A stretch of DNA of 63,814 bases, the filler included, from Dugesia japonica (Eukaryota): NCBI GenBank assembly GCA_001938525.1. It is 5 parts of 5 records of this genome, joined end to end, with 100 filler letters (N's around TTAATTAATTAA, not from the genome) between each part and the next. Parts side by side here need not be neighbours in the genome. Positions count along the whole stretch, not along the records: positions 19,896 to 33,465 come from MQRL01604146.1; 4 more parts are not named here. One strand, written 5' to 3'. A program made the translations under genes and the position numbers. Shown here one piece after another: positions 1-63,814 of the stretch. The notes under the pieces were generated by a model. It searched no databases and was not told where the DNA came from. It was given only the letters and a program-made list of their open reading frames with translations. How positions within the stretch are numbered: position 1 is the stretch's first letter; the number at the start of each line of letters is the position of its first letter.

Positions 1-537
1 TTATAAATTGTTTGTTCTTTCCACGGTTGCTTCGAAAAAATTAAATTCTTTTCTAAACGTGCTAACATTAACGATTTCTTGTGATTTTTGCACAACCTCT
101 TTTTCAATAGTTATGTTGTTAACCAACTTCAATGGACTCAGAAAGAACCTTTTTTGTATCAGGGAATTTTTGCAAAAAAATTGAACATCGTCTTGGTGAT
201 GAGTCGATAAATGCTTTAGTATTTCTAAAATACTATTTTCTTTCGAAAAAAGAGAAAAGGTTTTCAATAAACATTATTTTTACTTAACTATATTTATACT
301 ATTTTAATAAACTGTGCCTTTTTTATTAATTTTTCAATCTAAATTGGAATAAAAATAAAAACTATGTAAAAATCTTTATTTAGTGGCGTTTTTCAGCAAA
401 GTATTGCAATAAAGGAGATTTTATTATAGACTTAATTTTTTTCTTTAAAAGCCCGGTTTTTACCGGTTAACCGCGTTTTAGATTGGAAAAAACCGTAAAA
501 CTGGTGTTACAAGAAATTCGGTTTTTTGCAAACCCTA
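1..537 (-). mobile_element. hAT-family DNA transposon remnant with one terminus
   Basis: ORF 1..267 ends FRKEFNFFEATVERTNNL, resembling the segment just before the hAT dimerisation motif (compare IQREMTLYENGGRRGDDLE at about 43200). 519-537 reads TAGGGTTTGCAAAAAACCG on the - strand, a hAT-like TIR, with ACCGG-rich subterminal motifs at 450-510. Confidence 0.5.
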
Positions 538-679
538 ATTTCTTAATCTAACTTTCCTGAAATGAGGCATGATGCCATAATTCCTCAGTTTTGTGAAGGA
601 AAATCCAGAAATAAGACCGGATCGTAATTTATAGAAAACACAGTATTATGTAATTTTTATCTAGTTTTTCTATTAGCAG

Positions 680-1826
680 TTAAAAATATGGAAAAAGAGA
701 GTATAAAAATCATAAAAAGAGAATATAAAAATGATTAAAAAAGAATTTAATGGAAAAAATAATAAAAATGGTAAATGCAATCTATAAAATGGGAAAAAAG
801 TGAATTTAAAAATCGAAAAAGCAATGTGTAAAAATGGAAAAAAGAGATTATAAAAATGGAAAAATCAGCGCATAAATATGTAAAAAACAACGTATAAATA
901 TGGGGGGATTCAAAAAGGGGAAAAGCAATCTTTAAACATGGAAAAATCAACTAATAAAAATGGAAAAAAATAGATTATAAAAATATAAAAAGCAATTTAT
1001 TAAAATGGAAAAAAGTGAATTTAAAAATGGAAAAAAAAGATAATAAAAATGAAAAAGGCTATGTATAAAAATGGAAAAAAAGATAATAAAAATGAAAAAA
1101 AGAGATTATAAAAATGGAAAAGGCAACGTATAAAAATTGAAAAAAAAGATTATAAAAATATAAAAATCAATTTATAAAAATGGAAAAGCTATTTAGAAAA
1201 ATTGCAAAAAGTGATTATAAAAATGGAAAAAGCAACGTATAAATATGGAAAAAGCAACGTATAAAAATGGAAAAAAGAGATTATAAAAATGGAAAAAGCA
1301 ATTTATAAAAATGGAAAAGCTATTTAGAAAAATTGCAAAAAGTGATTATAAAAATGGAAAAAGCAGCGTATAAATATGGAAAAAGCAACGTATAAAAATG
1401 GAAAAAAAAGAATATAAAAATATAAAAAGCAATTTATAAAAATGGAAAAAAGTGAATTTAAAAATGGAAAAAAAAGATAATAAAAATGAAAAAAAGAGAT
1501 AATAAAAATGGAAAAAGCAACGTATAAAAATTGAAAAAAAAGATTATAAAAATATAAAAATCAATTTATAAAAATGGAAAAGCTATTTAGAAAAATTGCA
1601 AAAAGTGATTATAAAAATGGAAAAAGCAGCGTATAAATATGGAAAAAGCAACGTATAAAAATGGAAAAAAAAGATTATAAAAATGGAAAAAGCAATTTAT
1701 AAAAATGGAAAAAGCAATTTATAAAAATGGGAAAAGCAATTTATAAAAAATTGACAAAGCTATTTATGAAAATGGAAAAGGCGACGTATAAAAATTGAAA
1801 AAGCTATTTAGAAAAATGGAAAAATC
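680..1826. repeat. Degenerate ~21-22 bp minisatellite (AAAAATGGAAAAAGCAATTTAT-like)
   Basis: Dozens of tandem variants are visible. The array is bracketed by a ~75-bp direct repeat (AAATAAGACCGG..TCTATTAGCAGTT at about 609-681 and 1828-1906). Confidence 0.85.
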
Positions 1827-2029
1827 AAAATAAGACCGGTCGTAATTTAGAGAAAACACGGTATTATGTAATTTTTATCTAGTGGGGCGTTTTTCTATTA
1901 GCAGTTTATAAAAATAGAATAAAGAGCTTATAAAAATAGAAAAAGAGATTATATAAATATATTCCTAAAACATATTCCTGGAGAAGAGAATTGTCGAAAA
2001 TTTGAATATCTATAAAAATACATTTTATT

Positions 2030-2137
2030 TTGATCGAAGCTTTTTCTTTATTTTAATGAAATAATAATCTCAAAAGCGATCAATGGTTAACTGCCCAACA
2101 ATTATTCTCACAATTATTCTTCTTGTAATTATAAAAC
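2030..2137 (+). repeat. Dispersed ~100-bp repeat, copy 1
   Basis: TGATCGAAGC..AATGAAAT..CTCAAA..GATCAATGGTTAA..CCAACAATTATTC recurs at 46318-46410 (same strand) and 15655-15747 (reverse complement). Confidence 0.75.
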
Positions 2138-3919
2138 TGTATGTATATACTTGAAAATTTACATTTTTCATTTCAAAAAAAATAAAAATAAGTATGAGAA
2201 AGATAACACAACACGCGGTATGAAAATACATGATTGATTTAAAGTAAAGTAAAATAATATTCAAACAAATTGTATTGTTAAGGAAGAAAAAATAAAAAAT
2301 TACTTGGTGAAATGTAAATTTGAAAAATCTGGAAAATCGTATTTGAACACGTAATATTATTCTTTATTGAGCAATTTGAAATTTCCTATTTTCATTTGAC
2401 ATACTTCTCTCCTTTTATTCTTCTGGAAAAAATTTTTTCATTCTTCGGAAATCAATAATTATTTTTCTAGTTTTGATGATTTTTGATGAATTTTTCACGT
2501 CTCATACTTTTCTCTGATAGGATTTACCAACCTTTTATTACAATCAACTGATTTCAAATTTGTTTCAATCCCCATTTATGATGATCCCATGCCATTTCTA
2601 TTATTAGGTGAGATTTTGGTAGGAACTCATTTCAATTGGTTTCCTTTTCATGTTCCTTTAAACTTATTACAAAGTTGCATATTTTATTTCATTAGAAGTA
2701 TGCAAGTAAAACTAATTTTCCCATAAATATTTTGCAAGATGAGTCCAAAATTTATATAATTATTTCACGATCTCTCAGCACCGTTGATATGGTTATTCGA
2801 GGAAAAAATAAATTTGCATTTTATACTTTTCCATTTTATATTCTACGTTGCTATTGAATTTCCTTAAGTCTCTCACAAGTTTTAGTAGTGCCGTGTGTCA
2901 CCACTCCCAGCGAGAACAAAGCATTTTATTTTTTCAATTTCCAGCCAAATGGAACCAAGGTCGAGTTGATAAGATCAAAAATGTCGGCGGGCAAGTTGTA
3001 ATTCCTCGATCCTTAATAACGTTTTACCGCCATTCTTGATTGGGCTGGAGGTTCTTCTATAAGACCTGTCGTGTCTTTACGCATCCAACGATACTTTTTG
3101 CGATACTCTCCGGCTGAAAAAGGTCGATAACAAAGTTTGAACTCCCGCGCATGAATTTCTATACACAAATTTCAGCACCAGGTTAAAGGTCAGCCCAGTA
3201 TATTCCGGCATCAGTGGGGGGAGGGGGGTACAATGCGCCAGAAAGTATATACTATTATCAATTAGTATGAGTGATATGGTTTTACAATGGTAAGTTTTAG
3301 TCTGATTAATTTTTGCAGAGATCAGGAGCGACCACTTTCTCGAGTTGCTTCGCTCTAACTTCACTCCAACACCTAATTACTTGTTCCAGATCTGCTCCAT
3401 ACTCCGAATAGTTTTAATAGGATTCATATTGTTTATCTTCTTTATTTATTTAATTTATTAATTTTATTAATATATGTAATATTAATGATAATAAATAAAT
3501 AATGATAGATATATGATCTTTATAATTGTCGTCGTTGATTCTTTCGAATATAATTGCTGATAAAGAAATCGTCTTTCATACTTTACCGTTGTTCATCAAA
3601 CACAACTTTTAATGCGGAAAAAATTCATTCTGCACTTTCTTAAGTTGTGATACAACTCTGTGTTCTGCTCTAATCCTTTTTGGGTAAATGTCAAAAACTT
3701 CAAATACAAACTTTATTCTAAATCTACCTACAATTTCTAAAACATTACAATTTTTTTTGTTTATTGTTTGATTTCAAAAAGCATTTTTTACATCACATAT
3801 TGCAGTTACTCGTGATGTAATTTTTTTTTAATTTTTTCCCAAAATCGTTGTTTTCTAAGGAATTTGTGTGTTTACTAATATTTTGAAATGATTCTTCTGT
3901 CAAATCAAAAATATTTTGT

Positions 3920-4070
3920 TCAAGTCAGTAAGAAATCTCTATAAGATCTTCTCTTGTTTCCAATTTCTGCTGTACATTTAGTAACATAATGTATCTTGGA
4001 TCTACATATACTACAGCAAGAAAATGTTTGTTTTCAAAAAGCTTTTCGTATTTTCATGAAAGATATCGAA
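3920..4070 (-). pseudogene. hAT transposase fragment
   Basis: Manual - strand translation FENKHFLAVVYVDPRYIMLLN resembles the hAT A-x-x-L/V-D-P-R-Y/F motif. Confidence 0.4.
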
Positions 4071-4232
4071 GCAATTGAACACAACTAATTTCTGTGCTCC
4101 TACTACGCTCCAGATCTCTGATATTTTGTATTATTCCGATATTGAACATTAGCAATTATTTTCCAAAATTTCTAATCTACTTATTTACTGCTTTATCAAA
4201 ATGTTTATCAATACTTGTTATTATAATCACAG

Positions 4233-4987
4233 GCTCGTGTTAATTCACACATGGCTAAACTAGAAGCAACGAAACAGTCTGAACAATTAGGGAAAACTGT
4301 CACCTCGTTTGAGAAACTAAAATTAGACACTTTCCAAAATGTTCTTCGATCTTTTGTTCATGTTGAAATGCTTTGGCATATGCGTGCTCTGGAACGTTAC
4401 ACTGAAGCCTATAAATCATTAAATGGGATTGACACTCTGGGAGACCAAAATCAATTTATTGATAGCATCAACAAAAATCACTTCAAAGACTTTCTCAATC
4501 AGTCTACCACCAGTTTAAATATGGCAGGACGCCGAAGTCAATCGATGACCAATCTCAAAACAACAAACTCGTCGAGTCAGGGAGATTTAACGAATAAAAA
4601 CGAATTGAGAAACTCTGTAACATTTGAGGATCAATATACTCGATCGAGAAGTCTTCAGAACCCGAATACAAATTCTGCTGGTGCTCCTAGCGGTTCAATC
4701 ATGCGTCCGGGAACATCTCAAATGAATATCAATCAAAGCAAGCCTCCTGTAGCGAATGGACATGGAAGCAATGCTCATGGTAACAGCAGTGATGAAGATG
4801 AATACACAGAAGTGAGACAATTTGAATGATTCGCTGAAATTAGATGTTATTAAATTATCGATTTCAGGGTTCCTCGGATTACACAAATGACGACGATGAT
4901 GATGATTTGGGTACCTCGAGGACGGCATCAGCGAGAAGTTCGAATAAAAACGCAAATCCGCCTGTTGCGGCGAAGCGGACCAAATAA
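4233..4987 (+). CDS. FAM92: FAM92/CIBAR BAR-domain ciliary protein, last two coding exons (4233-4811, 4868-4987); upstream exons not found in the window
   Basis: TVTSFEKLKLDTFQNVLRSFVHVEMLWHMRALERYTEAYKSLNGID matches the FAM92 BAR C-terminal helix pattern (F-E-x-x-K...F-x-x-x-E-M-L-x-H-x-x-A-L-E-x-Y-T-x-A-Y). Acceptor CACAG ends at 4232. A phase-0 56-bp intron GTGAG..TTTCAG (4812-4867) leads to an acidic tail GSSDYTNDDDDDD..KRTK with TAA at 4985-4987. Confidence 0.85.
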
Positions 4988-5084
4988 TGAAGAGTCAGAA
5001 TAACTATGTTATACATTATGATGATTGTGTAGTTGATCAAATATATCTTATTGTTATCTTATCTTTACTTGCAGTTCTTGTTCA

Positions 5085-6300
5085 TGTTTCGTTTTGTTTT
5101 GTTTGTTTTGGTTTTGTTTATTTTGGTTTTGTTTATTTTGGTTTTGTTTGTTTTGGTTTTGTTTGTTTTGGTTTTGTTTATTTTGGATTTGTTTGTTTTG
5201 GTTTTGTTTATTTTGGTTTTGTTTGTTTTGGTTTTGTTTGTTTTGGTTTTGTTTGTTTTGGTTTTGTTTATTTTGGATTTGTTTGTTTTGGTTTTGTTTG
5301 TTTGGTTGTTTTGGTTTTGTTTGTTTTGATTTTGTTTGTTTTGATTTTGTTTGTTTTGGTTTTGTTTATTTTGGTTTTGTATGTTTTGGTTTTGCTTGTT
5401 TTGGTTTTGTTTATTTTGGNNNNNNNNNNNNNNNNNNNNNNNNNNNNNNNNNNNNNNNNNNNNNNNNNNNNNNNNNNNNNNNNNNNNNNNNNNNNNNNNN
5501 NNNNNNNNNNNNNNNNNNNNNNNNNNNNNNNNNNNNNNNNNNNNNNNNNNNNNNNTTTGTTTGTTTTGGTTTTGTTTGGTTGTTTTGGTTTTGTTTATTT
5601 TGGTTTTGTTTGTTTTGGTTTTGTTTGTTTTGGTTTTGATTGTTTTGATTTTGTTTGTTTTGGTTTTGTTTATTTTGGTTTTCTTTATTTTGGTTTTGTT
5701 TGTTTTGGTTTTGTTTGTTTTGGTTTTGTTTGTTTTAGTTTTGTTTGTTTTGATTTTGTTTATTTGGTTGTTTTGGTTTTGTTTGTTTTAGTTTTGTTTG
5801 TTTTGATTTTGTTTATTTGGTTGTTTTGGTTTTGTTTATTTTGGTTTTGTTTGTTTTGGTTTTGTTTGTTTTGGTTTTGTTTNNNNNNNNNNNNNNNNNN
5901 NNNNNNNNNNNNNNNNNNNNNNNNNTTGTTTTGGTTTTGTTTATTTTGGTTTTGTTTGTTTTGGTTTTGTTTGTTTTGGTTTTGTTTGTTTTGGTTTTGC
6001 TTGTTTTGGTTTTGTTTATTTTGGTTTTGTTTGTTTTGGTTTTGTTTGTTTTGGTTTTGTTTGTTTTGGTTTTGTTTATTTTGGTTTTGTTTGTTTTGAT
6101 TTTGTTTGTTTTGGTTTTGTTTGGTTTAGTTTTGATTGTTTTGGTTTGTTTTGGTTTTGTTTGTTTTGATTTTGTTTGTTTTGGTTTTGTTTGTTTTGAT
6201 TTTGTTTGTTTTGGTTTTGTTTGTTTTGGTTTTGTTTGTTTTGGTTTTGTTTGTTTTGATTTTGTTTGTTTTGGTTTTGCTTGTTTTGGTTTTGTTTATT
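5085..6300. repeat. 15-bp G/T-rich minisatellite (GTTTTGTTTGTTTTG)n with N gaps
   Basis: Directly visible. It generates the spurious FVCFG/LFWFC/VLVLF ORFs. Confidence 0.95.
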
Positions 6301-7399
6301 ATGTTTTTGTATTGTTTATTTATTCATTCATAACATGTCTCAGAGCAGCTTCTTTACAATAATAATATAATTAAGCACTTTGAAATGAATTAGAGTGATA
6401 TATTTTCATTTCTCGGACAGTTTAGTGTAGTTCTCCGCGAATAAAGTAAACCAATGTCAATCAGTATAATTTAGAATCAAACTGTCACATAAATTATCCA
6501 TTGACAACCAAGTAAATATAATCAGTTTCATTTCTAGCTTTTGTGAAAACTCCCCCATAACTCTGGGATAAAATCTCAATATTCACTTTTCGTATTATTG
6601 CCTCATTTTTTCTAAGTTATTCTTTTTACAATCACGTATTTGCTAAACGGATCTATCAATCCAAGAATGTATCTTTTTCTTTCACTCGTTTCTCTTATAG
6701 CATTTGAATACGACTTCAAACAGATTCGTAAATAATCAAGAAGTAGAATAATTATGTAATGCATTATTATGATGAGGTAGTTAATCAAATTGATTTAATT
6801 ATCCTCTCTTTATTTGCAATTATTATTTTGTTTTGATTATCTATTTATTATTTGATAACATGTCTCAAACCAGTTTATTTACAATGATAACATTAATAAC
6901 AACATTGAAATGGATATGAAAAATATTTTTTCATTTTTGGGAACTGTGTTTTAGTTCTTCAATTAATTAATTTATTGATATTCTTACTCATTTTGAAGTG
7001 AAAAGGTTCATTTGTTGAATCAATTCTCATCAATAATCAATCTACCACAATGTAGAGAATATTTATATTTCATGATCACGAAAAAGATTCATTTATGAAT
7101 ATTGTTAGAATTATTAGTTTCGTCATTTTAGTAAATTTCAAATTAACACTATCAAATCAAAACTTTATTAAATATAGCAAGAATATTAAACAAATATAGT
7201 TTAGTAATATAGAAATAGGTGGTTTATGAGTAGCAATCTGTCTGTGATCAAAGAAAACGCTTAGAAATAAAACATTTGCAGACATTTTTTAATTAAACTT
7301 TAATTTTACAAAAGAAAAGATAAAAAGATACATACTTACCGTCGATGTGGAATGAAAATGAGTTTTAATAAAAGGGTTCTTAACAACAAACCCGCCTTT

Positions 7400-7740
7400 T
7401 AGATCCTACATTTTTGTCTTATTCGATTGTTTGCTCAGGATCTTCTGAGAAGATCTTATTTTTATCGACATCAACGCCTTATACCTGCTTTGTTTATTCT
7501 GGTTACCCAATTGACGTCAACGTTGACAAAGTTTTTTTTCTCAAATGCCAAACGTAAACGAGCTTAAAACCCGTAAACTGTTTCTAATGTCTTTGCATAT
7601 TCTTCCAAGAAATTTTCATCTAGCAAACATGAAATTAATCGTTCCTGTTATCTCTTCTGTGAATTGCTGTTAGAAACAAAATATCATTTACAACGCTTTA
7701 TGAATTTTGATGTCATCTTCTTTATAGAACACATTTGGTA
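7400..7740 (-). pseudogene. Ty3/Gypsy gag N-terminal fragment
   Basis: The - strand gives LPNVFYKEDD..QERLISCLLDENFLEEYAKT..RLRLAFE, homologous to the gag start at 53325 (LPKIFCRGDDL..RLITCILDEELME..RLRLAFK). Confidence 0.6.
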
Positions 7741-8449
7741 ATAACCCATATTTAACAATAACCCATTTTTATTAACAATAAAAAGATAAATAATTAATTA
7801 AATATATGGCAATAGAAACAGTTGTATATTAATAATTATTTTTCACAATTGCTGGAAGTTGAAATCCTTCATAATTATTTTGTCTAGCGTTTTTTAATTA
7901 TATATTTAAATCGATACTATAGCAAGATTCCCGAATGTCAATAAAATATATATTATCAGGTGGACTCTACACGTGAGCCCACTGCTGTGTTTGAGCTTGA
8001 ATATCTTTGAGATAGAATTCCAGTTTCATTAGTCAAAAAATATCGACATATCTATTTTTATGGTTTCTTAATCTTGGACCTCCTGCCTATTCAAATGATT
8101 TTGAAGAGATTGGAATAAATAATAATCCGATGGTGTGATGTCAGGAAAATATGGTGAATGTAGTAAGACTAAGTTTCTACTTCTTATCCTTGGTCAATTG
8201 AGTAGTGTGTGGTCTCTAATTATCGTTTTGCACGACCACAATTTGCTATTATATTTATTATTTGCTATTATGTTATCTATTAGTTAGAGCAGGCATGATA
8301 TTTTGACATAATCTCTCTAATTATTGAGCGTTCATGATAAAAGTTTCATCCATTAGTTCTTAAAACACAATACCATAGATATCCTGTCATAAAGACAATA
8401 ATTATTTTACAAGGTGTTAACCAATTTGACAGTTGTTAGAGTTGTTTGA

Positions 8450-8920
8450 TTAAAAATTGCCTATCTCTTTTCTTGTTGACATACAGAACCCATTTTTAAT
8501 CTCCAGTTAATAAGCAATCAAAAAATTGGTTAGTTTGTATTCTAGGGTGGTTGTTCTTTGAATTCAATTCTCAAAGGTTGGCTTATGCCGAATGCAAACA
8601 CTCAGCTTACAGATTTATTTATATATTTTTCAATTGATTACAAATCGTTTTCTAATCAAAATCAAACGTGTTGGCGAAATCATATGTCGATTGATGAGAG
8701 TTTAATTTAACATTTGTACGAAAAAAATGTTGTCATTTACTGGAAGTAATTCCCTTTATGGGTTCTTTTCCTTTTGGGTTCTTTTCCAGATCAAAACTTT
8801 CTTTCCGATGACATCTGGATATAAGCACAAATATTATTGGTCTCTATCGTTGCGTTAACATTGCTCTTAAACTGGAAAAGCATGCAATATCAAATATGCT
8901 TTTTAGTAAATTCTGACTTT
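8450..8920 (-). pseudogene. mariner transposase 5' half, decayed
   Basis: The - strand gives KKHI*YCMLFQF (mariner N-terminus) and FFDCLLTGD*KWVLYVNKKRDRQ (the TGDEKW first catalytic Asp motif). Confidence 0.65.
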
Positions 8921-10039
8921 GAACTATAATTTTAAAAGTTAATAAGATTAATTTTATGAATAATTAAAGTTATTATTCTTACTAATTGATTATTAAATTT
9001 AAATGCTTGCAAGTGAAATTATATTATTTCCACAATTTCATAAAAATGATATACCAAAGAGACGTAATTACTTATTCCTTAACCCAATATTTATTTTCAT
9101 TATAATAAATCTAAATTATGATAAGTAAAAAATTGAGAAAATTTGTTTCTTAATTTTCTTAATAACAGTTTCTCTAACGATGTAAAATAATTTTTTAATC
9201 TTATTGAAAACTCACTTTTCTATTTCAAAATCTAAATTTCTAGAATTTTAAAATCCGTTTGGAATTAATGAACACAAATCAAAATTCATAACACAAGATG
9301 TCGCCGGTTTGTACCACGTATTATTGTTTCAAAAATTGGTACCTAAAAATGATCCTTTTAACGGAAAATTTCATGAATATAATCATTATTTGGATTTTGA
9401 CTTTGTGAAAGTTTTTCACTCAAAATTTATAAAAAATAAAAATAAATAAAAAACGAATCCAGTGATAAAGCTGATGAAAATACGGCAAAGTGAAGAAAGC
9501 ATCATTTATCGTATATATGGACACCTTTGATGTATTAATATCAATAAACGTTAGTGGCACTAAAGTTGATTCTTTGTAATTCATTGTGAAAGAGTTTACG
9601 AAATTTAATGTGTTATAAGTACCAAGATAGATTAACACACTAGCTCTCTAGAAAATTTTGACATATAAAAGATTATAACTTTTTTATTTTAGTGGATTCA
9701 CGTATTTCTTGATGCAGTACATTGCTCATACATATGTCAAACTGTGAAGAATACTTATTTTATTGTGATTTATCTAGCAGGTTTTTTATTTGACTTCTGA
9801 TTTTTGAGATTTGTCTGAATCTGTGATTTTCATTTCTTCTTTGATGTTTTCTTTGGAATTTATTTATAATTTATTTTTTATTCTTTGAAATATTATTTTT
9901 TCATATATTTGTTATTTAGTTTACTTTATTTTTCCTAATTCATTCCATTTTATGTATTTGTGCTTTTTATATTTTTTGGTTTCCATTTATTTCATTTACT
10001 GGTTTCATTGATATATTAGTATACCATAATTTTTTAAAT

Positions 10040-10523
10040 CTGGGTGAAAATATTACCATTGATAAATACTGCCACCAGATCGAAGAAATTCATGAAAAAT
10101 TGCAACGCATTGCCCTTCATTGATCAACAAAAAGAGTGCAATTATGTTGCACGATAATACCTGCCCATAAATTTCATAAAGAATGCCGCAGAAATTAAAA
10201 GAGTATGGCTACGAAATTTTGCCTCATCCTCAATACTTGCTAATCCTCTAACCAGCAGACTTCAATTTGTCTATACACCAAGAAAACTTCTTGCCGGAAA
10301 GTTACTTTAAAAAACCGAACTGATGCCGAAACGACCTACGATGAGTTCCTAACCTCCAGATACTCAGCCTTTTACTAAAAAAGTATCAATGAACTTCTTT
10401 TACGTTAGTAGAAGTGTATTGAATCTGTCGGTTTTTATCTCAATTAATATAGATTATTTTGAGCCGAGATACAGAAATTTTTTTATAATTAAAAAGCAAC
10501 ATTATTTTTGCTCCAACCTAATA
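10040..10523 (+). mobile_element. mariner (DD34D) 3' half with right TIR
   Basis: GENITIDKYCHQI..IMLHDN..GYEILPHPQY..PADF..KCIE..GFY with stops and frameshifts, ending in TTTTTGCTCCAACCTAATA, a typical mariner terminus. Confidence 0.85.
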
Positions 10524-10841
10524 ATTGACATTAAAGATAACATTTGGTCCATTTAAAAATAATTTTTAACTCTCCTCGTCGCAACTTTAATATTTTAAGT
10601 TTAAACAATTCTCTACACATTTAAGATATAGTATCTGAATTAAAAATCGTATGAAAAATTATACATTAAATGAAAATTTTTAAAATTCAGTGTAATTTAT
10701 GTGTATTCTGTTTGTAAGTTTAGATTCAAATTAATTCAAAATATTAAATCAATTTGCAATTGATTTTTTAATGTAAAAATTTAATAACTTTGTTTTAATA
10801 TTCGGAAGAATAAGTTAATAAATTGCAGTAATTTTATTGAA

Positions 10842-11285
10842 ATGGAATTTAATGAATCTGAACAACAGCTTATTGAATTATTTAAGAAACGCGATAGTCT
10901 TGTTGTAAGATTTTTAATTTTAATTATAAAATAATTGTGTAGAATTCTTTAAAAAACCTAGAAAATCAAATTTACAATTTAGAAGGTAACTATTTGGAAG
11001 AAACATCTCAATATGGAAATATAATTAAAGGATGGGATAGGAATAATGTTAGATTGTCTTATAAAGTTACACCAAATAGTCATGGATATAGAAAATTTAA
11101 AGAATCTGATAGATTATTTTCCATGTCTTCAGCAACTTTTCAGAAATCTGTTTATTTCTTGTTATAAATAAATAAATATAACTATTTTTCAGATTGAAGA
11201 AAATGAAAATGTAGGAATCGAAGCTTATAAAGACCACAAATATTTACCTCATCACAAATTTGAAAAAAACTTACCAAGAAAATAA
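10842..11285 (+). CDS. EAF6: EAF6/MEAF6, NuA4/MOZ histone acetyltransferase subunit; 3 exons (10842-10904, 10943-11149, 11193-11285), about 120 aa
   Basis: The spliced translation contains [30 protein letters not shown] and [14 protein letters not shown], the Eaf6 signature. Phase-0 GT-AG introns of 38 and 43 bp. Missed by the ORF track. Confidence 0.9.
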
Positions 11286-11465
11286 TATAATAAATTATTA
11301 GTTTTAGTTGAATTTTCCTTTATTTATTTTCTCAACAATTTTTTAAATAATTCCATTTCTAAAAATTTTATAATTAACTTTATTATCACTTTACAGAACA
11401 TTTAATTTGTTACTGAGATTTTATTTTTCTGTGTAATTCAACCAAAAACAGTTAATTAACAATAA

Positions 11466-11793
11466 ATGGTCGTCCATAAATGAGGTCACACAATTTTGTT
11501 TTATTTTTGAACCTTTCCCTCGTCAATTCATCGTATAACGTTTGTATCCATCAATATGACTTCACAAAAAGTCTTTGTTATATTTTATCTTTGACCCAGG
11601 AGTGATAAGAAGATTAAAAGCACGACAAATAATATTTACACATGAAAATTTGCAATAATCCGATAAATAATATTTAATTTGGATTCTATAATATCGCTAT
11701 TAAGCGGAAAATAAATCTTATGTTGCCCTCTTCCTCATCGTCTTAATTCGTCACAAATATATTTAATCCCCAACGTCATTTATGGACAACCCT
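11466..11793. mobile_element. MITE / non-autonomous DNA transposon (~330 bp)
   Basis: Imperfect TIRs GGTCGTCCATAAATGAGGT (11468) and ACGTCATTTATGGACAACCC (11773-11792), with no coding capacity between. Confidence 0.7.
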
Positions 11794-13599
11794 TGTACTT
11801 AAACTAAATGCATTTTGACAAGCCCACCTCTTGCGGCGTTCAGGACAAATCTGAAATTAAGAGGCCCTTTCTAAAAATAAACATAAAAGATAAAAAATAG
11901 TGCTCAATTTGTTGAGTTGTTTATTGATATTGAATCGGATGCGAAAAAGATTTTCATAAAATTATTCCCAAATAAAAGTAAACCAAAAAATTAAATATAC
12001 TTCTAGAATACATGTGTTGGGTATGGTTCGTTGAGTTTAAAGCTACAGTATTATATGAATGATATTTTACCGAAAATTATAAGTATGGTATATAGTGTAG
12101 TTGCCTTATATAAATAAATGAAAAATATACCTTCTACTATAATTTATTTTTGGTATATAAAATAATACAGTGTTGAAAAGTCTTATACACCTTATAAGCT
12201 AAATTTATATCGATTTAGAGATGCCGCCCAGAGAGGTTGGATTCTAACCGATCAAAAATGTCTAAAAATTGAGTGAAATCAGTCAGTATTTTTACTGATT
12301 TCACCTGCATGCAAAATGCCCTTTAACTAATAAAAGCAGAACACCTTTACAAAATAAATAAAAAGTTTACTTTTAATAATTAAAATCAATAATTCCAAGT
12401 AATAAAATTTCTATTAATTCCGAGATATTTAGTAATTAAAATCCAAAATCGATAATCTAAAATAATTTTATATACAGCTTTGTACATTGAATAAATTTTA
12501 AATAATAACATAGAGTCAAAATATAATGAATGTTCCGTTATTGAAATAATAACCATCGAATGTTGATTCTGTATGGCCACTGTTCCATGTTGGATTTAAA
12601 TTTCGAACGTTAATCTTGACTGATGAAATGATAGAATATGTATGTTTGTATGTATTATTTATGCGTGTGATGTTTACAGAGATCCCAACACATGTTTAAA
12701 TAAAGATAGTTTTAATGTTAACCTGAATATATTTGCAGATAATGAATATATTCAGTCGATGTATTCAAGGAGACTCAAATTGTCCGGGAAAGCAGCCAAT
12801 AAAAGTACTTATAATTTCGATTTATTTCACCAGGGATTAGTTTTGCCTATTTAGATGATGATATTCTTACTAAACGTATAATTCTCTATCGAATATGTTG
12901 GGTGATGTTCAAACTTTTTATTTTTTCGAAAAATTACTGGTATGATTCGAATCCTGAGATGAACCACTTGATTTTTGAATTTTGCCAGCCTTTTGTAAGG
13001 GTTGACCATGTTAGGTGATTATATTCTTGATCATACCAAATCTTTTTGTCAAATTAATCTGTTGATGTTAAAATTTTTTAAAATAATGACAAAAACTAAA
13101 AAGTCATCGCTTTATATACTACAGTGAACAAGTGTGTATAAATGTATATGTATGTATGCTTGTGTGTGCATACGATTTCAACAAGGTAATGTAACAATGA
13201 GTCATGTACATGCTATACGAATGCAACATAACGGCAAGTAAAACAAAAGAAGTAATCCGATACATTCGACGTGTCTCATTTGCATAGCAATACATTAAGA
13301 CAAATGAATTAAGTGTTGAGAAAATAGTTTCTAAAAGTTTTCAAGTCGGTCCAGGAACATTTTACATCCCACGAACTACTTAATCACCTTAATTCAATTA
13401 ATTCACTCAATACAATCAATTTATTCAACTTAATAAATAACCTGAAAAATATAATGGCAAGTCTTAAAACCAAAATTGTAAAAGTCGAAATAAAATTTCA
13501 ATTAAAATAATAAGAGTGAAAATAACATTACAAAACTCGAAACGAAAATCGTACCACTCAAAAAAAGTATTGAAAACAAGTAAAATAAAATAATAAATT

Positions 13600-15400
13600 A
13601 TAACTCTGTGGGGTTGCTAGGCTTTTGATCTTATTTTAATCTTTTTATATTGTGATCTTTTACTTTTATCTCATCATCATAATCGAACTTTTCTCAAATA
13701 TCTTTTCTGTATGGTGGATGACACCTAGCAACCACAGAAATTTGTATTACTCCTTCTGGTAACACGATCCACCTTTTTCCCGGATCCAGTGGGATTACGC
13801 TGTATCCCGTCTTGGTGATTCAATTTTCATTTGGCTCGTAATTTTAAAATTTAAAACATCTTATTCAAGATTGCGTAAAGATAAACTCAAAACTCAATTT
13901 TCTGTGCACAACTCTTTATTTTACACAAAGTTTATCATTCGTCGAGCTCAATAATATCCTTTGACTTTTCTTTGATTCTATCGGATACTGTTGTTGATGC
14001 TTGCGTTAGTGTGCGCACTGTCGCAATCATTACGCTCTCCCGATTCGCATATGCTTTGAGGATGTCGGCCATTGCTCGACATGTTTGCGATAGTGCGAGA
14101 TCTCGCTCCTGAAGTTTGACATTCTTTGCTCGCAGCGTAGAATTCTTTTACTGCAATTCTGTGATCTCACTTTGCATCCTCCTTTGTAGGATCGCCCATT
14201 TCTTGCGGAAATCTTCCATAGAAATATCCGACAGCTTCTTGGTTTCCGTCACTAAAATATTAAAATATAAGAATCTGTAAATTTTATTGTCTTTATCATA
14301 TTATAATATTCGATTTATAGTTTAAACCTTCCATTTTATCAACATTACTAAACTCAATTTATAAATTTATTTTATCTATGGTTAATTTCATCAATTTACC
14401 GTAAATAAACACTCATTATTTTGAAAAGTCACATGTTCGAGAATAAATTATATTGACGTTTAACACATTTGTTAGACAGTAGTCACATAGGCGAGCTCCT
14501 TCTCTCGTTGTCCTGTTCGGTGATCAGCGCTGCAATTCGCTGCTCCTGTTGATCGACGCGGAGTTGTAACTGATTGACACGAACTAGCTAATCGGCATGT
14601 TGTTCCTCTCGTTGGAGTATGGCTACCTGAAATCGTCCTATCTCCCCATTCTTGGCACGCATTTGTCACCTCATAATCTCTTTCTACTTTTATATTCATT
14701 AACATTTCATAACAATAATCGTCTTTCATACACTTTAACATCTCTTAATGACAAACCATGTTTCCTTCTCAGAATCATTTGCATATTGTTCTCAAAATTA
14801 TTATATTCGGACGCTTCTCATAATCATCACCATATAAATTCTCATAATAATTGTTCACTTCTCATAATCATTATAATATAATTCTCATAATAATTGTTCA
14901 CTTCTCATAATCATCATCATATAATTCTCATAATAATTTTAATATTTAATGGTGGACGATCTCGTATAGGAATTAAACTCGGATCTCTGAGCATGGATGT
15001 CCATCGTTGCCGGCGTGGCCAATCAACGAGGAACACCGTCTCAGTCTTCCGATCGTATTTTAAATATAAATAAAATTACTTCGTGGTCTGTTGCTTGAAA
15101 TAAGAAAATACAACTTGTAATTTTGAACGATAAATTAACAAGAGTGAATTTGTATAATTTTTACGTGTGATGAGGATTTTTGTGTAAAATGTGTTTTCTT
15201 TTATACTATTTTTTATGTCAATTTTTGATAGGTATCGTAGGCGACTACTTAAATTTTTTAGAAAATCGCTGAATCGAGCAGTGCTCACTCGCCGATTCTT
15301 CTACGATATCCAAATTTGGACCTGCTTTTATTTTCATCTTGCTCTCATATTTTCTATTAGAAATTTTATTTTCATATGAATACCGGTGCTCAGGCGGCAT
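13600..15400 (-). other. Unassigned multi-exon coiled-coil module, copy A (decayed; probably transposon accessory region)
   Basis: GC-richer coding-like islands at about 14470-14660, 13934-14252 and 13670-13830 on the - strand. The 13934-14252 exon follows TTTTAG and precedes AATAAA. Protein similarity to copy B. Confidence 0.55.
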
Positions 15401-15654
15401 CATAGATTGCAATAAATTTCTTTATTGTATATGTGGTTTTCTCTCATACAACATTCAATGTATGTGTTTGGTGTTCATATAATTGTAACAACAGCATATA
15501 ATGTGCGGTGCTCACCCGACACAAATAAATCTGATAATAATCCTGTTCTAACGTGCAACGGTGCCGATGAAATCCATCAATTTAGAAAAATAATAATATT
15601 TTTGATTAAAATAATAATTTCATTTTCTTGTTTTACTAAATATAAATAAAGATT

Positions 15655-15747
15655 TTTATAAAAACAATTATTGTGAGAATAATTGTTGGACTTAACCATT
15701 GATCGGATTTGAGATTTCATTAAAATAAGATAAGGCTTCGATCAAAA
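15655..15747 (-). repeat. Dispersed ~100-bp repeat, copy 2
   Basis: Reverse complement of 2030-2137. Confidence 0.7.
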
Positions 15748-16399
15748 CAAAACAAAATTTATTTGTAATAATAATAATAAAATAAATAATAATCCATTTT
15801 ATTGTTGATTATTATTTATTTTCTGTCTTTCGAACTTCTGATATTAATTTTCGTTCATTAATTTATTGAATTATTACTCTTTTTCTTTCTGGTCTCCATT
15901 TATTAATAATAGTCATTCTTTAAACACGGAATTTATCATTTGAGCATTCTCTTTATTCATCGTCTTCGTGAGCACTTTTAATGATTCTTTATCTTTCTGG
16001 GCGCTGTTTATTAATTTCCTTTATCCTAATTATTATTTTGATTTGATTCTCTGTTTCTCATTAATTTAATTCCATTTCTCTTTAGTTTATCATTTTTGAT
16101 GAACCTGTTACTGTATTTTATCATCTATTTTAATACTCCTATTCTCTTTATTACTTCAGTAGCATTGTTTCCTCTTTTCACTAGTTCACTTTGGTTTAAA
16201 CGTTCATGTTATCAACAGGCCTGTTTCAGCCCAACAACTCTCAAAATAAATTTACAAAAACTAAAATTATTTATTTTTAATTGCTTACCAAAAATTTGAA
16301 GAAATACTTTATTCAAATTATTCGTCAAATATAATAATGTACTCGCCTAATTAATAATTAAATATGTTGGGTTTTTAGGATTTTGGATATTTAATAAAT

Positions 16400-18100
16400 C
16401 TGCTTTTCTTTACTCACTCAAGTCTCTCGAGAACACACAAACAAACCAATGTATCATCTAGAGGCATACCTAAAAACCACAAGTATTTGTGTCACCTCTG
16501 TGACATGCTCCTCATTCCACGGGTTCAGCGCGACTTTGTGGTATCGCATCTTAACTTCATTTCCCATAAACCCCAACAACAATCTCTCACATCCGCTCAG
16601 TATTTACTCCTTTTAGGCCTGCAAATTACAGCTACTATCACTATTAAAATGTTTCACAAATGATATAAATTCATTGAAAATACAGTCAAATAACATTTAT
16701 TTAATTTTTGTCTTTTTTTTACATTCATGTATCAAGATCCATGGTGTTAATTTGGCCATCCGCACTTTCTTCCGGGGTTCGATAGCTGAGCCACAATGTT
16801 TTGAGTGTTGCGAACATTTTGGACTCCCGGTCGGCATATATTTTTATCACATCGACCATCAAGCGCTTTGCCTGCTGCAGAGCCAACTCTTTCTCCTTCA
16901 ACTGCTGATATTTAGCGGTTTGTTTTTTTGCCTGTCCCTTTAGGCGAAACACCTCATTCCGGAGCTCTCGGCACCCCTCTTTCCATTTCTTCTGCATCAC
17001 TATTACCTCCTTCGTTAATATTTTAATGACTGGTGAGGGATTCACTAAAGCATAAGAAAGATTTCAATTTGACACTTCAAGCGAATGATATATGCATACC
17101 AAAAAAATATTTAAATTTTTAATCGATCAAATTATATTAGTATTATAAATAGCATTGTTCACAAACTTAAATGTAACCATTAACATTGCATCTTACTCCT
17201 ATTTGACCATCACACAATCATCTCACCCATTGAACACTACTAAAAATTCTCCTGATTTTCTTTTTATCCTGAAAGAATAATCAAACCCAAACGAAAAATT
17301 GAGAACAACAATGTAATTTCACTACTGCCTCTGCAGTATTTTTACTCTTAACCGTGACTTACATATCACACTCTTTAACTCGAAGAAATCAACAAAATAA
17401 CTAAAATTTTCAAATTCGACAATTATACTACAATAATTTTATTTGCAAAACATATTTTAATCACGGACGGAACCGCTCAGGCCCATCAAACCACGGACAA
17501 TTACCCGCTCTTCTACTTCTTCATCCACCTCGGTAGTGTTGGAGAGGGAGTGAATGCCAATTACTTACTTAGTGGTTCGTCGGAGAGCTCCTCTTTGAGC
17601 CGTTTTATTTGCGACATAAAGGACTCTAGTGCTCCTTTGATTTGACATTCGAGAGATCTAATTCGAGTATTTTTTACTGCCAACTGAAGACGGACAGTTT
17701 TGTTGTCGGCTTCCAAATTCCTAATCTCGTCGCGGTGAACTTTCGCTTAATTCTCCAACATCGTCAGTACTTCTTACCGCTCAATGTAATATCGCCCCAC
17801 CTCATCTACGTAGGACCAGATGTAATGAGGTCGTTCGAGCGTTCTCTTTTGTTTTAACATCTAAGAAATTCAAAATAAACAGTGGTTATAAATTAAAATA
17901 CGAACAGTTTGATAAAAATAATAAATGATTAATTTCATTACGATTTCTTCGGCCTGCGGCCTATTGTTTTGATTCCTCCGCTTTATAACATGAACAGAAA
18001 AGATGGTCACCCAAAGCAAACATATTTTCTCGTTCCTACTATCGATAAACTCTATTAGGAATTTCCTTAACGGTCAACACGGCCAAACGAAAATAATTTA
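16400..18100 (-). other. Unassigned multi-exon coiled-coil module, copy B
   Basis: Includes open frame 16725..17045 (EKELALQQAKRLMVDVIKIYADRESKMFATLKTL), homologous to copy A (ERDLALSQTCRAMADILKAYANRESVMIATVRTL). Same island order as copy A. Confidence 0.55.
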
Positions 18101-19795
18101 TTATGATAAATTTTGTACCAAAATGATATAACCTTACAGTGTTCGAAAGTTTTAGCGATATTTTATTCACGTTATCAAAACAAGCATATTAAGAAAAATA
18201 ACTTGTTGTTAATATTCTTTACCAAATTCAAAAAATTCTATCAATTTGTTTTCATTTTTCCAAATCGATTAAAACCCAAAAACAAAAATAATTTGTTATT
18301 AATATTTTCTCTTATATTACCAACAATTATTAAAACTATAAAGCAGTATAGAAACCTGATTATCATTACTCAATTTAAAATATCAAAAGAAAATAGCAAA
18401 GACGTTAATGTGATACAAAAAAATTTATTAGCAATAATTGATTTAACGTAAAAATAATAATAAATAAAAAAATTAAAATAAATGAAAAAATTAAAATAAA
18501 TAAAATACTCCATTAACTCTCGCAACAGCAACCAAAGCACCCGTAAATTTATTTTACCATAAATCAATAAATTTAATTAAAATAAATATACTTTTTTAAT
18601 TAAAATAATTAATAATACTACTTATTTACAATAAATCATTTGTAAGTAGCTAAATAACTAACTGTGTAACACTTACACCGTTACATCGCTCGATTAAAAA
18701 CCAACATACAAATACAGATTGCCATACACACATTATATGGTGTTGGGGTTTTACCCTAGGTGGGTTGATTTATTATTTGATTAGTTCTAGGGGGGTCAAA
18801 CTTTATATTGAATTAAGTCTAGGGTCATTGACCTGGTAAAACCCCGCGATGAATTTAAATCTGGTGTCCCCCAAAAATCCAGATCTTCGGAACGAAGCCG
18901 CTGACTCGTAGCTCGATTACAGACTCGCATTCTTTTAGTTCGGGTTCGTTTACATAATACTCGCTTAATTCTCTAATCAAAATTAGCTTTTACAATTATC
19001 CGTCAATAATTTTCCGTTACCCTATAATTAATTATAATCTTAATAGCTATTTAACGATTCCGAAAAACAAAAGAATTTGTAAGTGAAAAATATATTATGA
19101 TCTAAATTTCACTGGAGATAAAATAATTTAATAGTTAACATAATCAACAAAACTAACGTAACCTGGATCCCGATCTGGAGCAAGCACATAGAAATNNNNN
19201 NNNNNNNNNNNNNNNNNNNNNNNNNNNNNNNNNNNNNNNNNNNNNNNNNNNNNNNNNNNNNNNNNNNNNNNNNNNNNNNNNNNNNNNNNNNNNNNNNNNN
19301 NNNNNNNNNNNNNNNNNNNNNNNNNNNNNNNNNNNNNNNNNNNNNNNNNNNNNNNNNNATAACCACCTGTTATGATAATTGAATATTCTCCGGTCAACTT
19401 TGATATTTTTCTTGATAAAGATTTTTTTTTAATGAAATTTTCAACGGTATTTATACCGGTTTCTCTTCACACCCCCATCTCGTTTATTGGTTAATTGGAG
19501 TCTTACGATTTTTCTGAGTTTCTATTGGCTTGAATGTCACGTGAGTTCGTTTTATTGGTTGTTATTTTAGGATTTCAAAATTATTGGCCAATCTTCAAAC
19601 CTTTATAGCCTTTTTCTGAATCTTGCTACGATTTTCCAACCAACATTTTTGAATTTCCCGATTTTTTCTTGACCAGAAACATTTTAATTGCTAATTTTTT
19701 CATTATGGTTTTGCCATTTTTCACGAAATAATTATTTTTCTTTTAAAAATAATTTATTTTAACTTGTTCGATTTATTTTATTTAAATAAATAAAT

Positions 19796-19895
19796 NNNNN
19801 NNNNNNNNNNNNNNNNNNNNNNNNNNNNNNNNNNNNNNNTTAATTAATTAANNNNNNNNNNNNNNNNNNNNNNNNNNNNNNNNNNNNNNNNNNNN
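19796..19895. other. Artificial scaffold-joining spacer N44-TTAATTAATTAA-N44
   Basis: An identical 100-bp construct occurs four times; the 12-mer has stops in all frames. Confidence 0.95.
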
Positions 19896-20680
19896 TTCTC
19901 TTGTCGAATGTTGAACTTGTCACAAAAAGGACATTTAAGTAGAAATTGTCCAGACAAGAAACCACCAAACATTTTTGGATGTGGTACGATTTGTCATATA
20001 AGAAGAATGTACACGCAGATTGTATGCATTAGATGTAAAGGACCAGGTTACAGAGCGGAAGAATTTTATTCGAACATTAATAAACCAAGACTAGAAGAGA
20101 GAAGATACAAATTTAAAAGCGGACCACAAACAAAAAATTGAAGCCGGACCAAACAAATTCATGCCATTCGAGAAGAATTTGAAGACGAGAATAAAGAGAA
20201 ATTTTCTATGAGCATAAAAGAAAATGAAGATCCGAGAAGAGAATATCCAAAATGCAGAGCTCCATCAGTAGAAGGGTTAGTCGAAGCCATTCNNNNNNNN
20301 NNNNNNNNNNNNNNNNNNNNNNNNNNNNNNNNNNNNNNNNNNACTAGAAGAGAGAAGATACAAATTTAAAAGCGGACCACAAACAAAAAATTGAAGCCGG
20401 ACCAAACAAATTCATGCCATTCGAGAAGAATTTGAAGACGAGAATNNNNNNNNNNNNNNNNNNNNNNNNNNAGAAAATGAAGATCCGAGAAGAGAATATC
20501 CAAAATGCAGAGCTCCATCAGTAGAAGGGTTAGTCGAAGCCATTCAATAAACAAGATGCTGTTTGATTATCCTCAGGAGGCCAAGAAATGGAATGAGATG
20601 CGCAAAGTTGGAAAAAGATATTACAGATTCCTAAAAAGTGTAAGTCTTATTGATGCGGAAGTTCATAATGCAGAGATCTA
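19896..20680 (+). pseudogene. Ty3/Gypsy gag zinc-knuckle region
   Basis: Decayed CCHC knuckles (QKGHLSRNC, CIRCKGPGYRAEEF). Nucleotide homology to 53850-54380 (AAACCAAGACTAGAAGAGAGAAGATACAA shared). Confidence 0.75.
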
Positions 20681-21445
20681 GTTTTTTTAATTTTCAAGTA
20701 ATTTCGTTGGAAATTTAAATTTTCTTTGTGGGATGATTTTTGAAAAAAAATTTTTTATTCTTATTTTTCTTTTCTCTATCTTTATTTTTAGGCGCGAAAA
20801 TTTCTTTTAAAATTTTTTAATAAGTTTATAAGTATAAATTATTAATTATTTTTATGCATTGTTTCAGTAACAGTCTTTTTTTCCTTCAATACCATTACAT
20901 TACTTCTGACATGTACAGTCCGACTGAACGAATCCATCAAGGTCTTTAGCATCCAATTCGAGTCCGTTCATAATTGAACTTATTGATTAGCTCGCGTAAT
21001 TCTAACTAGGCTAAGCTCGATTACAGTATGTAAATCTCCGGTAGCAGTGCTTCATCCGTTCACATTCGGACATAATTGAACACCACTACAATTGTTTAAA
21101 AAACAATCAGTCATCATCGTCAATTATTGACTAGACTCAGATCCGCAAAATGGTCAGGAAATTAATGGGGGAAAAACGACTTGACCCCAGTATGGTAGCT
21201 AGCTCCATGCGTAAGGCATAAGTTATTGGTAATTATAATGCCAATGTATATTAAAATAAAAATACTGGCGTCAAGTCGTTTTTTCCAATTACTCAGTATA
21301 TGTTTGAAAAAATGATAAAAATATAATATTCTTTGGGATTTTTAAGGTAAAAATTAAAAAATGACAAGAATAAAAAAATGAACGTGCTCAACATTTTTAT
21401 TAACCAGCTGAAAACTAGGGTTTAACCATTTTGTTTTTACTTAAA

Positions 21446-24400
21446 ATGTCTACTAATGAATTAACTTGTCCAAATAATCTTTGTAAAAAAGTTTTTAAAA
21501 ATAAATCAGGTCTAACATCTCATGTTAGATCGAAATGTTGTCTTTTAAACAGGGCAATGTTTACTTGTTCAAAATGTTAAAATGCTTTTAAATCTATGAG
21601 GGGATTAACAGAAAATTTGAATTCCACTAATTGTGGTAGTTCAGAAAACGTTCCGTTGTTTTGTGAAATTTGCCAAAAAAGTTTACAAGATAAAATCATG
21701 CAATAGCTCATTTTAATTCAAATAAGCATAAAGAAATGGTTAATAAAATATTATTTAATGAATTACCTGGAGAAGAAGTAGTTGATTTCAATCCAGAAAT
21801 TCGTGATATCTTCAAAATGTATCAAAAAAACTATGAAATTGAATATTTTAAAGAAAGTAAAGTTGAATTAACTAGAAATGTTGAATCCTTGGAAATACCA
21901 TTAAAATGATTAATGAATTTCAATCTGAAATCTTACAAATAATTACAAATATTTCAATTATGGTAAAAAGATTATTGTCTGAATGAATGTCAACTGTAAT
22001 TATAATAAGGAAGTAAATGGTGAAAATGTTGAAAAAATATTTAATTCGTATTCGAATAATAAACAATTTACATTAGTAAGTGAAATTAATGAAAGTGTCA
22101 TTGATATTTTAAATCAACTTTAAAGATTTATGGAAGATGAAGATAGAAATGAATCTGGATGGAATTTAAATTATAATGTAGATTTTAAAATTGAATAATC
22201 AAAATATCAATCTTTAGCTGGAGGGAAATCATCTTATCGTAAGTTATCTTTTTCTAAATCAGGAGTAATTAATATTGAAAATAAAGATGAAAAATTTTTT
22301 TATATTCAATTTTAGCACATAGATATGTATTTAAAGATCATCAAATTAGAGTAAAAAAATATATTCCTTATTTAGATGAGTTAAAAACAACTGGAATTAA
22401 ATTTCCAGTAAATATTGATGATGTAAAAAANNTTGAAAAGTTAAATGAATGGAAAATAAATGTATTTCTTGTAACTGAGTCTAAACAACTTGAACCTTTA
22501 TATATTTCACATTATGAAACTAAACCCAGAGCAGAGCAGAATAAATGTAATTTATTAGTTTATAAAAATCATTTTATTTTATGTTGAAATGTAGAAATAT
22601 GTTATACAATTAACAAAAATCAAAATCATTTGTGTATCAGATGTATGAATTGTTATGGAAGTAAAGACTTATTAATTAATCACCAAAAATTATGTATTAA
22701 TCATGAAATTAGAATTATAGTTTTTTCTAAACATTCTAGTTATTATTATCAAAATTAATATTACAAAAATAAAATATTTTTTGTAGTTTATGCTAATTTC
22801 GAAAGTTGGACTAATATAACAACCAAAAAACAAAAACCATTATCTCTTGGAATTTATATAACAAGTAAATATCAAAATTTAATTCAAAATGAATATAAAG
22901 AATTTTCAGGTGAAAGTATTCATGAAGATTTCTTTGAATTTTTAAATGAATTAAATAATAAATTAAAAGATATAAAAGAAAGTAAATTAAATCCTATTTA
23001 TATGGGTGAGAAACCAGAATTTGAGCAAGGAACTAAATGTAGATATTGTGATAAAGAGTTAACGAAAAATGAAAAACTAGTTTTGGATCATGATCACTTT
23101 AATGGGGAATTCAGAGGATATTCTCATTCAAATTGTAATTTAGAAGACAAATCAATAAAAGATTTATTTAATCCTTTTTATTTTCACAATGCTTCAGGTT
23201 ATGATAATCATTTATTTTTTAAAGAATTAATTAGTAAATATCCAGGTAAAGTTAAAAAGATAATTCCACATACTGATGAAGTTTATATTTCTTTTCAATA
23301 TGAAAGTATTAGATTTTTAGATTCAGCAAGAATGTGTACACAAACTTCAGTAGAGAAAATGGGTGAAACGTTAAATGAATCAGGAAAATATAATCATTTA
23401 AAAACATTTAATTTAAAACCAAAGAAAATACAATTTCTTTATGAATATGTTAAAGGAGAAAATATTAATCAAGTTATTGAATTATTAAAAAAAGAAATAG
23501 TTCCTGAGAAACAAGATTTTTATAATATATTAAGACAAAAACAAATAACTGAAAATGATTATAATGAATTTTTACTAGATTTTAGTAACTTTAATAATTT
23601 ATTTGAATATATGTTACATTATATGAAACTAGATGTAAATACTTTAGCTGATTACTTTGAAAATTTTAGAGAAAAATGTTGAAATAATTATCAAATCGAT
23701 CCAAGTTATTGTTATTCAGCTGCAGGATTAACTTGGAATGCAGGTATGAAATTTACTCAAGTAAAATTAAAATATGCACAAAAAGAAACTTATGATAGCT
23801 TTATTAAAATTGAAAGAGGAGTTAGGGGTGGATATTCTGGTGTTTGTGGTGAAAGACAAGTATTTTCAAATAATCAAAAATCTAATAATAGATTTAAAAG
23901 AACTAGACAATTAAATAAAGCACAAGTTGGAGATATATTATTTTCATTAATTAAAAATAAAATTCCACCAGTAAATTGGAAAGAAGAAACATTTTTAAAA
24001 TATTTAGATGAAAATTCTGTGTATGCTAGTTGTATGACAAAACCTTTACCAACAGGTGAAATCTATAATTTTAAGGATTTAATTTATACTAAATCAACTA
24101 AAGATATTAATTATGTTTATGAAGTTGATTTGGAATATCCAAAAGAAATTCATGAAAAGACTAAATACTTTCCTTTAGCACCAGATCCTTTAAATATTAC
24201 AAAAACTATGTTAGCACATTATCAATTATCATTTAACAAGAAATTAAGTAAGAAAAATACTAAATTAACATTGAATCAATTTGATAAACAAAATTATATT
24301 ATTTTAGGAAGTACTTTAGATTTATATNTNTCTNTAGGAATGAAAATTAAAAANATNCATNCNAAATATAAAATGCCNACAAAACCTTGGTTAAAAGATT

Positions 24401-25252
24401 ATATAGAATTTAATATCAATCAAAGAAATGAAGCTAAAAGAAATAACGATGTTTTTTGGTATGTATTCTTTAAATTATTAAATAATGCTTTTTATGGAAA
24501 AACATTAGAAATCATATATTAGGTGTAATGTTGAAATTGTAGAATCAGATAAAGATTATCAAAAATTCAGCAGTAAAATTAATTTTAAATCTAGTAAAAT
24601 ATTTACAGAGAAAGAAAATGGTGAAGCAGAATCAGCAGCCGTTCATCTTATCAAAACAAAATTAAAATATAATAAATTTCCTTACATAGAATTTACTATT
24701 TTTGAATATGCAAAAGAAGTTAAATATGGTTTTATTTATAATCAGATGGATAAAGAAATTCCAGGAAAGTATAAAATACATTATTCGTATACAGATTCAA
24801 TTTTTGTAGAAATAATTGGTCAAAAAAATTTAAATAAATTAACAAGTTTATTAGGTAATAATTTGTTTCAAATGAAAGATGAGAAACCAAATAATGAAAT
24901 AGCTAAATGTAATTTTATAAAAGCAAGGAGTTATATAATTGAAGACCGTAGTAAAAATATTGAAACTAAACATAAAGGTGTTTCTAAAACTAATAAAATA
25001 GGAATGGAACATTATGATAAAGTTTTAAGTAACCCTAAAGAAAATATTTATGGAATAAATTATAGTTTAAAATCGAAAAAACATGAAATAGAATTAGTGG
25101 AACAAAAGAAAATAGCGTTAACAGGTTATGGTGATAAAAGATTAATAGAAGAAAATGGAATAAGTACTTGGCCACATGTTAATAAGTACAAATGTTCAAA
25201 GTGTAATCAATGGCATTTAAGATTAGATAAATTATTAGGGAAAACTTGTTAA
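21446..25252 (+). pseudogene. pPolB: Protein-primed family B DNA polymerase with N-terminal zinc fingers and an HNH/endonuclease VII insert; multiple stops and frameshifts
   Basis: N-terminal CPNNLC..H and CEIC..H..H fingers; ESGWNL; VINIENKDEK; ExoI VYANFES; CRYC..LDHDHFNGEFRGYSHSNCNL; ExoII FHNASGYDNH; ExoIII LDVNTLADYFENFRE; RGVRGGYS; motif A YLDENSVY; motif B KLLNNAFYGK; motif C YSYTDS (first Asp lost); KHKGV; DKR. Confidence 0.95.
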
Positions 25253-25341
25253 TTTCAAAAGAAATAAAGTTGATAACCTCGGTCGTCGATTTAAAAAACA
25301 AGTTAGAAGTTTAATAAACTCTAATTTTTCAACTTGTTAAA

Positions 25342-25602
25342 ATGGCTGCTAGAGAAAACATAAGTGTAATTATTGAAGATGTAAAAAAAGATACAGAGTT
25401 TATGAAAGATTTAGAACAAGATTATAATAAAATTATAAATTACTCGTTAAAAGAACAAAGTATATTTTTAAAAGATATTTATCCTAGATTTAGAATATTT
25501 AAACAAGCAATTAGTTTAGCTGGTGAAAAAATTAGTAACCTCAAAAAAGAATTAGAAAATAAAAAGAGTGAATTAGAAAACATAGTAAAAAGATATCCAT
25601 AA
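25342..25602 (+). CDS. Maverick small coiled-coil ORF (86 aa), function unknown
   Basis: Intact ORF with AAAATG start directly downstream of PolB; heptad-rich C-terminus. Confidence 0.55.
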   Translation: MAARENISVIIEDVKKDTEFMKDLEQDYNKIINYSLKEQSIFLKDIYPRFRIFKQAISLAGEKISNLKKELENKKSELENIVKRYP

Positions 25603-25668
25603 AACCAGTTTTTTCTTTAATTTATTTATAACTTTCTGTTGTTCTATAATTTGTTCTTCAAGTTTCTT

Positions 25669-26243
25669 TTATAAATCACTTTCAATTTTTTCGTGGGAAA
25701 TTAAATCTTTAACTTGTTTTACTATATATTTGCTTATTGATATTTCTTCAGCTGTTAAAAGATTGTCAGATAAAGCTTTTTGCTGAAATAAAAATAATTT
25801 ATTTTTAACAGTTTCTAACTCATGAATTAAATTTTTATACTTTTTCTTTTTTGCTTTTATTAAAGATGAATTCAAAGTACCAATAACTGGAATACAAGAA
25901 ACTACACTAGTTAAAAAAATTGGAATTAATCCTCCAACACCTAAAGTTCCTAAAGAAATTAATAAAGTTCCAGTTATTCCAACACAAGTTATAATAAATA
26001 TTTATGTAAATCTAATCGAAGTATCTAACCTTGACGATCTTTTATAAATCTTTTTATAATGCTTAATTTTATCATCAATGAAATAAAGATCTGATTCAAA
26101 ATCTTCAATTCTTAAACTTGATAATCTAGTTTTTAAATCTTGAATTGTATATTTGTGATCTTTATAAATATATTTTTCCAAGTATAGATATTTTTTAAGG
26201 GACCCTTCGGATGGGACCCTTCGGGATTTAAATCTTCTTTCAT
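25669..26243 (-). pseudogene. Conserved Maverick membrane protein (hydrophobic hairpin plus KALxD..xEE tail; GasderminX-like)
   Basis: Extended translation YKKIYKRSSRLDT..ILLITCVGITGTLLISLGTLGVGGLIPIFLTSVVSCIPVIGTLNSSLIKAKKKKY..QKALSDNLLTAEEI, with one stop and a frameshift. Confidence 0.55.
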
Positions 26244-26256
26244 TTTATTAAAAGAT

Positions 26257-26668
26257 TAATTTGAAATTGTAATATTATCAATATAAATATTTGCTGGTAA
26301 AATGAAAGTAATTCTTTCTATTGGTTTATATTTCCCTACATTTATTCCAAGATAAAATATATTTTTTTAGTAAAATTAAATTCATGTTCTTCTTGATTAT
26401 TATTAATTGCTATATAGATTTTTAAATAAATAATATCAGTATATCCATTAAATAAAAAATTTACTTGTTCTAATTGTTTTTTAAAATAAAAATAAAGTTC
26501 TAATGGTTCTTCAAGAAAATAATATTTATATGGTTTTACTTGGGGCACTCCGTGAATATTTTTTAATATTCCTTTTCTTTTTATTTTAAATGGTGTTGTT
26601 CCAGAATGATATGGTAATTCATTCTTTGTTAATAAAGTAGTTAATTTAAAAAGTATTTTTGGATTCAT
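26257..26668 (-). pseudogene. Maverick ORF of unknown function (beta-rich, frameshift near the C-terminus)
   Basis: ORF 26342..26668 plus a shifted continuation GKYKPIERITFILPANIYIDNITISN*. Confidence 0.4.
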
Positions 26669-26714
26669 TATATTTATTTTATTAGCGTAAAGAAAATAAT
26701 TATCAATTATTTCT

Positions 26715-27054
26715 CTAATCTTGTTTAGGATTTGATGGGTGTTGTTTTATTTTCATAATAAAATCATTAATTTCAATAACACGATCATTGTGAAGATCTT
26801 GTTTTATTTTAATAAATTCTTCTTCTAAAGGAACTAAAGGATTATTTAACAATTCTACTTTTTGTGATAGTTTTTCTAATTCTAAATTAATTTTATTAAA
26901 TTTTTCAGGCAAACAAGTACTTGATAAATTATTAATTTCTTTTGTTAATATTTCAATTTCTTTTTTAAAATTATTAATATTTTTATTAGTATTCACTTGT
27001 GAATTTTGGATAATATTTCTTTTAATTATTAAATTACTCTTTGATCTAATCCAT
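26715..27054 (-). pseudogene. Maverick coiled-coil ORF
   Basis: Open frame 26715..26996 with heptad repeats. An ATG at 27054 is followed by stops. Confidence 0.4.
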
Positions 27055-27065
27055 GATTTATTATT

Positions 27066-27335
27066 CTATAAAAGTTGTTGAATATAAATATTTAACTCTC
27101 TAATCGTTTGTTTTAATTCTGATACTTCTTTTTCCAATTTATTAAAATATTTTAAATTAACTGCATCTAGTTCGTTTTTAGGTTCATTAATAATTTTCAA
27201 ACAAGTAATTGAATCTCCACTTTCATTAACAAACCTAGATTCATTATTAATAGATTCTAATTTTAATTTAGTAGAAACATGTTTTAATATGTTTATATTA
27301 TTTTGACTATTTAAAGTTTCTCCACAAAAATTCAT
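27066..27335 (-). CDS. Maverick small ORF with a fibre/stalk-like motif (89 aa)
   Basis: FVNESGD..PKNELDAVNLKY followed by a coiled coil resembles the P-x(4)-DAVN-x-x-Y neck motif of trimeric fibres/adhesins. The ATG directly abuts the protease stop (TAAATG). Confidence 0.5.
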   Translation of the reverse strand: MNFCGETLNSQNNINILKHVSTKLKLESINNESRFVNESGDSITCLKIINEPKNELDAVNLKYFNKLEKEVSELKQTIRELNIYIQQLL

Positions 27336-27833
27336 TTATTTATTAAATGGGTTTTTATAAGGGTTTTCAAGTAATTCTTTAAAGGTTTCGTATAATTCAT
27401 TTATTATTTCTTCAAATGTTTTAAAAGAAAGTGAATATAAAAAATATAAACTCAAGACTCCACAAATACTTGTTCCAAAAGGTTAAACTTGAATTTCATT
27501 ATAAACATTTACATATTTTTCAATTTCTTTAAAAGGTTTTAATCCATAAGAATCAAAATAAAATCCAGAAGAAAAAGCAACCTAATGAGTTCCTTTTTGA
27601 TTGGAATTTTGATAATTAATAATTATTGGTGCCCGCGTGAACCACTTATCTTTATTTAAAACATAAGGGAAAGCGTCACGCGTGACGCTTAATTCACCTT
27701 TCATTAATACTTCTAGTTCTAAATTTAAAAAATCAGCAATAGAATACAAATTAAAATTAGTTTTTGTATTTATTCCAAATGTTTTTAAAAAGTCTAGGAC
27801 TCCATAAGATTTCTCTGAGTTTACGTAAGGCAT
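27336..27833 (-). pseudogene. Adenain-like cysteine protease (virion maturation protease)
   Basis: Reading through two stops gives IINYQNSNQKGTH*VAF..YFDSYG..YNEIQV*PFGTSICGVLSLYFL, with the His-Asp-Gln-Cys catalytic order. Confidence 0.9.
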
Positions 27834-28497
27834 TTTCTAATATGAACTAATAAAGAAATAGTTTGTCCATTAAAGTCTATAGGATTATTATTTTCATCTA
27901 TAATATTAAATTTTAAAGAATCAATACGTTTGGAATTTAATCTTAAATAAATTGGTGGATAAATTCTTTCTTTAAATTTAAAACCAAAACCAACAGAATT
28001 TACTGGAAAAGAATATAATAAATTCATTGGTATGGCTTGACCGTTGGTATTGATATAATTACCTTTAACTAAATTAAAAGTTATATTTATCATATTAATA
28101 TTTAAAATATCAATTTTATTTTCAGAATAATATTTTCCAATTGAATACTGGTTAGGTAAAAACCGAAAATTGTATGAAAAAAAGATTTGCAATCAAATTT
28201 AATTGTATTTTCTTTTATATCTAAATTACATTTTGTTGTTGATTGATCTGCTGTAACTTCAATTTTATACTTTGATAGTTTATTAGATATTTCTTTTATT
28301 TCATAAGCACCTGGTTCTATAGTTATTAATTTATCATTACAGTAGAAACTATTGTTTTTATTAATTACATTAAAAATAATATTATAACAACTAAAACATA
28401 ATAATCGCATTGCATATTCTGAATCTAATTCTATTGGAAATCTTAAATTAACTTTAAGATCAGACTCTTTACCAACAACTAAAAATTGATGAGACAT
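27821..28497 (-). pseudogene. Minor capsid protein (penton), one frameshift
   Basis: MSHQFLVVG..FPIELDSEY..IEPGAYEIKEI..IFGF joined to PIYLRLNSKRIDSLKFNIIDENNNPIDFNGQTISLLVHIRK, a typical Polinton penton pattern. Confidence 0.85.
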
Positions 28498-28522
28498 TTT
28501 ANNNNNNNNNNNNNNNNNNNNA

Positions 28523-29343
28523 TTTATTTTTATAAACATTATACTTTTTATTAGTAATTAATTCCTGTTTTAATAATTCTTTACAAACAGATTTAAAATC
28601 TTGTTTTAAATTATTATGTCAGGCTTTTACAGCTGAAATTAATAATGGTAATCTTTCAAACAAAGAAACTGGATCATGATTTAAACCTTCGCCTATAATT
28701 GGAATTTCTTTTTCAATTATATTTTCAATAGGTTTTTTTTCTTCAATTACTTTTTTAAGTTTATGTATTTTAGTAGTTCGCTCTTGTTTTTTAACTTTTT
28801 TAGGATCTTTTTTTCCAAGTAATGAATCACGATATCTAGAATTAGATGGAAATGTAATCTTTAATTTATTTAAATAAATATCAAATGCTTCTAAATCATT
28901 ACTTTCATTTCCCAAAATTAAATTCATTACTTCTTTAGAATATGGTATTACTTCTTCTTTAGATAAAAATTATTTCTTTCCATCTTCTTCAAATAAATAT
29001 AATTCTTTATTAGGATAACGTCTCTTTAGAAAGTTTTTATTATCAATATTTTCTATTTCAAATGTTGGTGTAATTGTTTTAGATAAATTATCACTATTTA
29101 AATTATTTTTTGGAAAGAATAGAATTATTTTTTTAAAGGGGTTTGTAGGTTTATCATCATTCAAATGAGTTTGTAGATATTTTACCTTAACTTTCAACTG
29201 CTTTAATTATATTGAATAGTTAAATCAGTTTGTAAAGTTCTTGCTTCAATTACATTCCCAGTAAATAAATTATCATAATTATCTTGAGCTTTAATTAATT
29301 CTTTTAAAAGTTTTATTCTTTCTATTATTTGTTCACTATCCAT
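28523..29343 (-). pseudogene. Conserved uncharacterised Maverick protein (C-terminal DP-x-x-L-x-x-RL-x-LL motif)
   Basis: GEGLNHDPVSLFERLPLLISAVKA*HNNL resembles the GxG..DPNELVERLRLLxASxxAGN tail seen in invertebrate Polintons. Broken into ORFs 28619-28927 and 28970-29197. Confidence 0.6.
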
Positions 29344-29344
29344 T

Positions 29345-29869
29345 TTATTTAGGATTTTCATAATGATTTTTAAAAGGTTTTAAATATAAACCATCACTTT
29401 TTATTTCAACTTGTATCCCATTTTTAAAATTTTTAGTTATAATTTTCAACTCTGAATTATCTAAACTATTTTTTAAATATTTATGAATCGCAGATCCTTG
29501 ATATGGTTTTAAATAAAGTCCTGAACCATCTTTTTCTAAAGCTTTTTTCTGTAATTCTACTAATTCAATTTCTTTTTGCTTTTTAATTTTTTGCAGAGCT
29601 TGTGCTTGAGCAGATCTTAAATTACTAACAGTTGATGCTATTCCAGCTGTAGAAGCTAAACCAGCAATTATACCAGGAATTGCAGCTAGAAAAGCAAATC
29701 CACCACTTTTCGTTTGAGCTTCGCGACCTTCGTGTTCTTTAACCATTTTCTTTTTTATTTCTTCTTTAACTTTTTTTCCAATCCAATAGTTTTTTCCATT
29801 AATTTTTACAGATTTGCTTTTTTTTGAATTTATCAAATCAATTAATTCTTGTTCTGTTATGGAAGTCAT
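29345..29869 (-). CDS. Putative virion core / membrane-active precursor protein (pX-like), intact, 174 aa
   Basis: Basic N-terminus, then SGG|FAFLAAIPGIIAGLASTAGIASTV amphipathic segment, coiled coil, and two GLYLKP(Y/F) repeats. Confidence 0.7.
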   Translation of the reverse strand: MTSITEQELIDLINSKKSKSVKINGKNYWIGKKVKEEIKKKMVKEHEGREAQTKSGGFAFLAAIPGIIAGLASTAGIASTVSNLRSAQAQALQKIKKQKEIELVELQKKALEKDGSGLYLKPYQGSAIHKYLKNSLDNSELKIITKNFKNGIQVEIKSDGLYLKPFKNHYENPK

Positions 29870-29874
29870 TTTAT

Positions 29875-30670
29875 TTACTTATATTTTCAGTCTTCAAACA
29901 ACTTATCAATTAAAACTTCAGCTTCTCTATCTAAATAATAATAATTATACTTTGTTTTTCAGTGTAAATTAACTTCATAATCATATTCCATTTTACTGGA
30001 AAATATGTTACTAAATAAATCATAATAAACATTATTTTATCAGTTTTGTTTAATTTGAAAAATATAAAACAATTGGAATTATTTCTAATAAAGTTTTTGT
30101 CTAAATGATAATAAGTTTGTGAATTATAAATTACATTACAATTAACATGTCTACCTCTAGTAAAATAAATTTTTTGTACTTCTTGATTTTTTTCATTAAC
30201 AACATCATCAAAAACTATTAAATTCTTTTTATCCTTAGATAATTTATCACAAGGAATAATTTCATTTGGTTTATTACTTAAAATTACATTTATAGGATAA
30301 GGACTTTTTTCAAATTTTCTTTTTATGGGACCTTTTGGGATTGAATATTTTTTAATATACAATTGAATTACTTCTAATGGAAATATTAAAGAATCAGGAA
30401 TTATATTTTGATATTCAAAAATAAAAATAATATCTTCTTTTGTTAATCCATTTTCGAAACCATGATAAAGTAATTATAATTCAAATTGATTTATTGTAGT
30501 AGAATAAATTATTAAAGTTAATAATCTAAAAACTTGGGAGTTCATAACATTTTCATTAATAAAACATTTTCACCCGATCCAGAAGAACCAATTATTAATA
30601 ATCTAAAATTAGATGGAAAGAGTTTATTATTAAAAATATTTTTATTTTTATTCCATATGAGCTGCGTCAT
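29875..30670 (-). pseudogene. A32/FtsK-type genome packaging ATPase
   Basis: Degenerate Walker A LIIGSSGSGEN, Walker B LIVFDDV, FTRGRHVNCNVIYNSQTYY and IRNNSN; frameshifted. Confidence 0.9.
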
Positions 30671-30687
30671 TTTTATTAAATAAAAAA

Positions 30688-31023
30688 TTAATATTTATTA
30701 CCTTTTTCTTTTATGTAATCATTAGTTAATTTACTAACACTCATATTTAATAAAGCTAAATTTGGCATACCCATGTTTATAAAATTCATGTTATTGTAAA
30801 ATTGAATTTCATCTATTTGTTCTTTTGACATGTATTCAGAAGTATCAGTAGTTAACCACTTCAGAAATGTTTTAGGTTTTTTGTCTTCTTTTTCTTCTTT
30901 TAGCTCTTCTTTTTCTTCTTTTTCAATATTAATTTCTTGTAGTTCTTTCTGGTCACAAGCGTTATTAAGTTCCTTCTGGTCATTATTTTCTTTTGATTTT
31001 TTAGAATTTTGTGTATTTCCCAT
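30688..31023 (-). CDS. Maverick ORF (111 aa), charged, with an MGN N-terminus
   Basis: Intact ORF with TAAAAATG start, MGNTQNSKKSK, and an E/K-rich middle. Confidence 0.6.
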   Translation of the reverse strand: MGNTQNSKKSKENNDQKELNNACDQKELQEINIEKEEKEELKEEKEDKKPKTFLKWLTTDTSEYMSKEQIDEIQFYNNMNFINMGMPNLALLNMSVSKLTNDYIKEKGNKY

Positions 31024-31224
31024 TTTTATATTTTTATTAATTTAAAATTTATAAAAATTAAAATATATAATCAGAAGTTATTTTCTCCATAAAGAATTTT
31101 TTTAAATCTACTTTTTGTGTATAGAAATCATCTGTTAATATATTGGGTAATTTATTTACTACTAAATTATACATTCCAATACTATTTGGATCCATATTTT
31201 TAAAATTAAAAATTTTAAAATAAT

Positions 31225-31551
31225 TAATCAAAATTGAAGTTTTTTTTATTTAATTCTTCAATCTCTTCATTTAATTCTTCAATCTCACCATCAACATATT
31301 TCTTTTCTTCATCAGTAGTATCCATAATTAACCACTTCCAAAAATATTCTGGTGGATTTTTTAAATTTACAGTTGCGAGAGTTTTTTTTAAGTATTTATT
31401 TTCTTCTGAATATTTAAGAATTTCTTTAAATTTATCATTAACAATTTCTTTAAATTCTTATATTAACTCTTCTTTTCATTCTTCTTTAAAAGCTTTTTTT
31501 CCCTACATTTAGAGCACTTTTAAAAAGAAAATCAAAAGAATTATCACTCAT
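31225..31551 (-). pseudogene. Maverick ORF, coiled-coil, two internal stops
   Basis: MSDNSFDFLFKSALNVGKKAFKEE*..PPEYFWKWLIMDTTDEEKKYVDGEIEELNEEIEELNKK. Confidence 0.5.
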
Positions 31552-31632
31552 TTAATTTATTATTTTTTAATTTATGAAAAATCTGTTATTTCCAGAAATT
31601 ATGATAATCCCCACCAATAACAAAATTATATA

Positions 31633-31857
31633 CTACGAATTTAATACAATTCTACTAAACCAATCCAAATTATCATCAGTAAAATTTCTATTAATATAAA
31701 TTAATAATTTACTTATTTCTGTTATTGCTTTATTATTCTTTTCTCTATCATTATATCTATTATTAACATAATCTAAAACAAGCTGTGGTGTGATTATGTT
31801 TAATTTTTCTTTTGGTGATTCATTTAAAATTTCTTGTAGAACACTTTTATCAGCCAT
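31633..31857 (-). CDS. Maverick small ORF (74 aa, possibly truncated by a premature stop)
   Basis: AAAATG start immediately after the integrase stop; helical composition. Confidence 0.45.
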   Translation of the reverse strand: MADKSVLQEILNESPKEKLNIITPQLVLDYVNNRYNDREKNNKAITEISKLLIYINRNFTDDNLDWFSRIVLNS

Positions 31858-31881
31858 TTTTTTAATTTATTAATTATAAAT

Positions 31882-33172
31882 TTATAAAACCGTTTTCTGT
31901 AATTCATTATCATAAAATCTACCTAGAATCTTTTTGTTTTCTAAATCAGTAATTCCATAAGTAAAAGGTTTCGTTTTATATACTTTTGTTATTGTAAATA
32001 TTTCATTTGTCCATTTAGCTGTAAAACCTTTTTCAAATTTGTATTTATATTTAAAGATTCTAACTCTGTCTCCAATTTTAAACTTTTGTTTAAAGGATAT
32101 TGAATCATTTTTATGGTTGTGATCTTTGATTATCTCTTTTATGCTTTCAGAATTTTCTCTAGCTTCTTTTGGAGTTGTTTTTATACTAGAATGAATTGTA
32201 TTATTATAATCATTTACAATCTTTTGTAATAAATTATTATCATATTTCTGGTTACCTATTAAAGTAAAATGTTTAAATAATTCATTTTTAAATGTTTAAT
32301 TAAATCTTTCTATGACTACCTTCGTTTTCAGTTGAATATAAATTAATTTCATTTTCCTTACAAAAAGATTAAAATATTTTATTATAAATTTCACTTCCTT
32401 TATCAACCCATAAATTATTTGGAATTCTATTATTGTCTTCAATTATATTTTCAAATGCATTTGTTATTGCTTGGCCTGTTTTATTAGTACATATTTCTAC
32501 AAATGCAAATCTAGAATATAAATCGATAACTGTTAGTATTATTTTCTTATTTGGCATAAAAATTAAATCTGCAGACCAAGTTTCATCAATTTCTTTTATT
32601 ATTACTTTTAGAAAATGTTTTGGTTTTCTATATTCTTTATGTAATTCTTTGGCACGAAGTTCATTTGCTAATATTTCTTTATTTGAACTTTCACCAGATC
32701 CCAACATAATTTTACCTTTCATTGCTAATTTTACTAAAATTCTTTGTATTTTTTCTGAAATACTAGGATTAGGAATATTATTTAAATCATGAATTAAATT
32801 AACATCAGCTAAATGTCTATCTCTAATATTTTCAGATTTATAAGATAGATCATGTTTTAAAGCTGCTTCATCTACTCTATTAATTGGTTCTTCTCCAGGT
32901 TTTGGAATATTATTTTTGTCTAATCTTAAATCTAATCTTGTTCCTGGGCCTGTATAATTATGTTTAAATAAATGTCTTTCACCTAGATACTTTTTCCAAG
33001 TAAATGGTTTTAAAATTGTTGAAGTAAAAATTTAGAAGATTGAAGATCACCTCCCATTTGAGCTACGCGATCACCACCCAATTTTATTTTACATATTTTG
33101 AAATGTCTAGCTTTATTTTTTCTAAGTAATATTTTATTGCAATATTCACAAACACTTTTATTTTTTATCCAT
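31882..33172 (-). pseudogene. Zinc finger - parvovirus-type phospholipase A2 - retroviral-like (rve) integrase fusion gene
   Basis: CEYC..RHFKIC finger and GGD repeats, then after a frameshift HNYTGPGT..PINRVDEAALKHDLSY..RHLAD (PLA2 Ca-loop, HD dyad). The same frame continues without a stop through MKGKIMLGSG to ELHK..WSADL..LTVIDLYSRF..WVDKGSE, then frameshifts to IERFN..YNNTIHSSIKTTP..FKIGDRVRI..FEKGFTAKWTNEIF..GRFYDNELQKT*. Confidence 0.88.
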
Positions 33173-33213
33173 TTTATTTAAAATCGAAATATGTGATTTT
33201 TTAAACTTAAACT

Positions 33214-33465
33214 CTAAACATAACTTTCTCCTCGTTTATTTTCAATCATTAAAATTTTACTATTTGATAATTTCATTTCAATATGTTTTTCTTCTAAAAT
33301 ACACCAACATAAACTATCTTTAAAATCAGTATCTTTAGTTATATGTAAAGTTATATTTACTGTATTAATATTTAATTTATCATCTTGGGAACTAACATCA
33401 AAACAAAAGATTGGGTATAAATTATCAAACTCTTGTAAAGATAATTGTGGTTCTGTTAAAAAGTC
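33214..33465 (-). CDS. Major capsid protein (double jelly-roll), C-terminal 83 aa only
   Basis: Open frame DFLTEPQLSLQEFDNLYPIFCFDVSSQDDKLNINTVNITLHI..WCILEEKHIEM matches the Polinton MCP C-terminal P-I-F-x-F-D-V-S-x-Q pattern. The rest is lost at the spacer. Confidence 0.75.
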   Translation of the reverse strand, partial: DFLTEPQLSLQEFDNLYPIFCFDVSSQDDKLNINTVNITLHITKDTDFKDSLCWCILEEKHIEMKLSNSKILMIENKRGESYV

Positions 33466-33565
33466 NNNNNNNNNNNNNNNNNNNNNNNNNNNNNNNNNNN
33501 NNNNNNNNNTTAATTAATTAANNNNNNNNNNNNNNNNNNNNNNNNNNNNNNNNNNNNNNNNNNNN
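33466..33565. other. Artificial scaffold-joining spacer
   Basis: N44-TTAATTAATTAA-N44. Confidence 0.95.
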
Positions 33566-34150
33566 CTTGACGTTTTCTTTGAAGTGAAAATTAGTCTAAA
33601 TTTATTATCATCAAAATATTTCATGAGAGAGCATTTTAGGGATTTAGATCCTTCCGAGAATGGTAGTTTTATAGTTATTTTTTCTTGATTATTTTTAATG
33701 TTTTCTTCTTGGTCATTATTTGATTTTGAGCACAGTTTGTTTAGAGTACTTTTTATATTATTGTAAATCATTTTTTGATTATATCCATTAGCTCGAAGAA
33801 TACTATCTAATTTATTAAGACCATCATCATCAATCTCAAAGCTTGATGATATACATCACACTCGATGGACCAAGACTTTTATTAATTCATTCTTATATCG
33901 ATCATCTCAAAAAACTTTAGCAGTGATATAAAGTCCTATGTCTGTCGATTTTTTATAAATTGAAGTATTATAGTTGCAACCCTGTTTACAAACAAGAACA
34001 TCTAAGAATGGTTTTATTGGATTAATTACGTAACAGGTTTATTGGCCAGTGTATAAACAATTTCCGTCTTATTTTACCGCAGTAACTGATGATGGACATA
34101 GATTTGTCCGAAACATGTATTACAAATAAATATTTTAAAAAATTGCGTTT
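33566..34150 (-). mobile_element. Penelope-like retroelement: RT C-terminal/thumb fragment (-) joined to an inverted pseudo-LTR (+)
   Basis: The - strand gives PFLDVLV..TSIYKKSTDIGLY..LIKVLVHR..NGY..ITIKLPF. The + strand 34020-34150 has a hammerhead core, AATAAA and a (TA)n end. Confidence 0.8.
34082..34123 (+). ncRNA. Minimal type I hammerhead ribozyme
   Basis: GTAA-CTGATGA-T-GGACA-tagatt-TGTCC-GAAA-CATG-TA-TTAC: intact CUGAUGA and GAAA cores, 5-bp stem II, palindromic ACATGT stem III, GUA cleavage triplet, 4-bp stem I. Confidence 0.8.
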
Positions 34151-34639
34151 TTTCGTTATATATATATATATCTTTTTTGATAACCCTTTATAAGAGATGT
34201 CATACCTGTTTCTTGTTTTTTAAATATATCGTATTTATCTTTTGAATATATTTGTTGTAGTTCACTGTCATCAAGTAGTCGATTCATGGTGAGACGATAG
34301 ATATGCAAAATAACTAATTCATGATAATCGAAATGTGGTAAACGTTCATTTAATTATATTTAAATTTACATTATATTTAGCAAAGCCAACAAGAATAATT
34401 TCATTTACAAGTAATTCTGTAAATTTCAGTCTCCTTGTAAAGAAAGGTAATGNNNNNNNNNNNNNNNNTAATGATATTAATATGATTTAGACTTATATTT
34501 AAATTTATGTAATAGCAGAATTTTGAAATATTTGTATTAAAATATTTGTACTCCATACAAAATATGTACTGATTTTATTAAGTTATTTACAAATTTACAT
34601 AAATATTATTATGTATGACTCGTGTTCTTTGTTACAGAT

Positions 34640-35047
34640 TCGAGTACGCGTGTCTAGCTATAATACACATAAATTCACCCAGGAATATTCTGCCAAAGTT
34701 AGAGCATTAGAAGAATTATGTGGCAGAAACAGACAAGCTAATATTGACACCGATATGCAACGAGGCACCTCAGCAATTGAAACAGGTTTTAATAAAAATA
34801 CCATTGCTAGGTTTTCCAGACATAAATAAAGACTTCATATTAGACACTGATGCAAGTTTTAACAGCAGGTTTATCACAACTGGATGAGAGCTGTCGAGAA
34901 AGAGTGATCCCATACGGGTCCCATGCAATGAACGCGCACGAAAAAGGATATTGCATAATCAGGAAAGAATTGTTGACAATATACTACTTTTGTAATAGTT
35001 TCCGAAATTATCTATACGGTAGGCGATTTATCCTACGAAACAGATAA
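34640..35047 (+). pseudogene. Ty3/Gypsy RT connection-RNase H fragment
   Basis: LGFPDINKDFILDTDAS..GLSQLD..ERVIPYGSHAMNAHEKGYCIIRKELLTI..FRNYLYGRRFILR. Confidence 0.9.
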
Positions 35048-35159
35048 ACTTTCCGAAAAGTTCATTAAATTCAATAAAATTTTATTTATGAAACGAAAAT
35101 TCAAATCTTCCAATCTATTTTAAATACTGAATATTTAAACAACGTTTTTAACATCTTTC

Positions 35160-35410
35160 TTTACTGGTAGCACATTTTTTTAGTTAAGGTGTTGATGTTT
35201 TTTTAGCTTTAGAGATTTAAGTTTAAGACCATTTTTAACTATATTGCGCACGCTTGACTCACAAATGCCGATTTCTATGTCCATTTCTTTCTCATTGAAC
35301 ACCTGAAATTATGCCTTACACGATCCTGAATAATTTTACGAATCTTCGGAATGTTGGCGCTGCGAGTTCTTCCACTTCTTCGAAGGTCCTTATTGCATCC
35401 TTATTGCACG
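35160..35410 (-). pseudogene. Tc1/mariner (maT-like) transposase HTH fragment
   Basis: DLRRSGRTRSA..IQDRVRHNFRCSMRK..IGICESSVRNIVKNGLKLKS (GRPR-type linker plus second HTH). Confidence 0.65.
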
Positions 35411-35944
35411 GTCCTTAAATAAATATAAAACATATTTATGTTTGATTAATATTTTACTAGAAAATTATTTAATCAAACTTAGTCCAAGGAATTTTTGCGC
35501 GAGGATAAAATGGTAGCAAAGATGCTAGTATATTGTTCAGATAACAAAAAAGTTGAAGTAGAAGTAACTTTGTGGAAATGGCAGAATGTAGAGAAAGTTG
35601 AAGGAACAATGACATTATTGGATCGAATCGAGAAAAAAAAAGATCATGTTGATGCAGTTAAAAGCTACGCCAGAGTTACAAGTCAAAATTATAATAAATT
35701 TGTAAATTATATACTGAAAAGAAATTTTCCATATTTAGAGAAAAAAATTAAAATCGTGGGTATAAAGTGAATATGGGAAGAAGGTTAGTAATCAGACGAA
35801 TCTCAACATTATATATTATTTTATAAAGGTTGTTTCATTTGTCATTACGATGAATTCATAAAGATAATAAAAGCGAAAATGAAAAATAATGCTGAACAAT
35901 AGTAGGTAGATATTAGCGCACTAACACCATTTGATGTTCTTACC

Positions 35945-37244
35945 CCGGGGGGGGGGCTCGATAACAAATTACGATTATGCTAGAATTTTTTGCTAGTATT
36001 TATGTGTTAGTTTTTTTTCTAAACTTTTTGGGATCAAAATAATTTTGATCGGATATTTTTTTTCTGGATCGTAAATTTTTGATCCTGGATGTGAGTGTGT
36101 GTGGAAATTTAATTTTGAAAATTTGTGTGTTTGGGAGGTTCAGGTGGTTAATTTAAAGTAGGTCATGTAGAGGTGGTGTGTGTTTGTGATTGTGTATGTG
36201 TCTGTAAATGTGTGAGTGTAATCAATTGTGTTGTGGAGTTATTGATTTTCACTTTTTTGTTGGTTTCATGGTATGGGTTTGTTGGAAATAAAATACTATC
36301 TATGCATTGCCTAAAGGACTTATGTGGTAGGATGAATGGTTTGGTTGACAAGGGTAGGTAGCGCACTGGCACAATCGTATGAGTTATGGCGCGTTGATTT
36401 TTGAACCTTAATAAGTTTGTTGGTAGTGAAGTAATAATTTTTTGAAAAATGATGATTTTAATTAAATGATGAATTTTAATAAAAATGATGAGTGTATTAA
36501 AAATATTGATTTATATAAAACTGGATATTTTTTTACAGTCTTGATATTTTGCAAAGGATGGGGTAATCTTGATATTTTTGTAAGAGGTTGGGGCAATCTT
36601 GGCATATTATGGGCAGTCTAAAATTCCTAGGCACGTGCCGATGTGTTTCATCCCTATTGCATGTCTATTGCATTTATTATTACAACAACTAATTTTCTTT
36701 ACTTCTATCTTTTATTTTTGGGCGAAAAATTAAAAACAATTTTGGCGGGAAATTTAAATTTATATTAAATTTATTTTAAATTAACTTAAAAAATTACATA
36801 TAAAATATTTAACAGAAAAAATAGATAAACCCACCATTTTTTAATTTCAAATACAATTATGGTAATATGAAATTATAGAATCAATATATTTTTTGATTTT
36901 TTAATTTCATTACCATAAATGTATTTGAAATTAAAAACACTAATTCATATTACCATAATTATAATAATTACAATTATGGTAATATGAAATTAAGTAATCA
37001 ATATATTTATTGATTGTTTAATTTCATATTATCATAATTGTAATTATTATAATTATGGTAATATGAATATAAATTTTTAAAAAATAATTCATAAGTGTGG
37101 AACTTTTCTATAAAAAAACATATTTGCTAGAAACCTTTCATAGCAAAATGATAAAAGCATAGAACTTTTTCGTAGAAAATTCATTAAGCGAGGAAACCTT
37201 TTAAAAATAATTCTTAAGTGCGAAAATTTTCGTTGTGTTACAAC
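35945..37244. repeat. Complex repeat family, probable Maverick terminal/subterminal region
   Basis: CAGTCTTGATATTTTGC repeats, TAAAATTCC(T/C)AGCACGT, TTTGGCGGGAAATTTAAA and internal palindromes (36850-37070). Shared with 44520-44800 and 55810-56636. Lies beside Maverick capsid remnants. Confidence 0.55.
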
Positions 37245-37489
37245 CNNNNNNNNNNNNNNNNNNNNNNNNNNNNNNNNNNNNNNNNNNNNNNNNNNNNNNN
37301 NNNNNNNNNNNNNNNNNNNNNNNNNNAAAAAAAACTATTTATTATTTTAGTATTTATAAAAAAACTAAAAGTGTTAAATTTGATCAAATATAAACAAAAT
37401 CCTTAGGATTAAAAGAATCGCATTATACTCGAATACATATTGGTGATGAACAACTACAATATGAAAGTAACAAGAAACCTAGAATATTA

Positions 37490-38430
37490 AAGTGTTATAA
37501 TGAAATGTTCATCAATTGTAGTATTGTTGAACCTATTGGTGTAAGGGATGTTAATGTTCCTTTATAAAAAAGCAGTATGAATTGAAAAACATGAGACTGA
37601 TGAAGTAGTTCATATAATTGTTGATAATCCAATGTATTTGCCTATTTATTCATCATATATAAACAATATAGAAATTAATATACGTGATGATAGTGGACAA
37701 CTAATAAATTTTGCTGAAGACTCTAAAACACATTTAACGTTACATTTTAGAAAAATTAATAATAAATCCTGATAATGTATCATTTTATAGTACTAGTCAA
37801 GCAGGTGGAGAATTACCTTGCTTTCTTGGAAGATAGTATAGATCTGGTTGGCTACGAACAATAGGTAGATTTTCTTTACCTATTTTTAGACTTATTGGTT
37901 CTTCGAGAAATATAAACTCAAGACTTTACAAACGATAATTATGGTACAACATATATGCAAAATATAGTAACAAAATGTGGGATATTTGGATAATAATATG
38001 AATTGTGGAATAACACTTCAAGATTTTAAGAATAATTATCCTTTCTTTACATTTGTTCTTGCTCAAGATTTTGATATAAATCAGAGTCAATTACCTCAAC
38101 AAGGACATTTGAGATTGGATATGAAGTTTGCCAAAGCTTTAATAAGATCGAAATATGTTATAATTTATGGAGTATTCGAAAAATAAATTCAGATTAATAC
38201 CAACGGAACAGTATTAGTGTAAACAATGCTATGTATTCTTGAAACAATGGCAGTAAAGTAAGAGTTATTGTTTAATTTATTGTTTAATTTATTAGTTATA
38301 TTCAGATTGAACGGAGTACATCAAAATTATTTGTATCACCATATTTCAGTAAACAATGCTTTGATCGTCAATACTCATGCAACGAATCTATATGGAGAAC
38401 ATTAGATAGCAATTTACAATAAAATTCGAT
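37490..38430 (+). mobile_element. Second Maverick/Polinton lineage: internally deleted remnants of penton, pX-like, major capsid and protease genes
   Basis: Penton FINCSIVEP..NPMYLPI..IEINIRDDSGQLINF..LTLHFRK (37490-37770); YSTSQAGGELPCFLG (about 37785); MCP C-terminus YPFFTFVLAQDFD..GHLRLDMKFAKAL..VIIYGVFE (37930-38222); protease LIVNTHATNLYGEH*IAIY (about 38360-38420). Confidence 0.85.
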
Positions 38431-39169
38431 ATCAAGATCCATTTACTTTATTTACTGTTTATTAAAAAGAAGAAACATTACAGATGATATATATGTTTTA
38501 TTGACCAAACAAAACTCTTGAGCCTTTATTTTACTAAGACCAAAGAAAAAAATTAATTTTCTATAATCTTATGTTATAATAAATTATTGTATGGAAATAA
38601 ACAGAATTATTATTCAAATATATTTATTAAACAATATTTACATCAAATCAGTGTAAATAAATAAAATAACGCAATAGATATCAATAAAGTTATAGTAACA
38701 AATTTGAATCTCTTTTATCTGTTCAATTCTTCCTTAATTTTGTCGATGGATATTGATCGAGCAATAAGTTCTACATAATTGTGTTAACTCATTCAACCAT
38801 TTTCGATTTTCGATAGGAATTGGATTTCGTCAACGGATCCGCTAATAATTTTTTCTCTCAATGTTTTAATTTCATTTTCCAATTGATACATATTGAAAAT
38901 ACATTTGAACTGTAAAACGGATTTATACAACGAAAACTACTGTTTTTATATAGTCGTAACGATACAAACATGCTTTTTATTTGTTAGTTTCTATTAGTCG
39001 TAACCTGTTTTAAAGGAAATGAATGATTATTATACATTTTAATTTATATAATTGGATGTAACATGTTTAAAATGAAATGATTTGTTATCTAAAATCATTT
39101 ATTCATGAACATGATGCGGGCATGCATTTTGCATGGTGACAATAGACGGTTACTATGCAAATACTACCG

Positions 39170-40735
39170 TCACAAACCTTATATAGCACGGTTGTTTTGT
39201 AAATAATAAAGGATAACTGCAAATAATACACTTATAAACACTGTACACTCAAAAACCATATACATTCATAAAAATATTTACTTAAAAGCTTTTATACAGG
39301 CCTATAAGGTATTTATACAGTAATTTTAAGTAAAATATATGAAAATATATGAAACTCATAAAACCTAAACACTTAAACACCCTATACAAACATAAAACCT
39401 ACATACTCATAAACCCTATAGATTAATAAAAATATAGACTATAAAGGTACAGCAATTTTAAGATATATACATGTAAATGTCCCACAGTCATAAATCCTAT
39501 ACACGCATAAACACTATACATTCATAAAAATATTTACTTATATAGGTTTATAAGTTATTAAGTAATTATAAGTTATATATATGTCAATGTTTCATATTCA
39601 TAAACCACATACACTCATAAACGCTATATACTCCTAAATCCTATGAACTCATAAATCCTATACACCATAAACCTTATACATTCTTAAAATATTTACTTAT
39701 ATAGGCTAATAAGTTATTTATATAGTAATTTTATGTTATATATATATGTAAAGTTTCCACACTCATAAACCCTATACACTCCTAGACCCTATGTACTCAA
39801 ATAAAACCATATACAATAATAAACATATTTACATATAAGTTTTTATATAGACTCATAATGTATTTGTACAGTAATTTTAAGTTATATATAAATGAAAATG
39901 TTCCACACTTATAAACCCTATAAACTCCTATATCCTATATACTCGAAAACCCTATAGATGTATAAAACATATTTACGTATAAATTATTTATACATAAAAA
40001 TGTTCTACACTAATAAACACTAGACTATCATAAATACTATACACTCATAAACTCTATATACTCAAAAATCCCTATACACTTATTAACTCTATACACTCAA
40101 AAGAACTCCTTACAATCATAAAAATATTTACTTAGAAGTTTTCATTTAGACTTATAATGTATTTTACAGTAATTTTAAGTTATATATTTGAAAATGTTCC
40201 ACACTCATTTATCCTATACACGCAAAAACCTTATACATTCATAAAAATATTTACTTATATAGGCTTATAAGTTATTTATGCAGTAATTTTAAGTTATAAA
40301 TATGAATATGTTCCACATAACCATAAACCTCTCAAAACCCTGTAAAACCATAAACCTTATATACTCATAAATCCTATAGATTTATAAAAATAAACTCTTT
40401 ATATTCATAATCACTATATCCTAATAAACACTATATATTCATAAAAATATGTACTTATATAGAGTATATAAAGTAATTTTAAGTTATTTATTTGAAAATT
40501 TTCCACACTTCTAAACCGTATACACTCAATTTCTATACATAAAAATATTTACTCATAAGTTTTTATACGGGCTTATTAGGTATTTTTAAGTAATTTTAAG
40601 TTTTATATGAAAATGTATCACACTCGTAAACACTTCAAACTCAAAAGCCCTATACAATCCTAAACCTTATATATTTATAAGCCCTATAGAATAATAAAAA
40701 TATAGACTTATAGGTTTTTATACAGCAACTTCAAG

Positions 40736-40766
<31 letters not shown>

Positions 40767-40950
40767 TGTTCCACACTCTCAAGCCCTATACACTCCTAAA
40801 CCCTTTATACTCATCAATCCTATACCCTCATAAATCCTATTCACACATAAACTTTACAGATTCATAAAAATATTTACTTATTAGTTATTTATACAGTAAT
40901 TTTAAGTTATACATATATGAATCTTGTCCTCACTCATAAACTCTGTAAAC
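39170..40950. repeat. Higher-order minisatellite built on a ~17-bp unit (ATAAACCCTATACACTC) plus AGTAATTTTAAGTTATA blocks
   Basis: Directly visible. A related array in reverse orientation lies at 56712-57130. Confidence 0.85.
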
Positions 40951-42019
40951 TCTATAGCTAGTGAGCTACTATGTATCTACTTACAATGCTGATAAATAAA
41001 CTTGTATTTCAAATTGTTTTTTATTAATTGCTTACTTCATTATTTACTGTTTGTTATTATCTTCTACCCGAGGAAACTTTTATATCAATTTACCCTGGAA
41101 GCATCTAATATTAAATTTACCCAAGGAAGTATCTAATATTAATATTTTTAGTGGGAATTAAGGGCTTTTAAATCCCTTAAACGTATACTTACACTGTGCG
41201 TACTTGTTATTCTTTTCAATTTATCTTTTACACTTACTTTTTGGCGATTTTACGGAATGGTAAAGACTTATCAAACTCTTGATAAGTCCAAAATTTTGCG
41301 TCGAATAATGTGCAAGATGATAACATTTATTTCAGTGGGGATACGGTTTCAGTGATTTTTAATCATGATATTCTCGATTGATACCAGATTCGATAAATTT
41401 TTAATACTTTTATTTTTTCGAAAAACTTTTTTCTTGTTAGAAATGATCCTAAGGTCATTTTGAGTCAATTGGTGCAAATATAACCAAGCGATTACGTAAA
41501 AAACTGTATGAAAATTATGACATACTTAATTCAATTACTTAGACAAATGGTCCAAGATTACATAATTTTATCGTCTCTTAAAAAGCCTGAAATTTTTAAA
41601 ATCCCATTGCGTCAGCGTGGGAGATGATTCCATGCGCCACTATCTGTTTACTCCTTTAATTTATTATATGTTACGAATAGTTTAATTTTAATTTGAAAAT
41701 TATTTTACTTTTTACTCATTTTTACTTTAGGTTTACGCTTTACTGGATCTGATTGTAATTGTAATACTACATCTTTATAATTCAGATTTTTTTATTTTCA
41801 AATAAAACAGTTAATTTTTTATTTCTTAATTGCACTTTAAAAATAATTAAAATTGTGAAAGATGAATTCCTTATACTTATTTGTACTGCCGCACCTATCG
41901 TTAATTAATATCAGATAAATATAATTCAATTAGATACATGGAATCATTGTACTGATACTCAGTTATTGAAATTAGTGAGTTGCAAAAAATTGTATAAATG
42001 AATATGTAAATAAATTTAC

Positions 42020-43669
42020 ATTTAATTTGAGTAAAATAATCGAAAAAATTTTTTCGTTTTAAAGTTAAAGAACTATCACTGAACGCTATTCTCACATGCC
42101 TAACTACTTCTGATAATTTCCCTTCAATGTTATATCCTCCTCTTCTGATTTACGTGCAGGTCTAGAAGCTATGGTATATAAAAATATACCTAAATAAGCT
42201 AACACAGTGCGAAAACTTGTTTTGGAATATAGCAATGTTAGAAATTAAATAATAAGTGAATTAGCTGAAAAAAAGATTAGTAGTCAATTTGTAGATGAAA
42301 GATTTTCTTTATCTTTTGATGAATGGACATCTCTACGAAATCGACACTATCTAATCTATCAAGACAAAATTCTAATTTTTGGAGATTAGGTTTGGCAAGG
42401 ATATACCATTGATAGTGGTCCGATTCATGCAAGGAATAAAACCGAAGTTTATATTGGTCCACTAATAAATAATGTATGAAAAATCATATCAATGTTTAGA
42501 AAGTCATCGACAAAGAATGATATATTAAAACAATATATCAAAAACGAATTTTGCAAGGATGTTGCTTTATTAAAAGACTGCAAGACTAGGTGGGGCAGTT
42601 TTCTATTAAGGCTAGAACGTTTTTATTTCCTAACAGATTGCATCAAAAAGACTTTAATTGATACAAAAAATAAAGACGAGTTACTAGATTTATCTCATGA
42701 TAAAAATCAAATGTTATTTGATATAATTAATGCGCTTGTGCCAATAAAAACAACTGTTGAAGCACTCTACTGGCAATATAGCAATCTGTTTACAGCTGAT
42801 ATTGTCTTTAATTCTATGCTAAATAAGCTTATAGATGCAAACAGTGCTATAAGTAAAAAATTATATGCATCTCTCAGACTTCGAATGGAAGAACGCCACA
42901 CAGATTTTAGGGGTTTACTTCAATACTTACATAATGCTAAAAGCAGCGTCTCGGGAATTGATTTTGTTACAGTTCCCTCTTCAATAAAATGCTGTAGGAG
43001 CAACCAGACGCTTCAAATCCCACTGCATTACGAACGTCTAATGGAAGTTTCAATTAAAATTGATTCAAAATTTAATTCAATGATTGAATCAGATTGTACA
43101 TAGAGACCATTAAGTTTAGCAGAAGAACTAGATAAAGCTATTAAAGAGGGATATGTACCAATGTAGCCTGTTTAATTTGAAACACTGTCATCAAAAATTC
43201 AGAGAGAAATGACTCTTTATGAGAATGGAGGAAGACGNGGTGATGATCTGGAAAGAACATATTTCTATCTAATGATAATAAAGCCAACCAGTGTCAAGCC
43301 AGAACGATCCTTTTCTTCAGCTACTAAAAATATGAGGCCTTTTAAATGTTAAAACCTTGAACGCATTATGTTTTTTAAAAGGTCATCTTCAGAAATAAAG
43401 GAAATAAAAAATTTTTTGTCAAATTTCATCATTTATTGTTTTTTATTTTTTTTATGGTGAAATAAAAATTGTTTTAATAAAATATTGTAATCAAATGAAT
43501 TTTTAATAGACTTTGGGGAATTATTATTCTATTTTAAATATGATACCGTTTAAGTGGAATTCATTTAAATTAAATTTCTAAGCCCGAGACTAAACCCGAG
43601 ATCCCGGGATTTGAAAAATAGAATCGCAACATACCGGGTTTGAAAATATGATGCGCTATTGCAATCTCT
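42020..43669 (+). mobile_element. hAT transposon (transposase pseudogene plus 3' TIR), lacking its BED finger in this orientation
   Basis: SFDEWTS (catalytic Asp), DCKTRWGS, IKPTSVKPERSFSSA (dimerisation domain), CCCGGG subterminal motifs, and terminus ATTGCAATCTCTA ending at 43669. Confidence 0.88.
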
Positions 43670-43855
43670 ACTTCCCACTTTAATTTTATGCACCGAGAAA
43701 AAATGCCTATGAAGGCCCTTCACGGAACCTCCAGCAATTCTCCAAATTTTCTGACAGTCTGAATATTTACATTTATTTGTCTGTCCATCTTCCCCCATTA
43801 AAAAGTGTTGCCAAATATATGAAGTACCCTTTGATAAATATTCTTTGTAAGCCAT
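43670..43855 (-). pseudogene. hAT transposase N-terminal BED zinc finger
   Basis: SYIWQHF..KCKYSDCQK..GGSVKGLHRHFFSVH (W-x-x-F, C-x4-C, H-x4-H). Confidence 0.85.
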
Positions 43856-44869
43856 GGGGTTAAAATTAATTTTAAAAAACCTAAAATTTTTAAGAGTAAC
43901 ATTAAAAATACAGAATAATTTTAATAATTTTTAGTTTAATGGTTGGAATTTAAAACAAAAAATAAGTAATTGATACAGACATTTTATACATGAGATAATT
44001 TCTACTAGTTAATTTATATAATTTACAACAAATTTAGATTTGAATTATTAATTCCTGACTTATTCTTCTAAAAACTTAAAAACACTTAAATATATATTAT
44101 GCTGTTAATTTAATTGTAATCATAATATTAATTGAAGAGTTTTTGTATGCAGCTATTATAATTGTACACAGAATTGTACCGTAATCTTTAAAGTAAATTA
44201 TTTTGGTTTAATATACTCTCTGTACAATAAAATATTTAGCCAACGGATGATTTTTTGCCTTAAAGTTAATGCTCAAGCATTATTTTATAAAACATTTTAT
44301 CGCATGCTGTTTTTTTAATCTTAATAGTTTTTTATGTACTTGTTGGATTTAGGTGGTTTGTGGCTATCGGAAGAGGCAAGATGAAGGAGGAAAAGATGAC
44401 TTAATTTTATGANTTTTTTGATTAATTTGATTGGTTAATTTTTGTAAGTAGTATATTAGGGTTAAAAATATTTTTCCTTGGGGGGGGAAAATATTTTGTT
44501 GAAAAAGTAATTAATTAATTGACTTAAGATTTAAATGAATTTTGTCTGTAACGTATGGGTGATGTAAAGATTTTTTGAAAAATTATGTTCTTTTAATAAA
44601 AATGATGTTTTATTAAGAAAATAGATGTATGTTTGGGCAGTCTTGATATGTTCCGTGCAGTTTAAAATTCCCAAGCACGTTTCGCTGTGTTGTTGTCGTG
44701 TTGAATGCCTAATAAAATAATTAAGAAAAACTATTTGCTCTAAGAAACATTTATTATTTATGAAAAAACCTTATTATTTTAGTATTTATTAAAACCTTAG
44801 TAATTTACTATTTATACAAAAAATTAATAAAAAAAAAGAACAATTATCCAGTAAAACATTTTTTCTTAG

Positions 44870-45413
44870 AACATTAGTTTTCAAAGTCTTCTGCCATTTT
44901 TAGAATTTTTTCTTTCAAGATGTCATAATGTGTCATGTTAACATAGCATGGTAAATCAAATTGTAGTTCCAGGATGAAATCGTCCATGATGAGATCTATT
45001 GTTGCTGTTCGCAAGACATGATAAAAATATTTCTCTGTGGTTAACAGCAAACAATCATCAAGAAATTCTGGAAATTTTTCATTTAATGGTTACTTCGCTA
45101 ATTATAAAAAAGTTAAATAAAATAATAATAAATTAAACTCTTACCATAATAATGTTGTTTTGTTTCATCCATATTTTCAAAATGAACACTTATAATCATC
45201 GTCATCGTCATGGCATGTGTCGTCTATCTTTTCATCATCAGGTTTTTATTCATCTTGAATGGTTTTTCTTCTTTTATTTATTTCTTCATTAATATAGATT
45301 GTCTCGTTATTTATGGATGCAATTATATTTTCTGTTTTTTCCTGGGTAATGTCATTTTCAAGACGCTTTACTCGTTGATAAGAGTTTTCAAAATAATTTT
45401 CAAAAGTATTCAT
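44870..45413 (-). pseudogene. Two-exon small acidic ORF of a repeat family, copy 1
   Basis: Exon 2 EKFPEFLDDCLLLTTEKYF..DLIMDDFILELQFDLPCYVNMTHYDILKEKIL is homologous to 58182..58415. Donor GTAAGAG at about 45145 (- strand); ATG at 45413. Confidence 0.55.
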
Positions 45414-45439
45414 TTTTTTGTAAAAAGTGCATTTATTTT

Positions 45440-45685
45440 TAAAAACACGCCCTATTTATATATAAACCTGTTAACCAATCATAACTAATAAAACGAATAC
45501 TATCGAATCATATCAATTTTAGCAAACAACAACTAATCAAAACAATTAAAAAAAATTTTAGCAAATCATATCAATTAAAATAAAGATAAACCAATAGAAG
45601 CTCAAAAATAACGAGTATGTATGCAAGGCAACTAGTATATAAGCAAAGTTTTCATAAAATTAATCGCTTTTACAACTCAAAAATG
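45440..45685. promoter_or_regulatory. Putative bidirectional promoter (CCAAT and divergent TATA-like boxes)
   Basis: CTATTTATA, AACCAATCA, ACCAATAG and AGTATATAAG lie between divergent ATGs (45413 -, 45683 +). Largely conserved at 58700-58895. Confidence 0.4.
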
Positions 45686-45909
45686 CAAGAAAATCAACTA
45701 AGAAAAACTTTTTAACAATTACTGTGGAACTAGAAAAAATTACAGAACTTCACAATTATAAAATTCTTCTTGACGACGCCGATTATATATTTCAAATAAC
45801 CAAAATTAACTAGCTCACCGATTACACAGATGTGCAATGGGTAAATTTGTTACTATTTTTAGAATTAACTAGATAATGTAGTTTTATATTACACAAATGC
45901 ACAGTAGGT

Positions 45910-45987
45910 AATTTATATATATATATATACAATAAAAAAACGCAATTTCTTTAAAAAACATTTATTTTTAATACATGTTTCGGACAA
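45910..45987 (-). mobile_element. Penelope pseudo-LTR end with the 3' half of the hammerhead, cut by the scaffold end
   Basis: Reverse complement reads TTGTCCGAAACATGTATT..AATAAA..AATTGCGTTTTTT..(TA)n, matching 34104-34170. Confidence 0.75.
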
Positions 45988-46087
45988 NNNNNNNNNNNNN
46001 NNNNNNNNNNNNNNNNNNNNNNNNNNNNNNNTTAATTAATTAANNNNNNNNNNNNNNNNNNNNNNNNNNNNNNNNNNNNNNNNNNNN
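45988..46087. other. Artificial scaffold-joining spacer
   Basis: N44-TTAATTAATTAA-N44. Confidence 0.95.
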
Positions 46088-46317
46088 CTCATGACTTAAG
46101 AGATATAAACATTTGGAAGATTTTTCGATTTAATTAAAAATTTTGAGATTTAATTTAAAATAAAATTTATAATTTAAATAAATCAATAAAATTTTGATAA
46201 AATAGAAACAATTTTGTAAAAATGTTCTATAATCGTTTAAATTTATCAAAACGTCATTATACTCCCAAAGAANNNNNNNNNNNNNNNNNNNNNNNNNNNN
46301 NNNNNNNNNNNNNNNNN

Positions 46318-46410
46318 TGATCGAAGCAATTATTTTATTTAATGAAATCTCAAATGTGATTAATGGTTAAGTCCAACAATTATTCGTGCAATAATTGTAA
46401 TTATAAAAGT
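46318..46410 (+). repeat. Dispersed ~100-bp repeat, copy 3
   Basis: Matches 2030-2137. Confidence 0.7.
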
Positions 46411-47908
46411 TTTTACAGCCTCATCGATTTCTTACTCCAAATGAATTAGCTGTCTCCATGGCTTTATGTCTATTGTTTCTCTTTTTATGATTATTTGATG
46501 TTTTTTATGCTAGCTCCAGACCACACNNNNNNNNNNNNNNNNNNNNNNNNNNNNNNNNNNNNNNNNNNNNNNNNNNTGAAAATTAGTTAAAAATTAATTT
46601 TAGTAAATTTTAACAAAAATCATTAATTTCACTTTGTTTAAACTAAAATTTTAATTCCCGGTCGATTACATATTAATTGATGTAATTATCTTTATATCAC
46701 ACTCCCCTTGAAAATTTCCTAGATCCGTCGCTGAATATAAAACCAACCGAATCTTTTGCGTCCACTTTAAAATTAAATGACGCCTATTACGTTTTCCATT
46801 GCAGACAATATGGAAAATTGACTCAACAAATTATCCATGACCAGGTCTAGTGAATTCTGTCTTACTGCTGTTGACACTATGGTTGAAAAATGAAAGCAGA
46901 TCATAAATAATGNCTGAGAATGCATTACTGATAAACTTGTTATTATTGAAAAAAGAATTGTTCTATAAAATAATTTTTTAAATTATTGTTAAAAATTAAC
47001 TAAAACAACAAAATTACAAAATAATTGTCTGGTGTTTTAATAATTATAGGTCTTGCTTTATGGAATTTTTCTATAAACCATTGATTCTCCAGAATGTTCA
47101 TAAATATTTAAATTAAGTTTATTTCTTTGCATTTTTACTAAATTTTATTTCCTTTTAATTTTATTCACAAGTACTAGTTAAACCAAAGTTCTTTTGAAAG
47201 ACTTTGTATGATATAAATTTAAGTTTAATATGATTAAAAAGTTGCTATTACATATTTTAAAGTTATCTACNNNNNNNNNNNNNNNNNNNNNNNNNNNNNN
47301 NNNNNNNNNNNNNNNNNNNNNNNNNNNNNNNNNNNNNNNNNNNNNNNNNNNNNNNNNNNNNNNNNNNNNNNNNNNNNNNNNNNNNNNNNNNNNNNNNNNN
47401 NNNNNNNNNNNNNNNNNNNNNNNNNNNNNNNNNNNNNNNNNNNNNNNNNNNNNNNNNNNNNGATAGAAATACAAAGCGGTAGTGAGAAATAATTCAATTT
47501 ACAAATCAACTTTAAAATTGATATTGGTAAAAATTATTTTAAAATTCACTGGTGTGCAATAAAGATTAACGAAGATCATCATCTGAGATATAATAAATTC
47601 AGACTTTCATACCTCTACTACTGTTAAACAATCCTGAATTTATAATTTATTCATGTTGTCTCATCAGACATAAATCATTAAAATTCAAATCAGTCATTAA
47701 TTTCTCATTGGTTAGAAATTCAACCAATTATCAACCGCCTGATAACGATGGGATTTTATTATTCTTTATGCTAGCCACTTTTGGTTAACATTGATTTGGT
47801 AAGTTAATTTATTTTTTTGTTGAGATAAAAATATAAATATTCGTCTGTTGATAATTTTTATCTACTGTCAATAAACAAATCCATAGATTTTTATCAATCC
47901 CATATTGA

Positions 47909-48448
<540 letters not shown>

Positions 48449-49167
48449 TAATTAGACTAATTTATTATTGCGAATACATTTTTTTCAATAAAATCAATCA
48501 ATTTAAATTAATCATTATATTCCGATCAATTAATAATTAATTAATATCTAAAGGCAATTAATGATAAATAATTTTAGTGGAAATTACTAATATTGTATTG
48601 CAAATTCAAATGAACTCTAATCAATAATTGATTAAATATTTTCAAATATTAAATTTTTAAATAGTATATTAAAAAATATACGTAAGCTAAATGATAGAAT
48701 TATTTGGATAAATCATATTTTATTAAATTTTTTATGACATATTTAAAGAGTCGCTGGAGACTGTTTAGAAAATCTTATTTTCATTTAAATCTATTGAATA
48801 CAGAATTTGTTTGACTAACATTTAATTGAGGTGAATAAGTGTTTTAAAAAATAGACAAACATGATTGTATTAGAGAAATTAATATTTTTTATAATATCAT
48901 AAATAATTAGTTAGAGTTTCAAATCTAAAATTATCTTTTTTGATAATGTACAATTAACGATCAATGATTTTTAAAATCCAAATAAATACTTGATACCGTT
49001 ATAAAATAAGGAAATAGTTGAATAGGGAATTTCATGAATCGAATCTCTAGATAATTATAGTTTAGCAATTACAGTTTAAATGTATTTTTCCCAGAAATTA
49101 ATAACTAATTCAATATATTATAAGTAAACTTTCATTTTCTGCAAAAATTAGCGTTTATGTACCCATA

Positions 49168-50355
49168 TATTTGGTTGTGTAATAAATTTCCACGTTTTTT
49201 GCTTATAAGACTTTTTGAAGATAACAACCATTATATAAACAACAAATTAGAACACATAACAACAAATTAGTCAATAATATATTCTCCATCGTTACTTGCG
49301 ACCTTTTTTCACCTATCGAACCACTTGTTGATGTCGTCTCTCCAAAAGGTCTGGTTGTTAGTTGATGAATTGGGTGAGCCAGTATTTTACGTCTTGCACT
49401 TCATTTGATTCGACATTGTGCGGAAAAGATGATAATCCATTGTCGAAATGTTTAAAAAGTATGAAGGATGTGACAGAGCCTCCCATTCGAGATTATTTAA
49501 AGCATTATTGACGATGTTTGAGGTGTGTGATTTTACATAGTCGTGAAGAAGTATGACTTGTCCACGTCGATCGACCCTTTTGTTCTGAATTGCTTCGTTC
49601 ACGCGATGAAGTTAGGTGACAACATTACTTGTCTACAGTCTTATTTTTCTGCAGCATTTCTTATTAGAGTAGATATTCACAGTCTCACCAGAAACAGATC
49701 ATTGTCTTCTTTTGATGTAGTTCTTGCTTTGTTGTGTCACCTATTGTCTTCTACCCTTTTATGATTTTCATGTTAACTTAAAAAAACTACGTCTCTTTCC
49801 CGGTAACGAATCTATAAAGAAATCGTTGCTTGTGAACGAGTGTTGTACAGTGTCCCGCGAGATTTTGAGCTGCTTTTTGCACCGATTTGCCTTGCTGTTA
49901 TCACTTAACTTATGTGGCACTCAAGCTTTAAGTTTATGAGTAATGGCTATGGAGTGAAAATGATTGGCAATGGACTTTAAGGCACAGTTCATCTTTTCTT
50001 CCAACTTGCACGTTGTTTGACAACCATCTTTCTTCAGAAACGTCTTAAATGGATCTTCATCAAAGTTGAAGGTCGACTGGAGCGATATGTGTCGCCAAGG
50101 TTAAAATTGTCATTTTTTGTATTAAGCAAAACCAAACCTACAGGTCACAACTTTTGGATGACGACGAAATGTGAAATAGAGTAAATGTCTAAAATAAATA
50201 TATTGCATCTTGGAATTTTAATTTCAAATGTCTAAAAATAATTGAAAGTCATTGATTACAAATTGATTAAAATTAACACTAACTTGCGACTGCATATATG
50301 TTTTTTGTATATTCTTATTTGCAAGAAAAAGAATACAAAAAACACGGGGATTTGT
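49168..50355 (-). mobile_element. mariner element, near full length, decayed
   Basis: VILLHDYVKSHTS..LEWEALSHPSYFLNISTMDYHLFRTM (HDNA..HPxYSPDLAPxDY-like); an RSSRP linker near 50075; TIR-like TTGGTTGTGTAATAAATTTCCACGTTTTT at 49172. Confidence 0.8.
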
Positions 50356-50390
50356 AGATTTCAATATTACTTTGGTTTTAATGAGCTATT

Positions 50391-51558
50391 TTGTTTATTT
50401 TTATGAAAACCTTTCAAATTATTAATGAATACCCTTTAATAAGAAAGAAAAAACTCTTTTTATTGCATTACGAGAGATTGCTTGTAAAAATGGAAAAGAT
50501 CAAACCAGACTACGGGACGGTCGACGAATTATATAATGCTTTTAATGTCAATAAAAATTATGCAAAAAATTTATAATATATTCTTTGAACGTAGCACTTT
50601 GGATCAGAAGCAGGACTCTAGAAGATCTCATATTGATTATTATGGAGCGCAACTGACAAATGTATTCAAATTCATTTATAAGTTCCGCTCCAGTAGTATC
50701 CGAGACATTTCAGAAATATTCCGAAGAGTGGTGTTCAAAGAATTGTCGAAAATTAACATTTCAGACATGTCCCCAAAGAACATGTTCTCAGATGATCAGA
50801 AAGCTAAAAGATTGAAGTGTTTCCGACAAAATTGCCGTAATGCATGGGACATATTTGTGGAGGTTAATGAGAAATGGTTCGAGTTAAAATCATTCACCCG
50901 CGAAAAATTTGTCCGAATAGTCCCAGGGAAAAATGTACCGTAATAAGAAAATATAACGTACCAAAAATAGTGATATTAACTGCTGTAGCAAAACCGAATT
51001 CAGAATATAATTTCAACGGTTTTATCAGAATTTGGGGGATTCAGATAGACCACGAAGCCAAGCGATCATGAAAGAACCACAAAAAAGGTGATATGTATGA
51101 TATGATTGTGATATGATTACACAATTAATTCTAACAACTTTTATGATTTGAGGCATGTTGACGTCATGCCTGCAGTTTCAAAGAGGATACACTGTTCTAA
51201 AAACGTTTTCATTCAAATGGATAATGCTTGCCCACATCTTGGCAAAAACAATGTGCACAAGTTAAATGACTTTGGGGACAGTCTAATTCCACCAGTTACC
51301 ATTATTAACCAGCCGGCTCAATCTCTTGAATTAAACATTAATGATGTTGGCTTGCTTTGTTTTTTGAGTAAGCGATGCCAAATACATTTGTGTAAGGATC
51401 TAGATATTTTGTGCACCACAATGAAAAATTAATAATAATAAGAGTTTGTTGACAATATTTTAGTGCTTATGTTTGTATTAAAATTTTATTAAATATCAAT
51501 GCTTTGCATATTTAAATTTAGAAATAGGGTTAATCATTCTTATCACGCGACCATTGTA
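50391..51558 (+). mobile_element. Tc1/mariner transposon of the DD39D (plant/oomycete-type, GT) group, frameshifted
   Basis: VEVNEKWF, PKIVILTAVAKP..FNGFIRIW, FIQMDNACPH and NQPAQSLELNINDVG correspond to the DD39D motifs HIDEKWF, KVMFLxAVARP..FDGKIGIW, IQQDNAxPH and QPPNSPDxNxLDLG. Terminus CATTGTA at 51558. Confidence 0.75.
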
Positions 51559-52671
51559 AAAAAAGAATTTACTCTGCGGCTGTTAGCAACTAAAAGGTTG
51601 TCCACCCCTATCCTAAAGAAATCGAATTTTCGGATGAAATACTAAATTTTAAGAGTCACTGATAAATAGACAATACAAAGAACTGTATTTGGAATTCAAA
51701 TATCAATTAGTATTAATTCGTTCTTCGTCAGCGTCTCTAAAAGATTTGACTACATTACATAATACAATTTGGCATCTTTAAGAACAGCTATTAAGAATTG
51801 TTAAATCAGCTGTTAGAGTTGTTTCTTTGTAAATTTAATTGGTTTCAACATTAATTTTGCAAATCCATATTATTTCTATTAAATCTTTAAACTTTTATTA
51901 TTGGAACTCTAACACTGTTCTGTATAACAATTTTAAGTAATCGCAAAGGATTTGCAATGCAATATTTTACGAAACTAAATCTTTTTTACATTTATGTTCT
52001 AATTTTATTGTTCTTAAGGATTTTAGCTATACATTAAATTATTGTCTGATAACAAAATAATATACGCTTTTTACAGTACAGTTTGAAATAAGTTTCTTCT
52101 TCGCAGATGTAAAACAAAATAGTTGCATGGAATGATTAGCAAGTTATTTTAAGCCGACACAAATGTTAGTTTAAATATTTTTAAAAATAAACTTTCTTTT
52201 AACTCTGAAAAATAACTACTGTCAAAAATATTGAAAACTTTGGCTATTTAAAACAATAATTGAAATTTTATATATTTTTAGGTTTATTGAAAATTGAAAA
52301 TAAAATTTGTTTAGATGCAATCTTACTTTTATCTCTTTCTCACTTTTCTATTGTGCTTTAGTATTCTGTAAAACGATTTCATCTCATTGTGACTTTTTAA
52401 AATCATTTGAATTACTTTAAATAAAATTTTTCAGAATTTGATAACAAATTAAATTCAATATTCTTTTCGTAAATTTTGGAAAAGAATATTGAATTTCTAA
52501 AGGTAATTAAAGACTTAACATTTATTTGGTTAATATTTCTTATTATTTTACTTTTTTTAGAGATCAATACTTCAAAATACTTTAGAGATTTTTTTGTTCT
52601 TTTATTTTAAAAGCATTTTCTTCAATGCATGATTATTTTAAAATTGTAAGTGCTTGAGAATGAAAGTGTTA

Positions 52672-52740
<69 letters not shown>

Positions 52741-52797
52741 NNNNNNNNNNNNNNNNNNNNNNNNNNNNNNNNNNNNNNNNNNNNNNNNNNNNNNTAA

Positions 52798-52862
<65 letters not shown>

Positions 52863-52881
52863 GTAATAGTAATAATAATAA
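52672..52881. repeat. (TAT)n / (ATA)n microsatellites either side of a gap
   Basis: Directly visible. Confidence 0.95.
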
Positions 52882-53199
52882 TATATCAATATATTTAAAC
52901 TTAATATCATGATATATAAATGGAAATTTTTGTAAAATAATGATGAATAGTTGAAGTAATTTAAATATTTTTAAACAAAATTTATTGTAAATTTTTAGAA
53001 ATGAATATTTTATTTAAAGTTTCGGAAAAGTTTTAAATGAAAATTTAATAGCAAATGATTATTGTATTTAAAATTTTGGAAATGTTTAAAATGGAAATTT
53101 AATAATAAAAGAAAAATTTTTATCTAAAATTTTAATAATTGAAAAATGATATCCAATTAAAGCATAGAGTTTTAATTAGTTTGAATAAACAAATAGTGA

Positions 53200-54995
53200 T
53201 GGATATAGTTTTGTTGTGTGAATAAATCTTTTATGGAAATGAGTTTTGACATTAATTATACGATGAGTCCTTCAAACTAATTTAACATGGTGGCGTGGTC
53301 AATCCCGATGAGATCACAGAGAAATTGTTGCCAAAAATATTTTGCAGAGGCGATGATCTAGAGAAGTTTATTAAACTGTGTGAAATATAATTTAAGGCGA
53401 AGAACAACGTTATTAAAGAAGATCAGTAGCGCTTGATAACGTGTATACTTGATGAAGAATTAATGGAGGCATGTATAAAAACATTTAAAAAACCTGATGG
53501 ATATCAAGAGATTGCGATTAGCTTTTAAAAGTAAAAGAGATTTAATAAAAGTTTTGCGGAATTTTGTAAACTATCGACATGATGGTGAAGACCTTGAAGT
53601 GTTTTTTTAAAAAGACTTGGTTGATAAACTTTTAACAAATGGAGAACTCTTGTAAAAAATTCTTATAATTTGCGCAAAAGAAGAGAAAGTCATGCGAAAA
53701 TTGGAAAAGTATAAAATATAAAAGAAACTAATTGAAAAAATAAAAAGAAAAGAACCTATTAACGCTGTAAAGAGTTAATCGGGAATAACACGTGGAGAAA
53801 GTACCGAAGACAGGAGACAAACATTGAGAGAGAAAAGAACAGAACCACGGTGTTGGACATGCCAAAGTAATAAGCACACAAAAAGAGAGTGTCCAAAAAT
53901 TCACAAGTGGAATGCTGGACATGATATAAAAAAGTACATTGAAGTAGAAATTATCCAGACAAAAAGCCGCCAAAATGTTTTGGGTGTGGTAGGATTGGTC
54001 ACATCAAAAAGGATGTGTACAGAAATTATATGCGGTAGATTTAAAAGACCGGGTCACAGAGCGTAAGACTGTTATTCGAACAATAACAAACCAAGACTAG
54101 AAGAGAGAAGATACAATTTTAAAAGCGGACAACAAACGAAAGATTGGAGTTGGGCCAATTCATGCTATCGAGAGGAGGATGATAATGAGAGTGGAGAAAT
54201 AGTTTCTGGGAACATAAGTAGAAGATAGAGATCTAAAAAGAAAATAATCAGAAGGCAGGGCTCTTTCAGTAGAGATGTTGATAGTAGCCATTCATTAAAC
54301 ATAATAATGTTTTATTTATCTTCAGGATGCCGAGAAATGGAATGAGATTAGTAAAGTGGGAGAAAGATTTTTCAGATTTCTGAAGTGGAAATTAACAAAA
54401 CAGAATTAATAGGAGCAATCAAAGAAAAATAGAACGTATGATAAGAAATTTCGTATGATAAGATACAAGGAAGACCTAGCAGTGATGATCAAAAGTGAAC
54501 AGTTTAATTGTTTGTTAGATATGAGAGCACGAATAAATATAATGAGTATGAAAGAATTTAGTAGACTCAAAGAAACGATATTAGAGAAAAGCGAGATTGA
54601 TTTGCGCGAATAACAGCTCATTGATACAAATGGAAAGATACGTGTGGATCTTTTAGTTTCAAAAGTATGCAAGGAAGTAGCATTTTTTAATAGTAGAGAA
54701 AGTAATACCAGATCTAATTGGTCAAGTATTATTTCAGAATACTATTGGGTATCATCTGCAAAAAACCTGCATAGTAAACATCAATAATCAATAATAAAAA
54801 TTTGTTTGCAACATCGAAGCAAAATTTGGAAGACAGATACATAGAGGCAAATGATTCAGACATGCATTGGATATTCTAGAAATTAACAAAGATCAGAGAT
54901 TAATTGCAATTATTCAGAATAATGAGGATGTATTTATGGCGGACAAAAATAATCTCACATAAAGATCCCAAAAGTGGAAAATTAAAAACAAGGAT
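53200..54995 (+). mobile_element. Ty3/Gypsy LTR retrotransposon 5' part: LTR end, PBS, gag, protease (decayed)
   Basis: AATAAA at about 53220, LTR end ..TAACA followed by a TGGTGGCG PBS at 53288, gag LPKIFCRGDDL, knuckle CWTCQSNKHTKREC, and protease-like CLLDMRARINIMS at about 54510. Confidence 0.8.
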
Positions 54996-55095
54996 NNNNN
55001 NNNNNNNNNNNNNNNNNNNNNNNNNNNNNNNNNNNNNNNTTAATTAATTAANNNNNNNNNNNNNNNNNNNNNNNNNNNNNNNNNNNNNNNNNNNN
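54996..55095. other. Artificial scaffold-joining spacer
   Basis: N44-TTAATTAATTAA-N44. Confidence 0.95.
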
Positions 55096-55454
55096 AATAA
55101 ATAAAATTCGAAATTACTTTTGTTTTAAATATCTAAATATTAATTATAGTTGAAAATTTGTCAATTTATTTTTGCCCAAAATTAAAATTGAATTTATCCT
55201 TCCGTTTTTCTGACTTAAAAATAATACATTAATTAATTCTAATTTTTTTAAGAATTTAACATATGTCACTCATAGGTTATTGAAATTTGAAGTAATCTGG
55301 CAGGATAATAAGGCGCCTTAGTGTGATGATTATACTTTTCATTAATTAATTCGTTACACAAAATGTCAATTATTTTTAAGTATTCATATGAGTACTGTAA
55401 TATAGTATTACGCAAAAATTTTTATGTTATTCTTTGTACTTTTATTCAGTTACT

Positions 55455-55457
55455 ATA

Positions 55458-55521
<64 letters not shown>

Positions 55522-55571
55522 NNNNNNNNNNNNNNNNNNNNNNNNNNNNNNNNNNNNNNNNNNNNNNNNNN

Positions 55572-55634
<63 letters not shown>
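55455..55634. repeat. (ATT)n microsatellite with gap
   Basis: Directly visible. Confidence 0.95.
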
Positions 55635-55809
55635 TAAAATTATTTAAGTTTTTTACAAAAATTGAAATTTAAATCAAAAGAATAAAATGATCAATTTGTT
55701 TAAAAAATAGCTGCTATTTACTATCTTTCGAATTTGAATAAATGATTTAAATATTGAAACGCCAACAAGCGTTTCCACTAACAATTATTAATATAATAAT
55801 ATTACTTTG

Positions 55810-57225
55810 ATAATTCCCAAGCACGTGTGGCTGTATTGCATTCATATTTCATACCAATCACATTTATTTTTGGCGGGAAATTTAAAAATTTATTTTTGGC
55901 GTAAAATTAAAAAATTTTTTTTTTGGCAGGAAATTTAAAAAACTTTTTTTTGGCGGGCAAAATTTTTAATTTAATTAAAATTATGGGGAGTTTCTATATT
56001 AAGCATTAGACAGTCTTGATATTTTGCATGGAGAGTTTCTATATTTAGCATGGGATGGGGCAGACTTGATATTTTGCAAGGCATCGGGAAGTCTAAAATT
56101 CATAGACATGTGATTTTCAGTGTATGTGTGTTGCAGCTATGTTTCATTTGAGTTACATTTATTAAAATACATCTATCAAAAAACTACAAAGAGTGGAGTC
56201 TTTGTGATATTTACATAATAAAATATTCAAATTTAAACTTTTCTTTACAAGATGATGAAAATATATAACCTGTTTCAAGCAAAGAAACATATAGCTAGGT
56301 AATTTTCTATAAAAAACATATTATTCATGTAATTTTCAATAAAAAAACTCATTGGTGATGCCATTTTTAATAAAACATCTCAGTGACGATGCAGTATTTA
56401 ATAAAAAAACGTTACTAGTGACAATTTTCTATAAAAACATATTACTAGTGACAATTTTCTATAAAAACATATTAGTCATGTAATTTTCAATAAAAATTCT
56501 CATTGACATTGCAATTCTTAATAAAAAACATATTACTGGTGACAATTTTCTATAAAAAATCTTATTAGCTGTGAACATTTCTGAGAACAAAATGATAAAA
56601 CATAGAACTGTTTTCATAAAAAATAATAAATTCATGNNNNNNNNNNNNNNNNNNNNNNNNNNNNNNNNNNNNNNNNNNNNNNNNNNNNNNNNNNNNNNNN
56701 NNNNNNNNNNNTATGAGTGTATAGAGTTAATGAGTATATAAGGTTTGAGTATATTATTTGCATAGTTACCTTGTATTATTTACATGCAACCGTGTATTAT
56801 AAGATTTGTGAGTATATTATTTGCATAGTTACCTAGTATTATTTAGATAGCAAACATGTATTATAAAGTAACACTGTATTATAGGGTTTATGAGTATATT
56901 ATTTGCATAGTTACCTTGTATTATTTACATGCAATCGTGTATTATAAGTTTTATGAGTGTATTATAATTACTATTATGAGTGTATTAATACATACTAACA
57001 ATGTATTAAAGGGTTTATGAGTATATTATTTACGCATTAACCATGTAAAATAAAGTTTACGACTGTATTATTTACATAGCAACCGTATAATCTAGGGTTT
57101 ATGAATATATAGTAAACATGCAAAATGCATACCTATTTATTAAAAGTTGTACGTATTTATTTCTGTATTGCATCTCTATTGCATATCTTTTGCATTCATA
57201 TGTAAAAACTATTTACAATAAGAAC
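55810..57225. repeat. Complex repeat family (same as 35945-37244 and 39000-40950), probable Maverick terminal region
   Basis: Shared AATTCCCAAGCACGT, TTTGGCGGGAAATTTAAA, CAGTCTTGATATTTTGCA, ~33-bp GTGACAATTTTCTATAAAAACAT tandem units and GGGTTTATGAGTATATT units. Confidence 0.6.
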
Positions 57226-57331
57226 ANNNNNNNNNNNNNNNNNNNNNNNNNNNNNNNNNNNNNNNNNNNNNNNNNNNNNNNNNNNNNNNNNNNNNNNNNN
57301 NNNNNNNNNNNNNNNNNNNNNNNNNNNNNNN

Positions 57332-57619
57332 AACGAGACTCTAACTTGCTAAATAGTGTATTTATTTTAACTCGTAAATAATCACTTCTTAGAAGAATAA
57401 ATAGCCTCTAGCTAAATGAAAAAGAGCAATAACAGGTCTGTGATGCCCTTAGATGTCCGGGGCCGCACGCGCGCTACAATNNNNNNNNNNNNNNNNNNNN
57501 NNNNNNNNNNNNNNNNNNNNNNNNNNNNTGAAACACTGTCGTAACAGGGATTGTGAATTGTAATTATTTCACATGAACGAGGAATTCCTAGTAAGCGCAA
57601 GTTACTAGCTTGCGCTGAT

Positions 57620-57660
<41 letters not shown>
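57332..57660 (+). rRNA. 18S: 18S rRNA 3'-region fragment (pseudogenic)
   Basis: AACGAGACT, GCAATAACAGGTCTGTGATGCCCTTAGATGT, CGCGCGCTACA, AACGAGGAATTCCTAGTAAGCG and GTCCCTGCCCTTTGTACACACCGCCCGTCGCT are universal eukaryotic SSU motifs. The match ends abruptly at 57660. Confidence 0.97.
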
Positions 57661-57870
57661 AATTTTTTAAGTAAATTTGTTGTATCTTTTTCAGCAAATG
57701 TTATGAATGTATTCCAGACGTTATAGGAATTCCGAATAGCTGATATTCCACAGGCTTCAGCGATTTCATCAACAAGAATGGATGGGAAGCCAAAGGATCT
57801 AAGAAGAGAGCAATTTGGAGGGTACCATGAACCCAGAGCTCCAATTATCAGAAATGAGCACTCTGGAAAT
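57661..57870 (-). pseudogene. C-terminus of a restriction-like endonuclease (RLE) non-LTR retrotransposon (NeSL/R2/R4-type)
   Basis: FLIIGALGSWYPPNCSLLRSFGF..ACGISAIRNSYNVW matches the RLE tail (I-I/V-G-A-L-G-S-W..N..L..G..A-I-x-x-S-x-x-I/V-W). Confidence 0.7.
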
Positions 57871-58181
57871 TTTGATAAAGTCAATTCCGGAAACCGTATC
57901 GAATTTTAATAATCGTAAGACTTTCCGACAACGAATTTATGGAAAATTCATTTCGAAATTGTCTGATTCAGAAACCAAAGAAATAGTAGAAATGCTGGCA
58001 TATAGCTATCAGAGGATTTTAGATTAAATTGTGAAATAATAAACTTCTTGAATATATACTGTCTACTTTTTAGTCTAGAATAATTATTAGTCTAATTAAT
58101 TATAAAAACCTAATTAATTTACTAATTATAAAAAATAAAAAATGTAAACAATTATTCAGTAAAATACATATTAAAATAACA

Positions 58182-58692
58182 TTAGTTTTTAATAATCTGC
58201 AGAATATTTTCTTTCAGGATTTCATAATGGGTCTTGTTTTCCTTGCAATGGAAATCTAATTCTATTTCTATAATGATTTCGTCTATAATAAGATTTGTTT
58301 CCATTGATAGTGATAGAGAGATTTGGTCAAAATAATGTTTTGTGGACAACACCATATAATCCTTAAGAAATTCTGGAAACATTTCATGTAATATCTGCTT
58401 TGATATTTCTAACAAAATTAAATTAATTAAAGTAACATTAAATTAAACTCTTAACACAAAAATACTGCTTTCTTTCTTCTTCATTTTCCAATTTAATCAT
58501 ATCATCATCATCAACATCATGGTATGTGTTTTCCATCTTTTCATATTCATGTTTCTGTTCCTCTTGAACAGTTTTTTCTTCTTCATAACCATTGATGTCT
58601 GGAGCAATATTTTCTGGTTAGGATCATTTTCAAGTCTGCTTTTTTCTCACACATGATTTTCCAAATTATTTACAGAAACATTAAGAGACATT
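58182..58692 (-). pseudogene. Two-exon small acidic ORF of a repeat family, copy 2
   Basis: Open exon 2 (58182..58415) is homologous to 44870-45110. Upstream exon and promoter region align with 45140-45680. Confidence 0.55.
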
Positions 58693-59819
58693 TTTGTAAA
58701 AGTGAGTTTATTTTTGGAAACAAGTTCTATTTATAAAAACCCGATAACCAATCATAACTATTAAAAGGAATATTAAAGAATCATATCAATTTTAGCAAAC
58801 ATTAACTAATAGGAACTCACAAAAAACGGGTATGTATGTATAGCAACTAGTATATATGCAAAGGTTTATATAAAATTAATCATTTTTACAACTCCAAAAG
58901 AAAATTTATTTAGTAAACAAATTATTTAGTTATAATACATAAATTAAATGATTTGTTAATTAAATAAAAAACATTTTCTTAATTTATTATGTAACATAAC
59001 AACTAGAAATTTATTATTACATAATATGTTAATTATTACTTCACTGAATACGTAATGGAAAACATGTAAGTATTTGTTACGTAGTAGATTAATTTTCATG
59101 TAATTGGTTACGTAATAGATTAAACGTGTGTGCATTCTTTACGCAATATACCACGTGTCACTTAAAATATATTTTTAATAATATTAATATTAATGACAAT
59201 ATATATTATTATTATTTCTCTATTTATCCCTACATACCATATTTTGCCCAATATTACCCTACTTTACTCATTTTAATCCTTTAGCATATTTAACCTATTT
59301 GGTCTTATTTGACCCTGTTTTACCTTATTTTACCAAATTTGGTTGGACTTTCCTATATTTTCTTTATATTTATTTATTAAGTTTCAAAAAATAATAATAA
59401 TTTATGATTTATTTTATTAGATAAAGAATTAAGTCCATTTCAATTTCAGTTTAATATGGGTTTCAACATGAAATATAGGTATTTCATTCGATATAATTCT
59501 TCATTATTTGTTTGCCTTTCATCTGAGCCTTGCTTGCACACTAGTTACTTTGCTTGCTCTTTGGGTTTCATTTTCTTTTAAATACCTAATTATCAGTAAC
59601 ATTTTTAGTAATATCAATCTTTAGAATATAATGTTATATGGTTTTGATATGGGTAATATGATTTGCATCATAGAAACATTTTTGACTTGGTATTTTGTTA
59701 TCATAAAAAAAATAAATTTTACCCTAAGAAAATATGAGTTTGGACATGGAAAATATTTAATAGAGTAAATCTAGTCACTAATTATACTGTATTTATTCTA
59801 TACATAGTCATTTAATATG

Positions 59820-61120
59820 CTTAATTTGTTTACCGACTAAATTTATTTTTACCGACTAAACAATTTACAAATTTGCCCGAAAAATTACTGAAACTTATCA
59901 TTACCAAGAAAAAAATGGACCAATATTGCCTAAACCGAGCAATCCTGAGGAAATATTTGATCAATATGACCTAGACGGGGTAAATAATTGATGAAATTGT
60001 CCAAAGCTAACCAAAATTGACCACACCTGAGGAAATATTTGACCAATATTACCTAAATCGGGTAACAAATTTACCAAAAAAATACCAATCCCAAGGAAAT
60101 ATTTGAACAAATCACCTAAAAATTACCTAAAACCGATTAAGTTTACCCATATTTGACCTAACCGAGAAAACTTTCAATGAATTTTACCTAAATCTTCCAA
60201 AGAGTTACCAATCCCGAGGAATATTTCAGCCAATATTTCCTAAATCGAGTAAATAATTGACCAAATGCTTTTATTGTTAACCATTCCCGTGGAAAGATTT
60301 AACTGAATCGCATAAAAATGAACCAAATTCAAACAGTTTGATGAAAAATTGAATTAAATCAACCAAAAACTATCCAAATTAACAATTCCCGAAAACAATT
60401 TCAACAAAATTTATCTAAACCTACTAAAAATTGACTTCAGTTGATCACACCAAAAAAAATTGTAACCAATTTCACCTAAATCATCAAAAAATTACCAATC
60501 TTGATGAAAATAAAAAGTGACCAAAACTTCCAAGAAATTATCCAAACCAAGCAATCCCGATGAAATAATTTACCAAATCAACCAAAAAATGAGCCAAATT
60601 AACGATTTCCGATGAAATAATTGGCCAAATTAATCTAAAACGGACAAAGTTTGCCCAGATTCGACCTAACCGATGAAATATTTCTCCAATATTAGCTAAA
60701 CCGAGTAAATAATTGACTAAATTGTTAAAACAAATAACCCAAAATGACCAATCTGGCGGATATATTGGACCAAATCCCCCAAAATTGCTTCAAATTGACT
60801 ATTCTCGAGAAAATAATTGGCCAAAACGTCAAAAAATTACCTAAACTGATCATTCCCGAAGAATTAATTTACAAATATTGCCTAAACCGAGTAAATAAAT
60901 GACCGAATCGCCCAAAGACTGCCTAAATCCCGAGGAAATAATTTACCAATATTTCTTAAACTGAGTAAATAATTGATCGAATCTTCCAAAAATTATCCAA
61001 ACCAACCAAAACCGAGGAAATATTTGACCCAATAACCCAAAAATTACGAATCCTGAGAAAAAATCACATCAAATTCATCTGAACCAAATCAAAAATCGAC
61101 CTCATTCGACCTAACCTAAT
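59820..61120. repeat. Degenerate satellite (ACCAATCCCGAGGAAATATTTGACCAATATTACCTAAACCGAGTAAATAATTG-like units)
   Basis: Recurrent CCGAGGAAATA and ACCTAAA/GACCAAA subunits with about 11-bp periodicity. Confidence 0.75.
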
Positions 61121-63814
61121 AAATTCCCAACTAAAAAGCCTCACATATTTTCCCAACTAAAACCGCAGAAAAAGTAGCCTCTCTTAATCCTATTACGTAA
61201 AATTCGTCCAATAAAATTAATCTCATGACATAATTTGTGTGCAAATAATTTTCCTAACTAAATACACAGGAAAAAGTAGTCTCATTTACGTAATAGTATC
61301 TGGACGATGTAATGCACATAAATGTGTGGCACCGCCTATTTACATTGGAAAAATATAGTCTCACTTACTTAATAATCCGAATATGTCGGAGGGGGTTATT
61401 GAATGTGTGCTGAGGTTCTCCGCTACTATCCAAATAATAATTTGTGTTGAATATAAAATTTCAAACCTCTATTAAAATTTTTAAATGAAAAGTATTTTTT
61501 AGTGTATTTTAAAATTTGATATTAAAAAAAATTTGAAAATTAGAATATTTAGCAAATGCTGATATTTGATATTTTTCACTTTTAAATATGAATTTTTAAA
61601 TTTGTTTGAAAAAAGCAAATTTATGTTTATAGTTTTGTTTTTGAATACATTTCTCTATAGAGTTGAATTTTTATATTGATGATCCGATGAGTACTCCAAA
61701 CTCATCTGACATAATATATTTCGATGGATCAACCATTATCATCGGACAAAATGAAAAATATGAGATTATTCAGTCTGTATTATTCCAACAAAGATTTAAT
61801 ACTGAATATTAAATAGTCTATAATAAAAAAAAATTTTTAAATTTTTTTTTCTTTACTTTGAAATTACATTGTTATTAAATTACTGAAAATTTTCATAAAT
61901 CGTCATTTACAGGCGTTTACATCAAAAATTCTTTTGTATCCGACATAGTGACATTTGTTGTCCACCACGATGATCTGGGACATTTTTAATAAATTGTAAT
62001 TTTTAACAAATAAAGTTTATAATTAATATTAATATGCAATACAATATTTTTTTACTATTTGAACATTTCATTTGAAAATGAACAAATAATTAATTGATGT
62101 CATTTAAGTTTACATTCTCTCTAATTATAAGTCAAAATTTTGAAATATTTTAGACATTATCAACTCATTCCTTGATGTTATCATGAACACTTATTAATGA
62201 ATTATGAAACTCAAGATTTCATAACCCTCCTCTTAAGATATTTATTCTAAACTGAATAATACAAAAATCTTTGTCAAAACTAAAAGAATAATCCAAAAAT
62301 AATTTTTAAGCGATTATCATAATTAAACTGAATTAACTTTTTAATTATTTAAATTTACTATTTAAGTTTTTATTTAAATTTTATGATTTTTAATTTTTTT
62401 GTAATGGAATAAATTAAAATTTATCTCAATGTAAATTTGAAAATTAAAAAAATCTAAACAGATATGTCAGAATCAGAATAAGATGCATTTGTATTTATGT
62501 GCATCCACATTACAATAAAGAAATTTTCTTTATTAATTAATTTCATCCCCTTTTTTAATTTCTTTTAAAAAATTTATCCCCTTTTTTAATTTCTTTTTAA
62601 AATGTTATCCCCTTTTTTAGGGAGGAGAGAGCCTTATTAGGGATAAAATCAAGAGGGAATACGCTCCACTATCTACCTAATTCTCAAAGGGGGTGATCTC
62701 CTCCTACCGGGAGACCACAGAAGAATTTTGGGAAGCCACATAAAATATTTGGGAGAATTGGAGGCCACGAAGACCAAAGTAACCACGAAAGCTTAAATTG
62801 TTAAAATTGAAAATCGAATAAAATAATAAAGAAACAAAAATACATAAACAAAAATTTTTTAAAACTTTAAATAATCATTTGAATTGGCATGTATTTTATG
62901 ATTTTAATTATTATTTATATTATAAATAGATACATTATGTATATCAAATATAGCGCACTCAAAGTACATATAACATCATTTATCCATTCATACGCCACGC
63001 GAATATTATGAATTTTCTAAAGGAGCCATGATCGATAAAAGGTTGAGATTCCCTGTTGTAGAATATTTAAACAACGTTTAATATTACATCATAATGAAAT
63101 AGTACTACATAAATATGGGTGAAAAAGAGTACAATATCAAGAAATTAAAACTTGAATAAAATTCCACAAATATTAGCAAATATTAAAAAGGGCATTTATT
63201 ATAATTTATATCTCAAGAGTAGAACCATCCACGATATATAGAAACATTTCTGGACGCATGTTGTTTGCATAACACATATATGAGTGTGGTGGGCTCAGTT
63301 TTATCAAACTACTAGATGAATATTTGGTCTAATCAATTATTGCCTCCCAAAGTATTATTAATTGCAGACACACAATTTTTAAAGAACTTTCAACAGCCGA
63401 ATCAATCACTGGTTGCGACAATAATGAAGAAGCATTAGAAAAATTGAAAGAACTCTCTTTATTGCAAGAAAAAAGAATATTTTCTTATTGTGTACTTTTT
63501 AATAAGGGTGTACTTACATTAGATTATTTTAAAATTCAATTTAAAAACATTAACATTAACTTTTATTATCAATAACTTAACGATACAAAGTGGAGGTCTT
63601 TTCAATTATTTCGTCAATATCATTTGACAGTTGTAGAAGATTTAATTTATCCCTGATTATGTTTTTCGCCATTTATTTTGACTTCTTTGTTATTTTATGC
63701 ACTGATGAACTGTATCTTCCGAGACATCAAAATAATCATTTATTATTATTTATTTATTATTTATTTATTATTTATTTATTATTTATTTATTTATTATTTA
63801 TTTATTATTTATTT

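Follow-up and report, generated by a model that had tools for sequence, protein, structure and literature searches.

Results

Gene content and layout of the element

The DNA studied here (the window) is a stretch of 63,814 nucleotides from Dugesia japonica. Its 21.2–33.5 kb region, which belongs to MQRL01604146.1, is a decayed, integrated Maverick/Polinton (Polintoviricetes; adintovirus-type), an identification about which we have very little doubt. The gene set comprises a protein-primed DNA polymerase B (pPolB), an A32 ATPase, an adenain-like protease, a penton, an rve integrase and a double-jelly-roll capsid gene (Table 1). PolB and a small second ORF lie on the plus strand and converge on some 13–15 densely packed minus-strand genes, and the GC skew flips sign at about 26 kb. 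This layout agrees with the original prediction, which had PolB converging on about 14 genes of the opposite strand and named the Polinton/Maverick gene set; PolB, ATPase, integrase, protease, penton and capsid were all recovered by profile or homologue matches. The fragmentation of the genes by stops and frameshifts was likewise borne out, as breaks were mapped in each hallmark gene wholly in view (PolB, protease, ATPase, penton and PLA2–integrase). Since all five are broken, the present copy cannot act alone. Decayed copies are commonplace (96% of vertebrate Maverick loci, according to the accessible text of PMC8097293), and the locus in itself is an ordinary genomic fossil.

Table 1. Features of the element, with positions along the window.
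Feature	Position	Strand	Condition	Basis or remark
Short inverted repeat, 25-nt arms, 92%	21169..21286	.		Upstream of PolB; E 3e-4
Protein-primed DNA polymerase B (PolB)	21446..25252	+	Broken	C2H2 fingers N-terminal, Endonuclease VII/HNH insert, polymerase motifs
Small ORF, no assignment	25342..25602	+		Downstream of PolB; profile/phmmer searches
Two-transmembrane SLATT-like gene (family f15; weak assignment)	25669..26244	−	One in-frame stop	iE 0.002; phmmer E 0.0014
ORF, no usable match	26342..26746	−		Profile, Atlas and phmmer searches
Two in-frame ORF pieces, no assignment	26715..27335	−		Downstream of protease
Adenain-like maturation cysteine protease	27336..27836	−	Two in-frame stops	His, Asp and Cys motifs; iE 8e-17
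Penton (single jelly-roll minor capsid protein)	27821..28500	−	One frameshift	Profile and homologue fold
Conserved Maverick gene, family f8	28538..29342	−	Several in-frame stops	iE 1.5e-8 for 28538–28810; upstream extent inferred from frame
ORF with pX-like core segment	29345..29878	−	Open	Homologous to C-terminal 'X' half of PLA2X in other Mavericks
A32/FtsK-type packaging ATPase	29931..30694	−	One frameshift, two stops	PF04665
ORF with Met-Gly start, no assignment	30688..31041	−		Profile/phmmer searches
Two short ORF pieces, no assignment	31058..31457	−		Profile/phmmer searches
Small ORF, no assignment	31633..31866	−		Profile/phmmer searches
Single PLA2–integrase gene	31882..33177	−	Two frameshifts, two stops	
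Double-jelly-roll major capsid protein (MCP), C-terminal ~75 aa	33214..33465	−		Homologue matches, PF21738
N44–linker–N44 gap, 100 nt	33466..33565	.		Interrupts capsid gene, removes right end

Seven ORFs or ORF pairs stayed without a usable assignment in profile and phmmer searches, in line with the many unassigned ORFs noted before. An Atlas search of the window ORFs gave leads below 0.9 or none, and Rfam and tRNA scans gave no matches. Viral-contig scans produced matches with alignment queries and none with single-protein queries. The earlier suggestion that the host lineage is poorly sampled held in part: undersampling is unproven, since sequencing runs from 11 studies exist for the organism, including seven RNA-seq runs of 2026, whereas the viral proteins are indeed distant from anything found, the best identities being 41% for PolB, 59% over 71 aa for the MCP and 61% for PLA2–integrase.

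PolB carries at least four in-frame stops and two frameshifts within 22151–25177, the span to which a 1248-aa relative aligns (tblastn, E 6e-163), and one of its pieces matches PF03175 (E 2e-9). Its N-terminal region, interrupted by one stop and one frameshift, aligns with residues 189–340 of protein P0001; this stretch may correspond to an OTU-like domain. The Endonuclease VII/HNH insert was rejected as a special trait of this polymerase, the motif being present in 32 of 43 relatives. The short inverted repeat upstream of PolB may lie within the left terminal region. The boundary at 21160 given by the original prediction is not an established one, as a search of the window for a TIR partner, a long inverted partner or an AGTAGT-type end belonging to the left side gave no match. 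No TIR pair or 6-bp TSD is visible in the window either, and the right end is lost at the contig end.

Among the minus-strand genes, the protease family profile matches ASFV S273R (E 3e-9) and the adenovirus protease (E 3e-6), and 6 of 13 aligned protease rows match Peptidase_C5. The penton gave profile matches with iE 2e-20 and 3e-15, and the predicted model (pLDDT 88) of its homologue from the related locus L002 matches the mavirus penton (E 7e-11; VIA Z 13.4, rmsd 6.0, 234 aligned). The PF21738 cut-off was passed by all eight capsid homologues tested. Both the capsid and the penton fold are supported, in agreement with the original prediction. The description "near-complete, with the full virion module" proved too generous, because the capsid remnant comprises the last ~75 of ~430 residues: the window lacks about 80% of this gene, as well as the right terminus and whatever lay upstream of the gene.

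Family f15, to which the SLATT-like gene is weakly assigned, is common to related elements, and a SLATT_4 cluster score of 0.79 (Atlas) serves as a lead only. The ORF pieces downstream of the protease occupy, by synteny only, the slot of a fibre-like gene in relatives; phmmer gave no support for reading 27069–27335 as fibre-like. The Met-Gly start of the ORF next to the ATPase may be a myristoylation site. The pX-like ORF matches the tails of PLA2 ORFs at five loci (L020, L115, L028, L026 and L004; E 6e-4 to 5e-3), while its L002 homologue matches Adeno_PX at E 0.008, under the cut-off, and a PDB search with it returned chance matches only.

PLA2 and integrase in one gene

A feature that the original prediction had overlooked is that PLA2 and integrase lie in one reading frame. 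The order along the gene is a Zn-finger-like N-terminus, a GG dipeptide, a parvovirus-type PLA2, a G-x-G-like motif and an rve integrase without chromodomain. The junction falls inside one open frame (32372–33031), and PF08398 and PF00665 match on one stop-free piece. Both domains were in frame in 18 of 29 matches (36–61% identity) to a two-domain query run against candidates of 386–2000 aa, a search directed at proteins with both domains; 17 of the 18 cover 87–99% of the query, and one of them, P0175, aligns along the entire broken gene (E 5e-141). In a tree that took in 18 of 47 unfused integrases, both window integrase pieces nest within a 16-member clade of fused proteins (SH-aLRT 99), as sister to P0175 and P0186 (support 97). 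Because so many matches carry both domains in frame and the window integrase nests among fused proteins, the fusion is, judging from these sequences, almost certainly ancestral and not a product of decay.

Three loci (L001, L002 and L039) group with the fused protein P0201 (support 100) and have PLA2 immediately upstream of integrase in a different frame, with a chromodomain-like tail kept. A programmed −1 shift is possible at the L001 and L039 junctions; for L002 it finds no support, the −1 frame being closed just upstream of the integrase motif. In the window gene and in 16 of the 18 fused relatives the last integrase motif is followed by 5–20 aa, whereas all six unfused integrases compared have a tail of 43–53 aa, and no Chromo match was obtained in any of the four fused proteins searched. 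The model of an integrase homologue matches PFV integrase (E 5e-14). The His-Asp pair of PLA2 is retained, by pattern, in 17 of the 18 fused proteins. Across 108 loci examined, none of 12 PLA2 ORFs is fused in frame to integrase and two are fused to protease, indicating that PLA2 fuses promiscuously. We found no description of a PLA2–integrase fusion in the literature, including the accessible parts of PMC3671162, PMC8502044, PMC11296320, PMC8097293, PMC4642659, PMC7805220 and two preprints; figure gene maps, slide supplements and Repbase lay outside this search and may record one.

Glycine motifs on either side of PLA2

A GG dipeptide precedes the PLA2 PGT motif by 28–48 aa in 11 of 16 fused proteins, as against 0.86 expected, and is missing in five (two of the 18 were dropped, their N-terminus being too short); the window gene has the GG too. 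A glycine (G-x-G-like) motif closes the PLA2 domain in the fused proteins. It also occurs in stand-alone PLA2 proteins and may be structural. In the predicted model of P0175 both glycine sites fall within low-confidence linkers or next to them (residues 28–48 and 153–161), and with a pTM of 0.47 the model does not fix the domain arrangement. Taken together, the conserved GG and G-x-G-like motifs that flank PLA2 in flexible linkers suggest a precursor that is cleaved by protease and packaged in the virion.

Discussion

The element resembles several known systems, as far as the accessible parts of their descriptions reach. With animal Mavericks/Polintons that bear the PLA2-containing 'group 2' morphogenetic module (PMC8097293; 10.64898/2026.06.19.733378) it shares pPolB, rve integrase, A32 ATPase, cysteine protease, double-jelly-roll capsid, penton, PLA2 and a SLATT-like gene, together with the two convergent gene blocks, and it is degraded like most genomic copies; it differs in that PLA2 and integrase form one gene, and the best relatives are 41–61% identical. 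The Alpha (Mayetiola-class) adintovirus module with PLA2X (PMC8502044; 10.1101/2024.03.25.586562) has the same parvovirus-type PLA2 and pX-like segment and is also animal-associated, but in the window the pX-like half has an ORF of its own (29345–29878) and PLA2 is joined to integrase instead. The C-terminal integrase chromodomain, distinctive of adintoviruses in these two sources, is missing in the window; mixed Alpha/Beta adintovirus pairings are already described. The mavirus virophage (PMC6048507) has the same penton fold and would be alike in its workings, with rve integrase and a lipase-type hydrolase packaged in the virion and a GG|X / GX|G protease; it differs in encoding integrase and hydrolase by separate genes, its hydrolase being of the α/β type and not a PLA2. 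The metagenomic PLA2–rve proteins P0175–P0190, P0201 and P0202 have the same domain order and junction as the window but lack a known genome context, and L001, L002 and L039 keep the order in different frames.

The mavirus protease has GG|X and GX|G as its cleavage sites, and in mavirus virions the rve integrase and a cleaved α/β hydrolase occur as separate proteins, as described in the accessible part of PMC6048507; PLA2 is virion- and entry-associated according to the parts available of PMC8502044 and PMC4642659. Our overall explanation, towards which we lean somewhat, is that the locus is a decayed Maverick with a single PLA2–integrase gene, whose product was likely a protease-cut precursor carrying integrase into the virion. 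Its mechanistic core, drawn from sequence motifs and analogy, has in our judgement a little less than an even chance: the ancestral Zn-finger–GG–PLA2–G-x-G–integrase precursor would enter the virion through its PLA2 part, and the adenain-like protease would then cut it and free PLA2 for membrane passage at entry. This processing would also release a genome-bound integrase, ready to integrate once the virus has arrived. Such delivery would loosely resemble the Gag-Pol delivery of retroviral integrase.

The strongest competitor holds that the fusion was inherited but is no device for packaging or cleavage. PLA2 would then stay attached, acting for instance in dimerisation or as a membrane or chromatin tether that replaces the lost chromodomain, or the fusion would be a neutral merger of adjacent genes in a compact genome. 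This reading gains from the coincidence of chromodomain loss with fusion, as seen in the short ends of the fused proteins, from the two other loci at which PLA2 is fused to protease, and from the PLA2-end motif being present in stand-alone PLA2 too. We nevertheless regard it as less likely, since the GG enrichment fits the protease sites of related viruses and the PLA2 His-Asp pair is so widely retained.

A truncated fossil that truly ends within the capsid gene, with no continuation into unassembled sequence, appears rather improbable. The sequence past the 33466–33565 gap is indeed unrelated to the capsid gene, and 11 capsid homologues used as queries gave no match anywhere else in the window. 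However, the break falls exactly at a 100-nt linker gap of a type found five times along the window, and the capsid remnant is free of stops across the 71 aligned residues up to that gap. A free virus or a contaminant, placed in the animal assembly by scaffolding, is a highly improbable source of the 13.6-kb contig (19896–33465). The contig does lie between linker gaps, and the animal-gene exons in the window (an ELAV/Hu-type RRM, E 8e-21, and FAM92, the latter with matches in two relatives at 73–79%) are on other contigs, but the interruption of every hallmark gene wholly in view by stops and frameshifts is incompatible with a replicating virus, and the contig runs on into a zinc-knuckle repeat, of which a 70–77% copy lies at 53929–54384. 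Least credible of all is an origin of the PLA2–integrase open frame in the decay of this copy, for instance through a lost stop between two genes: the copy is heavily mutated and L001, L002 and L039 have two ORFs in different frames, but 18 independent clusters (36–61% identity) share the in-frame junction and the window integrase nests among their kind.

Beyond the single locus, we tentatively propose, at a slightly lower confidence than the packaging mechanism itself, that a widespread, undescribed Maverick lineage rebuilt PLA2X: PLA2 may have moved onto the integrase, with loss of the chromodomain, and a Gag-Pol-like precursor may load the integrase into the virion, to be released by the viral protease, while some relatives may use a −1 shift at an A-run. 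PF08398 together with PF00665 and no chromodomain offers a simple marker for this lineage, which is now annotated as 'hypothetical' or 'transposase'. Whether animal Mavericks travel in virions, and by what route their integrase gets into a new genome, is an open question on which the conserved fusion of PLA2 and integrase has a bearing; it becomes testable through an integrase that is tied to a protein presumed to serve virion entry, with protease-type sites flanking it. If the proposal is true, the fusion would amount to evidence, at the level of sequence, that the particles of animal Mavericks contain integrase and that integration takes place on entry, as in retroviruses.

An in-frame PLA2–integrase gene and its ancestry

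A parvovirus-type PLA2 (E 5e-9) and an rve integrase core (E 4e-7) lie together in one stop-free piece of the element, a shared frame that the original prediction missed. When candidates of 386–2000 aa only were scored with a query spanning both domains, 29 matches were obtained; 18 contain both Pfam domains (36–61% identity), and the remaining 11 (P0191-P0200, P0203) are Lottia gigantea proteins of 387–805 aa that have PLA2, lack an integrase and share 52–66% identity with the PLA2 of the window. The fused protein P0175 aligned over the entire gene (33153–31891, E 5e-141), and a quick integrase tree (38 rows) nested both window integrase pieces among 16 fused proteins that form a clade (SH-aLRT 99), with the sisters P0175 and P0186 as closest kin (support 97). 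Because of these 18 fused relatives, the full-gene alignment and the position inside the fused clade, the fusion is, as judged by sequence comparison, inherited.

In the related loci L001–L108, the 12 PLA2 ORFs include two in-frame fusions with the maturation protease, in opposite domain orders, and none with an integrase. Three others (L001, L002 and L039) overlap an integrase ORF in the −1 frame; these three loci group with the fused protein P0201 (support 100). The integrase frame has no Met ahead of the conserved motif in L002 and L039, A-runs of 7–9 follow the PLA2 end in L001 and L039, and the −1 frame of L002 is closed just ahead of the integrase motif. Mutation, assembly (homopolymer) error and programmed shift are all possible explanations of the overlap.

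Fused integrases stop 5–20 aa past the last conserved motif in 16 of 18 cases (the other two were unmatched by the pattern), and so does that of the window; all six unfused integrases have a chromodomain-like tail of 43–53 aa, with a Chromo match in L002. A passage in 10.1101/2024.03.25.586562 gives the C-terminal chromodomain as distinctive of adintovirus integrases. Canonical PLA2X is described as PLA2 plus a pX-like tail (PMC8502044). In this element PLA2X appears to be split: PLA2 is joined to the integrase and the pX-like part forms an ORF of its own, which resembles ordinary PLA2 ORFs of L020, L115, L028, L026 and L004 in their C-terminal half (E 6e-4 to 5e-3). A homologue of it matches Adeno_PX weakly (E 0.008).

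Features of the window and of related loci (locus positions where a locus is named)
Feature	Position	Strand	Remarks
PolB	21446–25252	+	DNA_pol_B_2 E 2e-9 on one piece; at least 4 stops, 2 frameshifts
PLA2–integrase	31882–33177	−	2 stops, 2 frameshifts
Stop-free PLA2–integrase piece	32372–33031
ATPase			2 stops, 1 frameshift
Penton			1 frameshift
Protease			2 stops
pX-like ORF	29345–29878	−
Met-Gly-Asn-Thr-Gln-Asn-Ser ORF	30688-31041	−
Capsid piece	33217–33465
Left hairpin	21169–21286		25 nt
FAM92/CIBAR-type host exon	4227-4829
Coiled-coil ORF piece	16725-17063	−	112 aa
Left repeat	19896-20680		internally duplicated
Copy of left repeat	53929-54384		70–77%
ORF piece past the gap	33566-33855	−
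Decayed DNA-transposon pieces	42480-43930; 50488-51432
ELAV/Hu-type RRM1 host exon	47909-48451		E 8e-21
PLA2–protease fusions	L004:10187-11251; L049:230-1996
−1 overlaps	L001:7990-8060; L039:1560-1620; L002:2885-2920

Gene content and classification

All six hallmark genes are present, in agreement with a Maverick/Polinton. PolB does face a convergent block of about 13–15 (−) genes, and the GC skew changes sign at about 26 kb. Another PolB piece matches Endonuclease_7 (E 1e-7), and a C2H2 finger lies at the N-terminus. A query in which one stop of the gene was replaced by X matched 189 of 4778 candidates (best 41% identity, next 34%); the few matches from named organisms are all arthropods, and the closest relative aligns across 22151–25177. 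The HNH-type insert is common, its motif being present in 32 of 43 relatives (see 10.1101/2023.08.22.554363 and PMC11161782).

Family profiles built from the 108 related loci identified the ATPase, penton, protease, integrase, PLA2 and capsid genes, along with two conserved families of unknown function. The protease profile matches ASFV S273R (E 3e-9) and adenovirus protease (E 3e-6). The predicted model of the intact L002 penton homologue (pLDDT 88) matches mavirus penton (E 7e-11) and adenovirus penton bases, with VIA Z of 12.6–14.3 against PBCV-1, mavirus, Sputnik and adenovirus entries. Failure of profile searches to recover capsid and penton folds had been named as counting against the identification; PF21738 was recovered in capsid relatives and the penton family model matches known pentons, so the identification came through this test. 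Pfam and Atlas searches and a comparison against 4473 ORFs from 151 loci left seven ORFs or ORF pairs without assignment. The start of one unassigned viral ORF, Met-Gly-Asn-Thr-Gln-Asn-Ser, presumably fits an N-myristoylation pattern, and the product may act on membranes as an internal protein of the virion.

We place the element among the PLA2-bearing Mavericks/Polintons (described in 10.64898/2026.06.19.733378). Narrower adintovirus descriptions include PLA2X and a C-terminal integrase chromodomain, whereas neither was found in this element. Mixed Alpha/Beta adintovirus pairings are already known (10.1101/2024.03.25.586562).

Completeness, decay and surroundings

The capsid piece yielded 39 relatives, aligned only to their last ~75 residues (best full-length relative 429 aa, 59% over 71 aa), and all eight tested relatives passed the PF21738 cut-off. 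Since 11 capsid homologues searched over the window gave no match outside this piece, the element lacks, at the gap, about 80% of its capsid gene and its entire right end, and "near-complete" with a full virion module was an overstatement. The left side shows only a hairpin; neither an AGTAGT-type end nor an inverted partner for this side was found in the window. Scored against intact relatives, five genes are broken by stops or frameshifts, as had been noted, and no open frame exceeds 307 aa. The element is thus a non-autonomous fossil, the state in which loci of this kind are usually found, 96% of those in vertebrates being degraded (PMC8097293). The locus is genuine and unremarkable as a fossil, and it falls short of the completeness first claimed.

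The window is AT-rich animal DNA, with two host exons and transposon debris. It has five 100-nt N44–linker–N44 gaps, and the element's contig (19896–33465) lies between two of these. Left of the element lies a zinc-knuckle repeat, which we take to be Gypsy-like. The ORF piece past the gap, with no match in Pfam, presumably resembles the C-terminal region of a Penelope-type reverse transcriptase. One decayed DNA-transposon piece is a BED finger with a hAT-like ORF (weak Pfam match) and the other presumably a Tc1/mariner-like ORF. The coiled-coil piece, without clear family, is probably a host exon. Public runs from 11 studies under the organism label do not suggest an obscure host.

Possible role of the fusion

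GG occurs shortly upstream of PLA2 in 11 of 16 fused proteins, versus 0.86 expected, and a glycine motif lies at the end of the PLA2 domain. The PLA2 His-Asp pair is kept in 17 of 18 fused proteins (by pattern), and the integrase acidic motifs are retained. The predicted P0175 model (pLDDT 76, pTM 0.47) places GG and the glycine motif within or next to linkers of low confidence, and its integrase portion has a match in foamy-virus integrase. Passages in PMC6048507 report GG|X and GX|G as cleavage sites of the mavirus protease, and the presence in mavirus virions of two separate proteins, the rve integrase and a cleaved hydrolase. We tentatively infer that the fusion may be a precursor coupling integrase packaging to the entry lipase: the integrase would be packaged into the virion by attachment to PLA2, and the precursor would be cut at maturation. 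The main rival, a permanent or neutral fusion, seems rather unlikely to us; in its favour, the glycine motif closing PLA2 also occurs in stand-alone PLA2.

Full-text searches and term look-ups in individual papers turned up no description of the PLA2–integrase fusion, although figure maps, slide supplements and Repbase may record it. The gene architecture to which the locus points is conserved and apparently undescribed, and its proposed mechanism is testable.

Follow-up and report, generated by a model that had tools for sequence, protein, structure and literature searches.

In Alpha adintoviruses, the described layout joins phospholipase A2 (PLA2) to pX in a protein termed PLA2X, and the integrase, which has a chromodomain and an N-terminal domain of its own, comes from a separate gene (Starrett 2021; accessible text of PMC8502044). 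A C-terminal chromodomain on the integrase is also part of the adintovirus definition in the accessible text of Buck 2024 (PMC11071296), where -1 frameshifts are proposed for the penton and for hexon-adenain, not for the integrase. Endosomal escape by PLA2 is established for parvoviruses, according to the accessible text of PMC8502044. For mavirus, the accessible text of Born 2018 (PMC6048507) reports a protease that cleaves GG↓X and GY↓G while sparing some GXG sites, as well as virions that contain the integrase MV02 and the cleaved hydrolase MV13.

We analyzed a window of 63,814 nucleotides from the planarian Dugesia japonica (assembly GCA_001938525.1; five parts joined end to end, filler included), which is 25% GC, animal-like in its genomic character, and interrupted by many N gaps. 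From ~21.4 to 33.5 kb, the window contains a decayed Polinton/adintovirus of the Alpha type, with PolB on the plus strand and, on the minus strand, a capsid remnant, a gene in which PLA2 is fused to the integrase, and A32 ATPase, pX-like, core, penton-like, and adenain-like genes (Table 1). The N-terminal region of PolB consists of short pieces. No flanking inverted pair that could represent terminal inverted repeats was found in the window, where the element is truncated and carries N gaps, and the phage collection yielded no match. The order of the capsid and PLA2 genes is the same in L002, a related locus (MCP and then PLA2). Pfam gave no match for the penton-like gene and recognized neither the protease of the window nor that of ORF P0123; the L018 ORF on which the adenain-like label relies has itself a weak Peptidase_C5 match. 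The pX-like ORF had one homolog (168 aa, also devoid of PLA2) when lengths of 95 to 305 aa were searched, and it weakly matched the Adeno_PX part of another protein, P0150. Two hallmarks of the published systems are missing: the integrase lacks, here and in its whole clade, the C-terminal chromodomain of the Buck 2024 definition, and PLA2 does not share one ORF with a C-terminal pX-like domain, the pX-like ORF being separate at 29345-29869. This copy is a dead element and matters only as a pointer to its family.

Other parts of the window contain further remnants and repeats. Decayed remnants of a second Polinton-type element lie at 37346-38216 (plus strand), in pieces that match ORFs of L011, L015, L016, and L009; one piece resembles a hexon C terminus, and Pfam returned no match in this region. 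Past an N gap, where the rest of the capsid gene would be expected, positions 33566-34038 (minus strand) hold non-Polinton sequence that resembles the tail of a Penelope-type reverse transcriptase and for which Pfam and similarity searches gave no match. A BED zinc finger (Pfam, E 0.005) was found within 42480-43930, a region that we take to hold hAT-like transposase remnants. Tandem or degenerate repeat arrays with 22-nt, 15-nt, and longer units are located at 710-1826, 4978-6081, 39228-40972, 56312-57089, and 59880-61050.

We then analyzed the fusion gene. The initial annotation described one uninterrupted minus-strand frame leading from PLA2 into the integrase, and our analysis confirmed it: the frame is open over 220 codons (33031..32372), ends at a TAA stop (32371-32369), and contains all the PLA2 and integrase motifs that had been quoted. 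Pfam assigned aa 20-101 to PF08398 (PLA2; E 4.5e-9, which passes the curated cutoff) and aa 150-218 to PF00665 (rve; E 3.5e-7), the latter with 30.8 bits, just under the cutoff of 32.6 because the frame stops. The only ATG-started ORF of this frame begins at 32722, close to the end of PLA2, which agrees with the remark that the ORF track starts at an internal Met. The integrase is broken, a point absent from the initial annotation: the stop comes after the second of the catalytic Asp residues, a different frame holds the Glu motif (32442-32299), and an additional stop follows it at 32298-32296. Both out-of-frame ends of the gene match P0002, an intact relative of 463 aa that likewise lacks a chromodomain. 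The piece 33172-33013, which holds the finger and GG-D sites noted upstream across a frameshift, aligns with the N terminus of P0002 (50% over 40 aa, E 2e-7); the C-terminal piece, which ends at 31882, aligns with its other end.

Table 1. Features of the decayed element and its fusion gene (positions along the window)
Feature	Position	Strand	Basis
Fragmented protein-primed PolB of the Alpha type, endonuclease VII insert included; 5' limit approximate	21440..25252	+	PF03175 E 2e-9 (2.2e-9); PF02945 E 1e-7
Adenain-like cysteine protease, two internal stops	27336..27836	-	35% to L018 ORF, E 2e-9
Minor capsid (penton)-like gene, two frames	27821..28538	-	tblastn with corresponding L001 ORF, E 2e-8; label from position
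Fragmented second core-protein gene, conserved; Adintoc3/PZ-like by resemblance	28502..29379	-	tblastn with P0031, E 9e-5
pX-like core protein encoded on its own, with G-x-G-LYLKP repeats and a GG-F amphipathic segment	29345..29869	-	resembles C-terminal half of canonical PLA2X
Fragmented A32/FtsK packaging ATPase	29931..30694	-	PF04665
Integrase C-terminal piece, without chromodomain	31882..32295	-	64% identity to P0002 aa 327-461
Middle integrase piece with catalytic Glu motif, different frame (broken)	32299..32442	-	
Short integrase head (ELHK helix), then the catalytic core with its first two Asp, up to a premature stop	32369..32671	-	rve; STLV intasome alignment
Junction motif K-x-x-L-G-x-G, candidate protease site	32693..32713	-	predicted helix end at first Gly, then low-confidence stretch
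Parvovirus-VP1u-type PLA2 with intact calcium loop (Y-x-G-x-G), HD dyad (HD-x-x-Y), and second Asp	32693..33001	-	PF08398; rice PLA2 2wg7 alignment
N-terminal piece: Cys/His zinc-finger-like motif and two GG-D sites, frame differs from PLA2 (broken)	33013..33172	-	P0002 match
Double-jelly-roll major capsid gene, C-terminal remnant, directly upstream of fusion gene	33214..33465	-	PF21738 E 0.007, weak

An AlphaFold model of the fusion frame (19 sequences; pLDDT 83, pTM 0.50) showed two domains connected by a low-confidence hinge, with a predicted helix ending at Gly111 and pLDDT values below 50 at aa 112-117. Compared with retroviral integrases, the model aligned best with the STLV intasome (Z 9.6, rmsd 2.1, 78 residues), and its alignment with rice PLA2 2wg7 had a middling Z score (Z 7.0, rmsd 3.6, 93 residues). 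Foldseek on the PDB returned nothing at E ≤ 0.001, and the rows that it did return were integrases only. The PLA2 part used as a query for a PDB sequence search gave only nonsignificant capsid matches (E 0.44), which did not reach the junction. The single-sequence fold of full-length P0002 was useless (pLDDT 33).

We looked into the distribution of the fusion among relatives and found that it is genuine, conserved, and common. Both Pfam domains were present in 18 of the 30 homologs longer than 385 aa, the others being 11 PLA2-only Lottia gene models and one integrase-only protein. The best 150 of 1,891 50%-cluster representatives comprised 53 with PLA2 and an integrase head, 90 with PLA2 only (many of these 90 being fragments or having diverged heads), and 7 with integrase only, and when a distant member was used as the query, the best 120 of 634 matches all carried both domains. 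Atlas clusters of 184, 111, and 72 members also carry both families, with scores below 0.9 that make them leads only. The closest relative, P0002 (61% identity), is an in-frame fusion. We placed the window in an integrase tree of 60 rows, which sampled 1 in 12 of the eligible distant-member matches and omitted L003, L010, and partial loci: it falls in a 20-row clade (support 100/98) in which the other 19 rows are all in-frame fusions without a chromodomain. Canonical integrases encoded on their own occur at 13 loci of the tree. The initial annotation had proposed that sister elements be compared for PLA2 and integrase in one frame, and this is the arrangement found throughout the clade of the window. 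Among the Lottia gigantea models, P0018-P0027 and P0030 consist of the PLA2 part followed by long unrelated tails, two of them retaining the first integrase residues; these models are probably spliced gene-model chimeras of multicopy elements.

The catalytic residues of the integrase are largely kept in the 127 full-length fusions (D in 123, D in 118, and E in 121), and the canonical integrase N-terminal domain is missing from nearly all fusions. A chromodomain is present in 102 of the 127, mostly among the matches of the distant member; its absence, correctly noted for this copy and true of its clade, therefore marks this clade only and does not hold as a general feature of the fusion. In the PLA2 domain, HDxxY was found in 55/57 and 119/119 sequences (the latter from the chromodomain clade) and, together with the second Asp, is nearly invariant. 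The second Gly of the calcium loop is kept in 33/57 sequences and replaced in 119/119 of the chromodomain clade. Since 24/57 and 119/119 sequences have lost this Gly, PLA2 activity may not be universal.

PLA2 is not the only partner of the short-headed integrase, which we also found behind adenain (P0123), behind a core protein (P0031), and behind a zinc finger alone, P0123 and P0031 each being a single database ORF. P0123 has adenain fused in frame to an integrase with a chromodomain, and two sites in its linker fit the strict adenovirus rule. In P0150, pX, a zinc finger, and PLA2 form one string with glycine sites in between, and stand-alone zinc-finger–PLA2 proteins of the size of that of L002 make up Atlas clusters of 99–144 members. 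Four genomes in the accessible part of the Buck supplement, two of them listed from Hydra, have PLA2 closed by a stop codon, with the integrase starting at a Met of its own. The initial annotation had regarded such relatives as a sign that the fusion arose by decay; they occur in one sub-lineage, that of these four genomes, whereas the clade of the window is fused throughout. Because these four genomes have separate genes and 13 loci have stand-alone integrases, the fusion is not required for the lifestyle. Judging from the protein sequences, we infer that the PLA2 and integrase peptides of these genomes overlap in the -1 frame over a Lys-Asn pair, which would force an A-AAA-AAY heptamer.

Adenain cleaves at (M/I/L)xGG↓x and (M/I/L)xGx↓G. 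We examined the junction in two sets of sequences, set A (70 junctions, the query and two Lottia models among them) and set B (119 junctions). The PLA2 of the relatives closes with K-x-[K/R]-[L/M/F]-G-x-G, behind which come a linker and the short integrase head; the linker after the junction glycines ranges from -3 to 243 aa, and several fusions have none. G-x-G or GG is present at the junction in 61/70 and 119/119 cases, both being absent in 9/70, and the second junction Gly is found in 56/70 and 119/119, so the site, whose conservation the initial annotation had proposed to check, is conserved. The same 61/70 and 119/119 junctions show, as a motif only, the mavirus-type clan CE signature (GG↓X or GX↓G at a domain boundary). 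The proposed match of M-L-G-S↓G to the adenain rule is correct for this copy and fails in the relatives: M, I, or L occupies P4 in 7/70 and 1/119 junctions, and Lys or Arg does so in 49/70 and 114/119. As P4 is mostly Lys or Arg in the relatives, we consider the match incidental, and we rejected the strict adenovirus rule as evidence. The junction glycines may also be partly structural, since the same G-x-G motif closes the unfused PLA2 in every PLA2X examined and the first Gly sits at the end of a helix in the model.

A second glycine site lies on the other side of PLA2. GG was found 6-18 aa ahead of the domain in 43/65 sequences, compared to 4.6% of background windows (25 Lottia-type or chimeric models were excluded beforehand), with a variable P4 and with Asp directly after the GG in 34 of the 43. 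Putative core proteins contain modestly more GG/GxG sites than shuffled versions (7 versus 3.0 in the window, p 0.014; 20 versus 14.2 in L001, p 0.04; the count includes the PLA2 calcium loop), and no such enrichment was found in the other ORFs of the window and L001. By analogy with mavirus, cleavage by adenain at the PLA2–integrase junction is plausible. Three relatives, P0029, P0166, and P0169, have an insert of 214-243 aa between PLA2 and integrase, whose end, just before the integrase head, bears a second Gly-aromatic motif (G-x-G in 2/3).

The architecture of the fusion, its conservation, and the placement of its motifs are direct observations, and we propose the following function for it. 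An integrase devoid of the usual N-terminal domain would be made as the tail of a precursor with the order zinc finger, GG, PLA2, G-x-G, integrase, and this precursor would be packaged with the genome through its core-protein part. During maturation, the element's own adenain would cut the glycine sites flanking PLA2 with a relaxed, mavirus-like specificity rather than according to the adenovirus P4 rule. The freed PLA2 may then help the particle to breach the endosome, and the freed integrase, traveling on the genome to the nucleus, could integrate it without new gene expression. The fusion, which is in frame and would give a 1:1 ratio in the clade of the window, may thus serve mainly as a device for packaging and stoichiometry, as in Gag-Pol, rather than for timing integration. 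We consider it moderately probable that a virion-core precursor packages the integrase in this way and that adenain cleavage on either side of PLA2 releases both a membrane-lytic enzyme and an integrase bound to the genome.

Other explanations of the fusion have to be weighed against this one. The heavy decay of the element and the existence of relatives with separate genes might suggest that two genes became joined by accident in this copy. We rejected this explanation as hardly credible, because P0002 and 19/19 of the other rows of the clade are in-frame fusions. Alternatively, the fusion could stay uncut, with the glycines capping the PLA2 helix and PLA2 either replacing the integrase N-terminal domain or tethering the integrase to membranes or to the capsid. 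The predicted helix end at the first Gly, the presence of the motif in PLA2X, the misfit of P4 to the adenovirus rule, the fusions without any linker, and the near-general lack of the canonical N-terminal domain would all agree with such a role. A cap accounts for one Gly, however, and neither for the second one nor for the upstream GG-D, and linkers of up to 243 aa, together with integrases that have other partners or none, show that the integrase needs no adjoining PLA2; we therefore regard an uncut fusion as rather unlikely. The precursor could also be packaged and cut while PLA2 acts as a packaging handle only, its lipase activity being dispensable or lost, in which case entry and integration would not be linked. 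This would fit the calcium-loop substitution throughout the chromodomain clade and the promiscuous fusion of PLA2 to pX, adenain, and Adintoc3 in the accessible published annotations, but HDxxY and the second Asp are nearly invariant and the window copy retains the full Y-x-G-x-G loop, which makes a mere handle distinctly improbable.

Cleavage of a packaged precursor, our preferred reading, leaves room for more than one way of expressing the integrase. A single contig scan gave 29 loci on virus-like contigs in prokaryotic genome bins, which look like eukaryotic-virus contamination of these bins. PLA2 directly precedes the integrase in 5/29 loci, and in none of the five does the integrase share a frame with the end of PLA2. 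In four of these (L002, L006, L007, and L012), which occupy three places in the integrase tree, the integrase lies in the -1 frame without a Met before the first catalytic Asp, behind an in-register slippery heptamer located 1–3 codons past G-x-G (A-AAA-AAC twice, A-AAA-AAA once, and G-GGA-AAC in L006). This arrangement, found in 4/5 of the out-of-frame loci, is new, and it suggests a Gag-Pol-like expression of the integrase in some relatives, a claim based on five contigs that probably contaminate prokaryotic genome bins. No -1 slippery signal occurs at the junction in the window itself. The same arrangement could stem from slippage or assembly error in Lys-rich A-runs, or the integrase could have an independent start (through a non-AUG codon, through splicing, or at an AUG further upstream like that of the Hydra group, where the integrase has its own Met). 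We hold error or an independent start to be quite possible, if somewhat short of probable: A-runs make up three of the four heptamers, further breaks occur in L006 and L007, L001 shows a +1 shift and no in-register heptamer, hairpins in the loci other than L002 are not significant (z -1.1 to +0.3 in all four), and KN/GN occurs in 4/19 short PLA2 tails versus 4/55 related fusions serving as a like-for-like control (p 0.19). Against it, the break falls within the same 1–3 codons in 4/4 loci spread over the tree, an in-register heptamer is expected by chance in 2–7% of cases per locus and in less than 1% for the XXXAAAC type found in three loci, and the heptamer of L006 is no long run. In L002, moreover, the capsid and integrase ORFs are intact, a hairpin of 12 bp lies 5 nt downstream of the heptamer (z -3.7), and the tail motif before the stop is also found in two unrelated proteins. 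L001 itself (1-13637) is a near-intact Polinton virion module inside a "bacterium" bin, with an ORF that resembles a Penelope-like reverse transcriptase and has no Pfam match.

If the slippery signals of these few loci are functional, some lineages other than that of the window would use -1 ribosomal frameshifting to make much PLA2 and little PLA2-integrase. In retroviruses, the integrase ends a structural precursor, Gag-Pol, which is produced by a -1 frameshift or in in-frame forms and from which the viral protease releases it. We tentatively suggest that a widespread branch of animal double-stranded DNA Polintoviruses may have converged on this logic, an idea that we rate as possible and not yet as probable: an integrase devoid of N-terminal domain and start would be carried on a membrane-lytic core protein, at a 1:1 ratio or at a low ratio through a -1 frameshift, and freed by adenain inside the virion, with in-frame, frameshift, and separate-start states interconverting along the tree and the carriers (PLA2, protease, core proteins) being swapped.

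The initial annotation presented the fusion as its candidate for an under-described system. It is not unrecorded, as the accessible part of the Buck 2024 supplement (PMC11071296) labels Adinto6405 (BK066529, acoel worm dataset) and Adinto15303 (BK066759) "PLA2-Integrase," two labels among 59 PLA2 entries that also include PLA2X-Adenain and Adintoc3-PLA2X. The term "PLA2" never occurs in the main text of that paper, and the judgment stands insofar as we found no accessible text that discusses the fusion. Neither a PLA2–integrase fusion nor a frameshift into the integrase is described in the accessible portions of PMC8502044, PMC5803895, 10.64898/2026.07.28.741253, PMC3671162, PMC6048507, the PMC11071296 text, 10.64898/2026.10.13.758929, PMC11131425, PMC11161782, or 10.1101/2023.08.22.554363; subscription journals, Repbase, and further supplements may differ. 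Apparently, the fusion has been annotated before but not explained.

A conserved precursor of core protein and integrase would offer a concrete and testable route by which Polinton integrases reach incoming genomes, for which natural intact genes exist; among related viruses, only mavirus shows an integrase in the virion. Should the -1 frameshift be real, DNA viruses would tune the dose of their integrase as retroviruses do, and gene callers would report integrases that lack the first catalytic Asp, as in L002 and L012. Gene callers may also mislabel the fusion as a capsid protein, as seen in the accessible part of the Buck 2024 supplement.

Compared to known systems, the element of the window shares with Alpha adintoviruses and Polintons (Mavericks; Polintoviricetes) the PF03175 PolB, the rve integrase, the A32 ATPase, the parvovirus-type PLA2, and a pX-like segment, and it contains a weakly matched remnant of a double-jelly-roll capsid gene and an adenain-like gene. 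It departs from the described Alpha layout in that PLA2 is joined to an integrase with a short head, pX has its own gene, and the chromodomain is missing. The full protein of Adinto15303 is like that of the window, with the same junction, a short head, and no chromodomain. The PLA2 resembles that of parvovirus VP1u in its PF08398 domain and catalytic motifs, with densovirus matches in BFVD and the weak capsid matches in the PDB mentioned above, whereas the parvovirus enzyme is fused to a capsid protein. Mavirus, as described in the accessible text of PMC6048507, parallels our proposal by having an integrase and a hydrolase in the virion and a clan CE protease that cuts GG↓X and GX↓G; it differs in that MV02 and MV13 are separate gene products and in that the hydrolase is of the alpha/beta type, not a PLA2. 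Relative to Gag-Pol, the Polinton fusion belongs to a double-stranded DNA element, would depend on a cysteine protease acting in trans instead of an aspartic protease, and has neither a reverse transcriptase nor an HHCC domain. Its likeness to Gag-Pol is one of analogy, not of membership.
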